A DNA stretch of 64,000 bases from an uncultured bacterium (lineage in GTDB: Bacteria > Babelota > Babeliae > Babelales > Babelaceae): contig OY970209.1 in NCBI GenBank assembly GCA_963713855.1, forward strand, positions 1,440,001-1,504,000, written 5' to 3'. A model generated the notes under the pieces. That model ran no database searches, was not told the DNA's origin, and saw only the letters and a program-made list of their open reading frames with translations. The translations under genes were made by a program, and so were the position numbers. Below, in pieces: positions 1 through 64,000 of this stretch. Position 1 is the first letter of the stretch. Every line of letters starts with the position of its first letter.

Positions 1-1396
1 GTTCTAATAGATCGGGATCTTGAGCACGTAAAAGATCAATCATGAATTGCTGAGCGATAACAGTGTTGTCCACAGAAATCAAAGTATCTTCGCCATGCGC
101 CCTTTGCGCGTAAGACAATACCGAATAAGCTATAGCGGTTATAAGTTTTTTCTTTTTTTCTGTTTGGGTCTCATTGTGGTAAGCATTAATGAACTCTGGA
201 ACAAGCTCGTAAGCTGACATAGCTCCTAATTTATCAAGCAGATATGAAAACTCATCTACATCACGGTGCTGCGCCAAGCTCCATAGGTAACTCACTTTTG
301 TCCCATGGGAAATGTTCTCATCGTTGACGTAGGCTTGTATTCTGTCCTGGAATGAATCTGCAGACACTGCTCTTGTATTTTTTATATCAAACGGCGCATT
401 TTCGCTGCGCTTAAACAAAAAGCTGTTATACGTATGCCGCGGAATTAGTTTTACGTAACGTACGGTCGGTAGTCGTACGTTAAATCCTTTCAGATAACAG
501 TCAATTACAAAAGTATCACAACGAAATTTACCCCTGATTATACCTCTTTCGGTGATAAATCGATTTTGCGTTTGGTCGTAAACAGATCTTGAAGTATAGC
601 TTCCTTCTCTCCATTCCTCATCAGAAGTATACTCGGGATTAAATGACATTTGGGCTTTGCCAGCAAATACTGCAGCTTGTGCTTGATAAAAGTCAACAAA
701 ACCTGAGCCATCAAGCCCGTAGACTTCTCCCCAGTAAGGACTCAATTTTTTAAAACCGCTTAACTTGTTAACTTGTAAAACAGGATGCTCATTCAAAGCT
801 TCAATGACTGAAGGCAAACCAAACTCCATAAAACCTATATGCCCAGCAAAACTCCAAGGGGGCTGGTTTAAATCGCGCCCCAATACGTCAGCAGTACAAC
901 TTGAAGTGTACGAACAAAGAGCAGAACCGTCCGAACAATCTGACCTCGAGCCATGGGGACAGCGATAAGACGGCTTTATGACAGCACCTCTGGTAGCTAC
1001 CACATAATTAGGGTCTCGATTATGAATGCATTCAGCTTTCCAAAATTCACTTCTTGCACCCCCTCTACTAATAATCTCATTGTAAACATCCGCTCTATAT
1101 GCCGGAAAATCTTCGGGATATTGATCGGAGTAACTATCAAATTTTGGCCCAACCCAATGGCAGTCCTCAATTGGCTCAGTTTTTATCAATGCGTCTATTA
1201 GTTTGTCCTTACTAGATTTGTGAACATACTCAAAATGAGCATCACAACAACTATCATATTTCGTCGAGGCGTACACAACCGAATCAAACCAATCACCCGA
1301 AAATTCAGGCATAACATCAGCACATAATGACCAACATATATTTGCACTAACAACGAGCGCTATGAGGCGTATCGTGATACTTTGAATGAGCGTCAT
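1..1396 (-). CDS. Secreted protein with putative permuted papain-like (NlpC/P60, YiiX/LRAT-type) domain; runs off window edge
   Basis: Not in ORF track. Hand translation from ATG at 1396 (AGGAGG RBS upstream) is open to position 1: MTLIQSITIRLIALVVSANICWSLCA..., with DVLGRDL..AGHIGF (His) before KFRCDTFV (Cys). Confidence 0.65.
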   Translation of the reverse strand, partial: MTLIQSITIRLIALVVSANICWSLCADVMPEFSGDWFDSVVYASTKYDSCCDAHFEYVHKSSKDKLIDALIKTEPIEDCHWVGPKFDSYSDQYPEDFPAYRADVYNEIISRGGARSEFWKAECIHNRDPNYVVATRGAVIKPSYRCPHGSRSDCSDGSALCSYTSSCTADVLGRDLNQPPWSFAGHIGFMEFGLPSVIEALNEHPVLQVNKLSGFKKLSPYWGEVYGLDGSGFVDFYQAQAAVFAGKAQMSFNPEYTSDEEWREGSYTSRSVYDQTQNRFITERGIIRGKFRCDTFVIDCYLKGFNVRLPTVRYVKLIPRHTYNSFLFKRSENAPFDIKNTRAVSADSFQDRIQAYVNDENISHGTKVSYLWSLAQHRDVDEFSYLLDKLGAMSAYELVPEFINAYHNETQTEKKKKLITAIAYSVLSYAQRAHGEDTLISVDNTVIAQQFMIDLLRAQDPDLLE

Positions 1397-1494
1397 AGAC
1401 AATTCCTCCTTGGTTATTTTGTCCATTAATCAAACCATCTTTACCATACCATGCAAACTTGTGAAGTCGCAGAAAGTTTAAGACTCGGTAACAA

Positions 1495-2763
1495 TTAATT
1501 TACCTGCACCGAACTAAGCAACTGTAGGCGCTCAGCAGAGTTTTTATTAAAATAATATTTCTTCAACAAGAAAGCACTAATTAGTATAGCAGTACCTAAA
1601 GCTAAGGTGCCCCCAACACTAACCCCGATAATACAGCCAACACCACAACCATCATCATCTTGAGAACCACTATTTTGAGATGCAAGTGTTGCTATAATTA
1701 TCGAGCTATTTGGAGTTTCGTCAGAAGGGCCATATGTATTAGCAATAGCAATAAACATACCGTTAGGCGAAAACGAAACTCCAAAAGGGTTGCCGGTTCC
1801 CGATGGTAAGCTGTACGAAAATGGATTAGTTAAACCACCATTCTTTGGATTGGCTGCCGTAAACAAGTTCATATCATTTGATTGGTAATTCACAACAGCC
1901 AGACAATTACCGTTAGGTGAAAACGCCAATGCATTCGGCTTATTGGAATTTGATGGTAAAACATACGAGGTCGGCTGACCAATCACCTTATCATTTACCT
2001 CAAACAAAGTTACATCATTTGAATCGTAATTTGTGGAAGCAAGATACGAGCCATCTGGCGAAAATAGAACGGCGCCCGGCTTACGAGAAGTAGAGGGCAA
2101 TGGGTGCGAAGTACCATTCGTGAGTTTTCCTTCTATGACTCGAAAGACAGTCACATCATTGCTAACTAAATTAGCAGTGGCAAGCAGCGAATTATCAGGT
2201 GAAAAAGTTACCCAATACGTTTCCGATGAGCCTACTGGTAAAGCGTATGATACGCCAGGGCTCAATATTCCACCGGGTTTTACACCAAACATCGTCACGT
2301 CATTTGAAAATACGTTAGCAGTTGCAAGATATAAACCATTCGGCGAAAATGCTATCGATTGAGGATAGGTTGATCCTGAGGGCAAAGCATACGTAGCATT
2401 GACAGCTAAAGTACCACCTGGACTTACGTTAAAAACTGTTACATCGTATGAATAATAATTAGAAGTAGCAAGATATAAACCATCCGGCGAAAATGCTAAT
2501 GAAGAAGGATTATTAGAATGACCTGGCAACGGATAGGTGGCACCTTCATTAATTACTCCATCATTGAATGCAAACATAGTTATTGCATTTGAATTAAGAT
2601 CGGGGCTAGCAAGATATGCGCCATTGGGGGAAAATAATACCAAATTAATCCACTTAACATTGGTATGCAACGAATGCGCCTCCAAGGACGATACATCGCA
2701 GTTCTTAGACTCCAAGTTAGCCACAACAATAAACAGACTCGCTACAAAATACATCTTCATCAT
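1495..2763 (-). CDS. Beta-propeller protein (lactonase/WD40-like repeats), signal peptide and C-terminal TM anchor
   Basis: Seven repeats of xxFSPdGxyLAtxNxxSNdVTxF; hydrophobic C-terminal helix followed by KK. Confidence 0.85.
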   Translation of the reverse strand: MMKMYFVASLFIVVANLESKNCDVSSLEAHSLHTNVKWINLVLFSPNGAYLASPDLNSNAITMFAFNDGVINEGATYPLPGHSNNPSSLAFSPDGLYLATSNYYSYDVTVFNVSPGGTLAVNATYALPSGSTYPQSIAFSPNGLYLATANVFSNDVTMFGVKPGGILSPGVSYALPVGSSETYWVTFSPDNSLLATANLVSNDVTVFRVIEGKLTNGTSHPLPSTSRKPGAVLFSPDGSYLASTNYDSNDVTLFEVNDKVIGQPTSYVLPSNSNKPNALAFSPNGNCLAVVNYQSNDMNLFTAANPKNGGLTNPFSYSLPSGTGNPFGVSFSPNGMFIAIANTYGPSDETPNSSIIIATLASQNSGSQDDDGCGVGCIIGVSVGGTLALGTAILISAFLLKKYYFNKNSAERLQLLSSVQVN

Positions 2764-3073
2764 TATCTCCTACTCGCCTTTAAGCTTCTAAACTACCGTC
2801 ATCTCCTTGATGATCCACAAGCGATTTTAAGATATCTTTTACTTTTATTTTTGTCTCCAATTACTTTAGCCATAATTTATAGAATCATTAATTGATTATC
2901 GTCTTATATTTCTCAAACTCAACCATGTAAACCCCATTTAGAAAACTCGAATTTTTTAAAGCCCTTGCTTGAGCTGCAGGTAAAATAATGCAATTATTGA
3001 TATTTTGTACGTAAGTATGGTTAAATATAAAATATAAGTATTTTAAAAACTGTATCATTAGTAGGAAAACCAC

Positions 3074-3511
3074 ATGAAAAAACGTGTACTGTTAATGCTC
3101 TTATTATGCGGTAATTTTTTTAGTACGTCATTTGAGAGTAGCGCGTATACCTCTTTTTCATATGGCGCTAAAGATATATCTCATCGCAAAAGTCGTTCTT
3201 TTAAAAGATTTTTATGGCGCCAAAAACATCGGTTTCCTTTTTTTAGGCGTAGCCCTCAAGCCTCTAGTTACGTTTTTGACGTTTTAGATTACATTGAAAA
3301 GCACAACGGAAAGGCGCCGCCGGGATATGTTGGAGGCAGGGTTTTTAGTAATTATGATCGTCGGTTGCCAATAAACGCTTATTATCATGAGTATGATGTG
3401 CATCCTTTAAGGCAAGGAGTCAATCGAGGAGCTGAACGGCTTGTTAGAGGAAATGACGGCACCGCTTTTTATACACAGGATCATTATAGAACTTTTAAAA
3501 GAATAAAATAA
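3074..3511 (+). CDS. Secreted barnase/RNase Sa-family ribonuclease
   Basis: GGRVFSNYDRRLP, YHEYDV, RGAERLV, FYTQDHYRTF motifs; signal peptide. Confidence 0.92.
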   Translation: MKKRVLLMLLLCGNFFSTSFESSAYTSFSYGAKDISHRKSRSFKRFLWRQKHRFPFFRRSPQASSYVFDVLDYIEKHNGKAPPGYVGGRVFSNYDRRLPINAYYHEYDVHPLRQGVNRGAERLVRGNDGTAFYTQDHYRTFKRIK

Positions 3512-3524
3512 TAAGGGATATCTT

Positions 3525-4028
3525 ATGGAATTTTTAAAACGTATAACAAGCCTTTGCCCACCATATATACACCTTATTTCCGGTAGCAACGAAAAGCTTA
3601 ATCGCCTGGATGAGCTTATTAAAAAAGCAGAAGGTCAAAAGGCGCTCGTAAAGATCATTGATGGTAATAATTGTAAAACGCGTGAACAACTTTTTGAAGA
3701 ATTTGAAGATGTTCTGGAGTTTCCAGACTATTTTGGTCATAATTGGCAGGCACTTGACGAGTGCTTACATGACTTAAGTTGGCTTCCAGCAATGGCATAC
3801 ATTCTCATTATCAAAGATTTTAATAAAGTTCTGAAAGATTCAAAAGAAGATAAAAAAATTCTCATCGATATACTTGTAAAGACCTGCAATGCGTGGGCAA
3901 GCGGACAACATTACGGTGCTCTTACAAGAAAGCCAACCCCATTTCACGTTCTTTTACATGCCACTGAGCACACGAGGGTGGAGATTCTCCTTCTTTCGGA
4001 AACTCCCCAAGTTCATGAGCTTGATTAA
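3525..4028 (+). CDS. Barstar-family RNase inhibitor
   Basis: FPDYFGHNWQALDECLHDLSW motif, directly downstream of the RNase. Confidence 0.93.
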   Translation: MEFLKRITSLCPPYIHLISGSNEKLNRLDELIKKAEGQKALVKIIDGNNCKTREQLFEEFEDVLEFPDYFGHNWQALDECLHDLSWLPAMAYILIIKDFNKVLKDSKEDKKILIDILVKTCNAWASGQHYGALTRKPTPFHVLLHATEHTRVEILLLSETPQVHELD

Positions 4029-4148
4029 CTATTATTGGCTTCTAGAAGTATTTTTGAGTGATATTCTTATTTATTGATATCTGAAAATGTGCTATCTTGA
4101 TAGTAGCATCATTATTGCAAAAAGACCTATCAGATGGGTTTTTAACTC

Positions 4149-4928
4149 TTGGGGATATCAATGACAACTTTAGTACGATTTTTAAATATTGCCGTGTGTG
4201 TGCTGGCGGTAGCCTCTTCAACGCATCTTTCGGCTCAAGACCGTAAAGGGATACGCTTAAAACTTGTAGGCCAGGACGGATATTATGATCCTTATCTTGA
4301 TCGACACGTTTCATGGGATGAGCATCATAGAAACGAGTATGAAAGGGCTACCCAAAAACTGGCAAAACCGGTTGAGCAGGTTGACCCTCTTTGCCGTAAG
4401 CGCTTACTTGATACTTTAGAGGCTACCGGCGCTGGTAGGATATTTGTTGGCGCCATGAAAAAAGCTTTCGGCCCTCAATGGCTTTCAAAAATCCCTGCTT
4501 TAACACTTCCTACCTCTCAAGAAAGAGCTGAGGCTGGCAGATTCAAAGGTGGCACTGGTTACATTGATTATATTGTAGCTTCTGAGCTAGAACAGCTTGG
4601 CACCGCTATTGCGTGGGGATGTGATGAGTACCGAAGACCATTTATTGCTGTGGTATACGATGTCTATATGCTAAACAAACAAGATATTCTTAAACGTGGC
4701 ATAGTCCAAACATTCTTCTTACGATATACCGAAATTCCTGATGTGTGGATGCTTGCAGGTACAGGCTATCTAGGCGCTACAGCTGGGTCAGGTCTTGTGC
4801 GTGCTCAAGATTTTGAGGATGTAGTTACACTCCTTAAAGACGGCTTTGTAACTGTTAAAGGTCCTGAAGGATCACAAAATTATCCATTTGTTGAATTACA
4901 TATACCCCGTTTTGCATCAAGAAATTAG
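4149..4928 (+). CDS. Hypothetical secreted protein (start probably ATG 4161)
   Basis: 259-aa ORF with signal-like N-terminus, followed by a terminator. Confidence 0.7.
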   Translation: MGISMTTLVRFLNIAVCVLAVASSTHLSAQDRKGIRLKLVGQDGYYDPYLDRHVSWDEHHRNEYERATQKLAKPVEQVDPLCRKRLLDTLEATGAGRIFVGAMKKAFGPQWLSKIPALTLPTSQERAEAGRFKGGTGYIDYIVASELEQLGTAIAWGCDEYRRPFIAVVYDVYMLNKQDILKRGIVQTFFLRYTEIPDVWMLAGTGYLGATAGSGLVRAQDFEDVVTLLKDGFVTVKGPEGSQNYPFVELHIPRFASRN

Positions 4929-4939
4929 GCTCTATAGAT

Positions 4940-4970
4940 AAAGGTGCTGGCAAAGCCAGCACCTTTTTTT
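4940..4970 (+). terminator. Intrinsic terminator
   Basis: AAAGGTGCTGGC-AAA-GCCAGCACCTTT then T-run. Confidence 0.9.
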
Positions 4971-5202
4971 GTCAGCTCTTTTAAGCTATCGCTTTGCCTA
5001 AAGCTCTTGAAAATCGAATCAAGTACCAGAAAGCTACATCAAGTGATGTCTTTGTTGAATTGACTTTGCGCAGATGATCTTGATACATTTATTAGTACAA
5101 ATATTAAGTTATTTTTATTTGAAAAATAGCTGATGGTAAATTTTGTGTGGGTTTTACTTTCTCCATCTTTAAAAAAGAGCTTTCAGAAAAAAGGAGAATG
5201 CA

Positions 5203-5631
5203 ATGAAGTATTTTAAGAGTTTAGCAATGTTACTCGTTGCGACGCTAATGCCTGTGGCTGGGCATGCCGCGTTATTCACGATTCAAAATAATGGAATAAA
5301 CTCCGTTCAGGTCACTCTCGATGTAGTTAATGAAATTACGGGTAATAGCCTGACGCCGCTCACCGGTACTGCTGTCCCAGGAAAGCCACCTATACAGCTT
5401 GATGCTCATGGGGGTAACTGCGCTTGGGGTGTTAGACTTTCAAAAGGAGAAGGAAGATTTGATGCATGGGGTGCAGCCACACAGGTTAACGGAACGGATG
5501 CTACCGGAACGAAGCCTGTTCAAATGTGTCACGACGGAACCATTACGTTGACCACAGCACCGGCTTCTGGACCACAGGGTGCAGTGGGTATGGTAGTATG
5601 GACTATAAACAATCCAACTTCTTACCCTTAA
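5203..5631 (+). CDS. Small secreted protein, tandem paralog A
   Basis: Signal peptide; shares TIxNxGIxSVQ, LTGTA, LDA..NC, RLSKGEG, WTIxNP with the next ORF. Confidence 0.8.
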   Translation: MKYFKSLAMLLVATLMPVAGHAALFTIQNNGINSVQVTLDVVNEITGNSLTPLTGTAVPGKPPIQLDAHGGNCAWGVRLSKGEGRFDAWGAATQVNGTDATGTKPVQMCHDGTITLTTAPASGPQGAVGMVVWTINNPTSYP

Positions 5632-5724
5632 ACGTACCAGTGCAGCGTTTTTGTGATTATGAATCTATCGGCAAGGGCAGTTTTCTGAGGCTGTATCAAA
5701 ATGAAGAATTATAAGGAGAGAAAA

Positions 5725-6147
5725 ATGAAGTTTTTAGGAAGATTACTATGGTCAATTAGTATAATGTTAACGCCGGTAACAGCTCTACAGGCAGCGGTAT
5801 TGACCATTGAAAATAGAGGAATATATTCTGTTCAGATCGATCTTTCTTTAGTCGACCGCGATAACCAAATCAAAAGTGCCGGTATACTTACTGGCACAGC
5901 TCCTGCAGGAAGGATGATACGACTTGATGCGGGCAAAAATTGTGTAACAACAATCAGGCTTTCCAAGGGAGAGGGAGGACTTGATGTCCATGGTGACATT
6001 ACGAAATACAATGTTAACGACGCCGATGCCAGCGGAGCAAAGCAGGTAAGAATATGTAATAATGCAACCATTACCTTAACAAATGAGCCCGTTCCAGGCG
6101 TATGTCCCGTACGGTGGACTATTCAAAATCCATCAATCCCACACTAA
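5725..6147 (+). CDS. Small secreted protein, tandem paralog B
   Basis: AAGGAG RBS before ATG 5725; motifs shared with 5203-5631. Confidence 0.8.
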   Translation: MKFLGRLLWSISIMLTPVTALQAAVLTIENRGIYSVQIDLSLVDRDNQIKSAGILTGTAPAGRMIRLDAGKNCVTTIRLSKGEGGLDVHGDITKYNVNDADASGAKQVRICNNATITLTNEPVPGVCPVRWTIQNPSIPH

Positions 6148-6421
6148 CCATTTTGACTACAGTCTGCAAATCTTCTATTTAAACCGCCAAAGCTTCTCGT
6201 TCACAGTTTTTCTTGTGCGCAGGAAGCCAAGGCGGCTTTCATTTGATCTTTTTTTTTGCTCCAAAGCGCTTCTTTTTCCTCAACTTCTTTTAATTTGATA
6301 AAATCGAGCGAAGGTACTATGATGACTTCGTTCATCAACGAAATATACAATTCTTGAGATACCTATACCAGCAATTAGCTGAAAAATACGTCGGGTTTCA
6401 TACTTAAAAAGGAGAGTATCT

Positions 6422-7273
6422 ATGTACTTGAAAGCTACAGCATTGTGTCTTATTGGTCTTTCGTTCCTACTTACAACTCATGAAACGCGTCCATTTAAAG
6501 TGGGAAACGTAGAGGTTACCAAAGAAGGTGCAGCGATGGGGGTGGGCGCTACAGGACTGGCGATATATTTTGGAATCGCAAATCTTAATAGGGATGCAAT
6601 TGGAACCGTTCGTGGCCTCGGTTTTACCCAAGAGGAAGCTAAAGGGCTTACAGTTATTTTAACCGTGCTCTTTGTATTACAAGCACTAGGTTTTCATAAC
6701 ATAACGTGGCCTGTATGGCTGTTAGGTATTGTAACGGTATCTAAGTTGCTTCAAGGTGGCGTTGATCCAGTTCGAAGATTGGGAAGGCGTATAGAATATG
6801 GCCATTTACCTTTAGCAATGGCAGTTATTCTTATGGGCGTTTTTGCGATTTGGCAGCAGGGCGCAGTAGTATTCAATCATAAAACCTTGTCTGATTTTAT
6901 AGGTATGTTTTTAGCTACTTTTGGCACACTGAAAGCAATAAACTTTGAACACTTCATAGCTCCTTTCGTGCAGTATGACTTAATAGCGTCGTTTTTCAGT
7001 CTGTACGCCTACCTGTATCCGATTATTGAACTCGCTGTTGGGTCAGCTATCTTGAGCAATGCATATGTTGATGTAGCAACAACAGTAACAGCAGGATTAG
7101 CCGGTCTTGGTATTGTGGATGCGCTTGTTACATTGTTGAAGGGTAAGGTTGTCATTCCTAATCATTTAATCAGTTTCAGAGTAGCACCTCCTTTGCAGGT
7201 GACTGAAACGATACTGATGGCCATAGCAAGCTGGGCCAAACTATTACCTCTATTTCGTAAGATAGGTTTTTAA
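6422..7273 (+). CDS. Membrane protein with C-terminal MauE/DoxX-like domain
   Basis: Multiple TM helices; F..FVQYDLIA..YAYLYPIIEL motif. Confidence 0.65.
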   Translation: MYLKATALCLIGLSFLLTTHETRPFKVGNVEVTKEGAAMGVGATGLAIYFGIANLNRDAIGTVRGLGFTQEEAKGLTVILTVLFVLQALGFHNITWPVWLLGIVTVSKLLQGGVDPVRRLGRRIEYGHLPLAMAVILMGVFAIWQQGAVVFNHKTLSDFIGMFLATFGTLKAINFEHFIAPFVQYDLIASFFSLYAYLYPIIELAVGSAILSNAYVDVATTVTAGLAGLGIVDALVTLLKGKVVIPNHLISFRVAPPLQVTETILMAIASWAKLLPLFRKIGF

Positions 7274-7346
7274 GTTTTTGTGACAGGTGAGGTTGATCTT
7301 TTTGGCCAACCTTACCTGTTTTTTGGCGTTTGCGGTCATATAAAAA

Positions 7347-8411
7347 GTGAGCTATGATAGCACTACTTATGCGACTTTTTCAAAAAGGAGCACCGTGATA
7401 AAGCATAGCATAGCTCTCATACTTAGTGCCTTATTGTGCACTTTCTTATTTTGCGCAGCCGATGGCACTAAAGAGGTGTTTCTTGCAGAATCGCCTTACT
7501 CTTTAGAAGCACATTTTAGTGCTCTTTTTTTACGGCCAACGAGTATTCTTGACTATGCTGCTGAAGCCCCACCACGTCCTTCATCACAGCGCACCAGAAT
7601 ATTCGATATAAATCCTGATTTTCATTTTGGTTTTGATGTAGGCTTTGATGCGGTTGTTTCAGGCACTAACACAAGTATAGCCTTTGACTGGAAGCATTTA
7701 AGGTCTGCACATTCGGCAGCCCATAATGCCTTACGTGAAAACGTGATCGGACCCCTATTTGCGATAGGCGAGTCTGACTACAAAAAAGCTCGCGGCCATG
7801 TGAATTTCAAGTTTGACGAAATTACCGTTACTGCTGGCCAATTGGTGCATTTTGGAGATTGTTTGCAAACAAATTTATTTGCCGGTGTTCGTTTTGCAAG
7901 GATCAGGCAATGCTTGCTTTCACGTTTTGCAAATACTGACAAGTCCATTGTACGTACACTTGAAGCTCCTTCTCAATTTATGGGAACTGGACTTCTTATC
8001 GGGTTTAGTTTTGCTTATAATTTCTTAAGTAATCTCTACTTTACGGGAAATGCATCAGCGGCACTTCTTGTGGGATCTATACACAATCAGACAGATTTTA
8101 CTGCCATTTCACCAACAATACCTCCTGTGCAAAGTACGGCCGTACAAAAAAGGCGTTGCACCGTGCCTACTTTTGAGGATAAGATTGCTCTCGCATGGTA
8201 CTTTGGCATAGGTGAGGCACGTATGAGTATTGAGGCAGGTTATTTTATTACCCTTTTTATTAATGCCCTACAGTCTATCAATATAAGCAACGATGTTATC
8301 ACTTTACCTAAAGGGCCTGACGCAGCTCGCGTATTCGCCCATACTTTTCATCGAACAGCAAGCAATTTCGCTCTCAGTGGACCTTACGTGACCGTATCTC
8401 TTGCTTACTAA
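7347..8411 (+). CDS. Legionella MOMP-like (Lpg1974 family) outer-membrane porin
   Basis: ALFLRP..LDYA, INPDFHFGFDVG, FAGVRFARI, SQFMGTG, C-terminal NFALSGPYVTVSLAY. Confidence 0.8.
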   Translation: MSYDSTTYATFSKRSTVIKHSIALILSALLCTFLFCAADGTKEVFLAESPYSLEAHFSALFLRPTSILDYAAEAPPRPSSQRTRIFDINPDFHFGFDVGFDAVVSGTNTSIAFDWKHLRSAHSAAHNALRENVIGPLFAIGESDYKKARGHVNFKFDEITVTAGQLVHFGDCLQTNLFAGVRFARIRQCLLSRFANTDKSIVRTLEAPSQFMGTGLLIGFSFAYNFLSNLYFTGNASAALLVGSIHNQTDFTAISPTIPPVQSTAVQKRRCTVPTFEDKIALAWYFGIGEARMSIEAGYFITLFINALQSINISNDVITLPKGPDAARVFAHTFHRTASNFALSGPYVTVSLAY

Positions 8412-8548
8412 AACACATTAAATTTGATGAAATGGCCTACCAAAAGAGCTATCTAACTATCTTTCTGTATGAAAATGTCACAAATTCTTGATTTTTAGTA
8501 ATTAAAATTGCTAACGTTAATTTAGAGTGATGTTATGGATGGTATTTT

Positions 8549-8812
8549 ATGATAAAATATATTTTGTTTCTGGGGATCATCACCTGGTGCTTTCAAGTTC
8601 AACCTGATGACCCCAAACCGTGTCTAACGGCATACGATTGCACAGATTTAAATAATCCGTGCCCATGCTATTCTGCAAAAGAGTGCAAGCTCAGGTCAAA
8701 CGAAGCTACCGATTTTCCAATATTTGAACTGAGAGACTCTGCGCGTAATTACTGCTATTGTACTCCATGGGATTTTGACAATTATAAAAAGTTGTGCGCG
8801 GCTAAGGAGTAA
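8549..8812 (+). CDS. Small Cys-rich secreted protein
   Basis: Signal peptide and 8 Cys in the mature part. Confidence 0.65.
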   Translation: MIKYILFLGIITWCFQVQPDDPKPCLTAYDCTDLNNPCPCYSAKECKLRSNEATDFPIFELRDSARNYCYCTPWDFDNYKKLCAAKE

Positions 8813-8821
8813 GAAGCTCTT

Positions 8822-9574
8822 ATGACAGTCTTAGTAACGGGTATTGCGCTGCTCATACTTTATTTATTCGGTATGATAGTTCTTGTCACCTATAAGGGTG
8901 ATACAAGTATTGCTAATTTTACCTGGGGCGGAGGCGTGCTGCTTGTAGCGGTTTATTCCTTTTTTACGCTAAGTCAGATGGGACCGCGACAGATACTGAT
9001 TACTACTATGACAGTACTCTGGGCGTTGCGTTTAATTGTTTACCTCTACGTTCGCTACACTGGTAAAGATCCCCGATTTACGGCTTGGAAATGGCAAGGA
9101 TTAAAGGCGCTTTTGATTAATACCGTTTGGGTGCTTGGGCAAGGCGTTATGATTGCTCTCATGAGTATTCCTGCATTAATAGTCAATACAAGCTCAGTAA
9201 ATCACTTAGGACCTCTTGACGTTCTCGGAGCGGCTTTATGGTTTGTTGGCTTTCTTTATGAGGCTATGAGCGATTACCAGTTATTTACCTTCATGCATAA
9301 TCCTGCCAATAAGGCCCACGTTATGCAGTCTGGTCTTTGGAGATATTCTCGTCACCCTAATTATTTTGGTGAAGTTGTTATGTGGTGGGGTATGTACCTC
9401 ATTGCTTTATCGGTGCCCTATGGCTATATCGCCATCATAGCTCCGATTACTATTACCTTTCTAATCTTATTCGTAACGGGCGTTCCTATGGCTGAAAGGC
9501 CATTTTCTAAAAACCCGGAATATCAGGAATATAAGCGCAGAACGAGCGCGTTTATCCCTTGGTTTTTAAAATGA
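8822..9574 (+). CDS. DUF1295 / steroid 5-alpha-reductase-like membrane protein
   Basis: KDPRF, SDYQL, GLWRYSRHPNYFGE, EYQEYKRRTSAFIPW. Confidence 0.92.
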   Translation: MTVLVTGIALLILYLFGMIVLVTYKGDTSIANFTWGGGVLLVAVYSFFTLSQMGPRQILITTMTVLWALRLIVYLYVRYTGKDPRFTAWKWQGLKALLINTVWVLGQGVMIALMSIPALIVNTSSVNHLGPLDVLGAALWFVGFLYEAMSDYQLFTFMHNPANKAHVMQSGLWRYSRHPNYFGEVVMWWGMYLIALSVPYGYIAIIAPITITFLILFVTGVPMAERPFSKNPEYQEYKRRTSAFIPWFLK

Positions 9575-9577
9575 ATT

Positions 9578-9790
9578 TCAACGAATTTTCGTTAATGCGG
9601 AGCCTTTATGCATGGCTAAGTGATCAGTTTTATCACTCTTAATTAAATACTGTGGCTCCTCCTTTGAAGCGTGAACAATGTAATTTTTAAACAGTATTTG
9701 GGATGTTATTTTTTTCTTAATGACTCCGGAAACTCGGCCAGCCTCCGAGTTCCACTCTACGTGGTCGCCGACCTTAAATTCTTTTGCCAT
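9578..9790 (-). CDS. DUF2945 (HVA1-like) protein
   Basis: FKVGDHVEWNSEAG...ASKEEPQYLIKSDKTDHLAMHKGSAL. Confidence 0.9.
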   Translation of the reverse strand: MAKEFKVGDHVEWNSEAGRVSGVIKKKITSQILFKNYIVHASKEEPQYLIKSDKTDHLAMHKGSALTKIR

Positions 9791-9859
9791 ACTCTTTACC
9801 TAGTACCTAAAAAACCTGTAATGCTATAAAGTACCTTATGCAGAGTGTGAGATGTAAGC

Positions 9860-10411
9860 ATGACTCAAAGCAAGCAAAAAATTACCGTTTTTACCATAGG
9901 CCATTCAACGCGCTCTTTGGAGCAGTTTATTGAGCTTATAAAGCACTATGGCATTAAGCACGTTATAGACATCCGAACAATTGCTAGATCCCGCTTTAAC
10001 CCGCAATTTAATGAAGAAACGCTTCCAAAATCTCTTAAATCTAAAGGGATCAGCTACACTCACATGAAAGAGCTTGGTGGTCTTCGCCATGCATCTCCCG
10101 ATTCGATAAATACTGGTTGGCATAACGCTTCATTTCGCGGGTATGCTGACTACATGCAAACGGACGCATTTGCTAAAGGTATAGATCTACTTATCAAGTA
10201 CGCTTTACATGATCAAATAGTGATAATGTGTGCAGAAGCTGTACCTTGGCGCTGCCACAGATCACTTATAGCAGATGCCCTTCTTGTTAGAGGCATTGAT
10301 GTTGAAGATATATTCTCGCAAACCTCTGTTAAACCACACAAGCTCACACCATGGGCCCAAGTTCATGGACACACTATTACGTATCCCGAAAGTGACGAGC
10401 CTAAAAGTTAA
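9860..10411 (+). CDS. DUF488 family protein
   Basis: TIGHSTR, SRFNPQFN, LGGLR, MCAEAVPWRCHRSLIAD. Confidence 0.93.
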   Translation: MTQSKQKITVFTIGHSTRSLEQFIELIKHYGIKHVIDIRTIARSRFNPQFNEETLPKSLKSKGISYTHMKELGGLRHASPDSINTGWHNASFRGYADYMQTDAFAKGIDLLIKYALHDQIVIMCAEAVPWRCHRSLIADALLVRGIDVEDIFSQTSVKPHKLTPWAQVHGHTITYPESDEPKS

Positions 10412-11312
10412 TGTTCAGTGACGCCCAAAGTGTAACGATATATTTATTTCCAAACACCTTTGGCTTGTGGTCATAACCGTATGAAATATCGAATAATAAC
10501 CTGCTTGGCAGATCGTTGATAAAGAATTTATATTTGTACACGGCGTAAAAGTTACTTCTCAGGTAGTTAGCTTTTTCTGTAATGTCATCAAGGTGTGGAT
10601 GAACGCGGGCTCCAAAACGAGCGCGCGCTGTATACCCTGCCTCAATGCCTTGATTTTCCCAATTGTGTTTATAGGCAAAAAACAAGTCTCCGACATTTCC
10701 AAGGGTAAAAAGATGATCTTTTTCTGTGGTATCTCTGCCATGTCTGGAAATAAAGCGAATGTATCGTGCACCGTATAAAAAGGCGCTCGTCTGTTGTGAT
10801 CCGTAAAAACCGTCAAGTTGTACACCAAAGCCAACTTGGCTGTAGCCAAAATCGGTGTGCTGTAGTCTCAACAGCCTATGTGTTGGAATTCCGACTAACC
10901 CTGATATCGTCACGTCTGCTTTTTTATTGAGGATAAAATTGTGTCCTACTGTAAAAAGAATATCATCAGCTTCGGTGTCTGAAAAGGTACTTCCATTAGG
11001 CTCATGCTCTTTTATATGCGAGAACGCAAAATCAATACGAAAATAATTATGACCAAAGTCATAAATATAGGATCCCAAGCTTCCTAAAAAATTTTGACGG
11101 GTGCCATCGTGCTTTTTTCGAAATTGGTCAAAGGGCAAGATGACAGCCATATGAGGTTTTTCTTCCGTCTTTTCAAAGATGGGCTGCTTTGTAATTTGCG
11201 CGATGCGAAAGTTATATACCATCGATACTGCCAAAAGATTTGCGTGCGGCAGCGTGCTTAAAAGTATAGCACATAATATGAATTGCTTCATTAATAACCC
11301 TTTTGAGCGCAC
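10401..11312 (-). CDS. Hypothetical exported protein, probable outer-membrane beta-barrel
   Basis: Signal peptide, alternating aromatic strands, terminal Phe. Confidence 0.6.
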   Translation of the reverse strand: MRSKGLLMKQFILCAILLSTLPHANLLAVSMVYNFRIAQITKQPIFEKTEEKPHMAVILPFDQFRKKHDGTRQNFLGSLGSYIYDFGHNYFRIDFAFSHIKEHEPNGSTFSDTEADDILFTVGHNFILNKKADVTISGLVGIPTHRLLRLQHTDFGYSQVGFGVQLDGFYGSQQTSAFLYGARYIRFISRHGRDTTEKDHLFTLGNVGDLFFAYKHNWENQGIEAGYTARARFGARVHPHLDDITEKANYLRSNFYAVYKYKFFINDLPSRLLFDISYGYDHKPKVFGNKYIVTLWASLNINF

Positions 11313-11554
11313 TTGTTTAATCCTAGATTTAATAAGCTAAAAGCCAACAAGCTTAAATATTGACGCCCGTAATTCCTCAATTTTGTACAAATCATAAACT
11401 AGAGTTACATTATTGTACAAAATCTCTCGCAATGGTTTATGGTTAGGTTTAGCAAAAGCCATAGCGACATATTTTACCCAGAAAGTATTCTCAAAATGAT
11501 TTAATTCTGGTAATATGAGGTTAGAAATCTCATATTGCAAGGAAAAATGAGATC

Positions 11555-12697
11555 ATGTTTAACAGATTGCTGAATTTGCCTCTTAAATCAAAGACGAGCA
11601 TTTTTCTATTTGGCCCTCGAGGTACAGGTAAGACTTCATGGCTCAAGAGCCATTTGCCAGAAGCTGTCTATCTTGACCTTCTTGATTTTAATACCTACAG
11701 TTTTCTTTCCGCAAATCCTACTAGACTTGAGCAGTTTATTCCTCCGCTCTATAATGACTGGATCATTATAGATGAGGTTCAGCGTGTACCGGAGCTACTC
11801 AATGAGGTACACCGCCTCATTGAAAGCAAGAGGTATCGTTTTATACTTACAGGTTCTAGTGCTCGAAGTTTGCGGCGCAAGGGCGTAAATCTGTTAGCTG
11901 GCAGAGCTTTTAAATATCATATGCACCCTCTCACTATTCAAGAAATTGGTAACGTTTTTAACCTCACTCATTCGCTTCAGTATGGCCTCTTGCCGATGGC
12001 TGTGACTGGTGAACATCCTAAACAATATTTAGAAAATTATGTGCAGACCTACCTTCGTGAGGAAGTTATTCAGGAAGGAATTACGAGGAATATTGGTGCG
12101 TTCAATCGTTTTTTGGAAATAGCAAGTTTCTCTCAAGGAAATGTACTCACAATGACGGAAATCGGGCGCGAATTGGCCCTTAGCAGATTTACCGTCGCTA
12201 ATTACTTTGCAATTCTTGAGGATTTGCTGATAGGTATCAGAATCCCGCCTTTTATGGAACGCGCCAAGCGCAGAATGGTAGCTCATGAAAAGTTTTACTT
12301 TTTCGATACGGGTGTATATCGCACCATACGTCCCATGAGGCCACTAGACACTCATGAAGAAGCTGATGGAGCAGCGTTAGAGACACTCTTTTTGCAATCT
12401 GTCAGGGCTATCAACGATTATCTGGAGCTAGGTTATGGAATATACTTTTGGAGAACTTCATCTGGAAGCGAGGTAGATTTTATTCTCTACGGTCCACGTG
12501 GCTTACATGCATTCGAAATTAAGCGATCGCCACGTGTAACAAACAAGGAACTCAGAGGATTACGCTCTTTTGGAGAAGATTACCCAAGTGCAAAGTTGCA
12601 TCTGCTTTTTATGAGCGCACAAAAAGAATATCATAGCTCCATTATTGCAAGACCTTTTGAAGCTGCTTTAAAAGAGTTACCTGAACTTCTTAGGTAA
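11555..12697 (+). CDS. AAA+ ATPase with DUF4143 domain
   Basis: GPRGTGKT, IIIDEVQ, LTGSS, LAGR, KFYFFDTG, FWRTSSGSEVDF. Confidence 0.92.
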   Translation: MFNRLLNLPLKSKTSIFLFGPRGTGKTSWLKSHLPEAVYLDLLDFNTYSFLSANPTRLEQFIPPLYNDWIIIDEVQRVPELLNEVHRLIESKRYRFILTGSSARSLRRKGVNLLAGRAFKYHMHPLTIQEIGNVFNLTHSLQYGLLPMAVTGEHPKQYLENYVQTYLREEVIQEGITRNIGAFNRFLEIASFSQGNVLTMTEIGRELALSRFTVANYFAILEDLLIGIRIPPFMERAKRRMVAHEKFYFFDTGVYRTIRPMRPLDTHEEADGAALETLFLQSVRAINDYLELGYGIYFWRTSSGSEVDFILYGPRGLHAFEIKRSPRVTNKELRGLRSFGEDYPSAKLHLLFMSAQKEYHSSIIARPFEAALKELPELLR

Positions 12698-12904
12698 GAG
12701 AGCCAACTTCAAACTCAGAATTTACCCGAGGGCAAATAATCATCTCAAACATAAAAAACGAGCGTTTATAAAAAGGCTCGTTTCACTTGTCATGATCTTG
12801 ATTTGTTTTAAGTAAAATATTGACTATTTTAACATGTTTGTATTAAAGTAGAGAGTAATTGAAACAAACTAAAAATTGCTCTTTCTGCTAAAGGAGAAAT
12901 CTTA

Positions 12905-14344
12905 ATGAGCCGGCTGAGAAAGAAACACTTAATCATTTTTACTCTTTGTCTTGTGGCATCCGGTTATATTGATGGTATGGAAAAGAAGAAATATTCACCT
13001 AAGGCAACTAAGGAATTAATTATTGCTGTTGAAGGTGGGGATCTTGAGGCAGCTAAAGCAGCGTTTGAGCAGGGAGGTGACCCTAATGCCCAGTTACCAA
13101 TTTTCCTGCCCGGCATGCAGGGATTGAGAGAACTCCCACGCTTTTACCTTAAATTTGGATTTAACCTTCTAGAGTACGCTATTGCGACCGGTAATTTACC
13201 AATGGCTCGCTTTCTGGCTAGACATGCGACCTTTAATCCTCACAAATTCGAAAAACTTGGGCTAGGAAACCTTTTAAATCTTGCGGTTCAATCAGGCAAT
13301 CTTGACATGGTACAATGGGTACTAGGGGAAGGCGCCGAAGTACTCGCACCGAGCGGTTTTTATCGTGATAGGCCCATTGATATGGCTCTTATCTATGGTC
13401 ATCCACATCTAATTAGCTATCTGAGGTCACAAGGTGCTTACATACCGGGGGGCCCTAGGGATCTAATCGCGCAAATCATTGAAGAATCCCTCCGCGTGGG
13501 AAGAACGGAAGAAAGTATCATTGAAAGCGTCGAACTTGCTCTTGAAAATGGTTATGACATCAATGCTCCTTTGCTACGTTTGTTTCGTCCCTTAGTCCTT
13601 GGTATCGAGGCTGGCCTCAATAATCTTGTTCAACTTCTCGTTGAACAAGGTGCGACACTTACTAATTCAGTAAGAAAAATTCTCAAAGACAAAAACATAA
13701 AAAGTATCTTTAATAACACTCTTCTAGATGCGATTGCGTTCGGGTATAAAGACACAGTTTTAGTTTTACTTGCAGAACTAAAGAGTAAGGAGAAGTTGAG
13801 CAATAGTGAGATACTGCTCATCCGCCGCGCTTTAAATCTTGCATCAGCGCAAGGTTTTGAAGAGATTGTCGTAGAACTTTTAGCTCATTTTAGTAATTAT
13901 CTAAACAGAGAAACTATTGGCCGGTCACTCTATCTAGCCACGAGAAACGGTCATCTAAATGTGGTCCAAGATCTCTTTGAAAGTCAAAGTGGTTCGATTC
14001 AGCACAATTCTTTAGATTGGAGACCATACTTAGCAAGAGCTTTGCGTGCCGCAATCTTAAGAAGCCAAACCAACTCAGAGATTCTTAGTTTTTTTCTTAC
14101 CAACGATTTTCTTTACAATTTAGGAATCCCTATTGATGCGGTTGACCAAATAAGGGATATGGTTAATGACCCCCATATTACGATGGAAAACAGACAGTAC
14201 CTTGAGGAACTACTGGCGACCTTGACACGCCATCAGCGTGCAGTGGGACTTAGGGAGGCTGAGCTACTCGCACAACAAGAAACCAGTTTGATTAGAACAT
14301 TACCTGAATCAGTTTTAAGTAGAGTCGTCGGCTATCTCCATTAA
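12905..14344 (+). CDS. Ankyrin-repeat protein with signal peptide and C-terminal F-box-like motif
   Basis: Repeated LxxAxxxGxLxxVxxL units; ends LIRTLPESVLSRVVGYLH. Confidence 0.85.
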   Translation: MSRLRKKHLIIFTLCLVASGYIDGMEKKKYSPKATKELIIAVEGGDLEAAKAAFEQGGDPNAQLPIFLPGMQGLRELPRFYLKFGFNLLEYAIATGNLPMARFLARHATFNPHKFEKLGLGNLLNLAVQSGNLDMVQWVLGEGAEVLAPSGFYRDRPIDMALIYGHPHLISYLRSQGAYIPGGPRDLIAQIIEESLRVGRTEESIIESVELALENGYDINAPLLRLFRPLVLGIEAGLNNLVQLLVEQGATLTNSVRKILKDKNIKSIFNNTLLDAIAFGYKDTVLVLLAELKSKEKLSNSEILLIRRALNLASAQGFEEIVVELLAHFSNYLNRETIGRSLYLATRNGHLNVVQDLFESQSGSIQHNSLDWRPYLARALRAAILRSQTNSEILSFFLTNDFLYNLGIPIDAVDQIRDMVNDPHITMENRQYLEELLATLTRHQRAVGLREAELLAQQETSLIRTLPESVLSRVVGYLH

Positions 14345-14489
14345 CTTCCTAGGGCTATCTCGATCCCCGCTCTTTGGATGACTATGCGCTTGCAGTTGAT
14401 TTGCTGGCATTACGATTCTGAGAATTAGCCCCAATGTTAAGCTGAAAATTCAAGTTATATAAGAAAGAATATAACGGTTAATGATTGCT

Positions 14490-14522
14490 CTCTGGGGATG
14501 ACGCTAGACGTCATCCCCAGAG
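14490..14522. terminator. Perfect 14-bp stem between convergent genes (bidirectional terminator or REP-like)
   Basis: CTCTGGGGATGACG-CTAGA-CGTCATCCCCAGAG. Confidence 0.65.
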
Positions 14523-14556
14523 CAGATCCCTTTATAGAGCTTATTTGAACTATTTC

Positions 14557-16653
14557 CTAATCTGCAGATGCATTACTTAGAGGTTCTCTTTGCAAGAAAT
14601 CTCTAAGAAGGAGTGTAGGATGCTTGCTGCCGCCTTTACTTAGAATGGTATTTCTATAACGCTTTCCTGTTTCTACGTTATCGATTCCTTGCTCTTTTAT
14701 ATACTTAAATAGATCGCGGGCATATTCTTGCGCCCAAGCGTATCCATAATAGCGTGAGCCATAAACACCAAGATGCAAGAAGGCTGATTCAAGGTGTTCA
14801 TCTTGCGAAGTCTGCTTATGTGGACAGTATTTTTGTTGCATAGAAAGCATAATCGAATGGGCACTCTGACTTGCGCTACGCTTAAATAACTGAAGTGAAG
14901 TTTGGGCAAAAACAAGCTGTCGTCTTACAAAATCTATGTCATCGATCTCTTTAAGAGCGATCATTGAATCGATGATTTCATCAGGAAGACTTTCGCCTGT
15001 CTTATAGTGTTTGCTGATGCGCTTTATCATATCTTTTTCCCACATCCACTCTTCAAGCATCTGGGACGGCATCTCGACAAAGTCAATCTTGTCTTTTGTT
15101 CCAGCGAATTTTGCCATTCGCGTATTACTAAATAGTGTGTGAAGAGCATGTCCAAATTCATGGAAAAAGGTTGTAACATTATCGTGCGTCAAGAGAGAAG
15201 GACGGTCAGCCTGCGGTTTTGGAAAGTTTGCCATCACAATCCCTACACTAGGTGATGTCTTACCATCATTTTGCTTTAAAGGATGAATGACAGGTAAATG
15301 GGCAGCGTGTGAATATTTCCCTTCACGCGGAAAAAGATCAAGTATGATATATCCAAGGAAAGTGCCGTCTCCTTCGCTTGCTTCTAGAACAATTGTATCT
15401 TTATTCCAAGGCATTGAGTAATCAAGTCTTTTTAGTTGAATACCGAAAAACGACTCATAGAGCTCAAGAAGAACTTTGAGCGTGTAATCTGCCGGGAAAT
15501 ATTCTGCAATCTTTTGGTGATCGATATTATAATGCTTTTTTCGATAGGTATTTTTAATCAAAGTCCAGTCCCAGGGTTTAAAAATGCCTTGTTCTGTTAA
15601 TGCTATCCCCTTGGGAAGATTGGCCTTGTAGATCTTAAGAAGCTCATCCATTTTCTCACGGGTTTTTATATCTAAGCGGTCAAGAAACTTTTCCACCACT
15701 TCTGGAGACTGTGCCATCTCATCCTCAAGCTCATAGTGAGCGGTGGTTTTATACCCAAATAGGTGAGAAAGCTTTTCTTGAGCCTCTCTTAAATCCTCGA
15801 GCACCTTATCGTTAACGGGCCAGGCGTGAGTAGCATATGCAGCCCACAAGGCCTTACGAGTAGCTTCTACCGTGCAATTTTGAAAGACGGGAACGGACGT
15901 TGATGAGCCGATTCCCACTTTACAGAGGCCTTCAGGCGTTCGTTCCAGACCCTTTATAAAATCTTCAGGCATGCCTGCTAGCTGGCTTTCTGTAACGCAG
16001 ATATGCTTCTTTGCATCTTCATTAATATTAAGGCCAAAACTTACCTTAAGTTTGCTGATTTTTTTTCTTAGCGCTTGAGCTTGCTTTCGTATACCCTCTG
16101 GAAGCCCCATGCCGCTTTGCTTGTACGCCTTGAGGACTTCCTTGATATAATCGCTTGATTCTTCATCAAGTAACTCGTATTTTCGTGCGCCGAGTTCATA
16201 TCCCTCGAGTGCTTTATAAAGCGACTCATTTTGCGTTATCGCTCCAATCTGAAACTCAATAAAGCGATCGAGCTGCGTCTTACAAATATCCCGTATCGCT
16301 TTATCTTCGCTTAGTTGCAAAAGGGCCGCTATAAGAGAGGATTCAATTTCCAAGTGGTTTGAGGCTTCATCGTATGCTTTAAAAGTATTTTTAAACGTTC
16401 TCTTACTATCTGGAAGTGCAATAATAGTGTCAAGAGCCTTTCGAGTCAGGTCTAACGCGCTATCGGTTCGTTTAATAATGTCTTTTTCTGATGTGGGAAA
16501 TACCTCCATCAGATCATGGACATTTCTTACAACCCGGGGGTTTAAAGAGGGCTTTGCCCTATTACTCGAAATAAAAAAACCCGCCACTAAAATCGGAAAG
16601 GTATAAAGTAAAAGCTTACACATATTTTTCATTGTTCTTGATGTATTGTCCAT
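14557..16653 (-). CDS. M3 family oligopeptidase (thimet oligopeptidase/PrlC-like)
   Basis: LDLFPREGKYSHAA, FFHEFGHALH, DFVEMPSQMLEEW, YYGYAWA. Confidence 0.95.
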   Translation of the reverse strand: MDNTSRTMKNMCKLLLYTFPILVAGFFISSNRAKPSLNPRVVRNVHDLMEVFPTSEKDIIKRTDSALDLTRKALDTIIALPDSKRTFKNTFKAYDEASNHLEIESSLIAALLQLSEDKAIRDICKTQLDRFIEFQIGAITQNESLYKALEGYELGARKYELLDEESSDYIKEVLKAYKQSGMGLPEGIRKQAQALRKKISKLKVSFGLNINEDAKKHICVTESQLAGMPEDFIKGLERTPEGLCKVGIGSSTSVPVFQNCTVEATRKALWAAYATHAWPVNDKVLEDLREAQEKLSHLFGYKTTAHYELEDEMAQSPEVVEKFLDRLDIKTREKMDELLKIYKANLPKGIALTEQGIFKPWDWTLIKNTYRKKHYNIDHQKIAEYFPADYTLKVLLELYESFFGIQLKRLDYSMPWNKDTIVLEASEGDGTFLGYIILDLFPREGKYSHAAHLPVIHPLKQNDGKTSPSVGIVMANFPKPQADRPSLLTHDNVTTFFHEFGHALHTLFSNTRMAKFAGTKDKIDFVEMPSQMLEEWMWEKDMIKRISKHYKTGESLPDEIIDSMIALKEIDDIDFVRRQLVFAQTSLQLFKRSASQSAHSIMLSMQQKYCPHKQTSQDEHLESAFLHLGVYGSRYYGYAWAQEYARDLFKYIKEQGIDNVETGKRYRNTILSKGGSKHPTLLLRDFLQREPLSNASAD

Positions 16654-16898
16654 GCGCTACTCGGATAAAGGTTTAAAATGATTTTCTGTATTTGACTATA
16701 CCAATAGTAACTTTATTGTCAATAATTTGATAATTATATTTTAAAACTGAATATAAATATCATTATTTTACGACTCGAGTGAGTTAGCACACTATGCAAG
16801 ATAAAATCGTTCTCGTCAACGCTGAGTGCATTTGTTTTGACTTTCCTATTTTATATATTTATAACTGTATAAAACAGACTACCCTTAAGGATATTTTT

Positions 16899-17624
16899 AT
16901 GAAAAAAACGCTCGTAGGTATATTTCTATTGACTAACTTCTGGTGTTTCATCAGTTGCTCCGATGTACAAAACTTCGAGTTAAAAATAATTAATAATTTG
17001 AAAGATGAGCTTGAAGTTGTTATAGCAGATTCAGCTTCTCCGTTTAGGCGTTTGAGATGGACGGTGCCAACCGGAACCTATAAAACGAAACTGGGCGTAA
17101 CTGATCTTAATAAGCCATATCTGCAATATATAAGTGTATCGCAATGCGTAAGTATGGCTGCCAAGCTTTGGTCTTTAGCTCATGGGTATGTCAAAGAGAT
17201 TATTTATGAGGAAAATCTTGTCGAACTGCCAACAACATTTTCAACGTACGGTCCTCTTATTATTGAAATATCTAAAGATAATACTGGAAAGATATTTACA
17301 AGAAGATACTGGGAAAAAACAGCAGACCTATTTCAAAAGACAAATGCTCATTATGCTAAAGAGTACATTAATCTCGAAACATACGAAAAAGGACAAGAAA
17401 CGCCTGACCATCGACCTATCAGATTCTTTGATGAGAATTTAGCAGAACAGTATGAAATTCTCGGCTTAAAACAGGGCAGTACAGAACAAGAAATCAAAAA
17501 AGCCTATCGAAAACTTGTACTTGAATGGCATCCTGATAAACACGAAAACAAAGCTATGGCACAACAGATGATGCAAAAAATTAATCAAGCTTACGAGGCT
17601 CTTTTGGCCTTTCGAAATCAATAG
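16899..17624 (+). CDS. Exported protein with C-terminal DnaJ (J) domain
   Basis: YEILGL..EIKKAYRKLVLEWHPDK..INQAYEAL; AAGGA RBS and signal peptide at ATG 16899. Confidence 0.88.
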   Translation: MKKTLVGIFLLTNFWCFISCSDVQNFELKIINNLKDELEVVIADSASPFRRLRWTVPTGTYKTKLGVTDLNKPYLQYISVSQCVSMAAKLWSLAHGYVKEIIYEENLVELPTTFSTYGPLIIEISKDNTGKIFTRRYWEKTADLFQKTNAHYAKEYINLETYEKGQETPDHRPIRFFDENLAEQYEILGLKQGSTEQEIKKAYRKLVLEWHPDKHENKAMAQQMMQKINQAYEALLAFRNQ

Positions 17625-17678
17625 GTAAACAAGATTAGCCTTTTTGCGGTGCTATAAAAACAATCATATTTATTCGTT

Positions 17679-18551
17679 TTAGCCTGGTTCCATTGAAAAT
17701 TCGTGCAACCATGGCTCTTTTGAAAGCTGCTCAGCAGTGACTGCTTCACTATTCCTGCCATAAAGCTGTCGTGTATCGATGTATTGAGGTATGTTGTTTT
17801 TGCGTGCACTATCACTAAAGATAATGAACTCATATCTTTTGGTCTCGTCAGTATACGTGAGTCTGTCTAGATACGGGTACTGTATTAGATAAGTACAGTG
17901 GACAAGAGGCACTTCAACGATCCCTTTAACTGTAGAGAGCAATGGAACGTAGCGAAAATCGTCTTGCATGTAGCCCCAAGAATTAACTCCTGCAAAAAAA
18001 TTTGCCCACAACGAGTTATCTGATTTACGAAGAAGTGGCGCTATGATAGGAACATCTGCATCAATAAGAGATTCCAAGGTTGAAGGTTGTATAAAATTAT
18101 CACAATCAGCCGTAAAATAATGAGACTTGTGCGCGATTGCCCACCGTAATGACTCATTTCTCATTTTTCCAAGCACGGACAAACGAAGAGCATTCCACTC
18201 GTGATGGCCATAATCCTGAACGTTTTCAGCAACGTCAACGTCGTTAAAGTAAATACTTTTATAGCGATGGCTAACGCGGTCAATCCATTCTCTCAAAAGT
18301 TCTTTGGTTCTATCAGTATTATTATTTGTTCGAATCCATAGGTGTGTGCGACTTGCCGGCCATGTTTGTCTTTCTATACACTGCAGGTAAAGAGGCAAAC
18401 AATGCGCCTTGTCTTTAGCTAAGATTGCGATAGTTACGGTAACGCCATCAGGATCTGAATTTTCAATTGATGAAAATATTCTGGTATACATCAGTAGCGC
18501 TAAAAGAAATACGATAATCTTCATGAACACCTCGCGTGCCTTTAAAAACAC
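17679..18551 (-). CDS. GT-A glycosyltransferase, PLOD/COLGALT-like
   Basis: IAILAKDKAHCLPLYL, IRTNNNTDRT, FTADCDNF, PIIAPLL, VPLVHCTYLI. Confidence 0.8.
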   Translation of the reverse strand: MFLKAREVFMKIIVFLLALLMYTRIFSSIENSDPDGVTVTIAILAKDKAHCLPLYLQCIERQTWPASRTHLWIRTNNNTDRTKELLREWIDRVSHRYKSIYFNDVDVAENVQDYGHHEWNALRLSVLGKMRNESLRWAIAHKSHYFTADCDNFIQPSTLESLIDADVPIIAPLLRKSDNSLWANFFAGVNSWGYMQDDFRYVPLLSTVKGIVEVPLVHCTYLIQYPYLDRLTYTDETKRYEFIIFSDSARKNNIPQYIDTRQLYGRNSEAVTAEQLSKEPWLHEFSMEPG

Positions 18552-18567
18552 ATTTTGTTTACGTTGC

Positions 18568-19395
18568 TCAAACAGTTAAAATGTTCGCCATTTCTGACTC
18601 AATGATTTTAGATAGCGACCTGTATCCTCTAAATTCGCTGATCCAGGGTTCTTTTGAAAATGACTCGACATCATTAGAAAAACTTATATGCCCATATATA
18701 ATGCGTGTATCAAGGTACTGTGGTATTGCATTGTTGCGAGCTGATTGACTGAAAATGACGTAGGGATGTCTAGTTGTTTGATCCACAAAAGACAATTTTG
18801 GTATAAATTCCCATCTAACAAGATAGGTGCCATGCACTACGGGTACCTCTATCAATCCTTTGTATTCTTGCCCGAGAAGATGATGATAGAATAGACAGTC
18901 ACTATAATAGCCTTGCGCGTCTATGCATGCGTGATAATTCGAAAATAGGGTGCTTCCAGTACGCAATAACGGAGCTATTATGGGTAATTTTGGCTTTAAA
19001 AGCAGCTCAATTGTCGATGGTGCAATAAAAGCAGTACCGTCAAGTTCAAAATAATGTGATGAGCGTGCATGAGCCCAATAAGCTGCTTTCTCGTGAATAT
19101 TGCCATCCACATACACCTCGTCACTGTCCCTTTGAACATAGTGGATGCCGCGGTATTGATATTTTACTTCACCAATCCACTGCTCAAATATGCGACAAGA
19201 TTGCACATCGGTAGAGGGTACAGAAATGTAAAGATAGGTTTTATTTTTAGGCCAGGTCTGATTTTCTATCGTCGCTAAAAAAAGTGGCAATAGATGCGGC
19301 TTACTGTTTTGTAGAAGAGCTATCGTAACAACATCCTCTTTACAGATAGCGCGAAAGCAAATCAGAAAACTAACTATAACTAACCATAAGCGCAT
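18568..19395 (-). CDS. GT-A glycosyltransferase paralog (DxD degenerate)
   Basis: Same motifs (ENQTWPK, PIIAPLLR, VPVVHGTYL); ELDGT at the DxD position. Confidence 0.75.
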   Translation of the reverse strand: MRLWLVIVSFLICFRAICKEDVVTIALLQNSKPHLLPLFLATIENQTWPKNKTYLYISVPSTDVQSCRIFEQWIGEVKYQYRGIHYVQRDSDEVYVDGNIHEKAAYWAHARSSHYFELDGTAFIAPSTIELLLKPKLPIIAPLLRTGSTLFSNYHACIDAQGYYSDCLFYHHLLGQEYKGLIEVPVVHGTYLVRWEFIPKLSFVDQTTRHPYVIFSQSARNNAIPQYLDTRIIYGHISFSNDVESFSKEPWISEFRGYRSLSKIIESEMANILTV

Positions 19396-19419
19396 GCGTA
19401 CCTCACTACTTCAAAAGTG

Positions 19420-20910
19420 CTAATTTGGAGCTTTCGTGTGCTGAATTAATAAAACACGGCTTCTGTAGCCCGTCTTTGGTACCACATAGGTAAGAATAGG
19501 GTTGCCCTTACAATTAAATGGTGGTTTTGTAAGATCCAGAGAGCGGTATTCTCCACGCTTGATATCCTGATTAAGCCACTCATCCGGATCGAGGCTGTTG
19601 GTTATAAGGCAATACTTATACTTTTTAAACATCTCAATAAGTTTTTCAACGTCCTGATTGGTTAAATGTTGCAGAACGTCCTTACAAATGAGAAGATCGG
19701 CTTGTGGTAATTCAGACTTAAGGGCATCAAACTCTTCAAAATGAATGTGATCATTTTCATAACGGGACTTATTGAGTGCCACAACACTCGGTACCACTTC
19801 TAGACCACGATACTCTATTCCTTGCCAGTCGATAAGATGAGAAAACTCCCATAAGCCACAGCCAAGATCTACGACCGATTTTATGGCGTGATCTTTTAAA
19901 AAGTTTTGCAACATGATGCGATAGCTTATTGTTGCCTCTACGGTGGATCCTTTTCCAGAGGTACTTTCTCCGTCCTTATCGATACGCCAGATTTTTTGGT
20001 CATAAATTTCAGTAAAAACGGCTGACGAATCTCTGTTTTTAAGAAAGCCTAATTGGTCATTAATGCTAGCAACCTGAGAAACGCAGCTTGCAAATTCATT
20101 AATCCAAGGTTCTCCAATCAGTGCTTGTGCATTTTCGGCGAATGTTATACGTCCCTTCGTCGAGCGTGTATCAATATACTGACGAATTCCCGTTTTCCGA
20201 GCGACGTCACTAAAAATAACGTAAGGATAACGATCACTGTTGTCATCGTAAGAAACTTTATCAAGCACAGCGTGGCGAATGAAATACGTACCATTTACGA
20301 CGGGAACAGTTATAAGGCCGCGCACTTCTTGCGCTAATAGATTGGCATAAAGAGGGCAATCTTTAAAATAACCATTTTGGTCAATACACGCATGGTAATT
20401 AGAAAATAAATTGTTTCCCGTTCTCAATAAAGGGGCAACAATAGGCAATTTTGTTTTAACAAGTGTCTCAAGCGTAGATGGAGCAATAAAATGGTTGCAA
20501 TCAACAACGAAGTAATGTGACTTATTATCATTAGCCCAATCAACCGATTTTTTCGAGATTTGACCAGAAGTCTTCAGCCGAATAGGGTCCCACTCGTCAC
20601 GATCATAAAGGTTTGCCTTTTCCTGCTCATCAGCATAGTCAAAATGAATACCAAGATAATCGCTCTTTACTACATCGGTCCAGTCCGTAACAGTCTTTAC
20701 AACGTCAATGTCTTTACAGTCTACATGTATATATAAATATGTTTGCTTTTTGGGCCAGGTTTGATTTTCTATAGAAGCAAGATGTAAGGGCAATGTATGT
20801 GGCTTATTTCTTAGTAACAGGGCCATAGTTACGGTTTCCTGTTCTTGCACCTTACAATCGCAGCAGAAAAATGTAAAAAAACAAATAAAAGAAAAGTAGA
20901 TGAGATTCAT
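19420..20910 (-). CDS. GT-A glycosyltransferase paralog fused to class I SAM methyltransferase
   Basis: N-terminal half as above; C-terminal half FTEIY..W..SGKGS, VVDLGCG, DLLICKDVLQHL. Confidence 0.85.
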   Translation of the reverse strand: MNLIYFSFICFFTFFCCDCKVQEQETVTMALLLRNKPHTLPLHLASIENQTWPKKQTYLYIHVDCKDIDVVKTVTDWTDVVKSDYLGIHFDYADEQEKANLYDRDEWDPIRLKTSGQISKKSVDWANDNKSHYFVVDCNHFIAPSTLETLVKTKLPIVAPLLRTGNNLFSNYHACIDQNGYFKDCPLYANLLAQEVRGLITVPVVNGTYFIRHAVLDKVSYDDNSDRYPYVIFSDVARKTGIRQYIDTRSTKGRITFAENAQALIGEPWINEFASCVSQVASINDQLGFLKNRDSSAVFTEIYDQKIWRIDKDGESTSGKGSTVEATISYRIMLQNFLKDHAIKSVVDLGCGLWEFSHLIDWQGIEYRGLEVVPSVVALNKSRYENDHIHFEEFDALKSELPQADLLICKDVLQHLTNQDVEKLIEMFKKYKYCLITNSLDPDEWLNQDIKRGEYRSLDLTKPPFNCKGNPILTYVVPKTGYRSRVLLIQHTKAPN

Positions 20911-21239
20911 TGGAAGCTCTTAATTTTGCGTATGTATCAAAGCCCTTTTATTTTGGCTAGTGATATGTATACCACACATAGGCTGTAAATGGAAGCGACC
21001 AAGTTACTGCAAATCAAAAAAATATCCTGAAATTCCTGCTTTTCATGATTTCCATTTACCGCCTTCTTAAGCTCTCGTATAAGCACGAAATACGGCGACG
21101 AGGGGAGTACCAATCGCCCTACCAAAAATAGCTCTTAGAAATCATTTAACCTTGTTCTTAGCTTCTCGCTTGAAAAGAAACCATATTGTTGCTGAAAACC
21201 CAGTAGCAGTTAGCACCACCAGGTATTGCAACCACTTTT

Positions 21240-22466
21240 TTAAACGGGCGTTGTTCGCAAGATCCGATGTATCAGGAAACTAGCTATACCTGTTCCTACC
21301 ATCAAAAGCACAAGGGTAGCTGGCACCCCTAACGTCGTTCCTAGAATTACGCCCGGAGGTCGCAGCCATTTATTCCAAAAGAATTCATTTCGAGAGAGCT
21401 CTTGAGAAAGACCGCTGACCACAAACACTGTCATATCATTGAGATTGGAAGTAATTAATAATGTCTCGTCACCATTTTGCGCAAAAACGATTGATGTAGG
21501 CTTTATAGAGTTGGATGACAGACCATAGGTTGTCGCTCCGTTACCGCAATCTAAAGGGTGATAACCATATATAGGTAAACCCCATGTCGTGACATCGTCT
21601 GATTCTGTATTTACGGCAACAATGTGCTGACTATCTGGTGAAAAGACGATAGCACTAAGGCCCTTTGAAAGGAAAGGTTCTGCACATGGAATAGCATCAA
21701 TCAATAGACCATCTTCGGTTACCTTAAAAAACGATACATCGCCTGACTTATTAGCAGTAACAATATGTTTTCCATCGGGAGAAAACGCTATAGATACGGG
21801 ATTGTTCGAAGGCTCTGGCAACGCAAAAGGCGACTTATAAGTTTCACTCAAGGTGCCATCTTGATTCACCTCAAGAATTGTTATATTGTTTGATTTTTCA
21901 TTAGCTATAGCAAGAAGCTCACCATTCGGTGAAAAGGTTGCATCATGTTTACCATCAGGAAAAGCTGAAAAGGTGTAATTAGAAACTTTGCTTAATTCTG
22001 CGTTGCGAGTTACGTGTAACAATGTCACTTCGTTCGAATTTTTGTAGGTAATAGCCAAATGCTTACCATCCGGAGAAAATACCGTTGAAGAGAGATCTAA
22101 AGAGGGCAGAGTGAAAGTAAAATCAGTTTGAGTCAGCAGACCATCATCATTTACCAGAAACATAGTTACAAGAGTATTACAGCTAAAGGCTAAGAACTGG
22201 CCATCCGGCGAAAATGCTAACGAGTAACTTTTAGAAGTCCCCAGAGATACAGTAGACCTGTCACTCAATGAAAGTCCCTTATCTTTTATTTTCAAGATAA
22301 CGATTCTTGACCTTTTATCAATCATAGCCAAATGACGACCATTTGGACTTACCTTGAGGGAATCGCCAGCAAAATCAAAGCTTTTTGCGTGCCGCAACAA
22401 GATTGCGTTTATGGGAACGAAAACTGGCATGAGTATAAAAATATACTTTACGATGCTTTTTAACAT
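21240..22466 (-). CDS. Beta-propeller protein with C-terminal TM anchor (paralog of 1495-2763)
   Basis: FSPDGxxLA repeats, signal peptide, C-terminal hydrophobic helix. Confidence 0.85.
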   Translation of the reverse strand: MLKSIVKYIFILMPVFVPINAILLRHAKSFDFAGDSLKVSPNGRHLAMIDKRSRIVILKIKDKGLSLSDRSTVSLGTSKSYSLAFSPDGQFLAFSCNTLVTMFLVNDDGLLTQTDFTFTLPSLDLSSTVFSPDGKHLAITYKNSNEVTLLHVTRNAELSKVSNYTFSAFPDGKHDATFSPNGELLAIANEKSNNITILEVNQDGTLSETYKSPFALPEPSNNPVSIAFSPDGKHIVTANKSGDVSFFKVTEDGLLIDAIPCAEPFLSKGLSAIVFSPDSQHIVAVNTESDDVTTWGLPIYGYHPLDCGNGATTYGLSSNSIKPTSIVFAQNGDETLLITSNLNDMTVFVVSGLSQELSRNEFFWNKWLRPPGVILGTTLGVPATLVLLMVGTGIASFLIHRILRTTPV

Positions 22467-22885
22467 ATTTTACCTATTACAATAAGTCCAGATTTCAGTA
22501 CTATATTTCGTATTTTAGATCATCAGTTATTTTTGTAAAGCGAAGAAGCATCGATTTCGCTTCTAGCTGGGCTTTCAAGTGAAATACAAGAGCTTATTAG
22601 AATACAGTCAGCCAAACTTATTATCTTTATACTTCTAAATCTTAAAACCCGAATTTATAAATATTAGAAATTATTATAATTGCTAGGTAACACTATCGTG
22701 AAATCATTAACGCTATACCTAATTGCAGTTCTTGTGTTCTGTTGGCCAAGCAAAAGAACAGGAGGCGTTAATAAGCGAGGCTCAAGGTGTTGTGCTAAAA
22801 GGCCAGGAAGCTAAAGGAGTATTTACGTCAGACGATAAGAAGTACGCTTACATTTTATATCAGGAGCTTTAACAAGCCTTAAAGG

Positions 22886-23578
22886 CTATGCCTGCTGATT
22901 ATTGCTTGTTCTGTATTGCTTTAGCATTTTTTTGACCTTATTTACATATGCCTCACGTGTATCTTGCCAAGCCTTAATAACTCGTTCTTTTGAAGCATCG
23001 GGATTTTGTAACAAAAACTGTTGAGTAAAATTAATATAAGCCCATTCTTTTTTAGGAGGCACTTTCTCATGTTGTCTACGGGTATATTGTTGCTGCCAGA
23101 ATGCGGCAAACTCTGCATATGTAGGAGGATCACCCAGCATCCAGCGGTTTTTAAGCCAGTCAATTCCGAACGCAGTAAAATGAAAATGATTGCCCACAAG
23201 TACTTTAAAAAATGCCCGAGTTTTGGCATCATTCTTGTACGCGCCATATAACATCAAGGCACTGGTTTCTAGACGATATCGCACACCTTTTTTTGCCTTC
23301 GATATGGTCGGAATTTGCTTTGGTGGTACTATTTTGCCAGTCTCTATATATGTCATAATACGATGGATCAGCTCAATTTTATTGCCGTTTGTTGGCAAAC
23401 TATACGATAAGCACACATCTTTAAGCTCATTCATTTTCATATAGTGCAAAGCTTCATTTAATGCAAGTAATTCGGCTGCTGACCATAGATGCGCCTTCAT
23501 ATCTTCCCATTTCAGATTTTTTCGGCTTCGATTGCGAGCTATCAAATCTAGTTTTACGTCTTTAAGAATTGCTTGCAA
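22886..23578 (-). CDS. SAP-domain / DUF6434-like protein (start probably ATG ~23500)
   Basis: MKMNELKDVC..LPTNGNKIELIHRI; YKNDAKTRAFFK..FHFT; YINF. Confidence 0.7.
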   Translation of the reverse strand: MQAILKDVKLDLIARNRSRKNLKWEDMKAHLWSAAELLALNEALHYMKMNELKDVCLSYSLPTNGNKIELIHRIMTYIETGKIVPPKQIPTISKAKKGVRYRLETSALMLYGAYKNDAKTRAFFKVLVGNHFHFTAFGIDWLKNRWMLGDPPTYAEFAAFWQQQYTRRQHEKVPPKKEWAYINFTQQFLLQNPDASKERVIKAWQDTREAYVNKVKKMLKQYRTSNNQQA

Positions 23579-23937
23579 GATATTTGCTATTTTATTCGGA
23601 GCCCTGTTCGATCAATAATTTCACGATTGTCGTGAGCACCGCAACTCTGATGAAAAAATAGCGCGAATCAAAGATGTTTGGGCGCTGGTGCAGAATAAAT
23701 AATTTCCACATCTCGAATCTTGAATTTCAGCTACCTCTATAGCCCAAATTCTAAGTCGCGAGGATTGTACTATCGCTGGCTGTCCACGCTTAATCCAACT
23801 ATCTGGAATCAGCCTAGAAAAAGAAAACTGATCTGCGCTTGATACAAAAGAAATCATTGACTAATATACTTATAAAATCTTATATTTAGATTATATATTT
23901 CATGAATTATATTTTCGGGCTTTCATGAGAGGCAATC

Positions 23938-26403
23938 ATGAGGATTTTATGTTCATACCTATTTTTAATGTGTTGTATAGGCTCAGCTTCATTGTACAGT
24001 AACGCTCCTCTAGAAATTGAAATTGCAAGTAAAGATCTCGCCTTAAAAAATCAACAAGAGTTCGAAGAAAAATTAAACTCTTTAATAAGCGTCGCTAAAT
24101 CCACCCTTGCAAAACCTCTGACCGAGAATAATAAAAGATACGCTTCTCAAATACACACCCAGCTATCAGTTTTGCTTGATATTTATGGGCATCGATATCC
24201 TATCGAGCCATCATTGCGTAAAGAAATCGTAAACCTACTCACTAAGCCTTCCGATACTGCGCCAACTAAAAAAGAAAGCCCTATAAAAGCAACAGAGGTA
24301 TCTATACCTGCACTCGGACTTACTTATCACCCAGGCTTTAAACTTCCTTTCATAAAGCAAAGCCCTGGTCAAATACTTACCCAAACACAAGTTTATTTAC
24401 AGGTTCCCGAATTGAGGAGCCGGGCATATAGTCTTATAAGATCATTAGAACAAGAACATGGCACTGAAGCTATTGCTCCTTATCTCTCATTAATACCTGA
24501 TATTATACGACAAGAAGTTGCGCTCAAGGATTATGATGTATTCTACCATGGACAACATGGTGATTTCGCATTTTTATACGATGTTATTAAGGAAATACAA
24601 CAGTGGCTAGCTGTTCGTCAAGAAACGAAGCACTTTGAGTATCTTCGAACTCCAGGTATGTTCCATCTCGATCAAAGCCTAAAAGAATTTCTTAAAGCAA
24701 CTTTTAGCGAAGATCAAAGTGCTTTCTCTCAGGGAAGTTTTGACAAAACACACCAAGATCTTCTCCTCTCTGTTAATTTATCACTTTTTGGTAGTTCTGA
24801 TGCATCTAATGAATCTTCATTTGCTTATTTCGTTGCAGGATATAATGCCTACACATCATCAACTCGTCCTCTGCTAGAGAAGCTTTTTGACCACTTTGAT
24901 TTCAAGAAATCGTACCTTGACGAGTTATTAGCTCTTTCAGAAAAATTTAGAAAAGGTGCTGAAAAAGGTAACCTTCTACAAATTTTTATGCCACGAGACA
25001 AAGTAAACGACTTGGTCTACTTAAGCGGTGGTTTTGGTGGGTTACCTGTAGGAGTAAAACCTTCATACTTCCATCCATTGGATTTTCCAAGATATGCACA
25101 AGCCCACCCAATCAAGGTAAAGGATGATGCAGGCAAAATACGAACGTATAACTTAAAGACAATGGATACCAGAACCTATCTGGATTTCTACCGCAGCAAT
25201 CCTCAAGCTATTAATCCTGATGATATGGATGTAATTCAAGGAAGGATTCTTCTTAATAATGATTTTCTAACGTACTCTCGCGAAGGAATAAAAATCTATT
25301 CTTACAATTTTATAACCATTAACCACGTCGAACAATACAAAAAAGAATTTAAGAGAATTATTAGCCGTATGATGCTCGACTGGCTTACCAGTCCAACTGA
25401 TACTTTTCTTAAAGAACGTTACCATATTGTTCAGAAAGCTTTTAAAAAATACACACCGGCTTCAAAAGTTGGAATAACTATAACACCTAAGCAAGAAAAC
25501 AAGCATCCATTGGTAAATGAGCAACAACAAGCACGGGATTTTTGGAAAAAATATTTTGCCCTTCAAAAAGCTCGCCGTAAAAAATTTCAGACACCTATAC
25601 CGTCCAGAAGACCCTATGCCAAAGGTGAAAAAGATGTAATGACGGTACGTTGGGCATTAGATCAATTTTTAACAGCAAGTGATAAAAGAGAGAGACTGGA
25701 TGCCTACAATGCTCTTAGAGAACTATTTAACCTTGAGCTTGCAGTTGCTCCCATTGAGATCGATACAGAATGGGTCTCAAATGAGAATCGCCAATCCCTT
25801 ATACAAATTATGAAAAATAACCTAGCATTAAATGAATCCTCAGTTGAAAAGAAGGTCTATCTGCTAAATTCCATATTTGAACCGGAATGTTTCGGCGAAG
25901 ATTATCTCCACTTATTTAAAAGTACTTCGGAACGCAGCACTATCTTAGATGAGATGCGGCTTATAGCTTATAATGAACTACGTAGCATGCTTCATCAATC
26001 AACCGCTCTATCAACAAACGATATAGATGAGGCATGGTTAGACCACCAAGATACTACTCTGTTTAAATACATCGTTAATACACATTTAGTACAGAGCTTA
26101 AATACATCTCCAAAACAGCAGTACTTTCTTACAGCCCTTGCTCTTGGTGACGTGTATCCATTAAGTCATCTTTTAGAGAACTCTACGTACGACTTATGTT
26201 TTTCCGAAGAACGTGAAGAGCGAATAAGATTTAACGCTTATAATCTCCTACGTCAGATGCTCAATCTTGCTGTAGCACCCTCGCCATTTCACATGGATAA
26301 AACCTGGCTTGAGAACATACACGGAAAATTAAACGATGTGTTTCATTCCACTAAAAAAGGACGGCAGTTTCTAGATTCTTTAACAGAGTCTTTTTTTGGA
26401 TAG
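23938..26403 (+). CDS. Large exported hypothetical protein with three YNxLRxxL..ID..W repeats
   Basis: 821-aa ORF, signal peptide, AYNALRELF/AYNELRSML/AYNLLRQML. Confidence 0.75.
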   Translation: MRILCSYLFLMCCIGSASLYSNAPLEIEIASKDLALKNQQEFEEKLNSLISVAKSTLAKPLTENNKRYASQIHTQLSVLLDIYGHRYPIEPSLRKEIVNLLTKPSDTAPTKKESPIKATEVSIPALGLTYHPGFKLPFIKQSPGQILTQTQVYLQVPELRSRAYSLIRSLEQEHGTEAIAPYLSLIPDIIRQEVALKDYDVFYHGQHGDFAFLYDVIKEIQQWLAVRQETKHFEYLRTPGMFHLDQSLKEFLKATFSEDQSAFSQGSFDKTHQDLLLSVNLSLFGSSDASNESSFAYFVAGYNAYTSSTRPLLEKLFDHFDFKKSYLDELLALSEKFRKGAEKGNLLQIFMPRDKVNDLVYLSGGFGGLPVGVKPSYFHPLDFPRYAQAHPIKVKDDAGKIRTYNLKTMDTRTYLDFYRSNPQAINPDDMDVIQGRILLNNDFLTYSREGIKIYSYNFITINHVEQYKKEFKRIISRMMLDWLTSPTDTFLKERYHIVQKAFKKYTPASKVGITITPKQENKHPLVNEQQQARDFWKKYFALQKARRKKFQTPIPSRRPYAKGEKDVMTVRWALDQFLTASDKRERLDAYNALRELFNLELAVAPIEIDTEWVSNENRQSLIQIMKNNLALNESSVEKKVYLLNSIFEPECFGEDYLHLFKSTSERSTILDEMRLIAYNELRSMLHQSTALSTNDIDEAWLDHQDTTLFKYIVNTHLVQSLNTSPKQQYFLTALALGDVYPLSHLLENSTYDLCFSEEREERIRFNAYNLLRQMLNLAVAPSPFHMDKTWLENIHGKLNDVFHSTKKGRQFLDSLTESFFG

Positions 26404-26471
26404 CAATTGAGCAAGAGCACTTTTAACGACTCATCTATACGTGATGTCTAAAAACGCACTTAACAGATTTA

Positions 26472-27245
26472 TTATTCTGAGCTATCTTTTAAGCAGCCTT
26501 TTAAAAGTTCTACTTCTTCAATTGGCGTAAGATTCGAGATACCCATAAGCAAGAGAATTGACTTTACCAGAAAATTAGGCATGCGTATAGCTTCAGAAGC
26601 CTCATAGTTTTTTATCATAGAAAGCACTACATCGGATCTACCATTTTTAACAAGTTTTTGGCATGCAAATAAATCTGCCTCACGTTCGTGGTCAATTTTA
26701 TGGGCAGCATGCATAGATGATTGCAAAGTGCTAAATAGCGGTATTCCTATCAAATATGAAAACCCCAATAACGATTTGCCTGCTTTAAAATGAGCAAAAG
26801 ACTTATACAAAAAATAGCACGCCAAAATGGCCGCTATTAAAGACTCCGCCCTCATGAGTATAGATTCTTGTATAGCTGTAGCGTGATCATAATGAAGGTG
26901 ACCCACTTCATGATAAATTGCAAAGAGTTTTTCAGCTTGAGAGTATGCTGATGTTGATTGAGATGGAAATACGATAAATCTTTGTCCCTCCTGCCTAAAC
27001 GTATGAGCCCATTCACCACCGCTTTCTAAAATAATAACGTTCTCGGTAATTCCGCACTCATCTAAAACTTTTCGCGCCTCAGTCTCAACCAAAACTGAAG
27101 CCGGCCTAAGATTTCTTTCGGACATAACGCGCGCCTTGATGCTCTCTGATTCTAATATATCATTACTACCGGTGGCATAAACGCAATTGATTAATAAGAT
27201 ACCCATACAAAAAATCTTTAAAGCACAACTCATGCGAAACCTCAA
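26472..27245 (-). CDS. M48-like zinc metalloprotease
   Basis: YHEVGHLH, two TM segments, HEREADLFA. Confidence 0.8.
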   Translation of the reverse strand: MRFRMSCALKIFCMGILLINCVYATGSNDILESESIKARVMSERNLRPASVLVETEARKVLDECGITENVIILESGGEWAHTFRQEGQRFIVFPSQSTSAYSQAEKLFAIYHEVGHLHYDHATAIQESILMRAESLIAAILACYFLYKSFAHFKAGKSLLGFSYLIGIPLFSTLQSSMHAAHKIDHEREADLFACQKLVKNGRSDVVLSMIKNYEASEAIRMPNFLVKSILLLMGISNLTPIEEVELLKGCLKDSSE

Positions 27246-27530
27246 GCTTTAAAACGAATATCAATTTGTAATACAGCTCTCATATAATACGATCTGAAAA
27301 TAAAAAGTCAATATGAGTTAAATCCGAAATATCCTCAAATTACATTCAAACATGGCGGAGCATGAGTTATGCGCCCACTAAAACGGATAAAATATCTTTT
27401 AAATGCACAAAACACAAAGCCTATTTCATGAATTTGAATAAGTATATGCCATTCTCGCCCGGAGCTGTGAGAATACCGTTCTCTGTCTGGGCGTCTAAAG
27501 TTTCTTGAAAATCCAAAGAAGTCATTTTAA

Positions 27531-27971
27531 TTAAGAGGCCTTCTTTCTTAATTGGTTGAATTCATCGTGAGTCCACCATTCGATATTTAAAACACCTGAA
27601 TGGCTCTTGAGTGAATCGTCAATCGCGTTCTTAATAGTTTCTACAAATTTTGTAGTGTCTACCTTCTTAAAAAAGAAGCGCCTAACGAATGGAACATGTG
27701 GTTCGATAAAACACAAAAAACCATTTGGATATTCTTCGTAATTTGCACAACCTATCCACGTATTAAAATTTTCATTACGAATGGGTACAACCCAGCCCCA
27801 ATCTTCAACAAATGGCTCATCTACAGGTATTCCTCTTTTTTCAAGTTCAAGGTGTAGAAAGTCAGCAAGACGTTTGCCAAATATTCCAGGGTTAACCATT
27901 TCCGCTTCATCTTCGTAGGCAGGAAATTGATCGGAACAAAATTCTACATAAGTCTTCATCTTAAAGCCCAC
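27531..27971 (-). CDS. Hypothetical protein, possibly orphan immunity protein
   Basis: Acidic small protein with VNPGIFGKRLA and EDWGW motifs; no adjacent toxin. Confidence 0.6.
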   Translation of the reverse strand: MGFKMKTYVEFCSDQFPAYEDEAEMVNPGIFGKRLADFLHLELEKRGIPVDEPFVEDWGWVVPIRNENFNTWIGCANYEEYPNGFLCFIEPHVPFVRRFFFKKVDTTKFVETIKNAIDDSLKSHSGVLNIEWWTHDEFNQLRKKAS

Positions 27972-28123
27972 TTAATATGTTAGGTCGATTTTTTGTTAAG
28001 GATAGACTAAATAACTGGCTTGCTCAATAATGGCATACCTAGATTATAGACGGCGCCATCTAGCAGTATCTCGGCCACTCATTAAGTAGCAAAAAAGCCA
28101 TTTTTAGAATAATCGGCCTACCC

Positions 28124-28696
28124 TCATTGAGCTTTTTGAAGGAGCTCTAATATCTGCACCGTTTTTTGAAGTTCGTTCATGGTTTCTTCTTTTGTTAATT
28201 TCAAACCTAAGAGGTTATCAGAGTTCGCTTTTATTAACTCTAATAAGCCAGTTGCTATTCCTACTATTAACGCTAAAGCTCCGATACCCGTCAGTGCGTA
28301 GGTATATCTCGAATCACATTGAACCGGACGCCCTGTCAAGCGCGGAATTTGCTTATATATCAAATAAATACTTAATGGAATGAGGGCTGCGCCTCCAAAT
28401 GCATTGTAGAGATTAACCTGCTCTTGCTCTTCATCTTCTAGCTCGATTTTCAAGCTTTCTATCTCTTCAAGAGCTAAAGCAGAAAGAATGCGCCGTTCCT
28501 TCTTAGCAAGTGATCCGTGCTGATACAGCAGATGACTAACAGACTCTGGGTCATGCTGCTCGACAGCTCTTTCAATGTCTTTAAGAGATATAGCAGGGCT
28601 AGAAGCCTTAAAGTGAAAACAGCCAAAGAACAGTGCCATGTATGCAAATAGCGCTATAACATTTTCATTTTTAATCATGAATGCTCCATCAAACAT
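28124..28696 (-). CDS. Hypothetical membrane protein
   Basis: Signal peptide and two TM helices. Confidence 0.65.
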   Translation of the reverse strand: MFDGAFMIKNENVIALFAYMALFFGCFHFKASSPAISLKDIERAVEQHDPESVSHLLYQHGSLAKKERRILSALALEEIESLKIELEDEEQEQVNLYNAFGGAALIPLSIYLIYKQIPRLTGRPVQCDSRYTYALTGIGALALIVGIATGLLELIKANSDNLLGLKLTKEETMNELQKTVQILELLQKAQ

Positions 28697-29380
28697 GCTT
28701 TAGGCCTAAGATCATACTAAACGTATGTTAACATAAATTCTAATATTGAAAAAAAATAGCACTTTAGCAATAAAAAGGTCAAGCTTGAGCAGGCCGAAAA
28801 CAATTGAATGAGAAAAGACATAGAGAGCCTTGAACAAGTCATGCTTAAAGTAGCCTAATACTTTGAAATGAGGCGCCTAGAATATAAGCAATTATTCTAA
28901 AATATAGTTAAAAAATAGCTTATTTATCCATAGATAGTCAAAGAGTTTCGAACTCTGACTCGCAAGAGAAAGTTTCAAAGAGCATACTAGTGCTGTACTT
29001 GAAAACAAGCATAATCTTTACTCCAAAGAGCTCAAGGAACTGCCAGCAGCTGATCAGATTATTAAATTACCGCAGGAAATTGCGTAATGTATAGCAAAGA
29101 CTCTAATTCTGCCACCCTCGGCGGAAGTTTTTTTTCTAAAGCGATCTTGCATGATTGGGATGATAAGCGTGCTTTTTAATTCTGGGAATGTATCAGTGCG
29201 ATGCAACTTCAATCAATTTTGTATATCATCGAATCGATATTTGATCATTGTGAAGATGAAAGAAAAATGGGTGATGAAGAGCGCAATAAATTGGCTCGCT
29301 CCCGCAATATTGACATTATTTTGAGATTTTAGTTATTATTTTAATGTCGGTAGATAATTTAATAATAAAGGAGATAGAGC

Positions 29381-29752
29381 ATGAAGAAAACATTACTACT
29401 GATACTTTTAGTGTCATATACCCATATAAGTAACACCAGCACGACTAAGCAAGAGTGCTCACAAGGTCAGTCCTATGATGCAGTAGCCAATGTATGCTGC
29501 GATAATAATCTTTTTAGCGCAGCAAGCAAGCGTTGTTGCCCAAGTGGATATGCTCCGACATCGAATAAAGGTGGTGGTCTTATGCTATCGCCTTGGAGTC
29601 CGAAATTTCTTCCTGATTCAGATAAGATTTGTTGTCCTTTAGGCAGCCAAGCCGTTCCTGTTGGGGGAGGGAAATATTACAAATTCGTTTGTTGTGCTAA
29701 GCGAACCGAGGATTTTCCTTGTCAAGTAAAAAAAACAAATCCTCCGGTATAA
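29381..29752 (+). CDS. Cys-rich secreted protein (CC/CCP repeats)
   Basis: AAGGAG RBS, signal peptide, four CC pairs. Confidence 0.75.
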   Translation: MKKTLLLILLVSYTHISNTSTTKQECSQGQSYDAVANVCCDNNLFSAASKRCCPSGYAPTSNKGGGLMLSPWSPKFLPDSDKICCPLGSQAVPVGGGKYYKFVCCAKRTEDFPCQVKKTNPPV

Positions 29753-29887
29753 ACCTGCCTATTTAAGCAAGCTTTTTCTAATAGAGGCATCCTGACAACG
29801 CTAATACAAGATTGATAGGAATAAGTGGATTGCTGTTTTCATGCATTGCAAAAAGCTTGTATAAGCTACAACTCGTTGGCGCATTAA

Positions 29888-30160
29888 GATAGGTTTTACC
29901 AGACTATTCGAGATCAGACCATTGGCGTTAATATCCAGCTCGAGCAACTCCAAGAGGACCAAGATAATTATTACGTTACAGCAAAATGCCTTCTGGGTTT
30001 AGCTAATCGAGCATTTGAACTTTTTACAAGTTCTGAAATTGAAGAAAAGCGACAGGTTATGAAACTTGTACTATCGAACGTCGAGATGGCCGGAAAAGCG
30101 CTCTACGACGTTCAACCGCCATTTGATATGATCCTAAAATGTTCGGATCGTCAACTATGG
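29888..30160 (+). pseudogene. 3' remnant of the large serine recombinase (copy 1)
   Basis: Aligns to 56609-56884 (EDNYY.TAKCLLGLANRA...KCSDRQLW). Confidence 0.92.
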
Positions 30161-30192
30161 CGTACCTAAGAGACTTATTCAGGAACAGAGAA
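30132..30192 (+). repeat. R1: attP-like junction (recombinase arm + right arm)
   Basis: TCCTAAAATGTTCGGATCGTCAACTA-TG-GCGTACCTAAGAGACTTATTCAGGAACAGAGAA (one G missing). Confidence 0.88.
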
Positions 30193-30277
30193 ACAAACTA
30201 GACACATTTTCACGTGCTTTAAGAATAGCTACGTGAAACACTAACCAAAAATACCTGCTCTTTCAAAGCTTATGCTG

Positions 30278-30559
30278 CTACTTCATTTCTCTGAACATTT
30301 TTAAATGCTTATTTTCGTCATTCATAAACACTTTCAGTTGACTCATATTGTAGCCATATCGCTCAAAAAGACCTCGAAGCTCAAGCAAGTCTAGCTTGGG
30401 TATATTTTTTGATACGACATACACGTATACCTCTTTCCCAATTCCCTTACATCCTATTACAGATTTAATCTTTTTAAGCCACTCAAACATTGCATCTTCA
30501 TCATATTGAGGAGAATAAAAGGTGAGCGGAGTTAATATAAGAGTAACTTGATCATTCAT
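30278..30559 (-). CDS. Putative immunity protein for the upstream Ntox37-like toxin
   Basis: Directly downstream of the toxin; FYSPQYDEDAMFEWLKKI..LLELRGLFERY..MSQL. Confidence 0.75.
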   Translation of the reverse strand: MNDQVTLILTPLTFYSPQYDEDAMFEWLKKIKSVIGCKGIGKEVYVYVVSKNIPKLDLLELRGLFERYGYNMSQLKVFMNDENKHLKMFREMK

Positions 30560-30566
30560 AATTTTT

Positions 30567-31450
30567 CTATTTAGTAGGAGGTCTAGTTTTTCCGCCGGGA
30601 TAGATATTATTTACACGATCTCCATCGGGATTTACAATATCCAATGTGGACCGGCATGACCATAAGGACCGCTTGGTACCCAATAGTTGCCATCTTTATC
30701 TGGCCAACCATGCTGATCAGTTTCGGGATGAGGCTGCTTTTTCCCATCAGAATTTTTGGGAGGAATATATCCATCTTTTTCACCAGGCTTATCAGGAATG
30801 GAAAGGTCATAAAGACGGTTGAACTCTTCCTAATTTGCAGTTCTTCCTGATGCACCAAACAACTTTTTAAAAGCTCCATTTACAAAGAATTTTGAAGCTA
30901 TTCCACCTAAAGTAGCGAGAACTCCCATTCCTACGGCATTCCAGCCAACAAAAGCTAAACCTTGGCCTGCTCCCCATGCAAAAAGCGGTATTATATTATG
31001 CACTAATATATCTTCTCTTGATACACAGAAATTATGATACTCCTCTACGGTAAGATCATAAGCAATATCATGAGTAACTATTTCTAAGATATGACCAACT
31101 TTAACGAACTCTAAGCAATTTTTTAAAAGTGAATGGCCTACTTTGAGCTCTTCTGCTTTTACCCACTTTCCTTCTAAAGGGAGATAAAATATGTGATCAT
31201 CTGCTACAACTATTTCCTCGCCATTAACAACAACGCGAAAAAAACGTGAAGCTCCTTTATGTTCTATATGCGTAACACTTCTCTCAATACAAGAGCCCTT
31301 AAAATCAAAACAAATGACTTTATCACCTTCTTTAAGCTCTTCTATTGGTATGTAGCCATTTGAGACTTTAACTAAAGTTCCACTTAAAAACCCTTCTCCT
31401 CGAGCAACGTTTATCGCCAAGAAACATATAAGTATTAAGATTCTTTTCAT
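30567..31450 (-). pseudogene. Hint-domain polymorphic toxin with Ntox37-like C-terminus, disrupted
   Basis: Signal + Hint (GFLSGTLV...YDLTVEEYHNFCV..ILVHN). In-frame TAG at 30830-30832, then PGEKDGYIPPK..GWPDKDGNYWVP..GHAGPHW, a 1-nt frameshift near 30641, then DIVNPDG..NIYPGG. Confidence 0.85.
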
Positions 31451-31663
31451 GCTTTTTCTCTTTAGATATTTCTAACGTACAATCAAATCTGCTTCAGTGT
31501 AGAATGAACTTTAATAAAGTCAACGGTGTGTTTGCTTGCAAGACAGTTGCTGTTAACAAGAAAGAAAACATAAATCAGGGCTGCGGTTAGAAAATGATGA
31601 GCTTAAAATTATTGAGGTTTTTAAAGCGGCTTAAAAACCTCTACCAAGACAGTATAGATAATA

Positions 31664-31714
31664 CCAGCCTTTAAGTGCTGGCGGCACCTAAGCGACGCAT
31701 TCGGAAATAGAGAG
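31664..31714 (+). repeat. R2: hairpin + right arm
   Basis: CCAGC-ctttaagt-GCTGG CGGCACCTAAGCGACGCATTCGGAAATAGAGAG. Confidence 0.9.
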
Positions 31715-31763
31715 ATTAAACCAAACTTACTTTTTAAAATAGGAGATCTCTTTAATTTCTTAC

Positions 31764-32828
31764 TCAATAAGTAATGGCAATAGTTTTGTCTTTACAATTT
31801 ATATGCACCAGCCCACCATTAGGAACAACTATTTGCGGGTCTGTATGACCAAAATTCAGATTAAAAACAACAGGAAGATTAGCGTTGTAATCCTGCAAAG
31901 CTTGCTGAATTGCTTCTCTCTGATTTGTTACATAGTGCCCTCTACCTTCAGGCGGCAACATATGCATAAACTGCGTCTTTGGTAACCCAACTAAGATAGC
32001 TTTCAATCGCCTAAGTATGTTACGCTCAGCAAGTGCCGCAACAAAGCGATAAATAAATCCAGAACTTGGCAACTCTTCTGATGTCTCAATATATAAGACA
32101 ATATCATCATGCTTTTCAAATTGGGGAAGATAATAGGGACTATTTACAGCAAGCTGTAAGTCCAAAACTTCTAAACAGCCTCCCCATAACCTACCCGATA
32201 GTACGCTATCATCACAATTATACCATTCCCAATTCGGAGTCCTTTCCATAGGACGCTTAATGAAAAGTTTACTTGTGTCACTCCAATCAAAATCATAATC
32301 AGTATATTCCGCGGGCTTATTTATATAACCAACTTCAGTATCAAACAAAGCCTTTTTTATAGAATTAATAGTGTAATCATGCATAGCACCTTGCATACCA
32401 AATTGCGACATAAGTGCACCGCCATAGTAAGAAATTAAGCCAAGATTCCATAATAAAACATGTATATTGGTTATATCACTATACCCTAGAAATATCTTAG
32501 GGTGAGCTAAAATAATTTTGCGATCTAAATAAGGCAAAATTCGAATACAATCACTTCCACCAGTTGTAGCAATTATTGCTTTAATTGAAGCATCTTCAAA
32601 AGCTGTATTGATGTCATCAGCACGTGCTTCTGGATTACGCGACAAATATTCTGGGCTTTTACGAGTAGTAGGCAATTCTATGGGAATAAGATTGAAAATA
32701 GTCTGCAAACGCCGAATACCAAGTTCGTAGACTTGGGGAAATAAGTAAGCACATGCTGCTGATGGAGATACAATAGCGACTTTGTCACCAGGTTGTAAAC
32801 GTGATGGTATAATAAAAGAGGCACTCAT
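31764..32828 (-). CDS. S66 peptidase (LD-carboxypeptidase / MccF-like)
   Basis: GDKVAIVSPS, ARADDIN, TGGSD, GYSDIT, GGCLE, YIETSE, FGHTDP. Confidence 0.93.
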   Translation of the reverse strand: MSASFIIPSRLQPGDKVAIVSPSAACAYLFPQVYELGIRRLQTIFNLIPIELPTTRKSPEYLSRNPEARADDINTAFEDASIKAIIATTGGSDCIRILPYLDRKIILAHPKIFLGYSDITNIHVLLWNLGLISYYGGALMSQFGMQGAMHDYTINSIKKALFDTEVGYINKPAEYTDYDFDWSDTSKLFIKRPMERTPNWEWYNCDDSVLSGRLWGGCLEVLDLQLAVNSPYYLPQFEKHDDIVLYIETSEELPSSGFIYRFVAALAERNILRRLKAILVGLPKTQFMHMLPPEGRGHYVTNQREAIQQALQDYNANLPVVFNLNFGHTDPQIVVPNGGLVHINCKDKTIAITY

Positions 32829-32830
32829 AG

Positions 32831-33334
32831 TTACAACTTTCTATTTCTTACCTTTCTCTTAAGCTTACCACGTTCTTTTTCTATAATTTTCTGATCTTGG
32901 GCATACCAAAGCATTTCTTCGGTATTTTTAAGTTTGCGCAAAAGCAATATGTTATGACCCCAAGCGAATCTAAAGACAGGAAGATTTTCAAAAAGTGGCA
33001 CAGCTTGTGCTACTTTTTCGTAAGCTAAGAAAAAAGCCTTCATTCTAAATATATTACTTCTTGAAAACCCTTCTATTCCAGGAAAAGCATTTTGTAAATC
33101 TTTGACAAGACGCTCAATGATCTGAGACCCCCAATGGCTAATCTCTTGTTTCTCTGTTATTGTTTTGCCTAAAGAGTAATGGAGTTTGATTAACTCTTTG
33201 TTTCCCCAAACAGCTGCTTTAATCTGAGACTCATAGATTTGTCTCTTCAGCGCTAATAGTATCTTAGTATAATCTTTAGCTAGAGCGAGAGTCGGCTTAG
33301 ATGTAGTTTCGCTTTTTTTCTTTATGCTTTTCAT
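32831..33334 (-). CDS. DUF1016/YhcG N-terminal domain only (truncated)
   Basis: QIKAAV..NKELIKL, WGSQIIERL..DL, GFSRSNIFRMKAF, WGHNILL; no nuclease half. Confidence 0.8.
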   Translation of the reverse strand: MKSIKKKSETTSKPTLALAKDYTKILLALKRQIYESQIKAAVWGNKELIKLHYSLGKTITEKQEISHWGSQIIERLVKDLQNAFPGIEGFSRSNIFRMKAFFLAYEKVAQAVPLFENLPVFRFAWGHNILLLRKLKNTEEMLWYAQDQKIIEKERGKLKRKVRNRKL

Positions 33335-33458
33335 TGAGTTCTCTCTACATAGTTCTTTAGCAAAAGCGATTTTGCTGGTAATTTTATCTTTTAATAATAA
33401 ACAAAAAACTTCCTAGAAAGGTGATAACCGCTTTTGAATGGTCTTATCGTAATAGATC

Positions 33459-33793
33459 TTGCAATTACCGTCAAACCTGGATATACCCACTTTTGATCTA
33501 ATAATCACTTCTTAATGAAGGATAAGCCAACGACCGTACTACTAACATATAGCGCGTATGAGCGTCGAGGAAGTACGTTCAAATTTGGCTCGCATAACTT
33601 CAAAGATGCAGATGCTTCAGCATCAGCGTCGAGCTCCTTCAAGCAGTAAGCTCATTCCTAGCCTAATGGTCCGAATGTCAGCTTCCATTTTAAGCGTCAA
33701 AGCTTACACGAAGCTTTTTCAATACTTTAAGCAAATTACACAACACACGATCAGCATAACTCATATGGCAAGGGCCATGAGGAAAACTATGTT
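33459..33793 (+). ncRNA. Promoter + conserved structured leader/ncRNA, copy A
   Basis: TTGCAA-17-TATACC; homologous to 51849-52158 with a covarying stem. Confidence 0.6.
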
Positions 33794-34031
33794 TTTGATT
33801 TATTTTTGAGTTCTGACGTAGAAGAGAAGCGTCATATTATTAAACTTGAGAGTGGAAGCTGAGTATGTCCTCTATGACGTTCAACCGCCATTCGATGTGA
33901 TCCTAAAATGTTCGGATCGTCAACTATGGCGGTACCTAAGCAACGCATTCAGGAATCGAGAAGCAAGCTTAAGGCAGTTACCAGCCTCTTTAAAAACTCT
34001 TGATACATTTTGCAGACAAAATGTCCTTTAA
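33794..34031 (+). pseudogene. 3' remnant of the recombinase (copy 2) with its attP-encoded tail
   Basis: LFLSSDVEEKRHIIKL...LYDVQPPFDVILKCSDRQLWRYLSNAFRNREASL... Confidence 0.9.
33901..33962 (+). repeat. R3: intact attP-like junction
   Basis: TCCTAAAATGTTCGGATCGTCAACTA-TG-GCGGTACCTAAGCAACGCATTCAGGA; 26-bp arms symmetric about TG. Confidence 0.92.
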
Positions 34032-34078
34032 AAGCTTAATCTATTGACTTTTTTTCCAATTTATTGGACAATTGCTCT

Positions 34079-34399
34079 ATGAGAGTAGTACTTAAAAAAG
34101 TTTACAAGCTTTATAAAACTCCTGAATATGGTGCTTGGCTTGAACAACAGACTTTTAAGTCCCAAGTACAGATTGCTGATCGCCTCTCTAAAATAGAATT
34201 AGAGGGACATTTCGGTAATCATAAATTTCTTGAAAATAATATTTGGGAGTTAAAGTGGGAAAATGGCAGAAGAATTTACTATGCCTATATTAGCTCTTTA
34301 GATATTTTAGTTTTACTTGGGGGAAATAAGAATGGGCAGAACAAAGACATTACACAAGCAAAAAGAATCTACAGAAAAAATGTTGAAACAGAAGATTAA
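34079..34399 (+). CDS. RelE/HigB-like addiction-module toxin
   Basis: WL..QIADRL..GHFG, IWELKW..GRRIYY, LLGGNKNGQNKDI. Confidence 0.88.
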   Translation: MRVVLKKVYKLYKTPEYGAWLEQQTFKSQVQIADRLSKIELEGHFGNHKFLENNIWELKWENGRRIYYAYISSLDILVLLGGNKNGQNKDITQAKRIYRKNVETED

Positions 34400-34676
34400 A
34401 AAAAGTGCTCAATTAAAACCTTACAATCCAACTGAAGATCTTTTAGATGAGAATTTTATTGGTAAAGCAATTTTAGAGTGTTTAAAAAATAATGATCCTG
34501 AGGGTGTAATGGAAGTGCTTTCGGTATATTTAAAAACAGTTAATAAGGTTAAATCTGCCCAACAAGCAAATATTGCACGTTCAACACTTTATCATAGCAT
34601 CAAAAGCAAAAATCCTACCATCAAGACATTGGCTAAGCTTGTTTCAATTCATTCATTAGAGTTTCGCACAAAGTAA
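34380..34676 (+). CDS. HTH addiction-module antitoxin
   Basis: Overlaps toxin end; IARSTLYHSI..NPTIKTL. Confidence 0.85.
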   Translation: MLKQKIKKSAQLKPYNPTEDLLDENFIGKAILECLKNNDPEGVMEVLSVYLKTVNKVKSAQQANIARSTLYHSIKSKNPTIKTLAKLVSIHSLEFRTK

Positions 34677-35025
34677 GCTGTTGGCAAGAAATTCTGTTAA
34701 TCGTCTTATAAAGAATGGAAAGTGCACAAATTTTGAGTATATCGAGATAGCGGGGCAAATGTACTTAAGGTGCTTTGGATCGGGAGCATAGAGGTAATGA
34801 AATTATAGGCTAAGAGAAAGTTAGCACTGGGTATCTAAGCTCAAATAGAAGTTGAAGCTTATCGAGAGCCTTATCATTCGTCTTGCCGGTCGCATTCAGT
34901 GTAGCATATTGATTACCACGAATATGAAATGCTCCCTTACGATCTCTCTAAACCCTGAATCCTTTATTAGCAAGACTAGCACGAAATCTTGTATGATCAA
35001 GCATCGTTTGCTCCCCCTCAAAAGA

Positions 35026-35076
35026 CCAGCTGTAAAAAGCTGGCGTTACCTAAGCGATGCATTCAGGAATAAAGAA
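35026..35076 (+). repeat. R4: hairpin + right arm
   Basis: CCAGCT-gtaaaa-AGCTGG CGTTACCTAAGCGATGCATTCAGGAATAAAGAA. Confidence 0.9.
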
Positions 35077-35158
35077 GTTAGACTAGATTTACGCTATCAT
35101 GCTATTCACGTCTCGTTATATAGATTTGTTAAATAACTAATATTTTGAAGCAAAGCGA

Positions 35159-36400
35159 TTAAGCAAGCCGTTTCATGTTCCACACAGCATACGCTTTTTC
35201 AATTTGTTGGCGAATTTGTGATGGTGGAATAAAAAGATAAGCATAGTTTTTTACCACTTCACCAGACTGACAAATGCCTTTTTGTTCCCATGCGTTGATA
35301 AGAGTTGCAATGTTAAATTCATGTGCAATGAGAAAGCCTATTATATAAAGGGCTCTCTCAACATGCGACGGATGTCGATCGGATAAACCTATTGTAATAA
35401 TACTTGGCTTTTCGTCTTCTTCTTCAGAAAGAAGTATGGTTATAAAGTTTAGTATGGCACTCATTTCTCCTAACTTTAAAAGTTGTCTCAATGCGAAAAG
35501 GTCAGCTCGTTGCTCAGTTGTTCGCTCATATAACGACAGAAGCTTGTTCTTTTCGCCTTCGGGCGGGATCCAAAGGAAACCGTAACGCTTAAGCACTCTT
35601 TGAGCTTCTGGCTCGGCTAATGCTTCCACTAATATTTTTCCGATCTTTGTATGACCGAAAGAAGGGAGTGTATGTATGCCAAGCTCTAGATAATCTTTAA
35701 TATCTTTTTGGTCGGATTTTACTAAAGGCTCGTTTAGGAAGCCCTGCATATCAACATCTCGAGTATCTCCGTGAACAATATGTCCGATCTCATGATAGAG
35801 GGTATACAGTCGAGAATCCAAATCAGGTGTTTTACACATGATTATATAGCTCTTCAAAGGTTTAGTGACTGCTTCACCAGCAAAGGATTTGGTTGTACTA
35901 AGGGCCCTTACTTCTTCTTGAAGACCCGCCAAACGTACGCCTTCGTCAACCAGTTTTTTCTGCATCGCTGTTGGTATTTCAACACCTTTTTCTTTAATAA
36001 GCAAATCAAGCTCAACTTCAGTTATTACTTCCTTTAGCCATGTTCTATCTATCCCATATATTGAAGAAGCTGGTACTAGTCCAAGAAGCTCTCTTAAAAA
36101 ATTGTAAGGATATAATAATATGTTCGGCCTCACACTAAGGTTAGGCTGAACAAGTCCATAATTAGCTCGATAAGCAACATTTTCTAGCCAATCAAAAAAC
36201 GTCAAGTCAGATTTGTCCAACTCTTTTAACAGCTCTTGTTTCCAACTCTTGTAATCTTTTCCTTCCACAGTGGGTTTTTCATTATAAACAAAGCTTCCTT
36301 TGTCAAAATCCATTACAAGGGTTATTCCACGAGGTGTTTTGCCATAACTGACTACAGTGAAGGCAAAAGATAAAATAATCGCTTGCATGATTTTTTTCAC
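35159..36400 (-). CDS. Exported M48-like zinc metalloprotease with one YNxLRE repeat
   Basis: YHEIGHIVH, TEQRADLFA, RHPSHVERALY. Confidence 0.8.
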   Translation of the reverse strand: MKKIMQAIILSFAFTVVSYGKTPRGITLVMDFDKGSFVYNEKPTVEGKDYKSWKQELLKELDKSDLTFFDWLENVAYRANYGLVQPNLSVRPNILLYPYNFLRELLGLVPASSIYGIDRTWLKEVITEVELDLLIKEKGVEIPTAMQKKLVDEGVRLAGLQEEVRALSTTKSFAGEAVTKPLKSYIIMCKTPDLDSRLYTLYHEIGHIVHGDTRDVDMQGFLNEPLVKSDQKDIKDYLELGIHTLPSFGHTKIGKILVEALAEPEAQRVLKRYGFLWIPPEGEKNKLLSLYERTTEQRADLFALRQLLKLGEMSAILNFITILLSEEEDEKPSIITIGLSDRHPSHVERALYIIGFLIAHEFNIATLINAWEQKGICQSGEVVKNYAYLFIPPSQIRQQIEKAYAVWNMKRLA

Positions 36401-36976
36401 AAAGAGCTCTCAAGAGGCATGATATTCATTAAATTTTTTTACTACCTATATATTTAATATTAGTTTTATTAATGCCAAAAAGTCAATGGTGTATTTTTAT
36501 AGCAAAACTTATCTCGTCAAATAGCCAATGAAAAGATCTTGAGGCTATAGGTAAAAAACTTTCTCGAAAGTCAATACCATTTTGCTTGACAGTATTGCTT
36601 ATAAACGGGATTATTGAATTATATTTTACCAAATTTTTCTAGATTTATGACCTAATCAACTCTATATCTGATCAGGGTAGCTAGACTGATGCGATAAACA
36701 TAAAATAGCTGTGATAGGCGTTTCTCTTCTTCTCCATGCTAGATAATGGAGAAGCTCGGTTGGTATATATTCCAAGTTTGAAAGGCTCAGATAGAGGTGA
36801 TTATTCGTTGCTACCTAAGTTGCTTCATCTTTATGGGGCGCCCGAAATCCCTCTGTTGCGATTTAGCAAAGAACTCTTTACTATAGGCGGGATTTTTCGG
36901 AAGAACAAAGATTAGCGATTATTAAGGCATTATTTCGCTGGCCCAGCGTAAATCGAAATAATGCAGGAGCTGCAAT

Positions 36977-37032
36977 CCAACTACTTTTTAAAGAGCTGGC
37001 GGTACCTAATTGACGCCTTCAGGAATAGGCAA
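36977..37032 (+). repeat. R5: hairpin + right arm
   Basis: CCAACT-actttttaaag-AGCTGG CGGTACCTAATTGACGCCTTCAGGAATAGGCAA. Confidence 0.88.
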
Positions 37033-37161
37033 GTAAGGCTTTTGTATATTTAAGCTGACTTTTAGTTTTACTAAAGAGAAACTTTGCTAAAGCATACTAT
37101 TATGCTCTTTCTACAGTAAATTATTGACATGCTATACTACACAGTGGTATGGTATAAGCAC

Positions 37162-37512
37162 GTGCTTAGAAATATTACCAACAACCTATTTCAGCAAAAT
37201 GAAAGACAATCTTCTAAAAAAGAGACAACTCTTTTAAGAAGATTATGATGTATTTCTTGAAGAATTAGCCAAAAACCCAGATTCAGGTGATGTGATTTCT
37301 GGCACAGGTGGTGTTCGAAAGATACGATTAAAATCAGCATCCAAAAGAAACGTGGTGGGTTTAGAGTTTGCTACTTTTACTTTCAGGCAAAGGAACGAAT
37401 ATACCTGTTTTATATCTTTGGAAAAAATGAGCAAGAAAAGATAACAGAAGAAGAGAAGAAAATTCTTAGGGACTTAGCAAGCTATTTTGAGAGGGGTTCA
37501 GAGCGTGAGTAA
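37162..37512 (+). pseudogene. RelE/HigB toxin, disrupted
   Basis: LAKNPDSGDVISGTGGVRKIR..KRGGFRVCYFY..GKNEQEKIT by hand translation; TAA at 37235 and frameshift near 37345. Confidence 0.85.
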
Positions 37513-37822
37513 ATTATTCAAAGCTTTAAAAGCAGGCTTCGAAGAAGCTATTGCACACGATCAAGGAAAGTTACAGCTTCGCTCAGAATGCATAGAGATT
37601 CCAGAACCACCTGCTCAATATAAAGCTAAAGAAATAAAGAAAATAAGAGAAAAAAATAAATATTCCCAAGCTATTTTTGCAAAGGTTCTTAACGTAAGTG
37701 TTAAAACCGTACAATCATGGGAATCGGGACAACGTGTCCCGAGCCAATCAGCATTACGCCTTCTTGAAATCGTAGAAAAAGGAATTTATAATCCTCAAAT
37801 TTATAGAAAATCAATTAGTTAG
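37505..37822 (+). CDS. HigA-like Xre HTH antitoxin
   Basis: IKKIREK..SQAIFAKVLNVSVKTVQSWESGQRVPS. Confidence 0.9.
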   Translation: MSKLFKALKAGFEEAIAHDQGKLQLRSECIEIPEPPAQYKAKEIKKIREKNKYSQAIFAKVLNVSVKTVQSWESGQRVPSQSALRLLEIVEKGIYNPQIYRKSIS

Positions 37823-37907
37823 ATGACGAATTACTGCCACAGAACAGTTGATTTATCCTAATCTCTTTCTTTACTTATTCTTTAAAGAGCTATTAAAAGC
37901 ATTGTTT

Positions 37908-37961
37908 GCCAGCTTTATTAAGCATTGGCGGCACCTAAGCGACGCATTCAGTAAAAGAGAA
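37908..37961 (+). repeat. R6: hairpin + right arm
   Basis: GCCAGCTT-tatt-AAGCATTGGC GGCACCTAAGCGACGCATTCAGTAAAAGAGAA. Confidence 0.9.
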
Positions 37962-38099
37962 ATAAGAATAATCTCTGTAAGACCCAATAAACTCAAATAA
38001 AGCCTCTTTTTTACGTTAAAGAACAAATGGTTGACTTTGACTTAGCTTATTTTAGAATAAGCACAAAGTTGATTATGTATTAAAAGTGTATCAAAACTT

Positions 38100-39020
38100 A
38101 TGAAAAATCTTCTAGCTTTTATTTATTTTTTAGCAGCAGCCTGCGCTCATGGAGAAGGCTTCTTAGCAGGAACTTTAGTTAAAACTCCAAATGGCTACAC
38201 TCCTATAGAAAAACTGCAAGAGAAAGATTTAGTAATTTGCTATGACTTTCAGGGAAACTGTGTCACAAGAAGGATAACAAAGACTTTTAAGCAATCTACC
38301 TCTGATTATATCCGCTTGTGGATTAACGATGAGTTAATTGAAGTTGCTTCTGATCACAAATTTTTTCTACCTCTTGAAAATCGCTGGATCGAAGCGAAAT
38401 GCGCTAACTCTAAGCATGTTTTTTTGAGTAGATGTATCGATTTAGTTCTAATTACTGCTGCTCAATATCTGACAAAACAAGCAGAAGTTTACGACATTAC
38501 GGTAGAAGAGTTTCATAACTTTTGTGTTTCCAATCAAGATGTTCATGTGCACAATATATCACCTGTAGTAGCAATTGGTATCTCTTGGGCCTTTGAAGGA
38601 CCTATTGTCTGGACAGCTTCTATCGGACTTGCCGGCTTAGGATGGGGAATTGGATACTTGCTTTCAAGTAATCGTCATGCGAGACCGCAAACTCACTTTA
38701 ATGCCGACGAATTTGGACAAAGATTTAACAACAAAAAGCATCACGAAGAAAGCTATCACACAACAGCAGCTAGTGGAGGATCTTCTGATGACTTTGATGA
38801 TGAAGATCCTTATAAAGAAGAACAACACAAAAGCAAGCAAATGAAAAAGCTTTCCGAAGGAGAAATTAAAAAATTGGAAGCTGCTGGAATTGATGTGCAC
38901 ACGCTTAAGCCAAATTCAAAATTTGATCTTTTCAAGAATCAGGCCGGTGAAATTTTCGTAAAACCCAAAGCAGGCAATGGTCCTGGCGACTCAACAGGCT
39001 TTAACATCAATAATTTTTAA
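38100..39020 (+). CDS. Hint-domain polymorphic toxin with Ntox33-like C-terminus
   Basis: Signal + Hint (GFLAGTLV..VYDITVEEFHNFCV..VHVHN) + hydrophobic linker + GIDVHTLK..FDLFK..IFVKPK.G.GPG..TG. Confidence 0.85.
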   Translation: MKNLLAFIYFLAAACAHGEGFLAGTLVKTPNGYTPIEKLQEKDLVICYDFQGNCVTRRITKTFKQSTSDYIRLWINDELIEVASDHKFFLPLENRWIEAKCANSKHVFLSRCIDLVLITAAQYLTKQAEVYDITVEEFHNFCVSNQDVHVHNISPVVAIGISWAFEGPIVWTASIGLAGLGWGIGYLLSSNRHARPQTHFNADEFGQRFNNKKHHEESYHTTAASGGSSDDFDDEDPYKEEQHKSKQMKKLSEGEIKKLEAAGIDVHTLKPNSKFDLFKNQAGEIFVKPKAGNGPGDSTGFNINNF

Positions 39021-39023
39021 GCT

Positions 39024-39422
39024 ATGAAATACGAATACAAAACCCTTGTCCGTCTTAAAATTTTGAGCACGACTCTTAGCCCCGAACAAATCACCTATGA
39101 ATTAGGAGTTGCTTGTGAACAATCTTGGAAGATTGGTGATAATCGAGCATCGAGTATTATTAAAGAAACAACCAATGGGTGGGTTCTTGGTTCAGGGTTT
39201 TCTCAATCAACACCCCTGGAAGAACAACTTGAGCCTTTCCTTAACCGTTTAACTACCTATTCTGCTAAAATTCGTCGATTATCTGTACACAATATTGTTG
39301 AGCTTTCTTGCATTGTCTACGCTGTGGCCCCTCCTGCTCTCTATTTTAATAAGAACGTTATCTCATCCATTGCTAAACTCGGGGCAAATTTTGACATCGA
39401 TTTGTACATTTTAGCAAAATAG
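39024..39422 (+). CDS. DUF4279-type immunity protein
   Basis: PEQITYELGV..WKIGD, W.L.S, LGANFDIDLY; 3 nt after the toxin stop. Confidence 0.85.
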   Translation: MKYEYKTLVRLKILSTTLSPEQITYELGVACEQSWKIGDNRASSIIKETTNGWVLGSGFSQSTPLEEQLEPFLNRLTTYSAKIRRLSVHNIVELSCIVYAVAPPALYFNKNVISSIAKLGANFDIDLYILAK

Positions 39423-39485
39423 TATTCATCTTATCCGGGCTCTACTTCACTCCAAAACTCCGTAGAACAAGTTTAAGAAAAAGAA

Positions 39486-39803
39486 TCATCGTTTTGCCGG
39501 CAAGCTAAATTTTAAATCAAATCCCATTGCTTGCACGATTACTGTTAAAGTACTTAAACGCGGGTTGCCGCTAGGCGATAATGTTTTATATAAACTTTCT
39601 CTACCTAAACCAGTTTTCCGCGATAGCTGCGCATAACCACCTTGAGCTAACGCAACAATTTCAAGAGCCATAAGAAGTAGTTTTTGTGATTCTTCATCTC
39701 CTTTTTTGCATTCGTCTAAAACTGAGTTTAGATAAGCAATAGCTTCTTCTGGATCCTTTAAAGATTCGACTAAGAGATCTTGATATTTTTTACTTCTTGG
39801 CGT
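39486..39803 (-). CDS. Orphan HTH addiction-module antitoxin (start codon appears mutated to ACG)
   Basis: Frame extends upstream of the ORF-track call: PRSKKYQDLLVESLKDPEEAIAYL...GLGRESLYKTLSPSGNPRL; RBS GAGGGG before ACG. Confidence 0.8.
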   Translation of the reverse strand, partial: TPRSKKYQDLLVESLKDPEEAIAYLNSVLDECKKGDEESQKLLLMALEIVALAQGGYAQLSRKTGLGRESLYKTLSPSGNPRLSTLTVIVQAMGFDLKFSLPAKR

Positions 39804-39951
39804 ATTTCTTACCCCTCATAATATGGTTGAATAAATAGCAAAATAGCCTTACCGCGTAGTTTACTTGGACGCAAGTTTCTATAAATTGCTAATCCAAAAG
39901 CAGAGATGGAAAGTGTCTTAATAAAAATTATTTAACTTTTGACTGAAAGAT

Positions 39952-40011
39952 GCCAGCTGAAAGCCTTTCGAAAGCTGGCGGTACCTAAGCGACGCATTCA
40001 GGAATAGGGAA
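39952..40011 (+). repeat. R7: hairpin + right arm (consensus copy)
   Basis: GCCAGCT-gaaagcctttcgaa-AGCTGGC GGTACCTAAGCGACGCATTCAGGAATAGGGAA. Confidence 0.93.
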
Positions 40012-40159
40012 ATTAAGTTTCATCTACAATATATTCAAAATTAACTTTTACCCTTCTAAAAGTTCTAAGCCGTTTAAGATCTTCTTTGCTTCATCCATTG
40101 AGGATAGATCATATATAGGATATATTAATAGTATAAGTGTTATATAAAGGAATAATCCT

Positions 40160-40366
40160 GTGGAAATTATAGCGTTCGAAGCAACAACAGAAAAGGGAGT
40201 CATAAAGATCCCTCAACAGTATCTTAAATCAATGACTCCTTACGTACAGGTAATTATAGTAATTGAGGAAGAAAAGAAACATAAAAAGCCTAAGGTTGAA
40301 TTTAAAGCTCTCAGTATCGATACAAAAAAAGTTAAATTTAACCGAGACGAAGCAAATGAACGATAA
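40160..40366 (+). CDS. Putative VapB-type antitoxin
   Basis: GVIKIP..VQVIIV, FNRDEANER; overlaps the PIN gene. Confidence 0.75.
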   Translation: MEIIAFEATTEKGVIKIPQQYLKSMTPYVQVIIVIEEEKKHKKPKVEFKALSIDTKKVKFNRDEANER

Positions 40367-40766
40367 TATCGTTTTCTTTGACACGAATATACTCGTTTAT
40401 CTTTACACGCAAAGTGAACCTGAAAAAAAGGATGCTATTATAAAGCTTATAGGCTTATATAAATCTCTATTCATTAGCACGCAAGTTATTAATGAGTTTA
40501 TTAATGTGATGCTCAAAAAACATCAAGCATCATATGAGCAGGTAATGGCTGCCTTACAAAAAGAAATACTCGTCCAATTTAACCTTCTTACTGTTACGCA
40601 AGTTACTATCCACAAGGCTCTCACGATAGGAGATAGATATAAATACTCTTATTACGATTCTTTAATAATAGCTGCAGCGCTGGAGTGCGATGCCTCCGAA
40701 TTATATTCAGAAGACATGCATGATGGACATACAATTGAGTCGCTTCAGATAACCAATCCTTTCTGA
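40356..40766 (+). CDS. VapC-like PIN toxin
   Basis: FFDTNILVY, ISTQVINEF, YYDSLIIAAAL, LYSEDM, ITNPF. Confidence 0.92.
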   Translation: MNDNIVFFDTNILVYLYTQSEPEKKDAIIKLIGLYKSLFISTQVINEFINVMLKKHQASYEQVMAALQKEILVQFNLLTVTQVTIHKALTIGDRYKYSYYDSLIIAAALECDASELYSEDMHDGHTIESLQITNPF

Positions 40767-40796
40767 GAAAGGCTTTTTTAAGGCATAAGCTTCCAT

Positions 40797-40853
40797 GCCA
40801 GCTGCTTTAACGAAAGCTGGCGGTACTTAAGCGACGCATTCAGGAGCAAAGAA
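40797..40853 (+). repeat. R8: hairpin + right arm
   Basis: GCCAGCT-gctttaacgaa-AGCTGGC GGTACTTAAGCGACGCATTCAGGAGCAAAGAA. Confidence 0.92.
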
Positions 40854-40966
40854 ATTAGACTTAGGTTAAGTTTGAGCGATATAAAAGGGCTTTATTGCAA
40901 GCTGCGACGTTATGAACATCTATTCTTAGAAAGCAGAAAACTAGTTTGACCATCAATAATAATACA

Positions 40967-41539
40967 CTAAGCCGCAGGTGCAGCTGGAGCAGCATAGGGC
41001 AGCGCTGTCAAAATAGCTATTACCTTTAAATAATAGTAAATTTTCCTAAAAACTATAAGAGGAAGTCCCACAAAAATTACAATAACTGCGGCAATTACAT
41101 ACAGAATCGCACTAAAAATCATACTCCTTATAGCTGCATCGAACAGCAAGTAAAGACCTGCTATTATTGGCCTTTCTTCAAAAAACTTAAATAGCTGTTC
41201 TATGTCATCAACTTTAGCAACAGCATCAAGGATTGCGGTAGGAAGCCCCATAAAAATAAATATAGCTAAAGTATACTTTGCGCCTCCAATAGGAAGCGCC
41301 ATTGCATGAAGAATGATACCCTCTACAGCCGTTGCACATAACAAGAATAAATCTTGCATTTTTGGCGGCATGTCTTTAAAAAAATTAGATGAGCACTCTA
41401 ACCTACCATCATTATTGGCTATATCGGCCCGTTTACAAGCCTCAGGGTCAATTGTCGTAAAATGCATCAAATCTAGAGTAGGATCAGCCTCATAAGAAGA
41501 CTTTTTAATACGACATTTACAACCTAGACTAACACTCAA
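40967..41539 (-). CDS. Hypothetical membrane protein, probably 5'-truncated
   Basis: Hydrophobic C-terminal half; 5' end abuts a TA remnant at ~41551. Confidence 0.5.
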   Translation of the reverse strand: MSVSLGCKCRIKKSSYEADPTLDLMHFTTIDPEACKRADIANNDGRLECSSNFFKDMPPKMQDLFLLCATAVEGIILHAMALPIGGAKYTLAIFIFMGLPTAILDAVAKVDDIEQLFKFFEERPIIAGLYLLFDAAIRSMIFSAILYVIAAVIVIFVGLPLIVFRKIYYYLKVIAILTALPYAAPAAPAA

Positions 41540-41604
41540 TGGCTCTTCGAAAGCCGCGATATTGAAAAAGCAAAGCGATATTGGCTTGATTGCGAAAGGT
41601 TATT

Positions 41605-41907
41605 ATGAAAAGAAGATTTAGGGATTATCAAGAAAAACCTTACGCAGACTTAAAGGACTCAGAATTAGCTAGTGCCTATCTTAACGTAGCGCTTATGGAG
41701 GAAGATCCACGCGTCTTTTTATTTGCGTTAAAGAATGTTTATGAAGCTCAAGGCGGAGAAATGGCTGATCTTGCTCGAAAGACAAAATTGAGTCGCGAAA
41801 ATCTTTATCGCATACTTTCAGAAAAAGGCAATCCCAAGCTTAGTATCGTATCTTTGCTTAATGCTATAGGATTCTCACTCGCCGTGCAACCTCGTAAAAA
41901 TAAATAA
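41605..41907 (+). CDS. HTH antitoxin, near-identical paralog of 54113-54415, with only the last ~55 nt of its toxin upstream
   Basis: 41551-41907 aligns to 54059-54415. Confidence 0.9.
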   Translation: MKRRFRDYQEKPYADLKDSELASAYLNVALMEEDPRVFLFALKNVYEAQGGEMADLARKTKLSRENLYRILSEKGNPKLSIVSLLNAIGFSLAVQPRKNK

Positions 41908-42062
41908 TCTTAGAAAGAAAGTTTTAGTTTTCTCAAAAGGAAGCACTACCATGGCTAGCGTAAACAAAGATGCTGTTGGCTTAAATTTATTTGGGTCAAT
42001 CATGCTGAACTTGTCTTGGCTTAAAATTAGAGCAATTCTATAAGAAAATAATAGCCCATCTA

Positions 42063-42091
42063 TTGACCGACGGTCGGTCGCATGCTATAAG
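42063..42091 (+). promoter_or_regulatory. Sigma70 promoter overlapped by a probable TetR operator
   Basis: TTGACC-17-TATAAG with extended TG; perfect palindrome GACCGAC-G-GTCGGTC at 42065-42079. Confidence 0.8.
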
Positions 42092-42129
42092 ATGTCTATT
42101 ATCAATTATCAAAACAGTGGAAATTAAAT

Positions 42130-42795
42130 ATGGCTAGAATTGTAAAAAAGCCCACCGAACGAAGATCAGATATTGTGAATGCTGCTCGCTGCCTGTTACT
42201 GACAAAGGCATATGACAAAACAACCATGCAGGATGTAATGGACTATTTAGGTATTGCTAAAGGAACTATTTATCACTACTTTGAATCTAAGGAAGCACTT
42301 TTGGAAGCTGTCATAGCAAGCATCGTTGATACGCATATCGAACAAATGCAGGCCCTGATCAATGAGGCAACTGGAAATGCCTTAGTAAAAATTAAGATTC
42401 TGGTAGAAGCGAGCAATATGGCCAAAGATAACAACGTCATTTTTGATCATCTTCATCGGCCAGGCAGTCATGCCATACATATAAGTCTCCTTGCAGCAAC
42501 TTTGGTAAAATTGGCTCCCTTATATGAAAAACTGATTCAACAGGGCTGCGAAGAAGGCCTTTTTCAGACAGATACCCCGCTTGAATGCGCTGAGTTTATT
42601 CTTTCTGCTATTCAGTTTCTAACTGATGTGGGGATTTACCACTGGACACAAAAAGATTTAAGTCGTAGAGCACACGCTTTCCCCAAATTAATAGAGCAGC
42701 ATTTGAGAGCGCCGCCAGGTTCATTTTACTTTATGGCGACGCATATTAAACCCGCCGCTAAAAGTGATTTACAGCATACTTTAGTTGAAAGGTAA
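42130..42795 (+). CDS. TetR-family regulator
   Basis: YDKTTMQDVM..LGIAKGTIYHYFESKEALL. Confidence 0.93.
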   Translation: MARIVKKPTERRSDIVNAARCLLLTKAYDKTTMQDVMDYLGIAKGTIYHYFESKEALLEAVIASIVDTHIEQMQALINEATGNALVKIKILVEASNMAKDNNVIFDHLHRPGSHAIHISLLAATLVKLAPLYEKLIQQGCEEGLFQTDTPLECAEFILSAIQFLTDVGIYHWTQKDLSRRAHAFPKLIEQHLRAPPGSFYFMATHIKPAAKSDLQHTLVER

Positions 42796-42801
42796 TCTAT
42801 C

Positions 42802-44018
42802 GTGTCAAATTTTGCTGTTGATATACATGAATTATATAAATCATATGGGATTTTCATGTATTAAAAGGCGTTAACATGCACGTAGAGTCTGGTACAATCT
42901 TTGCGTTACTTGGCCCAAATGGGGCGGGAAAAACAACAATGCTGCGTATTTTAATGACACTTTTAAAGCCTGATTCAGGTTCTATCTTAATAAATGGTAT
43001 TGATACAATTAAACATCCAAATCAGGTTAAACAGGTAATAGGAATAGTTGGTCAGTGTGCATCAGTTGATGGCCAATTAACTGGTTTAGAAAATCTGCGA
43101 ATGATCGATAGGTTGCATCATTTAAGCATAGAAGAGGCTAATAATAATGCACATAGACCAACATCAGATGATGTATTTAAGACCCTGACAAAAGCAAATG
43201 GAAGGGTAATTATGACTGTGTATAGAAACTCTATCAAAAAATTAAGCTGGTTCTTAAGTGATGCATTTGTACTTGCTAAGCGAAATTTATTACATATATC
43301 ATGTGATCCTGATCAAATCTCTGGGTTACTCGTTTTACCAATTATGTACACCCTATTATTTCGTTATTTGTTTGGCGGAGCTATAGATAAGATGACATTC
43401 GCTGATGTGGGGACTGGAGATTATATTACTTATATTATGGCTCGGGCGTTTGTTATAAATATTTTATTTGCCTCAATAATCACCTGTGTAGGAGTTGCAA
43501 ATGATTTGACAAAGGGTGTTGTAGATCGCTTTCGCTCACTACCAATTAGCCCGTCATCGGTGATTTTGAGTTATCTTCTTGCCAGTGGTCAGTCAATGAT
43601 TATTATTGCAATAATGACTATTCTGGGACTCATTATGGGATTTCAGCCAACGACGATTCCAATCAAATGGTTAAGTGCTTTGGAAATGTTAGTACTTATG
43701 ACATTAGCAATCTCATGCCTTATGATATTGATTGGTGTATCATCTAAAAATGTTGAATCAGCACAACAATTTGGCGGTCTACTCGTTTTGTCATTATCAA
43801 TGATTAGCTCTGCTCTTGTTCCAACCCAGACAATGCCATCTTTTTTACGTATAATTGCACAAAATCAACCATTTACTCATGCAATTGAAGCAATACGTTC
43901 ATTGCTTTCTGGAACCGATATTGGTAATCATCTTTTTATGTCTTTGATCTGGTTTATAGGTATTATCATCATTACTTTCACCTTGAGCACATATTTATTT
44001 TCTAGCTCGAGTGAATGA
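42802..44018 (+). pseudogene. DrrAB-like ABC exporter: internally deleted ATPase running into ABC-2 permease
   Basis: Walker A GPNGAGKTT without signature or Walker B, jumping to the RPT..DDVF C-terminal motif; frameshift near 42850; six-TM permease follows. Confidence 0.78.
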
Positions 44019-44040
44019 GAACCGGATAAAGGGCTATGAA

Positions 44041-46356
44041 ATGTGGATATCAATACTAAAAAAAGATTTTCTCAAAAACAAAGGCATCACTTCAGCATTA
44101 GTCATTTTCATCTCAGTATCAGCATTACTTATTGCTTGTGGAACAAGCATGATCTCTGAATTATATAATTCTTTAAACTACCTATTTGCTAAATCTAATG
44201 TTCCTCATTTTCTTGTAAAGCATTCTGGAAAAATCAATCAAGCAGAGATTGAGCAGTGGTCATTGAATAATAGTCTAGTAAAGAACGAACAGACAACTGA
44301 GATGCTTAGTATCGATAGATCAAACATTTATTTAGGCTATAGCAACAGGTCTGAGTATGATAGCGTAATGAACATTGATTTTGTTAAGCAGAATTCTTCT
44401 ATGGATATACTGCTTAACAAAAAAGGGCAAGTCATTCGGTTATCAAAAGGGGAAGTTGCAGTTCCACTCTATTATATGCAATTAAAAAACATGAAAATTG
44501 GCGACAGGGTTAGAGTTGCCAATAAAGATTTTGATATGAGTTTTACTGTTGTTGATTTCGTTCGAGATGCTTTGATGAACCCATCATTAGTGCATTCAAA
44601 GCGCTTCGTAGTAAATGATGATGATTTTGAAATCCTTAAAAAGAATATTGGAGAAATTGAATACTTTATCGAATTTCGCCTTGCTGATATAAGTAAGCTA
44701 AATGAATTTAGAAATGCATATCAGGCATCCAATTTGCCCCAAAATGGACCAATGCTTGATTTTAACTTGATAAAACTTTTAAATGCTTTATCAGATGGTC
44801 TTGTGGCTGCAATAATATTGCTGATAAGTATATTGCTTACTATTATTGCTGTTCTTTGCTTTAGATTTACTATTCTTACGACTCTCCAAGAGGATTATAA
44901 AGAAATTGGCGTAATGAAAGCAATTGGCATTTTGCAACAGGATATCCAAAGAATATATCTGGCCAAATATATCTTAATAGCTGCTATAGGTACAGTGCTT
45001 GGATATTTGGCCTCTTTATTTTTTAATCAGCTGTTTATGGAGAATATCATTATCTATTTAGGGATTGCGCCAAAAACTATTTTAAACCACGTAAGTCCTT
45101 TGATTGCAGTTATCATAATATTCTTGATAATAATATCCTCTTGTGGGGTGGTACTTCGAAAAATAAATAAAATATCACCCATAGAAGCCTTGCGTGGTGG
45201 AATTATCGGGGAAGCACAGAAACTCAAAAGTAATATGTCTCTGTACAAGAATAGATTATTACCTGTTGATATTTTTCTGGGAGCACAAGATGTATATCAA
45301 CGATTAAGAAGCTATATGGTTTTACTCCTAATTTTTTTCTTTTGCTCATTTATGATCATTGTTCCTATAAATTTTCTTAATACTATTAAATCGCCTAATT
45401 TTATTACATACATGGGGATAGGCCGTTGTGATATCAGAATAGATTTGCAACGGACAGATAACATTCCTGAAAGATTTAATAATCTGATTACATATCTCAA
45501 AAATGACCCGGATGTTGCACAGTTTTCCCCGTTAGTTACCAGTCGGATTAAGACGATAAATGATGGTGTCCAGCAAAATATTAATGTTGAAACAGGGAAT
45601 TTTTCGGGATTTCCACTAGAGTATTTGGCAGGCTCAGCTCCAAAGCATATTAATGAAATTGCTCTTTCCGTTCTTAACAGTAAAGAATTTAGAAAGCACG
45701 TTGGAGATAGCTTGCGATTAATAATCGATAAACAAGAAAAAAACATGAAGATTACCGGTATTTATCAGGATATAACTAATGGTGGGCTAACAGCAAAAGC
45801 GGTATTGCCATTTAATCATGAAACAGCGTTATGGTATATAATTAACGTAAATGTAAAACAGGGCGTTAACGTACAAAAAAAAATTGATGAGTATGCAAAA
45901 ATTGCTAATCCAGCCAGGATTAGTGACTTGGCAAAATATCTATCTCAAACCTTAGGGAATACTATCAACCAATTAACGCTTTTCACAATCTCTGCTATCC
46001 TCATCGCCCTGTTTATTTCACTATTAATTACCTATTTATTTCTAAAATTGATACTTGCAAATGAATCCTCTCAAATAGCTATTATGAGAGCTATTGGTTT
46101 TACATTAAACGATATTCGACTGCAATATGTAACGAGAGTATTGCTAGTGCTTGTCCTTGGAATAATTTTCGGGACAATTATTGCTAACACAGTTGGTCAA
46201 AGCATAATTAATTTATTGTGGTCATTTTTAGGTGCTTCGAAGGTTAAATTCGTTGTATTTCCTATACAGACTTATGTTATTATCCCTCTCGTAGTAATGT
46301 TTGTTGTAGCTATTACTGCATTAATGAGCATGTTGTCCATACATAAAGCTAAATAA
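44041..46356 (+). CDS. FtsX/MacB-like ABC permease
   Basis: Two FtsX halves: EDYKEIGVMKAIG and ESSQIAIMRAIGF. Confidence 0.9.
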   Translation: MWISILKKDFLKNKGITSALVIFISVSALLIACGTSMISELYNSLNYLFAKSNVPHFLVKHSGKINQAEIEQWSLNNSLVKNEQTTEMLSIDRSNIYLGYSNRSEYDSVMNIDFVKQNSSMDILLNKKGQVIRLSKGEVAVPLYYMQLKNMKIGDRVRVANKDFDMSFTVVDFVRDALMNPSLVHSKRFVVNDDDFEILKKNIGEIEYFIEFRLADISKLNEFRNAYQASNLPQNGPMLDFNLIKLLNALSDGLVAAIILLISILLTIIAVLCFRFTILTTLQEDYKEIGVMKAIGILQQDIQRIYLAKYILIAAIGTVLGYLASLFFNQLFMENIIIYLGIAPKTILNHVSPLIAVIIIFLIIISSCGVVLRKINKISPIEALRGGIIGEAQKLKSNMSLYKNRLLPVDIFLGAQDVYQRLRSYMVLLLIFFFCSFMIIVPINFLNTIKSPNFITYMGIGRCDIRIDLQRTDNIPERFNNLITYLKNDPDVAQFSPLVTSRIKTINDGVQQNINVETGNFSGFPLEYLAGSAPKHINEIALSVLNSKEFRKHVGDSLRLIIDKQEKNMKITGIYQDITNGGLTAKAVLPFNHETALWYIINVNVKQGVNVQKKIDEYAKIANPARISDLAKYLSQTLGNTINQLTLFTISAILIALFISLLITYLFLKLILANESSQIAIMRAIGFTLNDIRLQYVTRVLLVLVLGIIFGTIIANTVGQSIINLLWSFLGASKVKFVVFPIQTYVIIPLVVMFVVAITALMSMLSIHKAK

Positions 46357-46389
46357 TTGAAGTAATTCAGGAGTAATAGGATAATTTTT

Positions 46390-47154
46390 ATGGAAAACAT
46401 ATTAGAAGCTAAAGCATTAAATAAATCTTACATTATAAATAACAAACACTATGACGTCCTCAAAGATATAAATTTGTACATTAAAAAAGGTGAATTTATA
46501 TCGGTGATGGGTCGCTCTGGTTCTGGAAAATCTACATTACTTTACACAGTCAGTGGCATGGATAGAATGACATCCGGCAGCGTAATCTTTAATGGGCAAG
46601 ATCTATCACGGCTTGCAGAAAAAGAACTTTCTAAGATACGCCTTAATAAAATGGGATTTATATTTCAGCAGTTTAATCTTTTAAAAAATCTTTCTATTTT
46701 TGATAATATTATCCTTACAGCTTACTTGAGGCGAAAAGTAAATCGCACAGAGATTAATAACCGCGCTCTTGAATTGATGAAAAAAACAGGTATTGAAGAA
46801 CTTGCCGATAATGACATTACCCAGGCTTCAGGTGGTCAGCTACAACGAGTAGGAATTTGTCGGGCTCTTATCAATAATCCTGAGATTATTTTTGCAGACG
46901 AACCTACGGGGGCGTTGAATTCAACGGCTGCAGATGGAATCATGGAAATTTTAACCGAGATCAACTCGTCTGGGACGACAATTTTATTGGTGACACATGA
47001 TCTTAAAGTCGCATCGAAAACAGAGCGAGTTCTTTTTGTGTTGGACGGCAACATTGTTGCCGAACAAAAGCTTGGCAAATACATAAAAGAAAATATTGAT
47101 GTTAAAGTGAGAGAAGAAAAACTATCAAAATGGTTAATAGAACTGGGCTTTTAA
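46390..47154 (+). CDS. LolD-like ABC ATPase
   Basis: GRSGSGKST, SGGQLQRV, FADEPTGALN, VTHD. Confidence 0.95.
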   Translation: MENILEAKALNKSYIINNKHYDVLKDINLYIKKGEFISVMGRSGSGKSTLLYTVSGMDRMTSGSVIFNGQDLSRLAEKELSKIRLNKMGFIFQQFNLLKNLSIFDNIILTAYLRRKVNRTEINNRALELMKKTGIEELADNDITQASGGQLQRVGICRALINNPEIIFADEPTGALNSTAADGIMEILTEINSSGTTILLVTHDLKVASKTERVLFVLDGNIVAEQKLGKYIKENIDVKVREEKLSKWLIELGF

Positions 47155-47289
47155 TGTGGCTTAAAAACATTGAGATTTCTTATTTTTCATAAAAATAAGA
47201 AGGATTTTGTTATTCTTATGTAACTTATGGAGATAGCGTGGTTCATCGCAAATTACAGCCTATTTTGCCCACGGGATACGAGCTCCGTG

Positions 47290-47828
47290 ATGAAGCTCAT
47301 AGTAATATACGATTCTTGCGTTCTTTATCCAGCACCATTGAGGGATCTTCTTATGCGCCTTGCACTTACGGACCTTTATCAGGCAAAGTGGACCCACAAG
47401 ATTCATGAAGAATGGATTTATAACCTTTTAAAAAAGCGCCCTGATCTAACGGAAGAACGACAAAAGAAAACATGAACCTGTACGTTAGAGATTGTCTAGT
47501 TAGAAGGCTATGAGAAATTAATCGATAAGCTAACATTACCTGATCCATGCGATCGGCACATTTTAGCCGCAGCCATCGATACGAAAGCGCATTTAATTAT
47601 CACTTTTAATCTGCGAGACTGTTCCCCTTAATATTACGGCTCATTATGGGGTCCAAGCGATATATCCTGATGTGTTTCTTGCATCCTTGCTAAGTAAAGA
47701 TATAGATACAGTTATCCAAACAATGCGAGAAACAAGGCTCAGTTTAAAGAAGACAGCAAAAAATCCTGAATACTTAGCTACTTCCTAAAACTGTTGCTTA
47801 TGTGCGCAAATACATAAACTTCATTTAA
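47290..47828 (+). pseudogene. PIN-domain toxin, multiple frameshifts
   Basis: YDSCVLYPAPLRDLLMRLA..W...IHEEW; later frames give LVxGYE, LPDP.DRHILAAAI, IITFNLRD, PDVFL. Confidence 0.82.
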
Positions 47829-47880
47829 TGACGCAATGCCTTAATAGGATAATATTGCATAATCAGGCTCGCTAAATGAT

Positions 47881-47934
47881 GCCAGTTCATTAAGGTGGTG
47901 GCGGTACCTAGTTGACGCATTCAGGAATGAAAAA
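47881..47934 (+). repeat. R9: hairpin + right arm
   Basis: GCCA-gttcattaaggtgg-TGGC GGTACCTAGTTGACGCATTCAGGAATGAAAAA. Confidence 0.88.
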
Positions 47935-48008
47935 GTACGCTTACCTATTTTTCATAAACACAACACAATAGGCAAAAATATTTTATTTAGCATAGTTTCT
48001 AAACAAAC

Positions 48009-50285
48009 TTAACGCCCCAACCAATATCCTAGCTTTGTAATGATTTTGTATACCTTACTTAGAGATGACATGCTTTCTCTGTAAAGAGATTCTTGCTGAC
48101 GAATCCACTTAAAATCAAGCTGTTTTAATGACCATATATGAGGGCTTTTTGCAGTCTCATCTAGAAGTAGATTATAGCAACAAAGAGCTTCTTGCTCATG
48201 ATAGTTTGATAACGTGCTAGAAACTTCTTGTGCTTCAAATTCATCAAGGTGAAAGTTAAGCTGCTTAATTAATTCCCTTATTGTAAGCATAGTAATATGA
48301 GTATCATTATAATATTCATACCAGGCTGCATAATAAGTTTCCTGCATCCAAAGAAAATTAATCTCGGCAAAGGAAACTGCTGGAGATTGACCCAAAAGCT
48401 CTCTAAGCAGATTGTAATTATAAAGAGCTTGTAATTCATAATCAGCAGGCTTAGAGATAACACGCTCCATTTCGCGTTGAGCAATATAGTAAAAGTGCTT
48501 TATAGATGAAAAAAGCATATTTACTTGCGCGTAAAGAGTTGTTAATCCCTCTCTCTGCCAGCTGGCCTCAACATGCATTTTCCACTGTTTGAAAGATTCT
48601 GTTGTTGCATCTTGTTGCCATATTTGCTGCGCTTTTGAAAAAACTTCATTATTGACAGCATCTTTAGATGATGCAGCAAAAGCGATGCTTGGTTTGTGTG
48701 CTTGAATGTCTTTCTTTGAATACCATTCATCAAATGCTTGATTAATATCTAGACCCTTATCCACCAAGAAACCTATCATATAGAGTGCTCTCTCAAAGTT
48801 TGAAGGATGCTCATCTTCATTGCCATACGCAGTGATATAATTTGATAAAGCATAAAGTTCAATAGTTGCTAAAATAGGATCTAACTTGCCAAGCTTCAGA
48901 AGCTTATCACATGCAAAGAGGTCTGCTTGCTGCTCATACTCTCGCGCAAGAGTTGTTTTCTTGTATTCGTAATCATTCAGAGGAAGCACCCATAATGGCA
49001 ACATACTTGATACTATACTGTTAATAGTTTTTCCCAAGCGTGTTTTATTGGTAAAAGCTTTTTTTCCTATATTGATAAATTTGCTAATCTTCTCTCTCCC
49101 TTGGATAAAATCATCGCTGGATAGCAGTAAATCAATTTCTTCTAGAGAAATAGTGTTATTCCGCATTTCAGGAGTTTTATCATGCTTAAGCATGATGTGT
49201 CCGAGTTCATGGTAAAATACTTTATATTGGTGATTATGCTCATTCGCCAATCCTAAAACAATATAAAAGTTTATTCCATTACCATAGGCATTTGTTCCGC
49301 CTTTCCCTTTACGTACAGCTAAAACAATACTATCATCTAGATGAAATGCTTCTCGTGCTTCTGTCAAAATATTTTCTAAAATATCTGGTGCTAATTCATA
49401 ATGATATTTTTCAAGAAATTCGTTAAGTAAAGCTTCTTTTCTTATACTTTCAATCCAAGGGTAATCTATTTCGGTAATGGTTTTAGCATTGTCCAAATGT
49501 AACATTTCTCGCAACAAATTATAGCAATAAAGAAATCTCTTTTTAAAAAAAAGATTGTTTGAATCCGCTCTAAATTCTTTTAAAGCATTTTCTATTTTTA
49601 TTAAAATATCAACTATCTTGCAAGCAAATGACTCTATTTTTCTTTTTTTCCACTCCTGCTTGATTTCGTCATTCCATGTTACATAGACATGATCGTAAAG
49701 CCAATCGCTATCTATAGTGCTTAAAAAAGTTCGACCAAGCGGAAATTCACTTAGTTCGTTTAGAAGATTATAATTAAAAAGAGCTTGTCGTTTATGGGCA
49801 CCTATGGGTTCATTATTAGAGTTTAAAAAATGATTAAGTGACGTTACCAATTTGTTTTTTTGCTCTTTTTTAGTATCTATCCCTTGTTTTTCCCATATCT
49901 GTTTTTTCTCTTCTTTCCATAGAGGGTATACACAGTCATTAATCCACGTATCATCTATTTGATCTAAGGTGTGTATTAAAGGAAAAGATAAACTTTCTCT
50001 TAAGAAGTTGTATGTTACTAGCACCGCTCCTTGATAAAAGCTATTATTAAGATTTTGCCGTAGAGCGCTTAAATCGTGATCAAAGCGGTAAATCAAGTCC
50101 AGAATACGGTCTTCAGGTGGCTGCTTTGACCAAAAATACTCTAGAGCTTGTTTCCAGTCACTGTAAGAAAATTTTGATGTCTCTGTATATGGTATTGTGT
50201 TTTCTGCTTTTAAGAAAGAGGGTAACGTATATAAGCCAATGGAAAACAAAAGCGCTATTCCAACTATAAATTCCTTATAATTCAC
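48009..50285 (-). CDS. Exported M48-like zinc metalloprotease flanked by five YNxLRE repeats
   Basis: YHELGHIML, YEQQADLFA, EHPSNFERALY; paralog of 35159-36400. Confidence 0.82.
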   Translation of the reverse strand: MNYKEFIVGIALLFSIGLYTLPSFLKAENTIPYTETSKFSYSDWKQALEYFWSKQPPEDRILDLIYRFDHDLSALRQNLNNSFYQGAVLVTYNFLRESLSFPLIHTLDQIDDTWINDCVYPLWKEEKKQIWEKQGIDTKKEQKNKLVTSLNHFLNSNNEPIGAHKRQALFNYNLLNELSEFPLGRTFLSTIDSDWLYDHVYVTWNDEIKQEWKKRKIESFACKIVDILIKIENALKEFRADSNNLFFKKRFLYCYNLLREMLHLDNAKTITEIDYPWIESIRKEALLNEFLEKYHYELAPDILENILTEAREAFHLDDSIVLAVRKGKGGTNAYGNGINFYIVLGLANEHNHQYKVFYHELGHIMLKHDKTPEMRNNTISLEEIDLLLSSDDFIQGREKISKFINIGKKAFTNKTRLGKTINSIVSSMLPLWVLPLNDYEYKKTTLAREYEQQADLFACDKLLKLGKLDPILATIELYALSNYITAYGNEDEHPSNFERALYMIGFLVDKGLDINQAFDEWYSKKDIQAHKPSIAFAASSKDAVNNEVFSKAQQIWQQDATTESFKQWKMHVEASWQREGLTTLYAQVNMLFSSIKHFYYIAQREMERVISKPADYELQALYNYNLLRELLGQSPAVSFAEINFLWMQETYYAAWYEYYNDTHITMLTIRELIKQLNFHLDEFEAQEVSSTLSNYHEQEALCCYNLLLDETAKSPHIWSLKQLDFKWIRQQESLYRESMSSLSKVYKIITKLGYWLGR

Positions 50286-50431
50286 TTTTTATCTCCATAA
50301 AGAATTACATTCTTTATTATACCATCAAAAATAAAAACCTGGAATCAAGAATTAGCAAAGCTTTTGTCAATCTATACACTGGAGTTTCATACACAATAAT
50401 TTGAACTCGTAATTTAAGGATAAATCCTAAT

Positions 50432-50476
50432 ACAGCTTGATCTTAAGAACTGGCAGTACAAGGCGACGCTATTCAG
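50432..50476 (+). repeat. R10: degenerate copy
   Basis: ACAGC-ttgatcttaaga-ACTGG CAGTACAAGGCGACGCTATTCAG. Confidence 0.6.
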
Positions 50477-50678
50477 TTTTCTTTAGCGCTTTGAGATTTA
50501 TGTAATCATGTATTAATGTTTCAGTTAATTTCTGCTTTTTATATAAGCAATATTCAAGGCTATCTGCAATTGTTGACAATATATTACTTAGGCATCCAAG
50601 CTCGCTTTCTATGCTTGCTTCACGATAATATAAGTATATCCCATGACGATTTTTGATTATTTCTACAGGTTCGTTCAT
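50469..50678 (-). CDS. Small hypothetical protein (69 aa), sole content of a 270-bp cassette
   Basis: ATG at 50678 with AGAGGAG RBS; lies between R10 and R11. Confidence 0.55.
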   Translation of the reverse strand: MNEPVEIIKNRHGIYLYYREASIESELGCLSNILSTIADSLEYCLYKKQKLTETLIHDYINLKALKKTE

Positions 50679-50703
50679 TAACTTGCTCCTCTTATTTAGC
50701 AAT

Positions 50704-50756
50704 GCCAGCCTTTTAAGCGCTAGCGGCATCTGGTTGACGCATTCAGGAACAGAGTG
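50704..50756 (+). repeat. R11: hairpin + right arm; left end of the recombinase-bearing element (TG mutated to TA)
   Basis: GCCAGC-cttttaagc-GCTAGC GGCATCTGGTTGACGCATTCAGGAACAGAGTG. Confidence 0.85.
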
Positions 50757-50833
50757 ATTGAGCCAGAATTACAAAAGGCACCATTTCTCATACATTAGAT
50801 TGCTGATGCTCAACTTAAATTTAAGACTTAATA

Positions 50834-51637
50834 TCATAACTCCAACACAGTGGGCACGTCGATCTCTTTAAAGATTATAAAAATACGCTCAAAGCCTTTT
50901 TTTATATGACTATCAATAGCTCTAAGTCTTTTAATTGCCTCTCTATAACTAGACCTGTCAAAGCCTGTTCCACTAGTTATTATTAACCACATAGCTATTG
51001 TGGTATCGTTTACAATAGATCGCAGTTCCTTTGTGCGCTTTAATTCCTTCTTTTCAATCAAGCTCCTTAAATGTTCTGGATCTTCTGGTCCATTTTTAAC
51101 TTGTATACGATTAATAAAAAATACTCTGTGCTGGCTAATCCCAGATAAGCTATAATACGGGAACTTAAAAATAAAAGTTTCGTTATACGTTAAAAATCGT
51201 GCTGAATCAATTGCTATTTCATTTATAAAACTCGAAAAGTCCTCCCTAGAAAGATATAATCTCCCGGCTTGAAAACATTTCTTTAAGTAATTCGATAATT
51301 TGTGGGCAAGAAAGTGGCCTCCTCTCCTTCCGATAATAAACTTACTAACGTTTATAAGCAGAGTATATTCATTAGGAACCCAAGCGGAAATCAACTGATT
51401 CAGCTGTTTAATTCGCTTTATATCATTATTGTCGTCTTCTCTCAACTGATTGTGTGAAATCTCAAGATAAACCTGTTTATTATCAATCATCGCAGAGAAA
51501 TCTGGAAATGTTTTAATTCCATTAGGCTCATACTTTTCCTCCTCTATAAGACTCCCTTCTTTATGATGCAAGTGGTTTTTAATGATTTCAAAAGCTTCAA
51601 ATTCTTTTACTTTCGCTTGCGTAAACATTTTCGACAT
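50834..51637 (-). CDS. Hypothetical protein with PD-(D/E)XK-like nuclease motif
   Basis: N-terminal E..A, then TFPDFSAMIDNKQVYLEIS. Confidence 0.55.
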   Translation of the reverse strand: MSKMFTQAKVKEFEAFEIIKNHLHHKEGSLIEEEKYEPNGIKTFPDFSAMIDNKQVYLEISHNQLREDDNNDIKRIKQLNQLISAWVPNEYTLLINVSKFIIGRRGGHFLAHKLSNYLKKCFQAGRLYLSREDFSSFINEIAIDSARFLTYNETFIFKFPYYSLSGISQHRVFFINRIQVKNGPEDPEHLRSLIEKKELKRTKELRSIVNDTTIAMWLIITSGTGFDRSSYREAIKRLRAIDSHIKKGFERIFIIFKEIDVPTVLEL

Positions 51638-51848
51638 CCTGTATTTTTATGTGCGCTCTAAAAATTACTTTCAATTTCGTAAAAAAGCATTATGGAATTT
51701 AGAAGCTTTCTTACTTAAGTATCAATCTATTTAAGAGTCTTTACTAAAACATGGCATATTTAATCTATGTAAAAGCTCTTAATTGTCCAACTAGCTGTTG
51801 GACTTTTCATACACAAGATGATAGATAGAAATAAAACGTTAATAAATC

Positions 51849-52153
51849 TTGCAATCACCATCAAGCATCCATATACTCATCTTTATCTAATAATCACTTC
51901 TTAATGAAGGGTAATCCAATGACTGTACTACTAAAATATAGCGCATATAAGCGTTTAGAAAGTACATTCACACTTGGCTTATATAACCCGCAAGATAGAC
52001 TTTGCTTGTTCGAACTACAAGCTTATTCGCATCAACCCGAATGTTAGCTTTCTCTTTAACCGCCAAAGCTTATATAAAACTTTTTTAATACTTAAATAAA
52101 GTCAATAGATGATCAGCACATATCTCTTGTAGTTAAGAGTCGTGAGGAAGACT
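51849..52153 (+). ncRNA. Promoter + conserved structured leader/ncRNA, copy B, upstream of the rep region
   Basis: TTGCAA-17-TATACT; homologous to 33459-33793. Confidence 0.6.
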
Positions 52154-52420
52154 ATGTTTAAAAGAGATCCTCCGGCTAGGCCAAAGGCAATTTTGACCAT
52201 TGATCAGCGTAATAAATTTGCACATTTCTTTATCTTGCTTATGACTATTGATAAGCAATTACAAAAGAAAAGCAAATCAAAAGAAATAAAGAAATCAAAA
52301 ATCAAACTAAATGACGAGACAAGCTTCACCACTAGGCGAACCTTGTTTTTCTTACTAGCTTATTTATCTTTAAGTAGTCAAAGAGCTCCCCAACCCTGCA
52401 CTTGTGAGAGAATGCTTTAA
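52154..52420 (+). CDS. Small basic hypothetical protein of the element backbone
   Basis: GAGGAA RBS and ATG conserved in both leader copies. Confidence 0.5.
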   Translation: MFKRDPPARPKAILTIDQRNKFAHFFILLMTIDKQLQKKSKSKEIKKSKIKLNDETSFTTRRTLFFLLAYLSLSSQRAPQPCTCERML

Positions 52421-52642
52421 AGAGTGCATTGTATTTGAAACGAAGCTAAGAAACATCTGACGAATGGACACCATCTTTCACTTTCTATGCTATCGATGAA
52501 AACTGCCACCAGTAATGGCAGAATTAGAAAGTAGCCTAAGCATCGCATTACCTAACCTAATTACGCAGCAGTTGCTGCGCAATTGATTAAGATTTATCCT
52601 TAGCTGAATGATTCGCAAAGAGAGGAATCGATAAAGTAATTT

Positions 52643-53760
52643 ATGATAGATACTGTCGTTTTAATACTGAGCCAAGATATGTATCATATCAGTGAGCCTG
52701 ATAAGTTTGTACCATCTGCTCGATGGATTGGCAATCCATCGCCAGCTCTTCATGGTATTTGCTCTAAGCAAAACCCCACTAAAAAAGAGCTGTTAAGTCG
52801 CATATATAAGCCACGCCTTCTCTTTCATATCACTATAACAAGGAAAGCAAACAAGAAATAACACTTAAAATTGAGCTTTCATTACCCAAACTAGTTTTTG
52901 GCAATAACTTCAATGAGCTCATGCGTAAAGACTTTACCTCAATACTACAAAAGCTAGTTTATGTGCTCAAAGAAATGGGAGTCATAGTAACCGAAGAAGT
53001 GCTCACGAAGGCGCCTGTTTCCGCTATTCATTATTCTAAGAATATTCCCTTAACTGACGGTTCTTTACCTTACCATTTCATTAACAAAGCCAAAGAAGCC
53101 AATCTTAAGTTGTCACTAGATACTAATCAAACAGATTATAGCGATGGTCATAGCTATAAATGGCATTGTAATTCCTATGAAGTTGTCTTTTACGACAAGA
53201 TCAAAGACCTTGAAATGGCTAAAAAGAGTAGTAAGCGTGCATTAGAAAAGGACAGTGATGTACAGCTCAATCTTTTCGAAGCTTTGCGTAAAAGAAAGAA
53301 GTTTGAAGTTTTACGCATAGAAGTTCGGCTTAATAAGCGCCAGAAAATGAAGCAGCTTTTTAAAGATCTTGAGATTATATCAAACCTCACTTTGAAGAGT
53401 TTGTTCAAGCCGGCTATCTCCAAAAAAGTTTTATTACATTACCTTGATGAGTTAGAAAGGAAAAGGCCGGCTTTGCTTGATTATAGAACATCAAGTGATC
53501 AAGCACTCTTAGCTGCTTTAGTTATTAATAACTCCAAGCTGAATCCGAAAGCTGTCCTTCAAATGTTCGGCCTAAAAAAAGCTTTAGAAACAGTTACAGC
53601 TCGTGAGCTGAGAATTATCTTTGCTAAACATCATTCAAGAAGCTGGAATCGCCTTATAGCTGACGTTCAGAAGCTAAAGCTCCCTATAGCACAACGTTCT
53701 TTGACAGTTCTAAGGGATTTGATCAAAACTAAGCCCTTAAGATTACCAATCTTGCGTTAA
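52643..53760 (+). pseudogene. Putative rolling-circle replication initiator (phage/plasmid gene II/X, Rep_trans-like), one frameshift
   Basis: MIDTV..., YKPRL|TLS...LKIELSLPKLVFGNNFNEL, AIHYSKNI, VFYDKIKD, LRIEVRL; 1-nt loss near 52820 joins the two ORFs. Confidence 0.7.
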
Positions 53761-53786
53761 TGTAACTTTTATATTACACTTATAGC

Positions 53787-54116
53787 ATGAGCTTGATAAA
53801 AATTATTATTTACTCTACAAACACAGGCAAAGAGCCTTATTCCGAGTGGGAAGATGGACTTGATAAGATGGCAGTAGCTATCGTTAAAAACAGATTAGAC
53901 CGGATTCGCCTTGGTAATTTTGGTGATGCTAAAATGATCAAGGAAGGAGAGGGAATTTGGGAACTGCGCATCGATTTTGGTCCAGGCTATAGGATTTATT
54001 TTGGAAAGAAGGGAAAAAAAATCATTATCTTATTAGTGGGTGGTGAAAAAAGGAGTCAAAGCCGCGATATTGAAAAAGCAAAGCGGTATTGGCTTGACTG
54101 CGAGGGGTTATTATGA
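53787..54116 (+). CDS. RelE/HigB-like addiction-module toxin
   Basis: GKEPYSEW, RLDRIRLGNFGDAK, IWELRIDFGPGYRIYF, GGEKRSQSRDIEKAK. Confidence 0.93.
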   Translation: MSLIKIIIYSTNTGKEPYSEWEDGLDKMAVAIVKNRLDRIRLGNFGDAKMIKEGEGIWELRIDFGPGYRIYFGKKGKKIIILLVGGEKRSQSRDIEKAKRYWLDCEGLL

Positions 54117-54415
54117 AAAGAAGATTTAGGGATTATCAAGAAAAACTTTACGAAGACTTAAAAGACTCAGAATTAGCTAGCGCCTATCTTAACGTAGCGC
54201 TTATGGACGAAGATCCACGCATCTTTTTACTTGCATTAAAGAATGTTTATGAGGCTCAAGGTGGAGAAATGGCTGATCTTGCTCGAAAGACAAAATTAAG
54301 TCGCGAAAATCTTTATCGCATTCTTTCGGAAAAAGGCAATCCCAAGCTCACGAGTATCGTATCTTTGCTTAATGCTGTAGGATTCTCTCTTGCCGTGCAA
54401 CCTCGTAAGAAATAA
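54113..54415 (+). CDS. HTH addiction-module antitoxin
   Basis: ATGA overlap with the toxin; LSRENLYRILSEKGNPKL. Confidence 0.93.
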   Translation: MKRRFRDYQEKLYEDLKDSELASAYLNVALMDEDPRIFLLALKNVYEAQGGEMADLARKTKLSRENLYRILSEKGNPKLTSIVSLLNAVGFSLAVQPRKK

Positions 54416-54465
54416 CCTTTGTAAGATAAACCATAAGCGTCAAAAAACAGATTTTAGTTTTTAAA

Positions 54466-54837
54466 TTATTTACAGAATAAGTTATCAAGATAGTTGTTAA
54501 CCTCTTTCAACCCACTTACTAAGGATGAAGGCAAAAGCTTTTTAGCAGCTTCTCGGCTCATGCCAGCTTTACTTATTCCTTCAAAATGTAAATGTTCTAG
54601 GTAGGACACATAGAAAGCATTTTTCAATTCTGGGTCGGCAATTCTAAAGAAACGATCAGCTATTTTGAAGTATTTTTTTAATAACTCAAAATTGCTCGAA
54701 TCAATTGCTTTTTGTGTAGCGTTAGCAAAGCGAGACATTTCGAGATGGCATAATCCAGCAATTGTTTTATCTTGGAGCTCATGTTGTAATTCAGGGAATT
54801 CATGAGATAGCAATTCGAAAAAATCTCTACAAGTCAT
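54466..54837 (-). CDS. Probable orphan immunity protein
   Basis: EFPEL..HLEMSRFA..ELKNAFYVSYLEHL pattern; no toxin adjacent. Confidence 0.6.
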   Translation of the reverse strand: MTCRDFFELLSHEFPELQHELQDKTIAGLCHLEMSRFANATQKAIDSSNFELLKKYFKIADRFFRIADPELKNAFYVSYLEHLHFEGISKAGMSREAAKKLLPSSLVSGLKEVNNYLDNLFCK

Positions 54838-55036
54838 CTTTTATACCTTTTCATAGTAGGCAGTCTTAAGTTCATTTTATTGCTTGATGAATTTTAACAC
54901 AAAAGTTCAAGATGGCTTAGAAAGCCCAAGGTCGTTTATAATTGAAAGAAGGATGGGATTATTAAGTTCATGGTAGCAATATGCTTCAAAGTATTCTTTA
55001 ATAAGTGTTATTTCTTGAGGATCCCATGCCAGCCAT

Positions 55037-55339
55037 TCAGCCTTGATAAAGAGCAACTTTAAGACAACAAAGAAGAGTTATTCTTGAAGCGAAGCCATTC
55101 TGGGATGCTAACTCAAGCACACGAGGCAAAAGTCGAGCTAAATTAGATTTTGATCCAGATGTGGTCATCCCATCTTTCAGGAAAACTGAAACATCCCAAT
55201 AATTAAGCGATTTTAGATCTAGAGCATTCAGATTATCTAGCGTATCCTGGTCAATGCAGCATGGACAGACATTTTCGATAAGAATTTGTGGATAGATACT
55301 AAAAATCAGATAAGCTTTTTCAAAATCAAAATACAGCAT
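55037..55339 (-). pseudogene. Hypothetical, immunity-like protein, frameshifted (continues toward ~54900 in another frame)
   Basis: CPCC..., MTTSG..NL..LLPRVLEL; after the shift AEWLAWDPQEITLIKEYF. Confidence 0.5.
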
Positions 55340-55435
55340 GATTTTTGGTCTTTGGCGTTTATTGACATTAAGATTTAAGATGTAGCGCTTTACTTGAAAA
55401 TATCAAGCTCAAAACAGAAATAAAAGAGACTAAAT

Positions 55436-56893
55436 ATGAAAGCCATACTTATCGCTCGCGTGAGCACAGAAGAACAAAAAGAAGCAGGTAATTCTTTACC
55501 AGCTCAAATTTCACGCCTTAAAAGCTATTGTGAAAGTAGAGATTTTGAGGTTATACGTACTTGTAGCTTTGATGAAAGTGCTTACTCTAATGACCGTTCT
55601 GAGTTTGACCGTATTATTGATTTTATCTTAAAGCAAAAAGAAAGGGTTGCTGTCTGCGCTGATAAAGTTGATAGGCTTTCGCGTAATGTCTTTGATAAAC
55701 GCATCTCTGTTTTATATGAAAAAGCACTGAGCGATGAAATAGAACTGCATTTTGTATCGGATGGTCAGGTTATTAATAGCCGTATATCAGCCGTTGAGAA
55801 GTTTCAGTTTAGTATTAGCTTAGGCCTTGCCAAGTATTATTCTGATGCCATAAGCGATAACGTTAAAGCGTGCCCACGAACAAAAGCTACGTAAAGGTGA
55901 ATGGCTTGCTAAAGCGCCTTATGGTTATAGAAATGTAAAGAATGCGAATGGCAATACTGACATTATCATTGACGATTATGCTTCTCAAATCGTTAAAAAG
56001 ACGTTTGAATTGTATGCGACTGGCTCTTATTCAATGGAATTGCTCTGTAAAAAGCTTAAGAATGATTATGGCCTTGAGTGGCCAAAAGGCTATTTAGGTA
56101 AACTCCTTGATAATCCTTTTTACTACGGCGTTATGGTCATCAAAGGGAAGGAATATCCTCATCGATACCCAACTGTTATTACCCAAGCTCTTTTTGAGGA
56201 AGTACAGAGCATCAAAGAGGGATTTAAGAAACAGCCTTTTAAGTACGCAGGTAAGCCATACGTCTATCGAGGTCTTTTACGTTGTGGCCACTGCGGATTA
56301 GCCATAACACCGGAAAAGCATAAAGGATTCGTATATTACCATTGCACGCAGTATAAAGGTAAGCACGGAGCAAAATGGCTTCGGGAAGAGGAAATCACGC
56401 GCCAATTAGTAAAGTTTTTAGGAATCTTCAAATACCAGAGTACATCCTAACAGAAATTACTCATACGCTCGATACTCTTCATAAGGATAAAATAGATTTT
56501 CATAACAAAGAGTTCGATAAGCTTACTACTGAACAGAAAACACTTACTAAGATGATTGATAATCTTTATATAGATAAACTCAAGGGGAGAATTACTGAGA
56601 GCGACTATGACAGATTTTACCAGTCTCTTAAAGATCAAAGCATTGATATTACTATTAGACTTGAGCAACTTCAAGAGGCTGAAGATAACTACTACCTTAC
56701 AGCAAAATGCCTTCTGGGTTTGGCTAATCGAGCATTATGAATTTTTACGAGTTCTGAAGTTGAAGAAAAACGGCAGGTTATGAAACTTGTACTATCGAAC
56801 GTCAGGATAGAAGCTGGAAAAGTGCTCTACGACGTTCAATCACCATTTGATTTCATCCTAAAATGTTCGGATCGTCAACTATGGCGGGGCTAA
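55436..56893 (+). pseudogene. Large serine recombinase (resolvase + recombinase + Zn-ribbon + coiled coil), with indels
   Basis: ARVSTEEQ, DKVDRLSRN, APYGY, NPFYYG, LLRCGHCG, YYHC. Indels near 55866, 56407 and 56735-56746. Ends ...KCSDRQLWRG* with the stop (56891-56893) inside the tRNA antisense. Confidence 0.93.
56856..56887 (+). repeat. attR-like junction: recombinase arm + tRNA-Asp 3' end
   Basis: TCCTAAAATGTTCGGATCGTCAACTA-TG-GCGG; left arm identical to R1 and R3. Confidence 0.9.
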
Positions 56894-56958
56894 CGAGACT
56901 CGAACTCGCGACCTTCCGCGTGACAGGCGGACGCTCTAACCAACTGAGCTATAGCCCC
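56882..56958 (-). tRNA. tRNA-Asp(GTC)
   Basis: GGGGCTATAGCTCAGTTGGTTAGAGCGTCCGCCT-GTC-ACGCGGAAGGTCGCGAGTTCGAGTCTCGTTAGCCCCGCCA. Confidence 0.97.
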
Positions 56959-57000
56959 TTAAGAAATTTTTGGCTTGCCATACAAGGCCTCGGCGTAGTA

Positions 57001-57074
57001 TGGCTCCCCGGGCTGGATTCGAACCAGCGACCTCCGATTAACAGTCGGGCGCTCTACCACTGAGCTACCGAGGA
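57001..57074 (-). tRNA. tRNA-Asn(GTT)
   Basis: TCCTCGGTAGCTCAGTGGTAGAGCGCCCGACT-GTT-AATCGG...GTTCGAATCC..GGGGAGCCA. Confidence 0.97.
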
Positions 57075-57088
57075 AAACAGAATTCTTC

Positions 57089-57164
57089 TGGTGGGCGGTG
57101 CAGGACTCGAACCTGCGACCCCCAGTTTGTAAGACTGATGCTCTACCAGCTGAGCTAACCGCCC
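57089..57164 (-). tRNA. tRNA-Val(TAC)
   Basis: GGGCGGTTAGCTCAGCTGGTAGAGCATCAGTCT-TAC-AAACTGG...GTTCGAGTCCTGCACCGCCCACCA. Confidence 0.97.
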
Positions 57165-57308
57165 AGACTCTTGTATCTAACCATAAAGTATATCTAATTT
57201 GTTGCTAACAGTCTAATGAAAGAACCCTAAAAAGTCAAAAAAAACATCGCTTAAAAAAGGGTATACTAAGGAAGATCCAGCATCTCATTTTACCTGAAAG
57301 GACACTGT

Positions 57309-58211
57309 ATGTCTCGCCTCGCGACGTATCTTAAAAACCTCTTGCTAGTCGTTCTTCTGATATCATTTATACGACCTCTTATAAGAGGCATATGGGGACA
57401 GTATAGCAGCCTTGTGGAGCATAAAACCAAAATTGGGGTTGTGGAGATAGACGGAACTATTGCTAATGGCTCAGCCTACGTACCACATTTAAGAAATTTC
57501 TTTAAGGACCCTGAAATTAAAGGACTCGTACTTAAAATAGATTCACCCGGGGGTTCGTCAGGTTCTGCTCAAGCTGTTTTTCAAGAAATTAGCGATCTTA
57601 AAAAGCAGTACAATAAACCAATCATAGCCTTCTGCGAAAATATATGTACATCTGCAGCATACTATATAGCTTGCGCCACAGACTACATCATTACCCAGCC
57701 GTCAACGCTTGTCGGCAATATCGGGGTCTACCTTGCCTATCCTAACTTTCAAGATCTTCTTAAACAGTTACAGGTAAAATACACTGTCATCGAGACCGGA
57801 GACTATAAAACGGGAGGCCTCTACTTTAAAGACCTTACACCGGCTCAACAAGCCATGTACCAATCAATCACCGATGACACTTATAAGCAGTTTGTCTACG
57901 ACGTGTCGCAGCGACGCCCTAAAGTTGCCTCCAAAGACCCTAAAGAATGGGCGGATGGGAAGACATTCACAGGAAAACAGGGCTTAGAAATCGGACTTGT
58001 CGATGATCTTGGAGCCCAGGCCCTACTTGAAAAAGCTCTACGTGATCGCATCGCAGTAGAGGGCGATATTGAATGGGTACATATACCAAAGCCAAGCATG
58101 TTTTCAAAATTATTTGGCACAGAAGAAAATAATAACGGAGAGACATTTATGGCCGCGATTGGTAGTAAACTTATGAATACTTTTTTTGCCCTAAAGCCAG
58201 TGCAATTATAA
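57309..58211 (+). CDS. sppA: Signal peptide peptidase SppA (S49)
   Basis: LKIDSPGG, TSAAYYIA, VGNIGV, TGDYK, ADGKTFTG..GLVD. Confidence 0.93.
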   Translation: MSRLATYLKNLLLVVLLISFIRPLIRGIWGQYSSLVEHKTKIGVVEIDGTIANGSAYVPHLRNFFKDPEIKGLVLKIDSPGGSSGSAQAVFQEISDLKKQYNKPIIAFCENICTSAAYYIACATDYIITQPSTLVGNIGVYLAYPNFQDLLKQLQVKYTVIETGDYKTGGLYFKDLTPAQQAMYQSITDDTYKQFVYDVSQRRPKVASKDPKEWADGKTFTGKQGLEIGLVDDLGAQALLEKALRDRIAVEGDIEWVHIPKPSMFSKLFGTEENNNGETFMAAIGSKLMNTFFALKPVQL

Positions 58212-58219
58212 CGCCAAAG

Positions 58220-59086
58220 CTACTTCTTCTTGGCATTATTTTGAGCACCAGCACCGTATTCAGCTCCCCGAGCTAGAACCAGGCAATAAGGAATTTCTCT
58301 AAAATTAACGAGCGGCGACAGAACTAAGACCTGCTGAAAGTGCTCTTCGCTAAAATCTTTAATGCTGCCCAGACCAAACCCCTTGGGAAAGACTTTTCCC
58401 TGGCCACTAGAAAGCACAAGGTTCCCCTTTTTAACTCGTTTTTGCAAGGCTCCTTCATGTTCAGAAAGATGGGGTAACTGTAGTCTTGTTTTCATATAAT
58501 CAAGTGTACCACAGCCCTCATTCATACCCTCATCATATGAGCCTTCACATAAGGCTGCAACCTTGCAGCTTGGGTCAGTAATAAGAACAATACGGCTATA
58601 TGATGGGTATACTTCACTTACGCGACCTAAAAGGCAATTTTTATACACTGCGACCATGTTTGTTGTGATGCCACGATTGTGTCCCGCATCGATAAGAAAA
58701 AAGTGGGAGTGTGGCGAAAATTGCTTTAAAATAACTTGAGCAATAACACCATTATCATACGTATATCTCTTTTTAAACTCAACCAATTCGTCAATATTTC
58801 GATACGCATCCAAGAGGCTCGTAAGCTCTATATTTTCCTTGATGATTTCCTCACGTTCTCTCGAGTACCGCTCACACAAGCTTGTAAGATCTTTATGGCT
58901 CTTAAAAAAGAAACATGCCTTATCGACGCAATCAACGCAGTAGTGCTGAAGAGCAATAAAAGGGTATACCATGCGCGAAAGTAAAGAATCAACAGTACCA
59001 ATTTTAACCTGCGCCCCCCAAGAAAAGGCATAAAGAGAAGCCGCTATAAGAAACACTCGGATAAAATGGGTAGCCAGAATTTTCAT
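58220..59086 (-). CDS. mreC: Rod shape-determining protein MreC
   Basis: Coiled coil, AQVI, IDAG..GI, LLGRVSEV..SRIVLITD, SSGQGKVFPKG. Confidence 0.88.
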   Translation of the reverse strand: MKILATHFIRVFLIAASLYAFSWGAQVKIGTVDSLLSRMVYPFIALQHYCVDCVDKACFFFKSHKDLTSLCERYSREREEIIKENIELTSLLDAYRNIDELVEFKKRYTYDNGVIAQVILKQFSPHSHFFLIDAGHNRGITTNMVAVYKNCLLGRVSEVYPSYSRIVLITDPSCKVAALCEGSYDEGMNEGCGTLDYMKTRLQLPHLSEHEGALQKRVKKGNLVLSSGQGKVFPKGFGLGSIKDFSEEHFQQVLVLSPLVNFREIPYCLVLARGAEYGAGAQNNAKKK

Positions 59087-59358
59087 TTTAAAAGTCTTAA
59101 CTAAATGAGCCTTACTATGAGTAGCATACTGACTTATTTTTCCACTTGCAAACATGCTCGTTTCCCTTGCTTCTTTTTTTAGTATACTTTTCGACAATGA
59201 AGATCTGCTTCAAGAAAAAATTTGATTTAAGAAAATTCTTTCTCTGGGTACTCAAAATTTGCTAAAGTACTACTATAGATAAATAACACAAAATCACGAG
59301 GCAAATTATTACAAACATAAAGAATAGATTTTAGTTAGGATTATAGTTTACTAAAAAG

Positions 59359-60756
59359 GTGCTTATGGTCCGTAAAGACAATCCCAAATTTATTATTCTG
59401 GATACAAATGTTTTTGTAGAAAACCCCGAAGCTCTCTTAGGATTTGAAAACGATCAGATAGTAATACCGATCGTTGTCCTTGAAGAGCTTGACCGCCTAA
59501 AAACTGAGTCTTCATTTAGAGGAAGGAATGCGCGAGAAGCTATACGCGCGCTTGACGCTCTTCGGAGTGAGGGTTCTTTAAAAGATGGGGTGCGCTTAAG
59601 TAATGGAAGCGTGGTAAAAGTTACTTTACCGCCTTCGGACCACTTCTTCCAAAAAGAGATTCTGGAAAGGACTGCGGACAATGAGATACTCAACATAGCA
59701 AAGTCCATGCAAGAACAGGGCGCAACGGTAGAGCTTATTTCAAAAGACATTAACTTGCGCGTGAAAGCGGACGCTTTAGGTATTCCAGCGCATGACTACA
59801 GAGCAAATCTCGTAAATGAAGCAACTATTTATCGCGGTTGGCGAATACTCGAAACTTCAGCTTTCCAACTAAAAAAAGAAAACCCTGAGATTTTGCTAGA
59901 AACGCATAAGGAGCATCCGTTCACCGTTAATGAGTTTGCCCTCGTACAAAGTATGCACAATGCGTTCAACGCTCGAGCATTCATATACAAAGGTGGAGAC
60001 CGGTTTCAAGCAGTGCAAGTACCTGATCTTAAATGGTCTTTACAGCCACGAAATATTCAACAAAGAATCGCTCTTGATCTCCTTTTTGATGAGACTATTA
60101 AGCTCATAACACTCGTAGGCTCGGCTGGTACAGGTAAAACCTTTTTAGCACTCGTAGCTGCGTTACACGAGGTGTTAGTGCATGAAAATTATGAAAAGGT
60201 ACTGATTACAAGACCTGTCATTCCGTTAGGCCCTGACATTGGGTACTTACCAGGCGATGTACGCGAAAAACTCTTTACCTGGATGCAACCCATATACGAC
60301 AACATGGACTTCATAGTACACGCCTCCCATACCACTCAAAAGCACCTCGGGCTCTATAAAGAAGAACAAGCCGATAGAAGCAAATACAAAAAAAGAAAGC
60401 TATCAAGAGAAGCTAATTTACCTACGCTTGATGAACTCATAGCAAGACACAAAATAAGCCTTGAAGCAATCACCTATATGCGCGGTAGATCCATACCGTA
60501 TCAGTTTATAATCATCGATGAAGCTCAAAATTTAACGCCACACGAAGTAAAAACTCTCATTAGCCGCGTTGGTGAAGGAAGCAAAGTCGTATTAACTGGT
60601 GACCCATATCAGATTGACGCACCACACTTAGACTTTAGCAACAACGGACTCGTAATTACAACCGAGCGCTTTAAAGGTCAATCCATATTTGGAACAGTGT
60701 TTCTGGAAACAACGGAACGAAGCGAACTCAGTAGACTTGCAGCAACACTTTTATAG
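59359..60756 (+). CDS. PhoH2 (PIN + PhoH ATPase)
   Basis: ILDTNV, VLEELD, SKDINLRVKA, GSAGTGKT, GYLPG, YMRGRS, DEAQN, GDPYQID. Confidence 0.93.
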   Translation: MLMVRKDNPKFIILDTNVFVENPEALLGFENDQIVIPIVVLEELDRLKTESSFRGRNAREAIRALDALRSEGSLKDGVRLSNGSVVKVTLPPSDHFFQKEILERTADNEILNIAKSMQEQGATVELISKDINLRVKADALGIPAHDYRANLVNEATIYRGWRILETSAFQLKKENPEILLETHKEHPFTVNEFALVQSMHNAFNARAFIYKGGDRFQAVQVPDLKWSLQPRNIQQRIALDLLFDETIKLITLVGSAGTGKTFLALVAALHEVLVHENYEKVLITRPVIPLGPDIGYLPGDVREKLFTWMQPIYDNMDFIVHASHTTQKHLGLYKEEQADRSKYKKRKLSREANLPTLDELIARHKISLEAITYMRGRSIPYQFIIIDEAQNLTPHEVKTLISRVGEGSKVVLTGDPYQIDAPHLDFSNNGLVITTERFKGQSIFGTVFLETTERSELSRLAATLL

Positions 60757-60767
60757 CATGAAATAGT

Positions 60768-60802
60768 GAGCACGAGAGCTTTTTGACAGAACTCTCGTGC
60801 TC
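60768..60802 (+). terminator. Hairpin after PhoH2
   Basis: GAGCACGAGAG / CTCTCGTGCTC 11-bp stem; weak U-tract. Confidence 0.55.
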
Positions 60803-60900
60803 GTCTTCACCTGAACGAATAAAACTATACTTTTTCTTTTACATGTGCCATAAAAAAAAAGAATAATTAACAGAATTGTTTATTATTCGGAGGCACATCT

Positions 60901-61947
60901 ATGAACAAGTTCGCATTCTATTTCGTCTCATTATTTTGCTTTGGTTCTACACAACTTAACTTTGCTAGTGATTACCTATTAAGAGCGTATGATTGGGTCA
61001 AAGATTATGCACAAGCAAGTGCTCTTTGCCAACAACATTGGCAACTGCTTGGCGAGAACGACAGTTTTTGTTCGCACACGTTTGAAAAATATCTTTATGC
61101 AATTACTTTTCCATTCACACTTCCGGAATTCAGCCTCGAGGCTTTAGTTCTAGAAAGTCAAGGAGAATTAATAGGCCTTTGTATTTATCAGGTGACTCCA
61201 AAAGGCCTTTCGGCTGAGAATATGAACTTCATGGAAATGAGCTACATAATAATTGATACAAAATATCAAAGACAGGGATATGCTTCAGCGTTATTTGATG
61301 GGGTTAAAGCTGATCTTTTAGAACAAGGCTGCAAAACCGTTTTTGCGAGGGTGCAAGAAACAAATATACCAGCTATCGCATGGCACACAAAACAAGGCTT
61401 TGTAGATGTTGAAGAAGAATCTAATGACGGCCTAGAACAAACTCACTACCTTCACGCTAAAAGCTATGGATATAGGTTCATGAAGTTAGTGCTTGCGCCA
61501 AAATCCAAAAGCCGCCATAAATCCCTCGATTCTGAAACATTGCTATCTTTGAAAACTCAGCTTCGAATGCGAGCTGAAGTGGATAAGATAACACTTGATC
61601 GACAAACTCGTATTATTAAACATGCTTCCGTGCTCTTTCATCCTCTCATTGAGGTAAATGGGCTCAATTGTGCTCAATTTTTTAAAATGGCACGTTATTA
61701 CATAAATGCTTCAAGTGATGCAAACAAAACAATGGCGTATATTGTGTATTTGATGAGGCATCCTTTGAACGACGAAGAGGAAGCAACTTTTGCTGAAATT
61801 TTTGGACTTATCGATATATACATCAATCTCGTCAACGAGTTTCGCAAACAGAATAAAGAACTCTCGTTTGATGAGGCTTTAAAAATGGCTGACGCCGCTT
61901 ACCACAAAGATAAAAAGTCCCTAGAATCAGAGGGCATCTTGTTATAG
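60901..61947 (+). CDS. Exported GNAT acetyltransferase with C-terminal extension
   Basis: IDTKYQRQGYASAL, NIPAIAWHTKQGF. Confidence 0.85.
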   Translation: MNKFAFYFVSLFCFGSTQLNFASDYLLRAYDWVKDYAQASALCQQHWQLLGENDSFCSHTFEKYLYAITFPFTLPEFSLEALVLESQGELIGLCIYQVTPKGLSAENMNFMEMSYIIIDTKYQRQGYASALFDGVKADLLEQGCKTVFARVQETNIPAIAWHTKQGFVDVEEESNDGLEQTHYLHAKSYGYRFMKLVLAPKSKSRHKSLDSETLLSLKTQLRMRAEVDKITLDRQTRIIKHASVLFHPLIEVNGLNCAQFFKMARYYINASSDANKTMAYIVYLMRHPLNDEEEATFAEIFGLIDIYINLVNEFRKQNKELSFDEALKMADAAYHKDKKSLESEGILL

Positions 61948-62085
61948 CGGTGGCCATGATAAACATCTAAGGCTAGCTACAAAAAATGCGCGAAAAATTC
62001 GATAAACCATTGCTTCTCAATAGACAAATTGCTAGTACTATTCTATATCTGAATATTTTACATGAATATTTTTGAAAGGTGATCG

Positions 62086-63168
62086 ATGAAAAAAATCTTA
62101 CTTTGTTCACTTAGTGTACTAGTGCTTACGGGTGCAATATGTGATTCCGTATTTGCAAACCAAGACTCCACCTCTGCTAAACCCGGTTCAAAAGCTTTAT
62201 GTAAAGGTGAAACTTGCGTCTATGAACGATCAAGCAATGACTCGCTTGAAAAAATGGTTTACGAAACCGCAACAAAAGATCCAAAATTCTTATCTTGGTT
62301 GGTTGCGCGCGGCCATGCAGCTCTTATTAAAACACTTCTCGAGCATGGCTTTAAGCCATCAAAAGAAAACCTAGTTCATCTAGCAGCAATTAACAATAGA
62401 GTTGATGTGCTTAAAGTGCTCAAAGACGCAGCATTTGACATTGACTTGAAAGATGAAGACGACCTAAAACCAATCCATAAAGCAGCGCAGCACGGTGCTG
62501 TTGAGGCTATGCAATGGCTCATTGCTAACGGTGTAGACATTGACACTCTCGTACGAGAAGGCTTGGAACGAGTATCCCCAGTCTACTTAGCCGCTGAAAA
62601 CCATGAATGGGATACTGTTCGATGGCTTCTAGAAAACGGCGCTAGTCCATACGTTATAAAAGACGGCTATTCATTGTTAGACCTTGCCGTTAGGAACGAC
62701 AGACCTGATATCGTTGAGTTGGCACTCAAAAAAGGCGCCATTTGGAGCAATGATACACTTGAAATAGCAGTCTACCAAAATATAGTACCGATCGCAAAAA
62801 TTCTTCTTTCCCATGAAGCTAATTCTAGCATAACTCCCGGTGGGCTTAACACCGCTTTTAGCGACGCGGTACATCACGGCAATCTTGAGATGGCAGCGCT
62901 ACTTCTTGACCATGGAGCAAATGTAGATACCATAGACGCTTCAGGCTTTACATCCCTTTATTGGGCTATTTTTAATGACCAAACCGAAATGGTTGAGCTT
63001 CTTATTAAGCATAATGCAAACGTTAATCTAGCAACAGTTTACAGCGCGCCGCTTTCACACGCAAAATCTAGAGGCAACGAGGCGATTATTGATTTATTAA
63101 AAAAACACGGTGCTGTTGAAGTTCCGTGGGGGAAAAAATCGTCTGGAGATCGAAAGCCGCAAAATTAA
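62086..63168 (+). CDS. Ankyrin-repeat protein with signal peptide
   Basis: PIHKAAQHG, PVYLAAEN, TSLYWAIFN, HGANVD repeats. Confidence 0.93.
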   Translation: MKKILLCSLSVLVLTGAICDSVFANQDSTSAKPGSKALCKGETCVYERSSNDSLEKMVYETATKDPKFLSWLVARGHAALIKTLLEHGFKPSKENLVHLAAINNRVDVLKVLKDAAFDIDLKDEDDLKPIHKAAQHGAVEAMQWLIANGVDIDTLVREGLERVSPVYLAAENHEWDTVRWLLENGASPYVIKDGYSLLDLAVRNDRPDIVELALKKGAIWSNDTLEIAVYQNIVPIAKILLSHEANSSITPGGLNTAFSDAVHHGNLEMAALLLDHGANVDTIDASGFTSLYWAIFNDQTEMVELLIKHNANVNLATVYSAPLSHAKSRGNEAIIDLLKKHGAVEVPWGKKSSGDRKPQN

Positions 63169-63221
63169 TATTTCTTGAGACACATTAGAAGGGAAAGGGC
63201 ATACCTGTCCTCTTTTTATGC

Positions 63222-63851
63222 TTACAGCTCTTCTATAAAGTGCCTGAATGCGTAAGCTGCCAAGAAGGCGCCAAGAAACGCTCCACCTACGTATAATCCT
63301 ACGTCATTCCATACAACTGGAATCCCCTTTAGTAAGCTGAAAAATGCTGCACCAAGGGCTACAGCCGGGTTAAAGAGCCCGCCTGAGATAGGACCTCCTA
63401 GCATTGAAAGAGCCGGAATGGTAAATCCTATGGCAAAGCCAAAAATCTGGTTGCCGCGATACTTGTCCGATGTGGCCATGGTAAGAACGATGAGAGCAAA
63501 AACAAACGACAGAAGAACTTCCACAAGAAAGGCTTGCCAGAAGCTTACACCAACAGAAGGGGCAGGAATAACTACGTGACCCTTAAGAAACGATGTTGTC
63601 AGAAAAGCAAGAAAGCCACCAAGTACTTGAGCAATTATGTAACTTGGCACTAAGTCCCAACGTAACCGGCCTCTTAGCGCAATTGCAAATGAAAGCATCG
63701 GGTTATAATGTGAACCTGAAACATTGCTACCAATGTATATCCACGCCATAAGCATTGACGCTATAGCAAAAGGATTTGCTGTCGCAGCAATGGTAAGAAT
63801 AAAAAAGAACGTACCTAAAAACTCCATTATTTGTCGTTTCATAGACTTCAC
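63222..63851 (-). CDS. Aquaporin / MIP channel
   Basis: EFLGTF, SGSHYNPM, ISGGLFNPAVALG. Confidence 0.92.
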   Translation of the reverse strand: MKSMKRQIMEFLGTFFFILTIAATANPFAIASMLMAWIYIGSNVSGSHYNPMLSFAIALRGRLRWDLVPSYIIAQVLGGFLAFLTTSFLKGHVVIPAPSVGVSFWQAFLVEVLLSFVFALIVLTMATSDKYRGNQIFGFAIGFTIPALSMLGGPISGGLFNPAVALGAAFFSLLKGIPVVWNDVGLYVGGAFLGAFLAAYAFRHFIEEL

Positions 63852-64000
63852 CTTGCGTAAGAAAATATCGATGCACTAGTGCATACTAACACCAACACTG
63901 TCAAAGCGCAATGCAAAAACTGACAAACTTCTTAAGTTCTGGGAAGCATACGCCTACGCGGCGAGCGCAAGGGCAGACGCCCTTGACCCAGGCTTTATGA

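Follow-up and report, generated by a model that had tools for sequence, protein, structure and literature searches.

Introduction

The closest described counterparts of the locus reported here are plasmid replication genes that are controlled through a short ORF in their leader. For R1 and its relatives, it is the act of translating a leader peptide, and not the peptide itself, on which rep expression depends, and the leader peptide genes are strongly divergent (PMC5304414). In the I-complex plasmids, repA requires translation of repB (PMC10286972). R1 tap/repA with CopA, I-complex repB (repY)/repA (repZ) with RNAI, and Pseudomonas REx-C all share with our locus a single promoter, a stem-loop leader and a short ORF that precedes the replication gene.

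Two rolling-circle systems offer further points of comparison. In pT181, repC is controlled by countertranscript-driven attenuation in a long leader; this plasmid is not known to have a leader peptide, and the origin of the pT181 family lies inside rep. In phage M13, a structured intergenic region adjoins the replication gene, gene II (which starts at 6006), on its upstream side; the nick position places the origin about 225 nt upstream of gene II, and the nick sequence, CTTTAATAG, lies in a hairpin loop. Single-strand origins of the ssoA type, finally, are orientation-specific and consist of a long imperfect hairpin with RS_B and a CS-6 loop consensus.

Here we analyze a repeat that occurs twice in a 64,000-nt stretch of a Babeliales genome (the window) and that precedes, in one of its copies, an inovirus-type rolling-circle initiator gene (Table 1). 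On balance, we favor a reading in which the repeat comprises a promoter and an approximately 270-nt transcribed leader of an operon made of an ORF92-like gene and the rolling-circle Rep gene, with a small upstream ORF (uORF) and hairpins that likely tune protein output.

Table 1. Features of the two copies of the repeat and of the genes downstream of copy B (window coordinates)
Feature	Coordinates	Strand	Basis or remarks
Copy A, entire, fossil leader	33450..33800	+	repeat family D5; ATGTTT 33789-33794
Copy A promoter, TCTTGCAAT, -10 TATACC	33457..33487	+	sequence; TTGCAA-17-TATACC 33459-33487
Copy A hairpin 1 (GCCAA/TTGGC, CGTACT/AGTACG, GCGC/GCGT)	33526..33589	+	position of copy B start codon reads ACG, 33530-33532
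Copy B promoter, TCTTGCAAT, 17-nt spacer	51847..51877	+	sequence; -35 TTGCAA 51849-51854, -10 TATACT 51872-51877
26-mer identical in A and B, 5' UTR of the small ORF	51885..51910 (B); 33496..33521 (A)	+	holds TAATGAA and the start of SD GAAGGG
uORF, 42 codons + TAG	51919..52047 (B)	+	SD GAAGGG 51906-51911, 8 nt upstream
Hairpin 1, tiers CCAA/TTGG, TGTACT/AGTACA, GCGC/GCGT	51916..51977 (B)	+	folding, A/B comparison; encloses uORF start
Hairpin 2, AAGCTTATTC / GAATGTTAGCTT	52019..52050	+	A/B/C comparison; uORF stop 52045-52047 in 3' arm
Hairpin 3 + T-run (AAAGCTT-ATATA-AAACTTT-TTT), weak, terminator-like	52065..52086 (B)	+	perfect in copy A, 33699-33719
GATCAGCA box, half of the TGCTGA-N4-6-TCAGCA palindrome of related leaders	52111..52118	+	A and B keep this half only
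SD GAGGAA and ATG of ORF92-like gene	52144..52156	+	sequence; SD 52144-52149, ATG 52154-52156
ORF92-like gene, 88 aa from ATG	52154..52420	+	conserved N-terminal motif, Lys-rich tail
Rolling-circle Rep, inovirus G2P kind, frame change	52643..53760 (52643-52861 + 52921-53760)	+	homologs are single ORFs of ~372 aa

Results

The repeat belongs to a decayed integrated element

The initial annotation had proposed that 33459-33793 and 51849-52158 are homologous, which proved correct: once aligned with MAFFT, copy A and copy B (51840-52159) are 71% identical over 348 alignment columns (blastn, E 1.4e-41), and a search of the whole genome (1.52 Mb, single contig) returned these two as the sole occurrences. 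As also noted there, both copies open with TTGCAA-17-TATAC(C/T) (33459-33487 and 51849-51877) and close on GAGGAAxACTATGTTT; this shared 3' end is GAGGAAnACTATGTTT, with its ATG at 33789 in A and 52154 in B.

Copy B is followed, in order, by the 88-aa ORF, a broken rep, a Gp49/HI1420 toxin–antitoxin pair, two opposite-strand small genes and a large serine recombinase gene, which is in three pieces and extends at its 3' terminus into the 3' end of a tRNA-Asp gene; Rep and recombinase are thus both broken. In copy A, the ORF92-like gene is deleted beyond its first two codons: what is left of the 3' end of the recombinase gene, together with an attP-like site (33835-33968), is reached within about 15 nt of ATGTTT. 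Because ATGTTT runs into these remains, copy A is the copy B backbone minus its middle, which was lost by deletion. Both copies are fossils, and we interpret the island as stacked serine-recombinase insertions in a fossil state. In this setting, the repeat is best read as the promoter and long leader of a replication-gene operon in a decayed integrated mobile element of a Babeliales bacterium. Protein homologs of the window carry names that place the host within Babeliales/Dependentiae. The retention of the repeat in the deleted copy, put forward earlier as a sign of a cis function, is weak evidence, since A is a fossil with ACG at the small-ORF start position and with its downstream gene deleted, and the end-points of the deletion could equally be accidental. 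A cis role nevertheless fits, control of replication-gene expression being its best reading.

The Rep protein has about 1000 or more homologs and is present in 64 of the 261 Babeliales genomes searched. Its assignment draws on several resemblances: weak, repeated matches to the 'replication protein' family phrog_702 (E 5.7e-5 to 0.01), an N-terminus, MIDT.VL, that resembles MIDMLVL of M13 gene II, and an AlphaFold model (pLDDT 78) for which Foldseek returned seven BFVD matches with E<=0.001, including an Inoviridae G2P (6.2e-5), and, in the PDB, weak matches to the staphylococcal rolling-circle initiators RepD/RepDE (ranks 5 and 11, probability 0.35). A direct Pfam scan of the Rep homologs gave no match; a profile search of PDB sequences with the same homologs gave one match (E 0.06), which we judged to be due to chance. 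No inovirus gene other than Rep was found in the element. The ORF92-like protein had no match in Pfam, PHROG, NCBIfam or Atlas.

At the DNA level, blastn of the leader against 60 relatives and 261 genomes of the order yielded chance matches of 19–35 nt only, and plasmid and phage collections yielded zero matches. Exact 19-mer scans hit nine metagenome, ten genome and zero viral sequences; these hits were rejected as leader homologs and attributed to chance, as the similarity did not extend and element proteins were absent nearby. Comparison of the leader with Rep loci and Rep proteins (fuzzy motif, blastn, tblastx, blastx) gave nothing significant. By these searches, the leader appears to have no DNA homolog beyond the lineage formed by A, B and a third, closely related copy, C, which is carried by contigs from biofilm metagenomes.

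Among the differences listed between C and B, none falls within 51900-51983, a segment that holds the SD, the start codon and hairpin 1, 15 substitutions fall within 51984-52047 (4/5/6 by codon position), substitutions and indels are numerous after 52047 up to 52151, and the 88-aa ORF diverges by about 5%. Upstream of 51900, copy C departs from B, and it does not preserve the 26-mer and the CTTC/GAAG mini-hairpin. These two elements, reported earlier as identical in the two copies, are indeed so in A and B, but they are not kept in C and are therefore not invariant.

The leader architecture recurs in related loci behind an element-specific promoter

The DNA upstream of Rep was gathered from 69 related loci (29 + 40), in 66 of which the Rep N-terminus was recognizable. 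Searches with jackhmmer placed an ORF92-like gene just before, or fused to, the inovirus-G2P-like Rep in 50 of these 66 Babeliales loci, the fusion being in frame with Rep in L005, L008, L011 and L019. The other 16 Rep loci are devoid of both the ORF92-like gene and such a leader, and some of them show a promoter-like site 50–70 nt before Rep. Since the leader is missing where the ORF92-like gene is missing, the two travel as one control module.

A TCTTGCAAT-N15/16-TATAAT-like pair lies 180–330 nt 5' of the ORF92-like ATG in 26 of 49 related leaders under a strict pattern, and in 36 (copy B included) under a looser one (TCTTGCAAT with up to three mismatches, N14-16, TATAAT with up to two mismatches, 150–360 nt before the ATG). 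With two leaders added by hand and copy A, this made 39 leaders for examination; selection by the promoter pattern leaves 13 of the 49 outside the small-ORF count given below. The pattern occurs once in the entire genome that carries the window, and is therefore not merely a common promoter of the host. The putative promoter is thus conserved and element-specific, as seen directly in the leaders. The only widely shared k-mers of the leaders are those of the promoter. TAATGAA is among the commonest 7-mers (11 of 38 leaders examined), and this box just after the promoter may be a binding site for an element protein.

Beyond the promoter, it is the layout that recurs. The leaders form 23 sequence clusters, none of which is linked to another by blastn, and conservation upstream of the ORF92-like start is confined to sublineages (e.g. 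L020/L024/L027, L009/L013 and L025/L029). An SD and a small-ORF start nevertheless follow the promoter by about 40–55 nt, the small ORF spans 18–49 codons, and its stop precedes the ORF92-like ATG by 46–151 nt in 36 leaders (106 nt in copy B). Note that the leaders are akin by descent, so that counts over leaders overstate independence.

The frame of the small ORF is maintained while its peptide varies

Contrary to the earlier statement that no ORF is shared by the two copies, a common frame runs from the ATG in CTTAATGAAGG, at 33515-33649 in A (44 aa) and 51904-52047 in B (47 aa). Copy B has, in addition, an SD-preceded ATG farther inside this frame, at 51919 and within hairpin 1, and its location agrees with that of the small ORF of related elements. 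We defined the uORF as starting at the first ATG with a purine-rich SD located 45–125 nt after the -35 element, whatever its length. Of the 39 leaders, 36 have such an ATG; the exceptions are L023, whose GTG start is missed by an ATG-only rule, and L074 and L094, which have doubtful promoters and no SD-preceded ATG. In 35 of these 36, the frame runs for 18 codons or more without a stop, as against 4 and 14 of 36 for the two shifted frames.

By contrast with the frame, the encoded peptide shows no constraint. In 16 sublineage pairs, uORF substitutions are distributed 122/101/117 over codon positions 1/2/3, whereas the ORF92-like gene, in 14 of those 16 pairs, shows a third-position excess (346/270/458). 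In 12 of the 16 pairs, the uORF alignment has no gap column or a number of them that is divisible by three. Among the listed differences, the small ORF of copy C has ten altered codons, eight of them non-synonymous, all within codons 22–40 (the earliest change, at 51984, is in codon 22), and no new stop. In-frame gaps and the absence of a new stop in copy C, together with the lack of codon-position bias, indicate that the frame is kept and the peptide is not. Directly from the leader sequences, then, the uORF frame is maintained across lineages too distant to align, and the peptide evolves without codon-position bias.

We therefore consider it very improbable that the small ORF encodes a functional small protein, such as a CopG-like repressor, a recombination directionality factor or a type I toxin. 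An SD-preceded ORF at a fixed position would agree with that idea, as would the likeness of the peptides within some sublineages, seven peptides of 25–28 aa, for instance, having the form MYAIIDI...MAYNSCL; this likeness, however, coincides with hairpin stems, the peptides (18–49 aa) are dissimilar between clusters, the third-position excess of the neighboring ORF92-like gene is lacking, and the changes in copy C are mostly non-synonymous. As for a type I toxin–antitoxin system, there is no codon-position bias, no antisense promoter of the family's own type was found (see below) and the peptides, judged by eye, are not uniformly hydrophobic.

The uORF region is often better conserved than its flanks (for example, 7% versus 20% and 33% in L088/L092), which indicates constraint at the nucleotide level. 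This constraint is at least partly that of a hairpin at or near the uORF start.

Hairpins surround the start and the stop of the small ORF

Hairpin 1 contains the compensatory stem change pointed out in the initial annotation, CGTACT/AGTACG in A (33536-33541/33572-33577, the first arm having been placed one nucleotide off, at 33535) versus TGTACT/AGTACA in B (51924-51929/51961-51966), inside the outer CCAA/TTGG stem. RNAalifold confirms a single C-G to U-A pair (columns 46/88) with both sides changed and pairing kept. Substitutions between A and B affect 2 of 28 paired columns, namely this pair, versus 6 of 21 unpaired columns (Fisher p = 0.06), and whole-leader folding z-scores are -2.5 (A) and -1.2 (B). 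Covariation thus exists as one compensatory pair, on thin evidence, and the structure signal from these two sequences is weak. In hairpin 2, the stem changes solely to wobble pairs, C-G to U-G between A and B, and A to G at 52025, opposite T, between B and C, while the loop is variable. The stem of hairpin 3, according to our own reading of the listed differences, is made perfect in copy C by A to G changes at 52076 and 52079.

A start-codon hairpin is found in many lineages, either at the start codon or 15–25 nt past it, with unrelated stem sequences: TGTACGC/GCGTACA plus an inner ATGATCT/AGATCAT in seven loci, ATCAGG/CCTGAT in others, and TGTACT/AGTACA in copy B. The stems are preserved with G-U changes in the seven-member group, and a G-C to A-U change occurs in a four-member group. 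In the seven-member group, moreover, the SD, AGGAAT, pairs with an ATTCCT immediately past the hairpin (partly by eye), so that SD and AUG are buried in one long hairpin. Thermodynamic support is modest: 72-nt windows around the start codon have a mean z-score of -1.15 (9 of 38 below -2), versus -0.66 (5 of 34) for control windows 90 nt downstream, and the start codon has at least two paired bases in 21 of 38 minimum-energy folds. The window of copy A scores +0.33, and L025 and L029 lack the hairpin. A covariance model of the seven-member hairpin did not recover A or B in the 64,000-nt window (best E 0.61, elsewhere). The search for a conserved long-range partner of the ORF92-like ribosome-binding site was negative for the family in general (mean z -0.10; 2 of 36 below -2).

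The Rfam search suggested earlier placed the repeat in no family: at the gathering threshold, the window yielded three tRNAs and nothing else, and with E values up to 10 both copies gave just 12–19 bit matches, versus thresholds of 41–146 bits. An intrinsic terminator or attenuator was considered and rejected as a family feature: a hairpin followed by a T-run is present in 4 of 36 leaders versus 1–9 in ten rounds of shuffling (the weak one of copy A escaped the criteria), and the weak example is limited to the A/B/C lineage. With a PWM of the family's own promoter applied to the minus strand, 2 of 37 leaders exceeded the 95th percentile of shuffles, at inconsistent positions.

These data bear on the possibility that the leader is a purely structured RNA, one that either works as a riboregulator or is targeted by an antisense RNA in the manner of pT181, R1 or ColE1-type control, the small ORF being incidental. 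Several observations are in keeping with it, i.e. the compensatory change in hairpin 1 and the lack of any listed B/C difference there, stem changes that lead to G-U pairs on the sense strand, the burial of SD and AUG in the seven-member group, and a uORF region that is often better conserved than its flanks with no codon bias. Yet a purely non-coding RNA leaves unexplained why 35 of 36 leaders keep the frame open when a shifted frame is open in at most 14 of 36, and why indels are mostly in frame; the scarcity of antisense promoters of the family's own type, the lack of an Rfam match and the shuffle-level frequency of terminators argue further against it, and we consider it unlikely. The description of the repeat as a structured non-coding RNA or leader therefore stands in part: it is a backbone leader directly before the replication genes, with a real promoter and a hairpin that has undergone one compensatory change, but, given its open uORF, it is not simply non-coding. 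The likeness to pT181 in particular amounts to a long leader before a rolling-circle initiator with a fold weakly like RepD/RepDE and, in A, B and C, a weak hairpin with a T-run; the Babeliales family differs in that no antisense promoter of its own type was found and terminator-like hairpins are no commoner than in shuffles.

A conserved box near the ORF92-like start and the question of an origin

Twelve of 36 leaders carry the motif TC[AG]GCA 27–44 nt upstream of the ORF92-like ATG (shuffled sequences: 0.97 on average, 5 at most), and in seven of them its inverted partner is also present. The box could be a protein-binding site, which keeps alive the rival view of an operator or origin, namely that the leader, and especially its 3' half with a T-run/AATAC motif, the TCAGCA box and palindromes, is a double-strand origin nicked by Rep or a single-strand origin, like the Ff region upstream of gene II. 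Such a role would explain why copy A retains the leader beside an attP-like site, and the resemblance to M13 is manifold: Rep is of the G2P kind with a similar N-terminus, a structured region adjoins the replication gene upstream, where M13 likewise has its origin, and short AT-rich stretches, CTTTTTTAATACT in B and CTTTTTCAATACT in A, resemble TTCTTTAATAGT of the M13 nick region. The box itself, often half of a perfect palindrome at a fixed distance from the ATG, would suit an origin as well.

The nick motif, however, is not conserved in the family. A scan of the 1.2 kb upstream of Rep in 67 regions detected the nick-like motif CTTTAATA in three of them on the sense strand and in four on the opposite strand, and TTTAATA[CG] in 15 versus 9 (sense versus other strand). 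Furthermore, the k-mers shared widely by the leaders belong to the promoter, the palindrome is only half present in A and B, and the leader is missing, along with the ORF92-like gene, from 16 Rep loci, although an origin would still be expected there. Nor is an upstream origin required, as the pT181 family illustrates. The other inovirus genes are absent from the element, and the Babeliales region is best read as a transcribed leader with a translated small ORF, two further differences from M13. An origin in the leader is thus improbable in our view, and nothing in the tests run speaks for the single-strand origin that had been suggested. As a side observation, TAGCGC and AAGCGT can be seen by eye in hairpin 1.

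Proposed control of the replication genes and comparison with known systems

A role of the leader in replication-gene control, the reading that we prefer, is supported by its position: it adjoins the SD and ATG of the ORF92-like gene, followed by Rep, an order kept in relatives. Given the single promoter, the uORF and the ORF92-like and rep genes would lie on one transcript. Since the uORF starts in hairpin 1 and stops in hairpin 2, a ribosome reading it must open both. Ribosomes on the uORF would thereby melt hairpins 1 and 2, which would in turn change how the downstream leader and the ORF92-like/rep start fold or how accessible they are. As in leader-peptide control of plasmid rep genes, it would be the act of translating the uORF that matters, not its product. 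The TCAGCA box before the ORF92-like start may also be a site bound by an element protein.

The closest logic is, by analogy, best sought in leader-peptide control of plasmid replication. With R1, the I-complex and REx-C, the Babeliales leader would share a short ORF whose sequence is free to vary while its translation counts (PMC5304414 and PMC10286972), and it resembles them as a portable module that is present with some rep genes and missing from others. The tight coupling of the R1 and I-complex leaders is absent, because the small ORF ends 46–151 nt before the next start instead of overlapping it. The leader further differs from the R1, I-complex and REx-C systems in that an antisense promoter of the family's own type was not found, the small ORF has its own start codon inside a hairpin, and the downstream gene is the ORF92-like gene, followed by or fused to a rolling-circle G2P-like Rep, not a theta-type initiator. 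The Babeliales element, moreover, is of the integrative type and encodes a large serine recombinase, and sequence similarity is absent. With an uncoupled ORF, no antisense RNA gene found and no sequence similarity, the Babeliales leader is not a member of the R1/I-complex type of systems.

A bolder version, which we advance tentatively, is that the promoter, uORF, hairpins and ORF92-like gene might together make up a portable and so far undescribed cassette for the copy control of G2P-like rolling-circle initiators, carried by integrative elements of Dependentiae. Its sensor would be ribosome entry at a hairpin-buried start, with no antisense RNA, and the TCAGCA palindrome would act as an operator or origin in feedback by the ORF92-like protein and Rep.

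The design is an ordinary kind of plasmid replication control, met here in an undescribed family of Babeliales integrative elements, which pairs an inovirus-type rolling-circle initiator with a large serine recombinase. A search of the literature on Dependentiae mobile elements and serine recombinases returned no paper on such elements. If correct, our reading gives a first handle on the regulation of replication genes in this widespread family, and leader-peptide-style control, known from theta plasmids of Proteobacteria, would have an analog in a distant, mostly uncultured phylum. It opens no long-standing question, the principle being familiar and both copies in the window dead. For annotation, it reveals a recurrent small ORF and a promoter that gene callers overlook.

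Finally, the seven-member group has a conserved segment, TACGCCAT, whose complement is found, partly by eye, in two places, the 3' arm of hairpin 1 and the ORF92-like start (ATGGC); its energy is unexceptional.

The ORF92-like protein and the leader of its gene

In most of the related Babeliales Rep loci used for comparison, the ORF92-like protein, whose gene normally precedes that of the G2P-like rolling-circle replication protein (Rep), is encoded by a separate, often overlapping ORF; in L005, L008, L011 and L019 it forms an in-frame fusion with Rep, giving proteins of ~461–466 amino acids, and is missing from 16 Rep loci. Judged by these gene arrangements, the ORF92-like protein behaves like an optional N-terminal module of Rep. 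It matched no known family in Pfam, PHROG, NCBIfam or Atlas.

We also examined the leaders located 5' of the ORF92-like gene in a group of seven loci (L030, L075, L081, L085, L088, L092 and L093). A segment conserved in this group, TTACGCCAT, lies ~85 nt 5' of the ORF92-like start. As established partly by eye, it has two complementary counterparts: ATGGCGTA, which forms the 3' arm of the hairpin at the start codon, and ATGGC, the ORF92-like start itself. This double complementarity defines a four-segment arrangement, which could constitute a pairing switch; the computed duplex energy was not exceptional.

Decay of the copy B element and organization of the island

The element carrying copy B, one of the two homologous promoter-leader stretches (A and B), has a Rep gene split by a frame change and a large serine recombinase gene in three overlapping pieces. 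In addition, copy C, a metagenomic relative, differs from copy B by indels that copy C has in the Rep stretch. Taken together, these observations indicate that the copy B element is dead.

Features of the island of integrated-element remnants and of the copy B element (window positions)
Feature	Position	Remarks
TGGCGGTACCTAAGCGACGCATTCAGGAAT repeat family	31665-50762	nine copies, 0.8-7 kb apart
Recombinase 3' end	30066-30163, 33835-33932, 56790-56887	three copies
PT-HINT polymorphic-toxin C-terminal cassettes	30830-31450, 38100-39422	in island
ORFs with weak metalloprotease matches	26472-27245, 35159-36400, 48009-50285	in island
HI1420-type antidote gene and end of Gp49-like killer gene	41550-41900, 54058-54411	duplicated
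Rep, copy B element	52643-53760	split
Large serine recombinase, copy B element	55436-56887	3' end reads into tRNA-Asp
Terminator-like hairpin	51785-51803	~45 nt 5' of copy B promoter

The repeats and the recombinase 3' ends together look like a cassette stack at tRNA-Asp. One of the PT-HINT cassettes has a tip of the Ntox33 type; the DUF4279 gene that comes after it likely encodes an immunity protein. The antidote/killer-end duplicates (93–94% identity) are far closer to each other than leader copies A and B (71%). For two of the metalloprotease-like ORFs the weak match is to Pfam Peptidase_M48, with E-values of 0.002 and 0.00055, neither match exceeding the curated cut-off; for the third it is to a PHROG metallo-protease family (E 0.0017). 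All three may be paralogous cargo.

Finally, the predicted hairpin upstream of the copy B promoter (GTCCAAC-TAGCT-GTTGGAC, followed by TTTTCA) could insulate this promoter against transcription from upstream.
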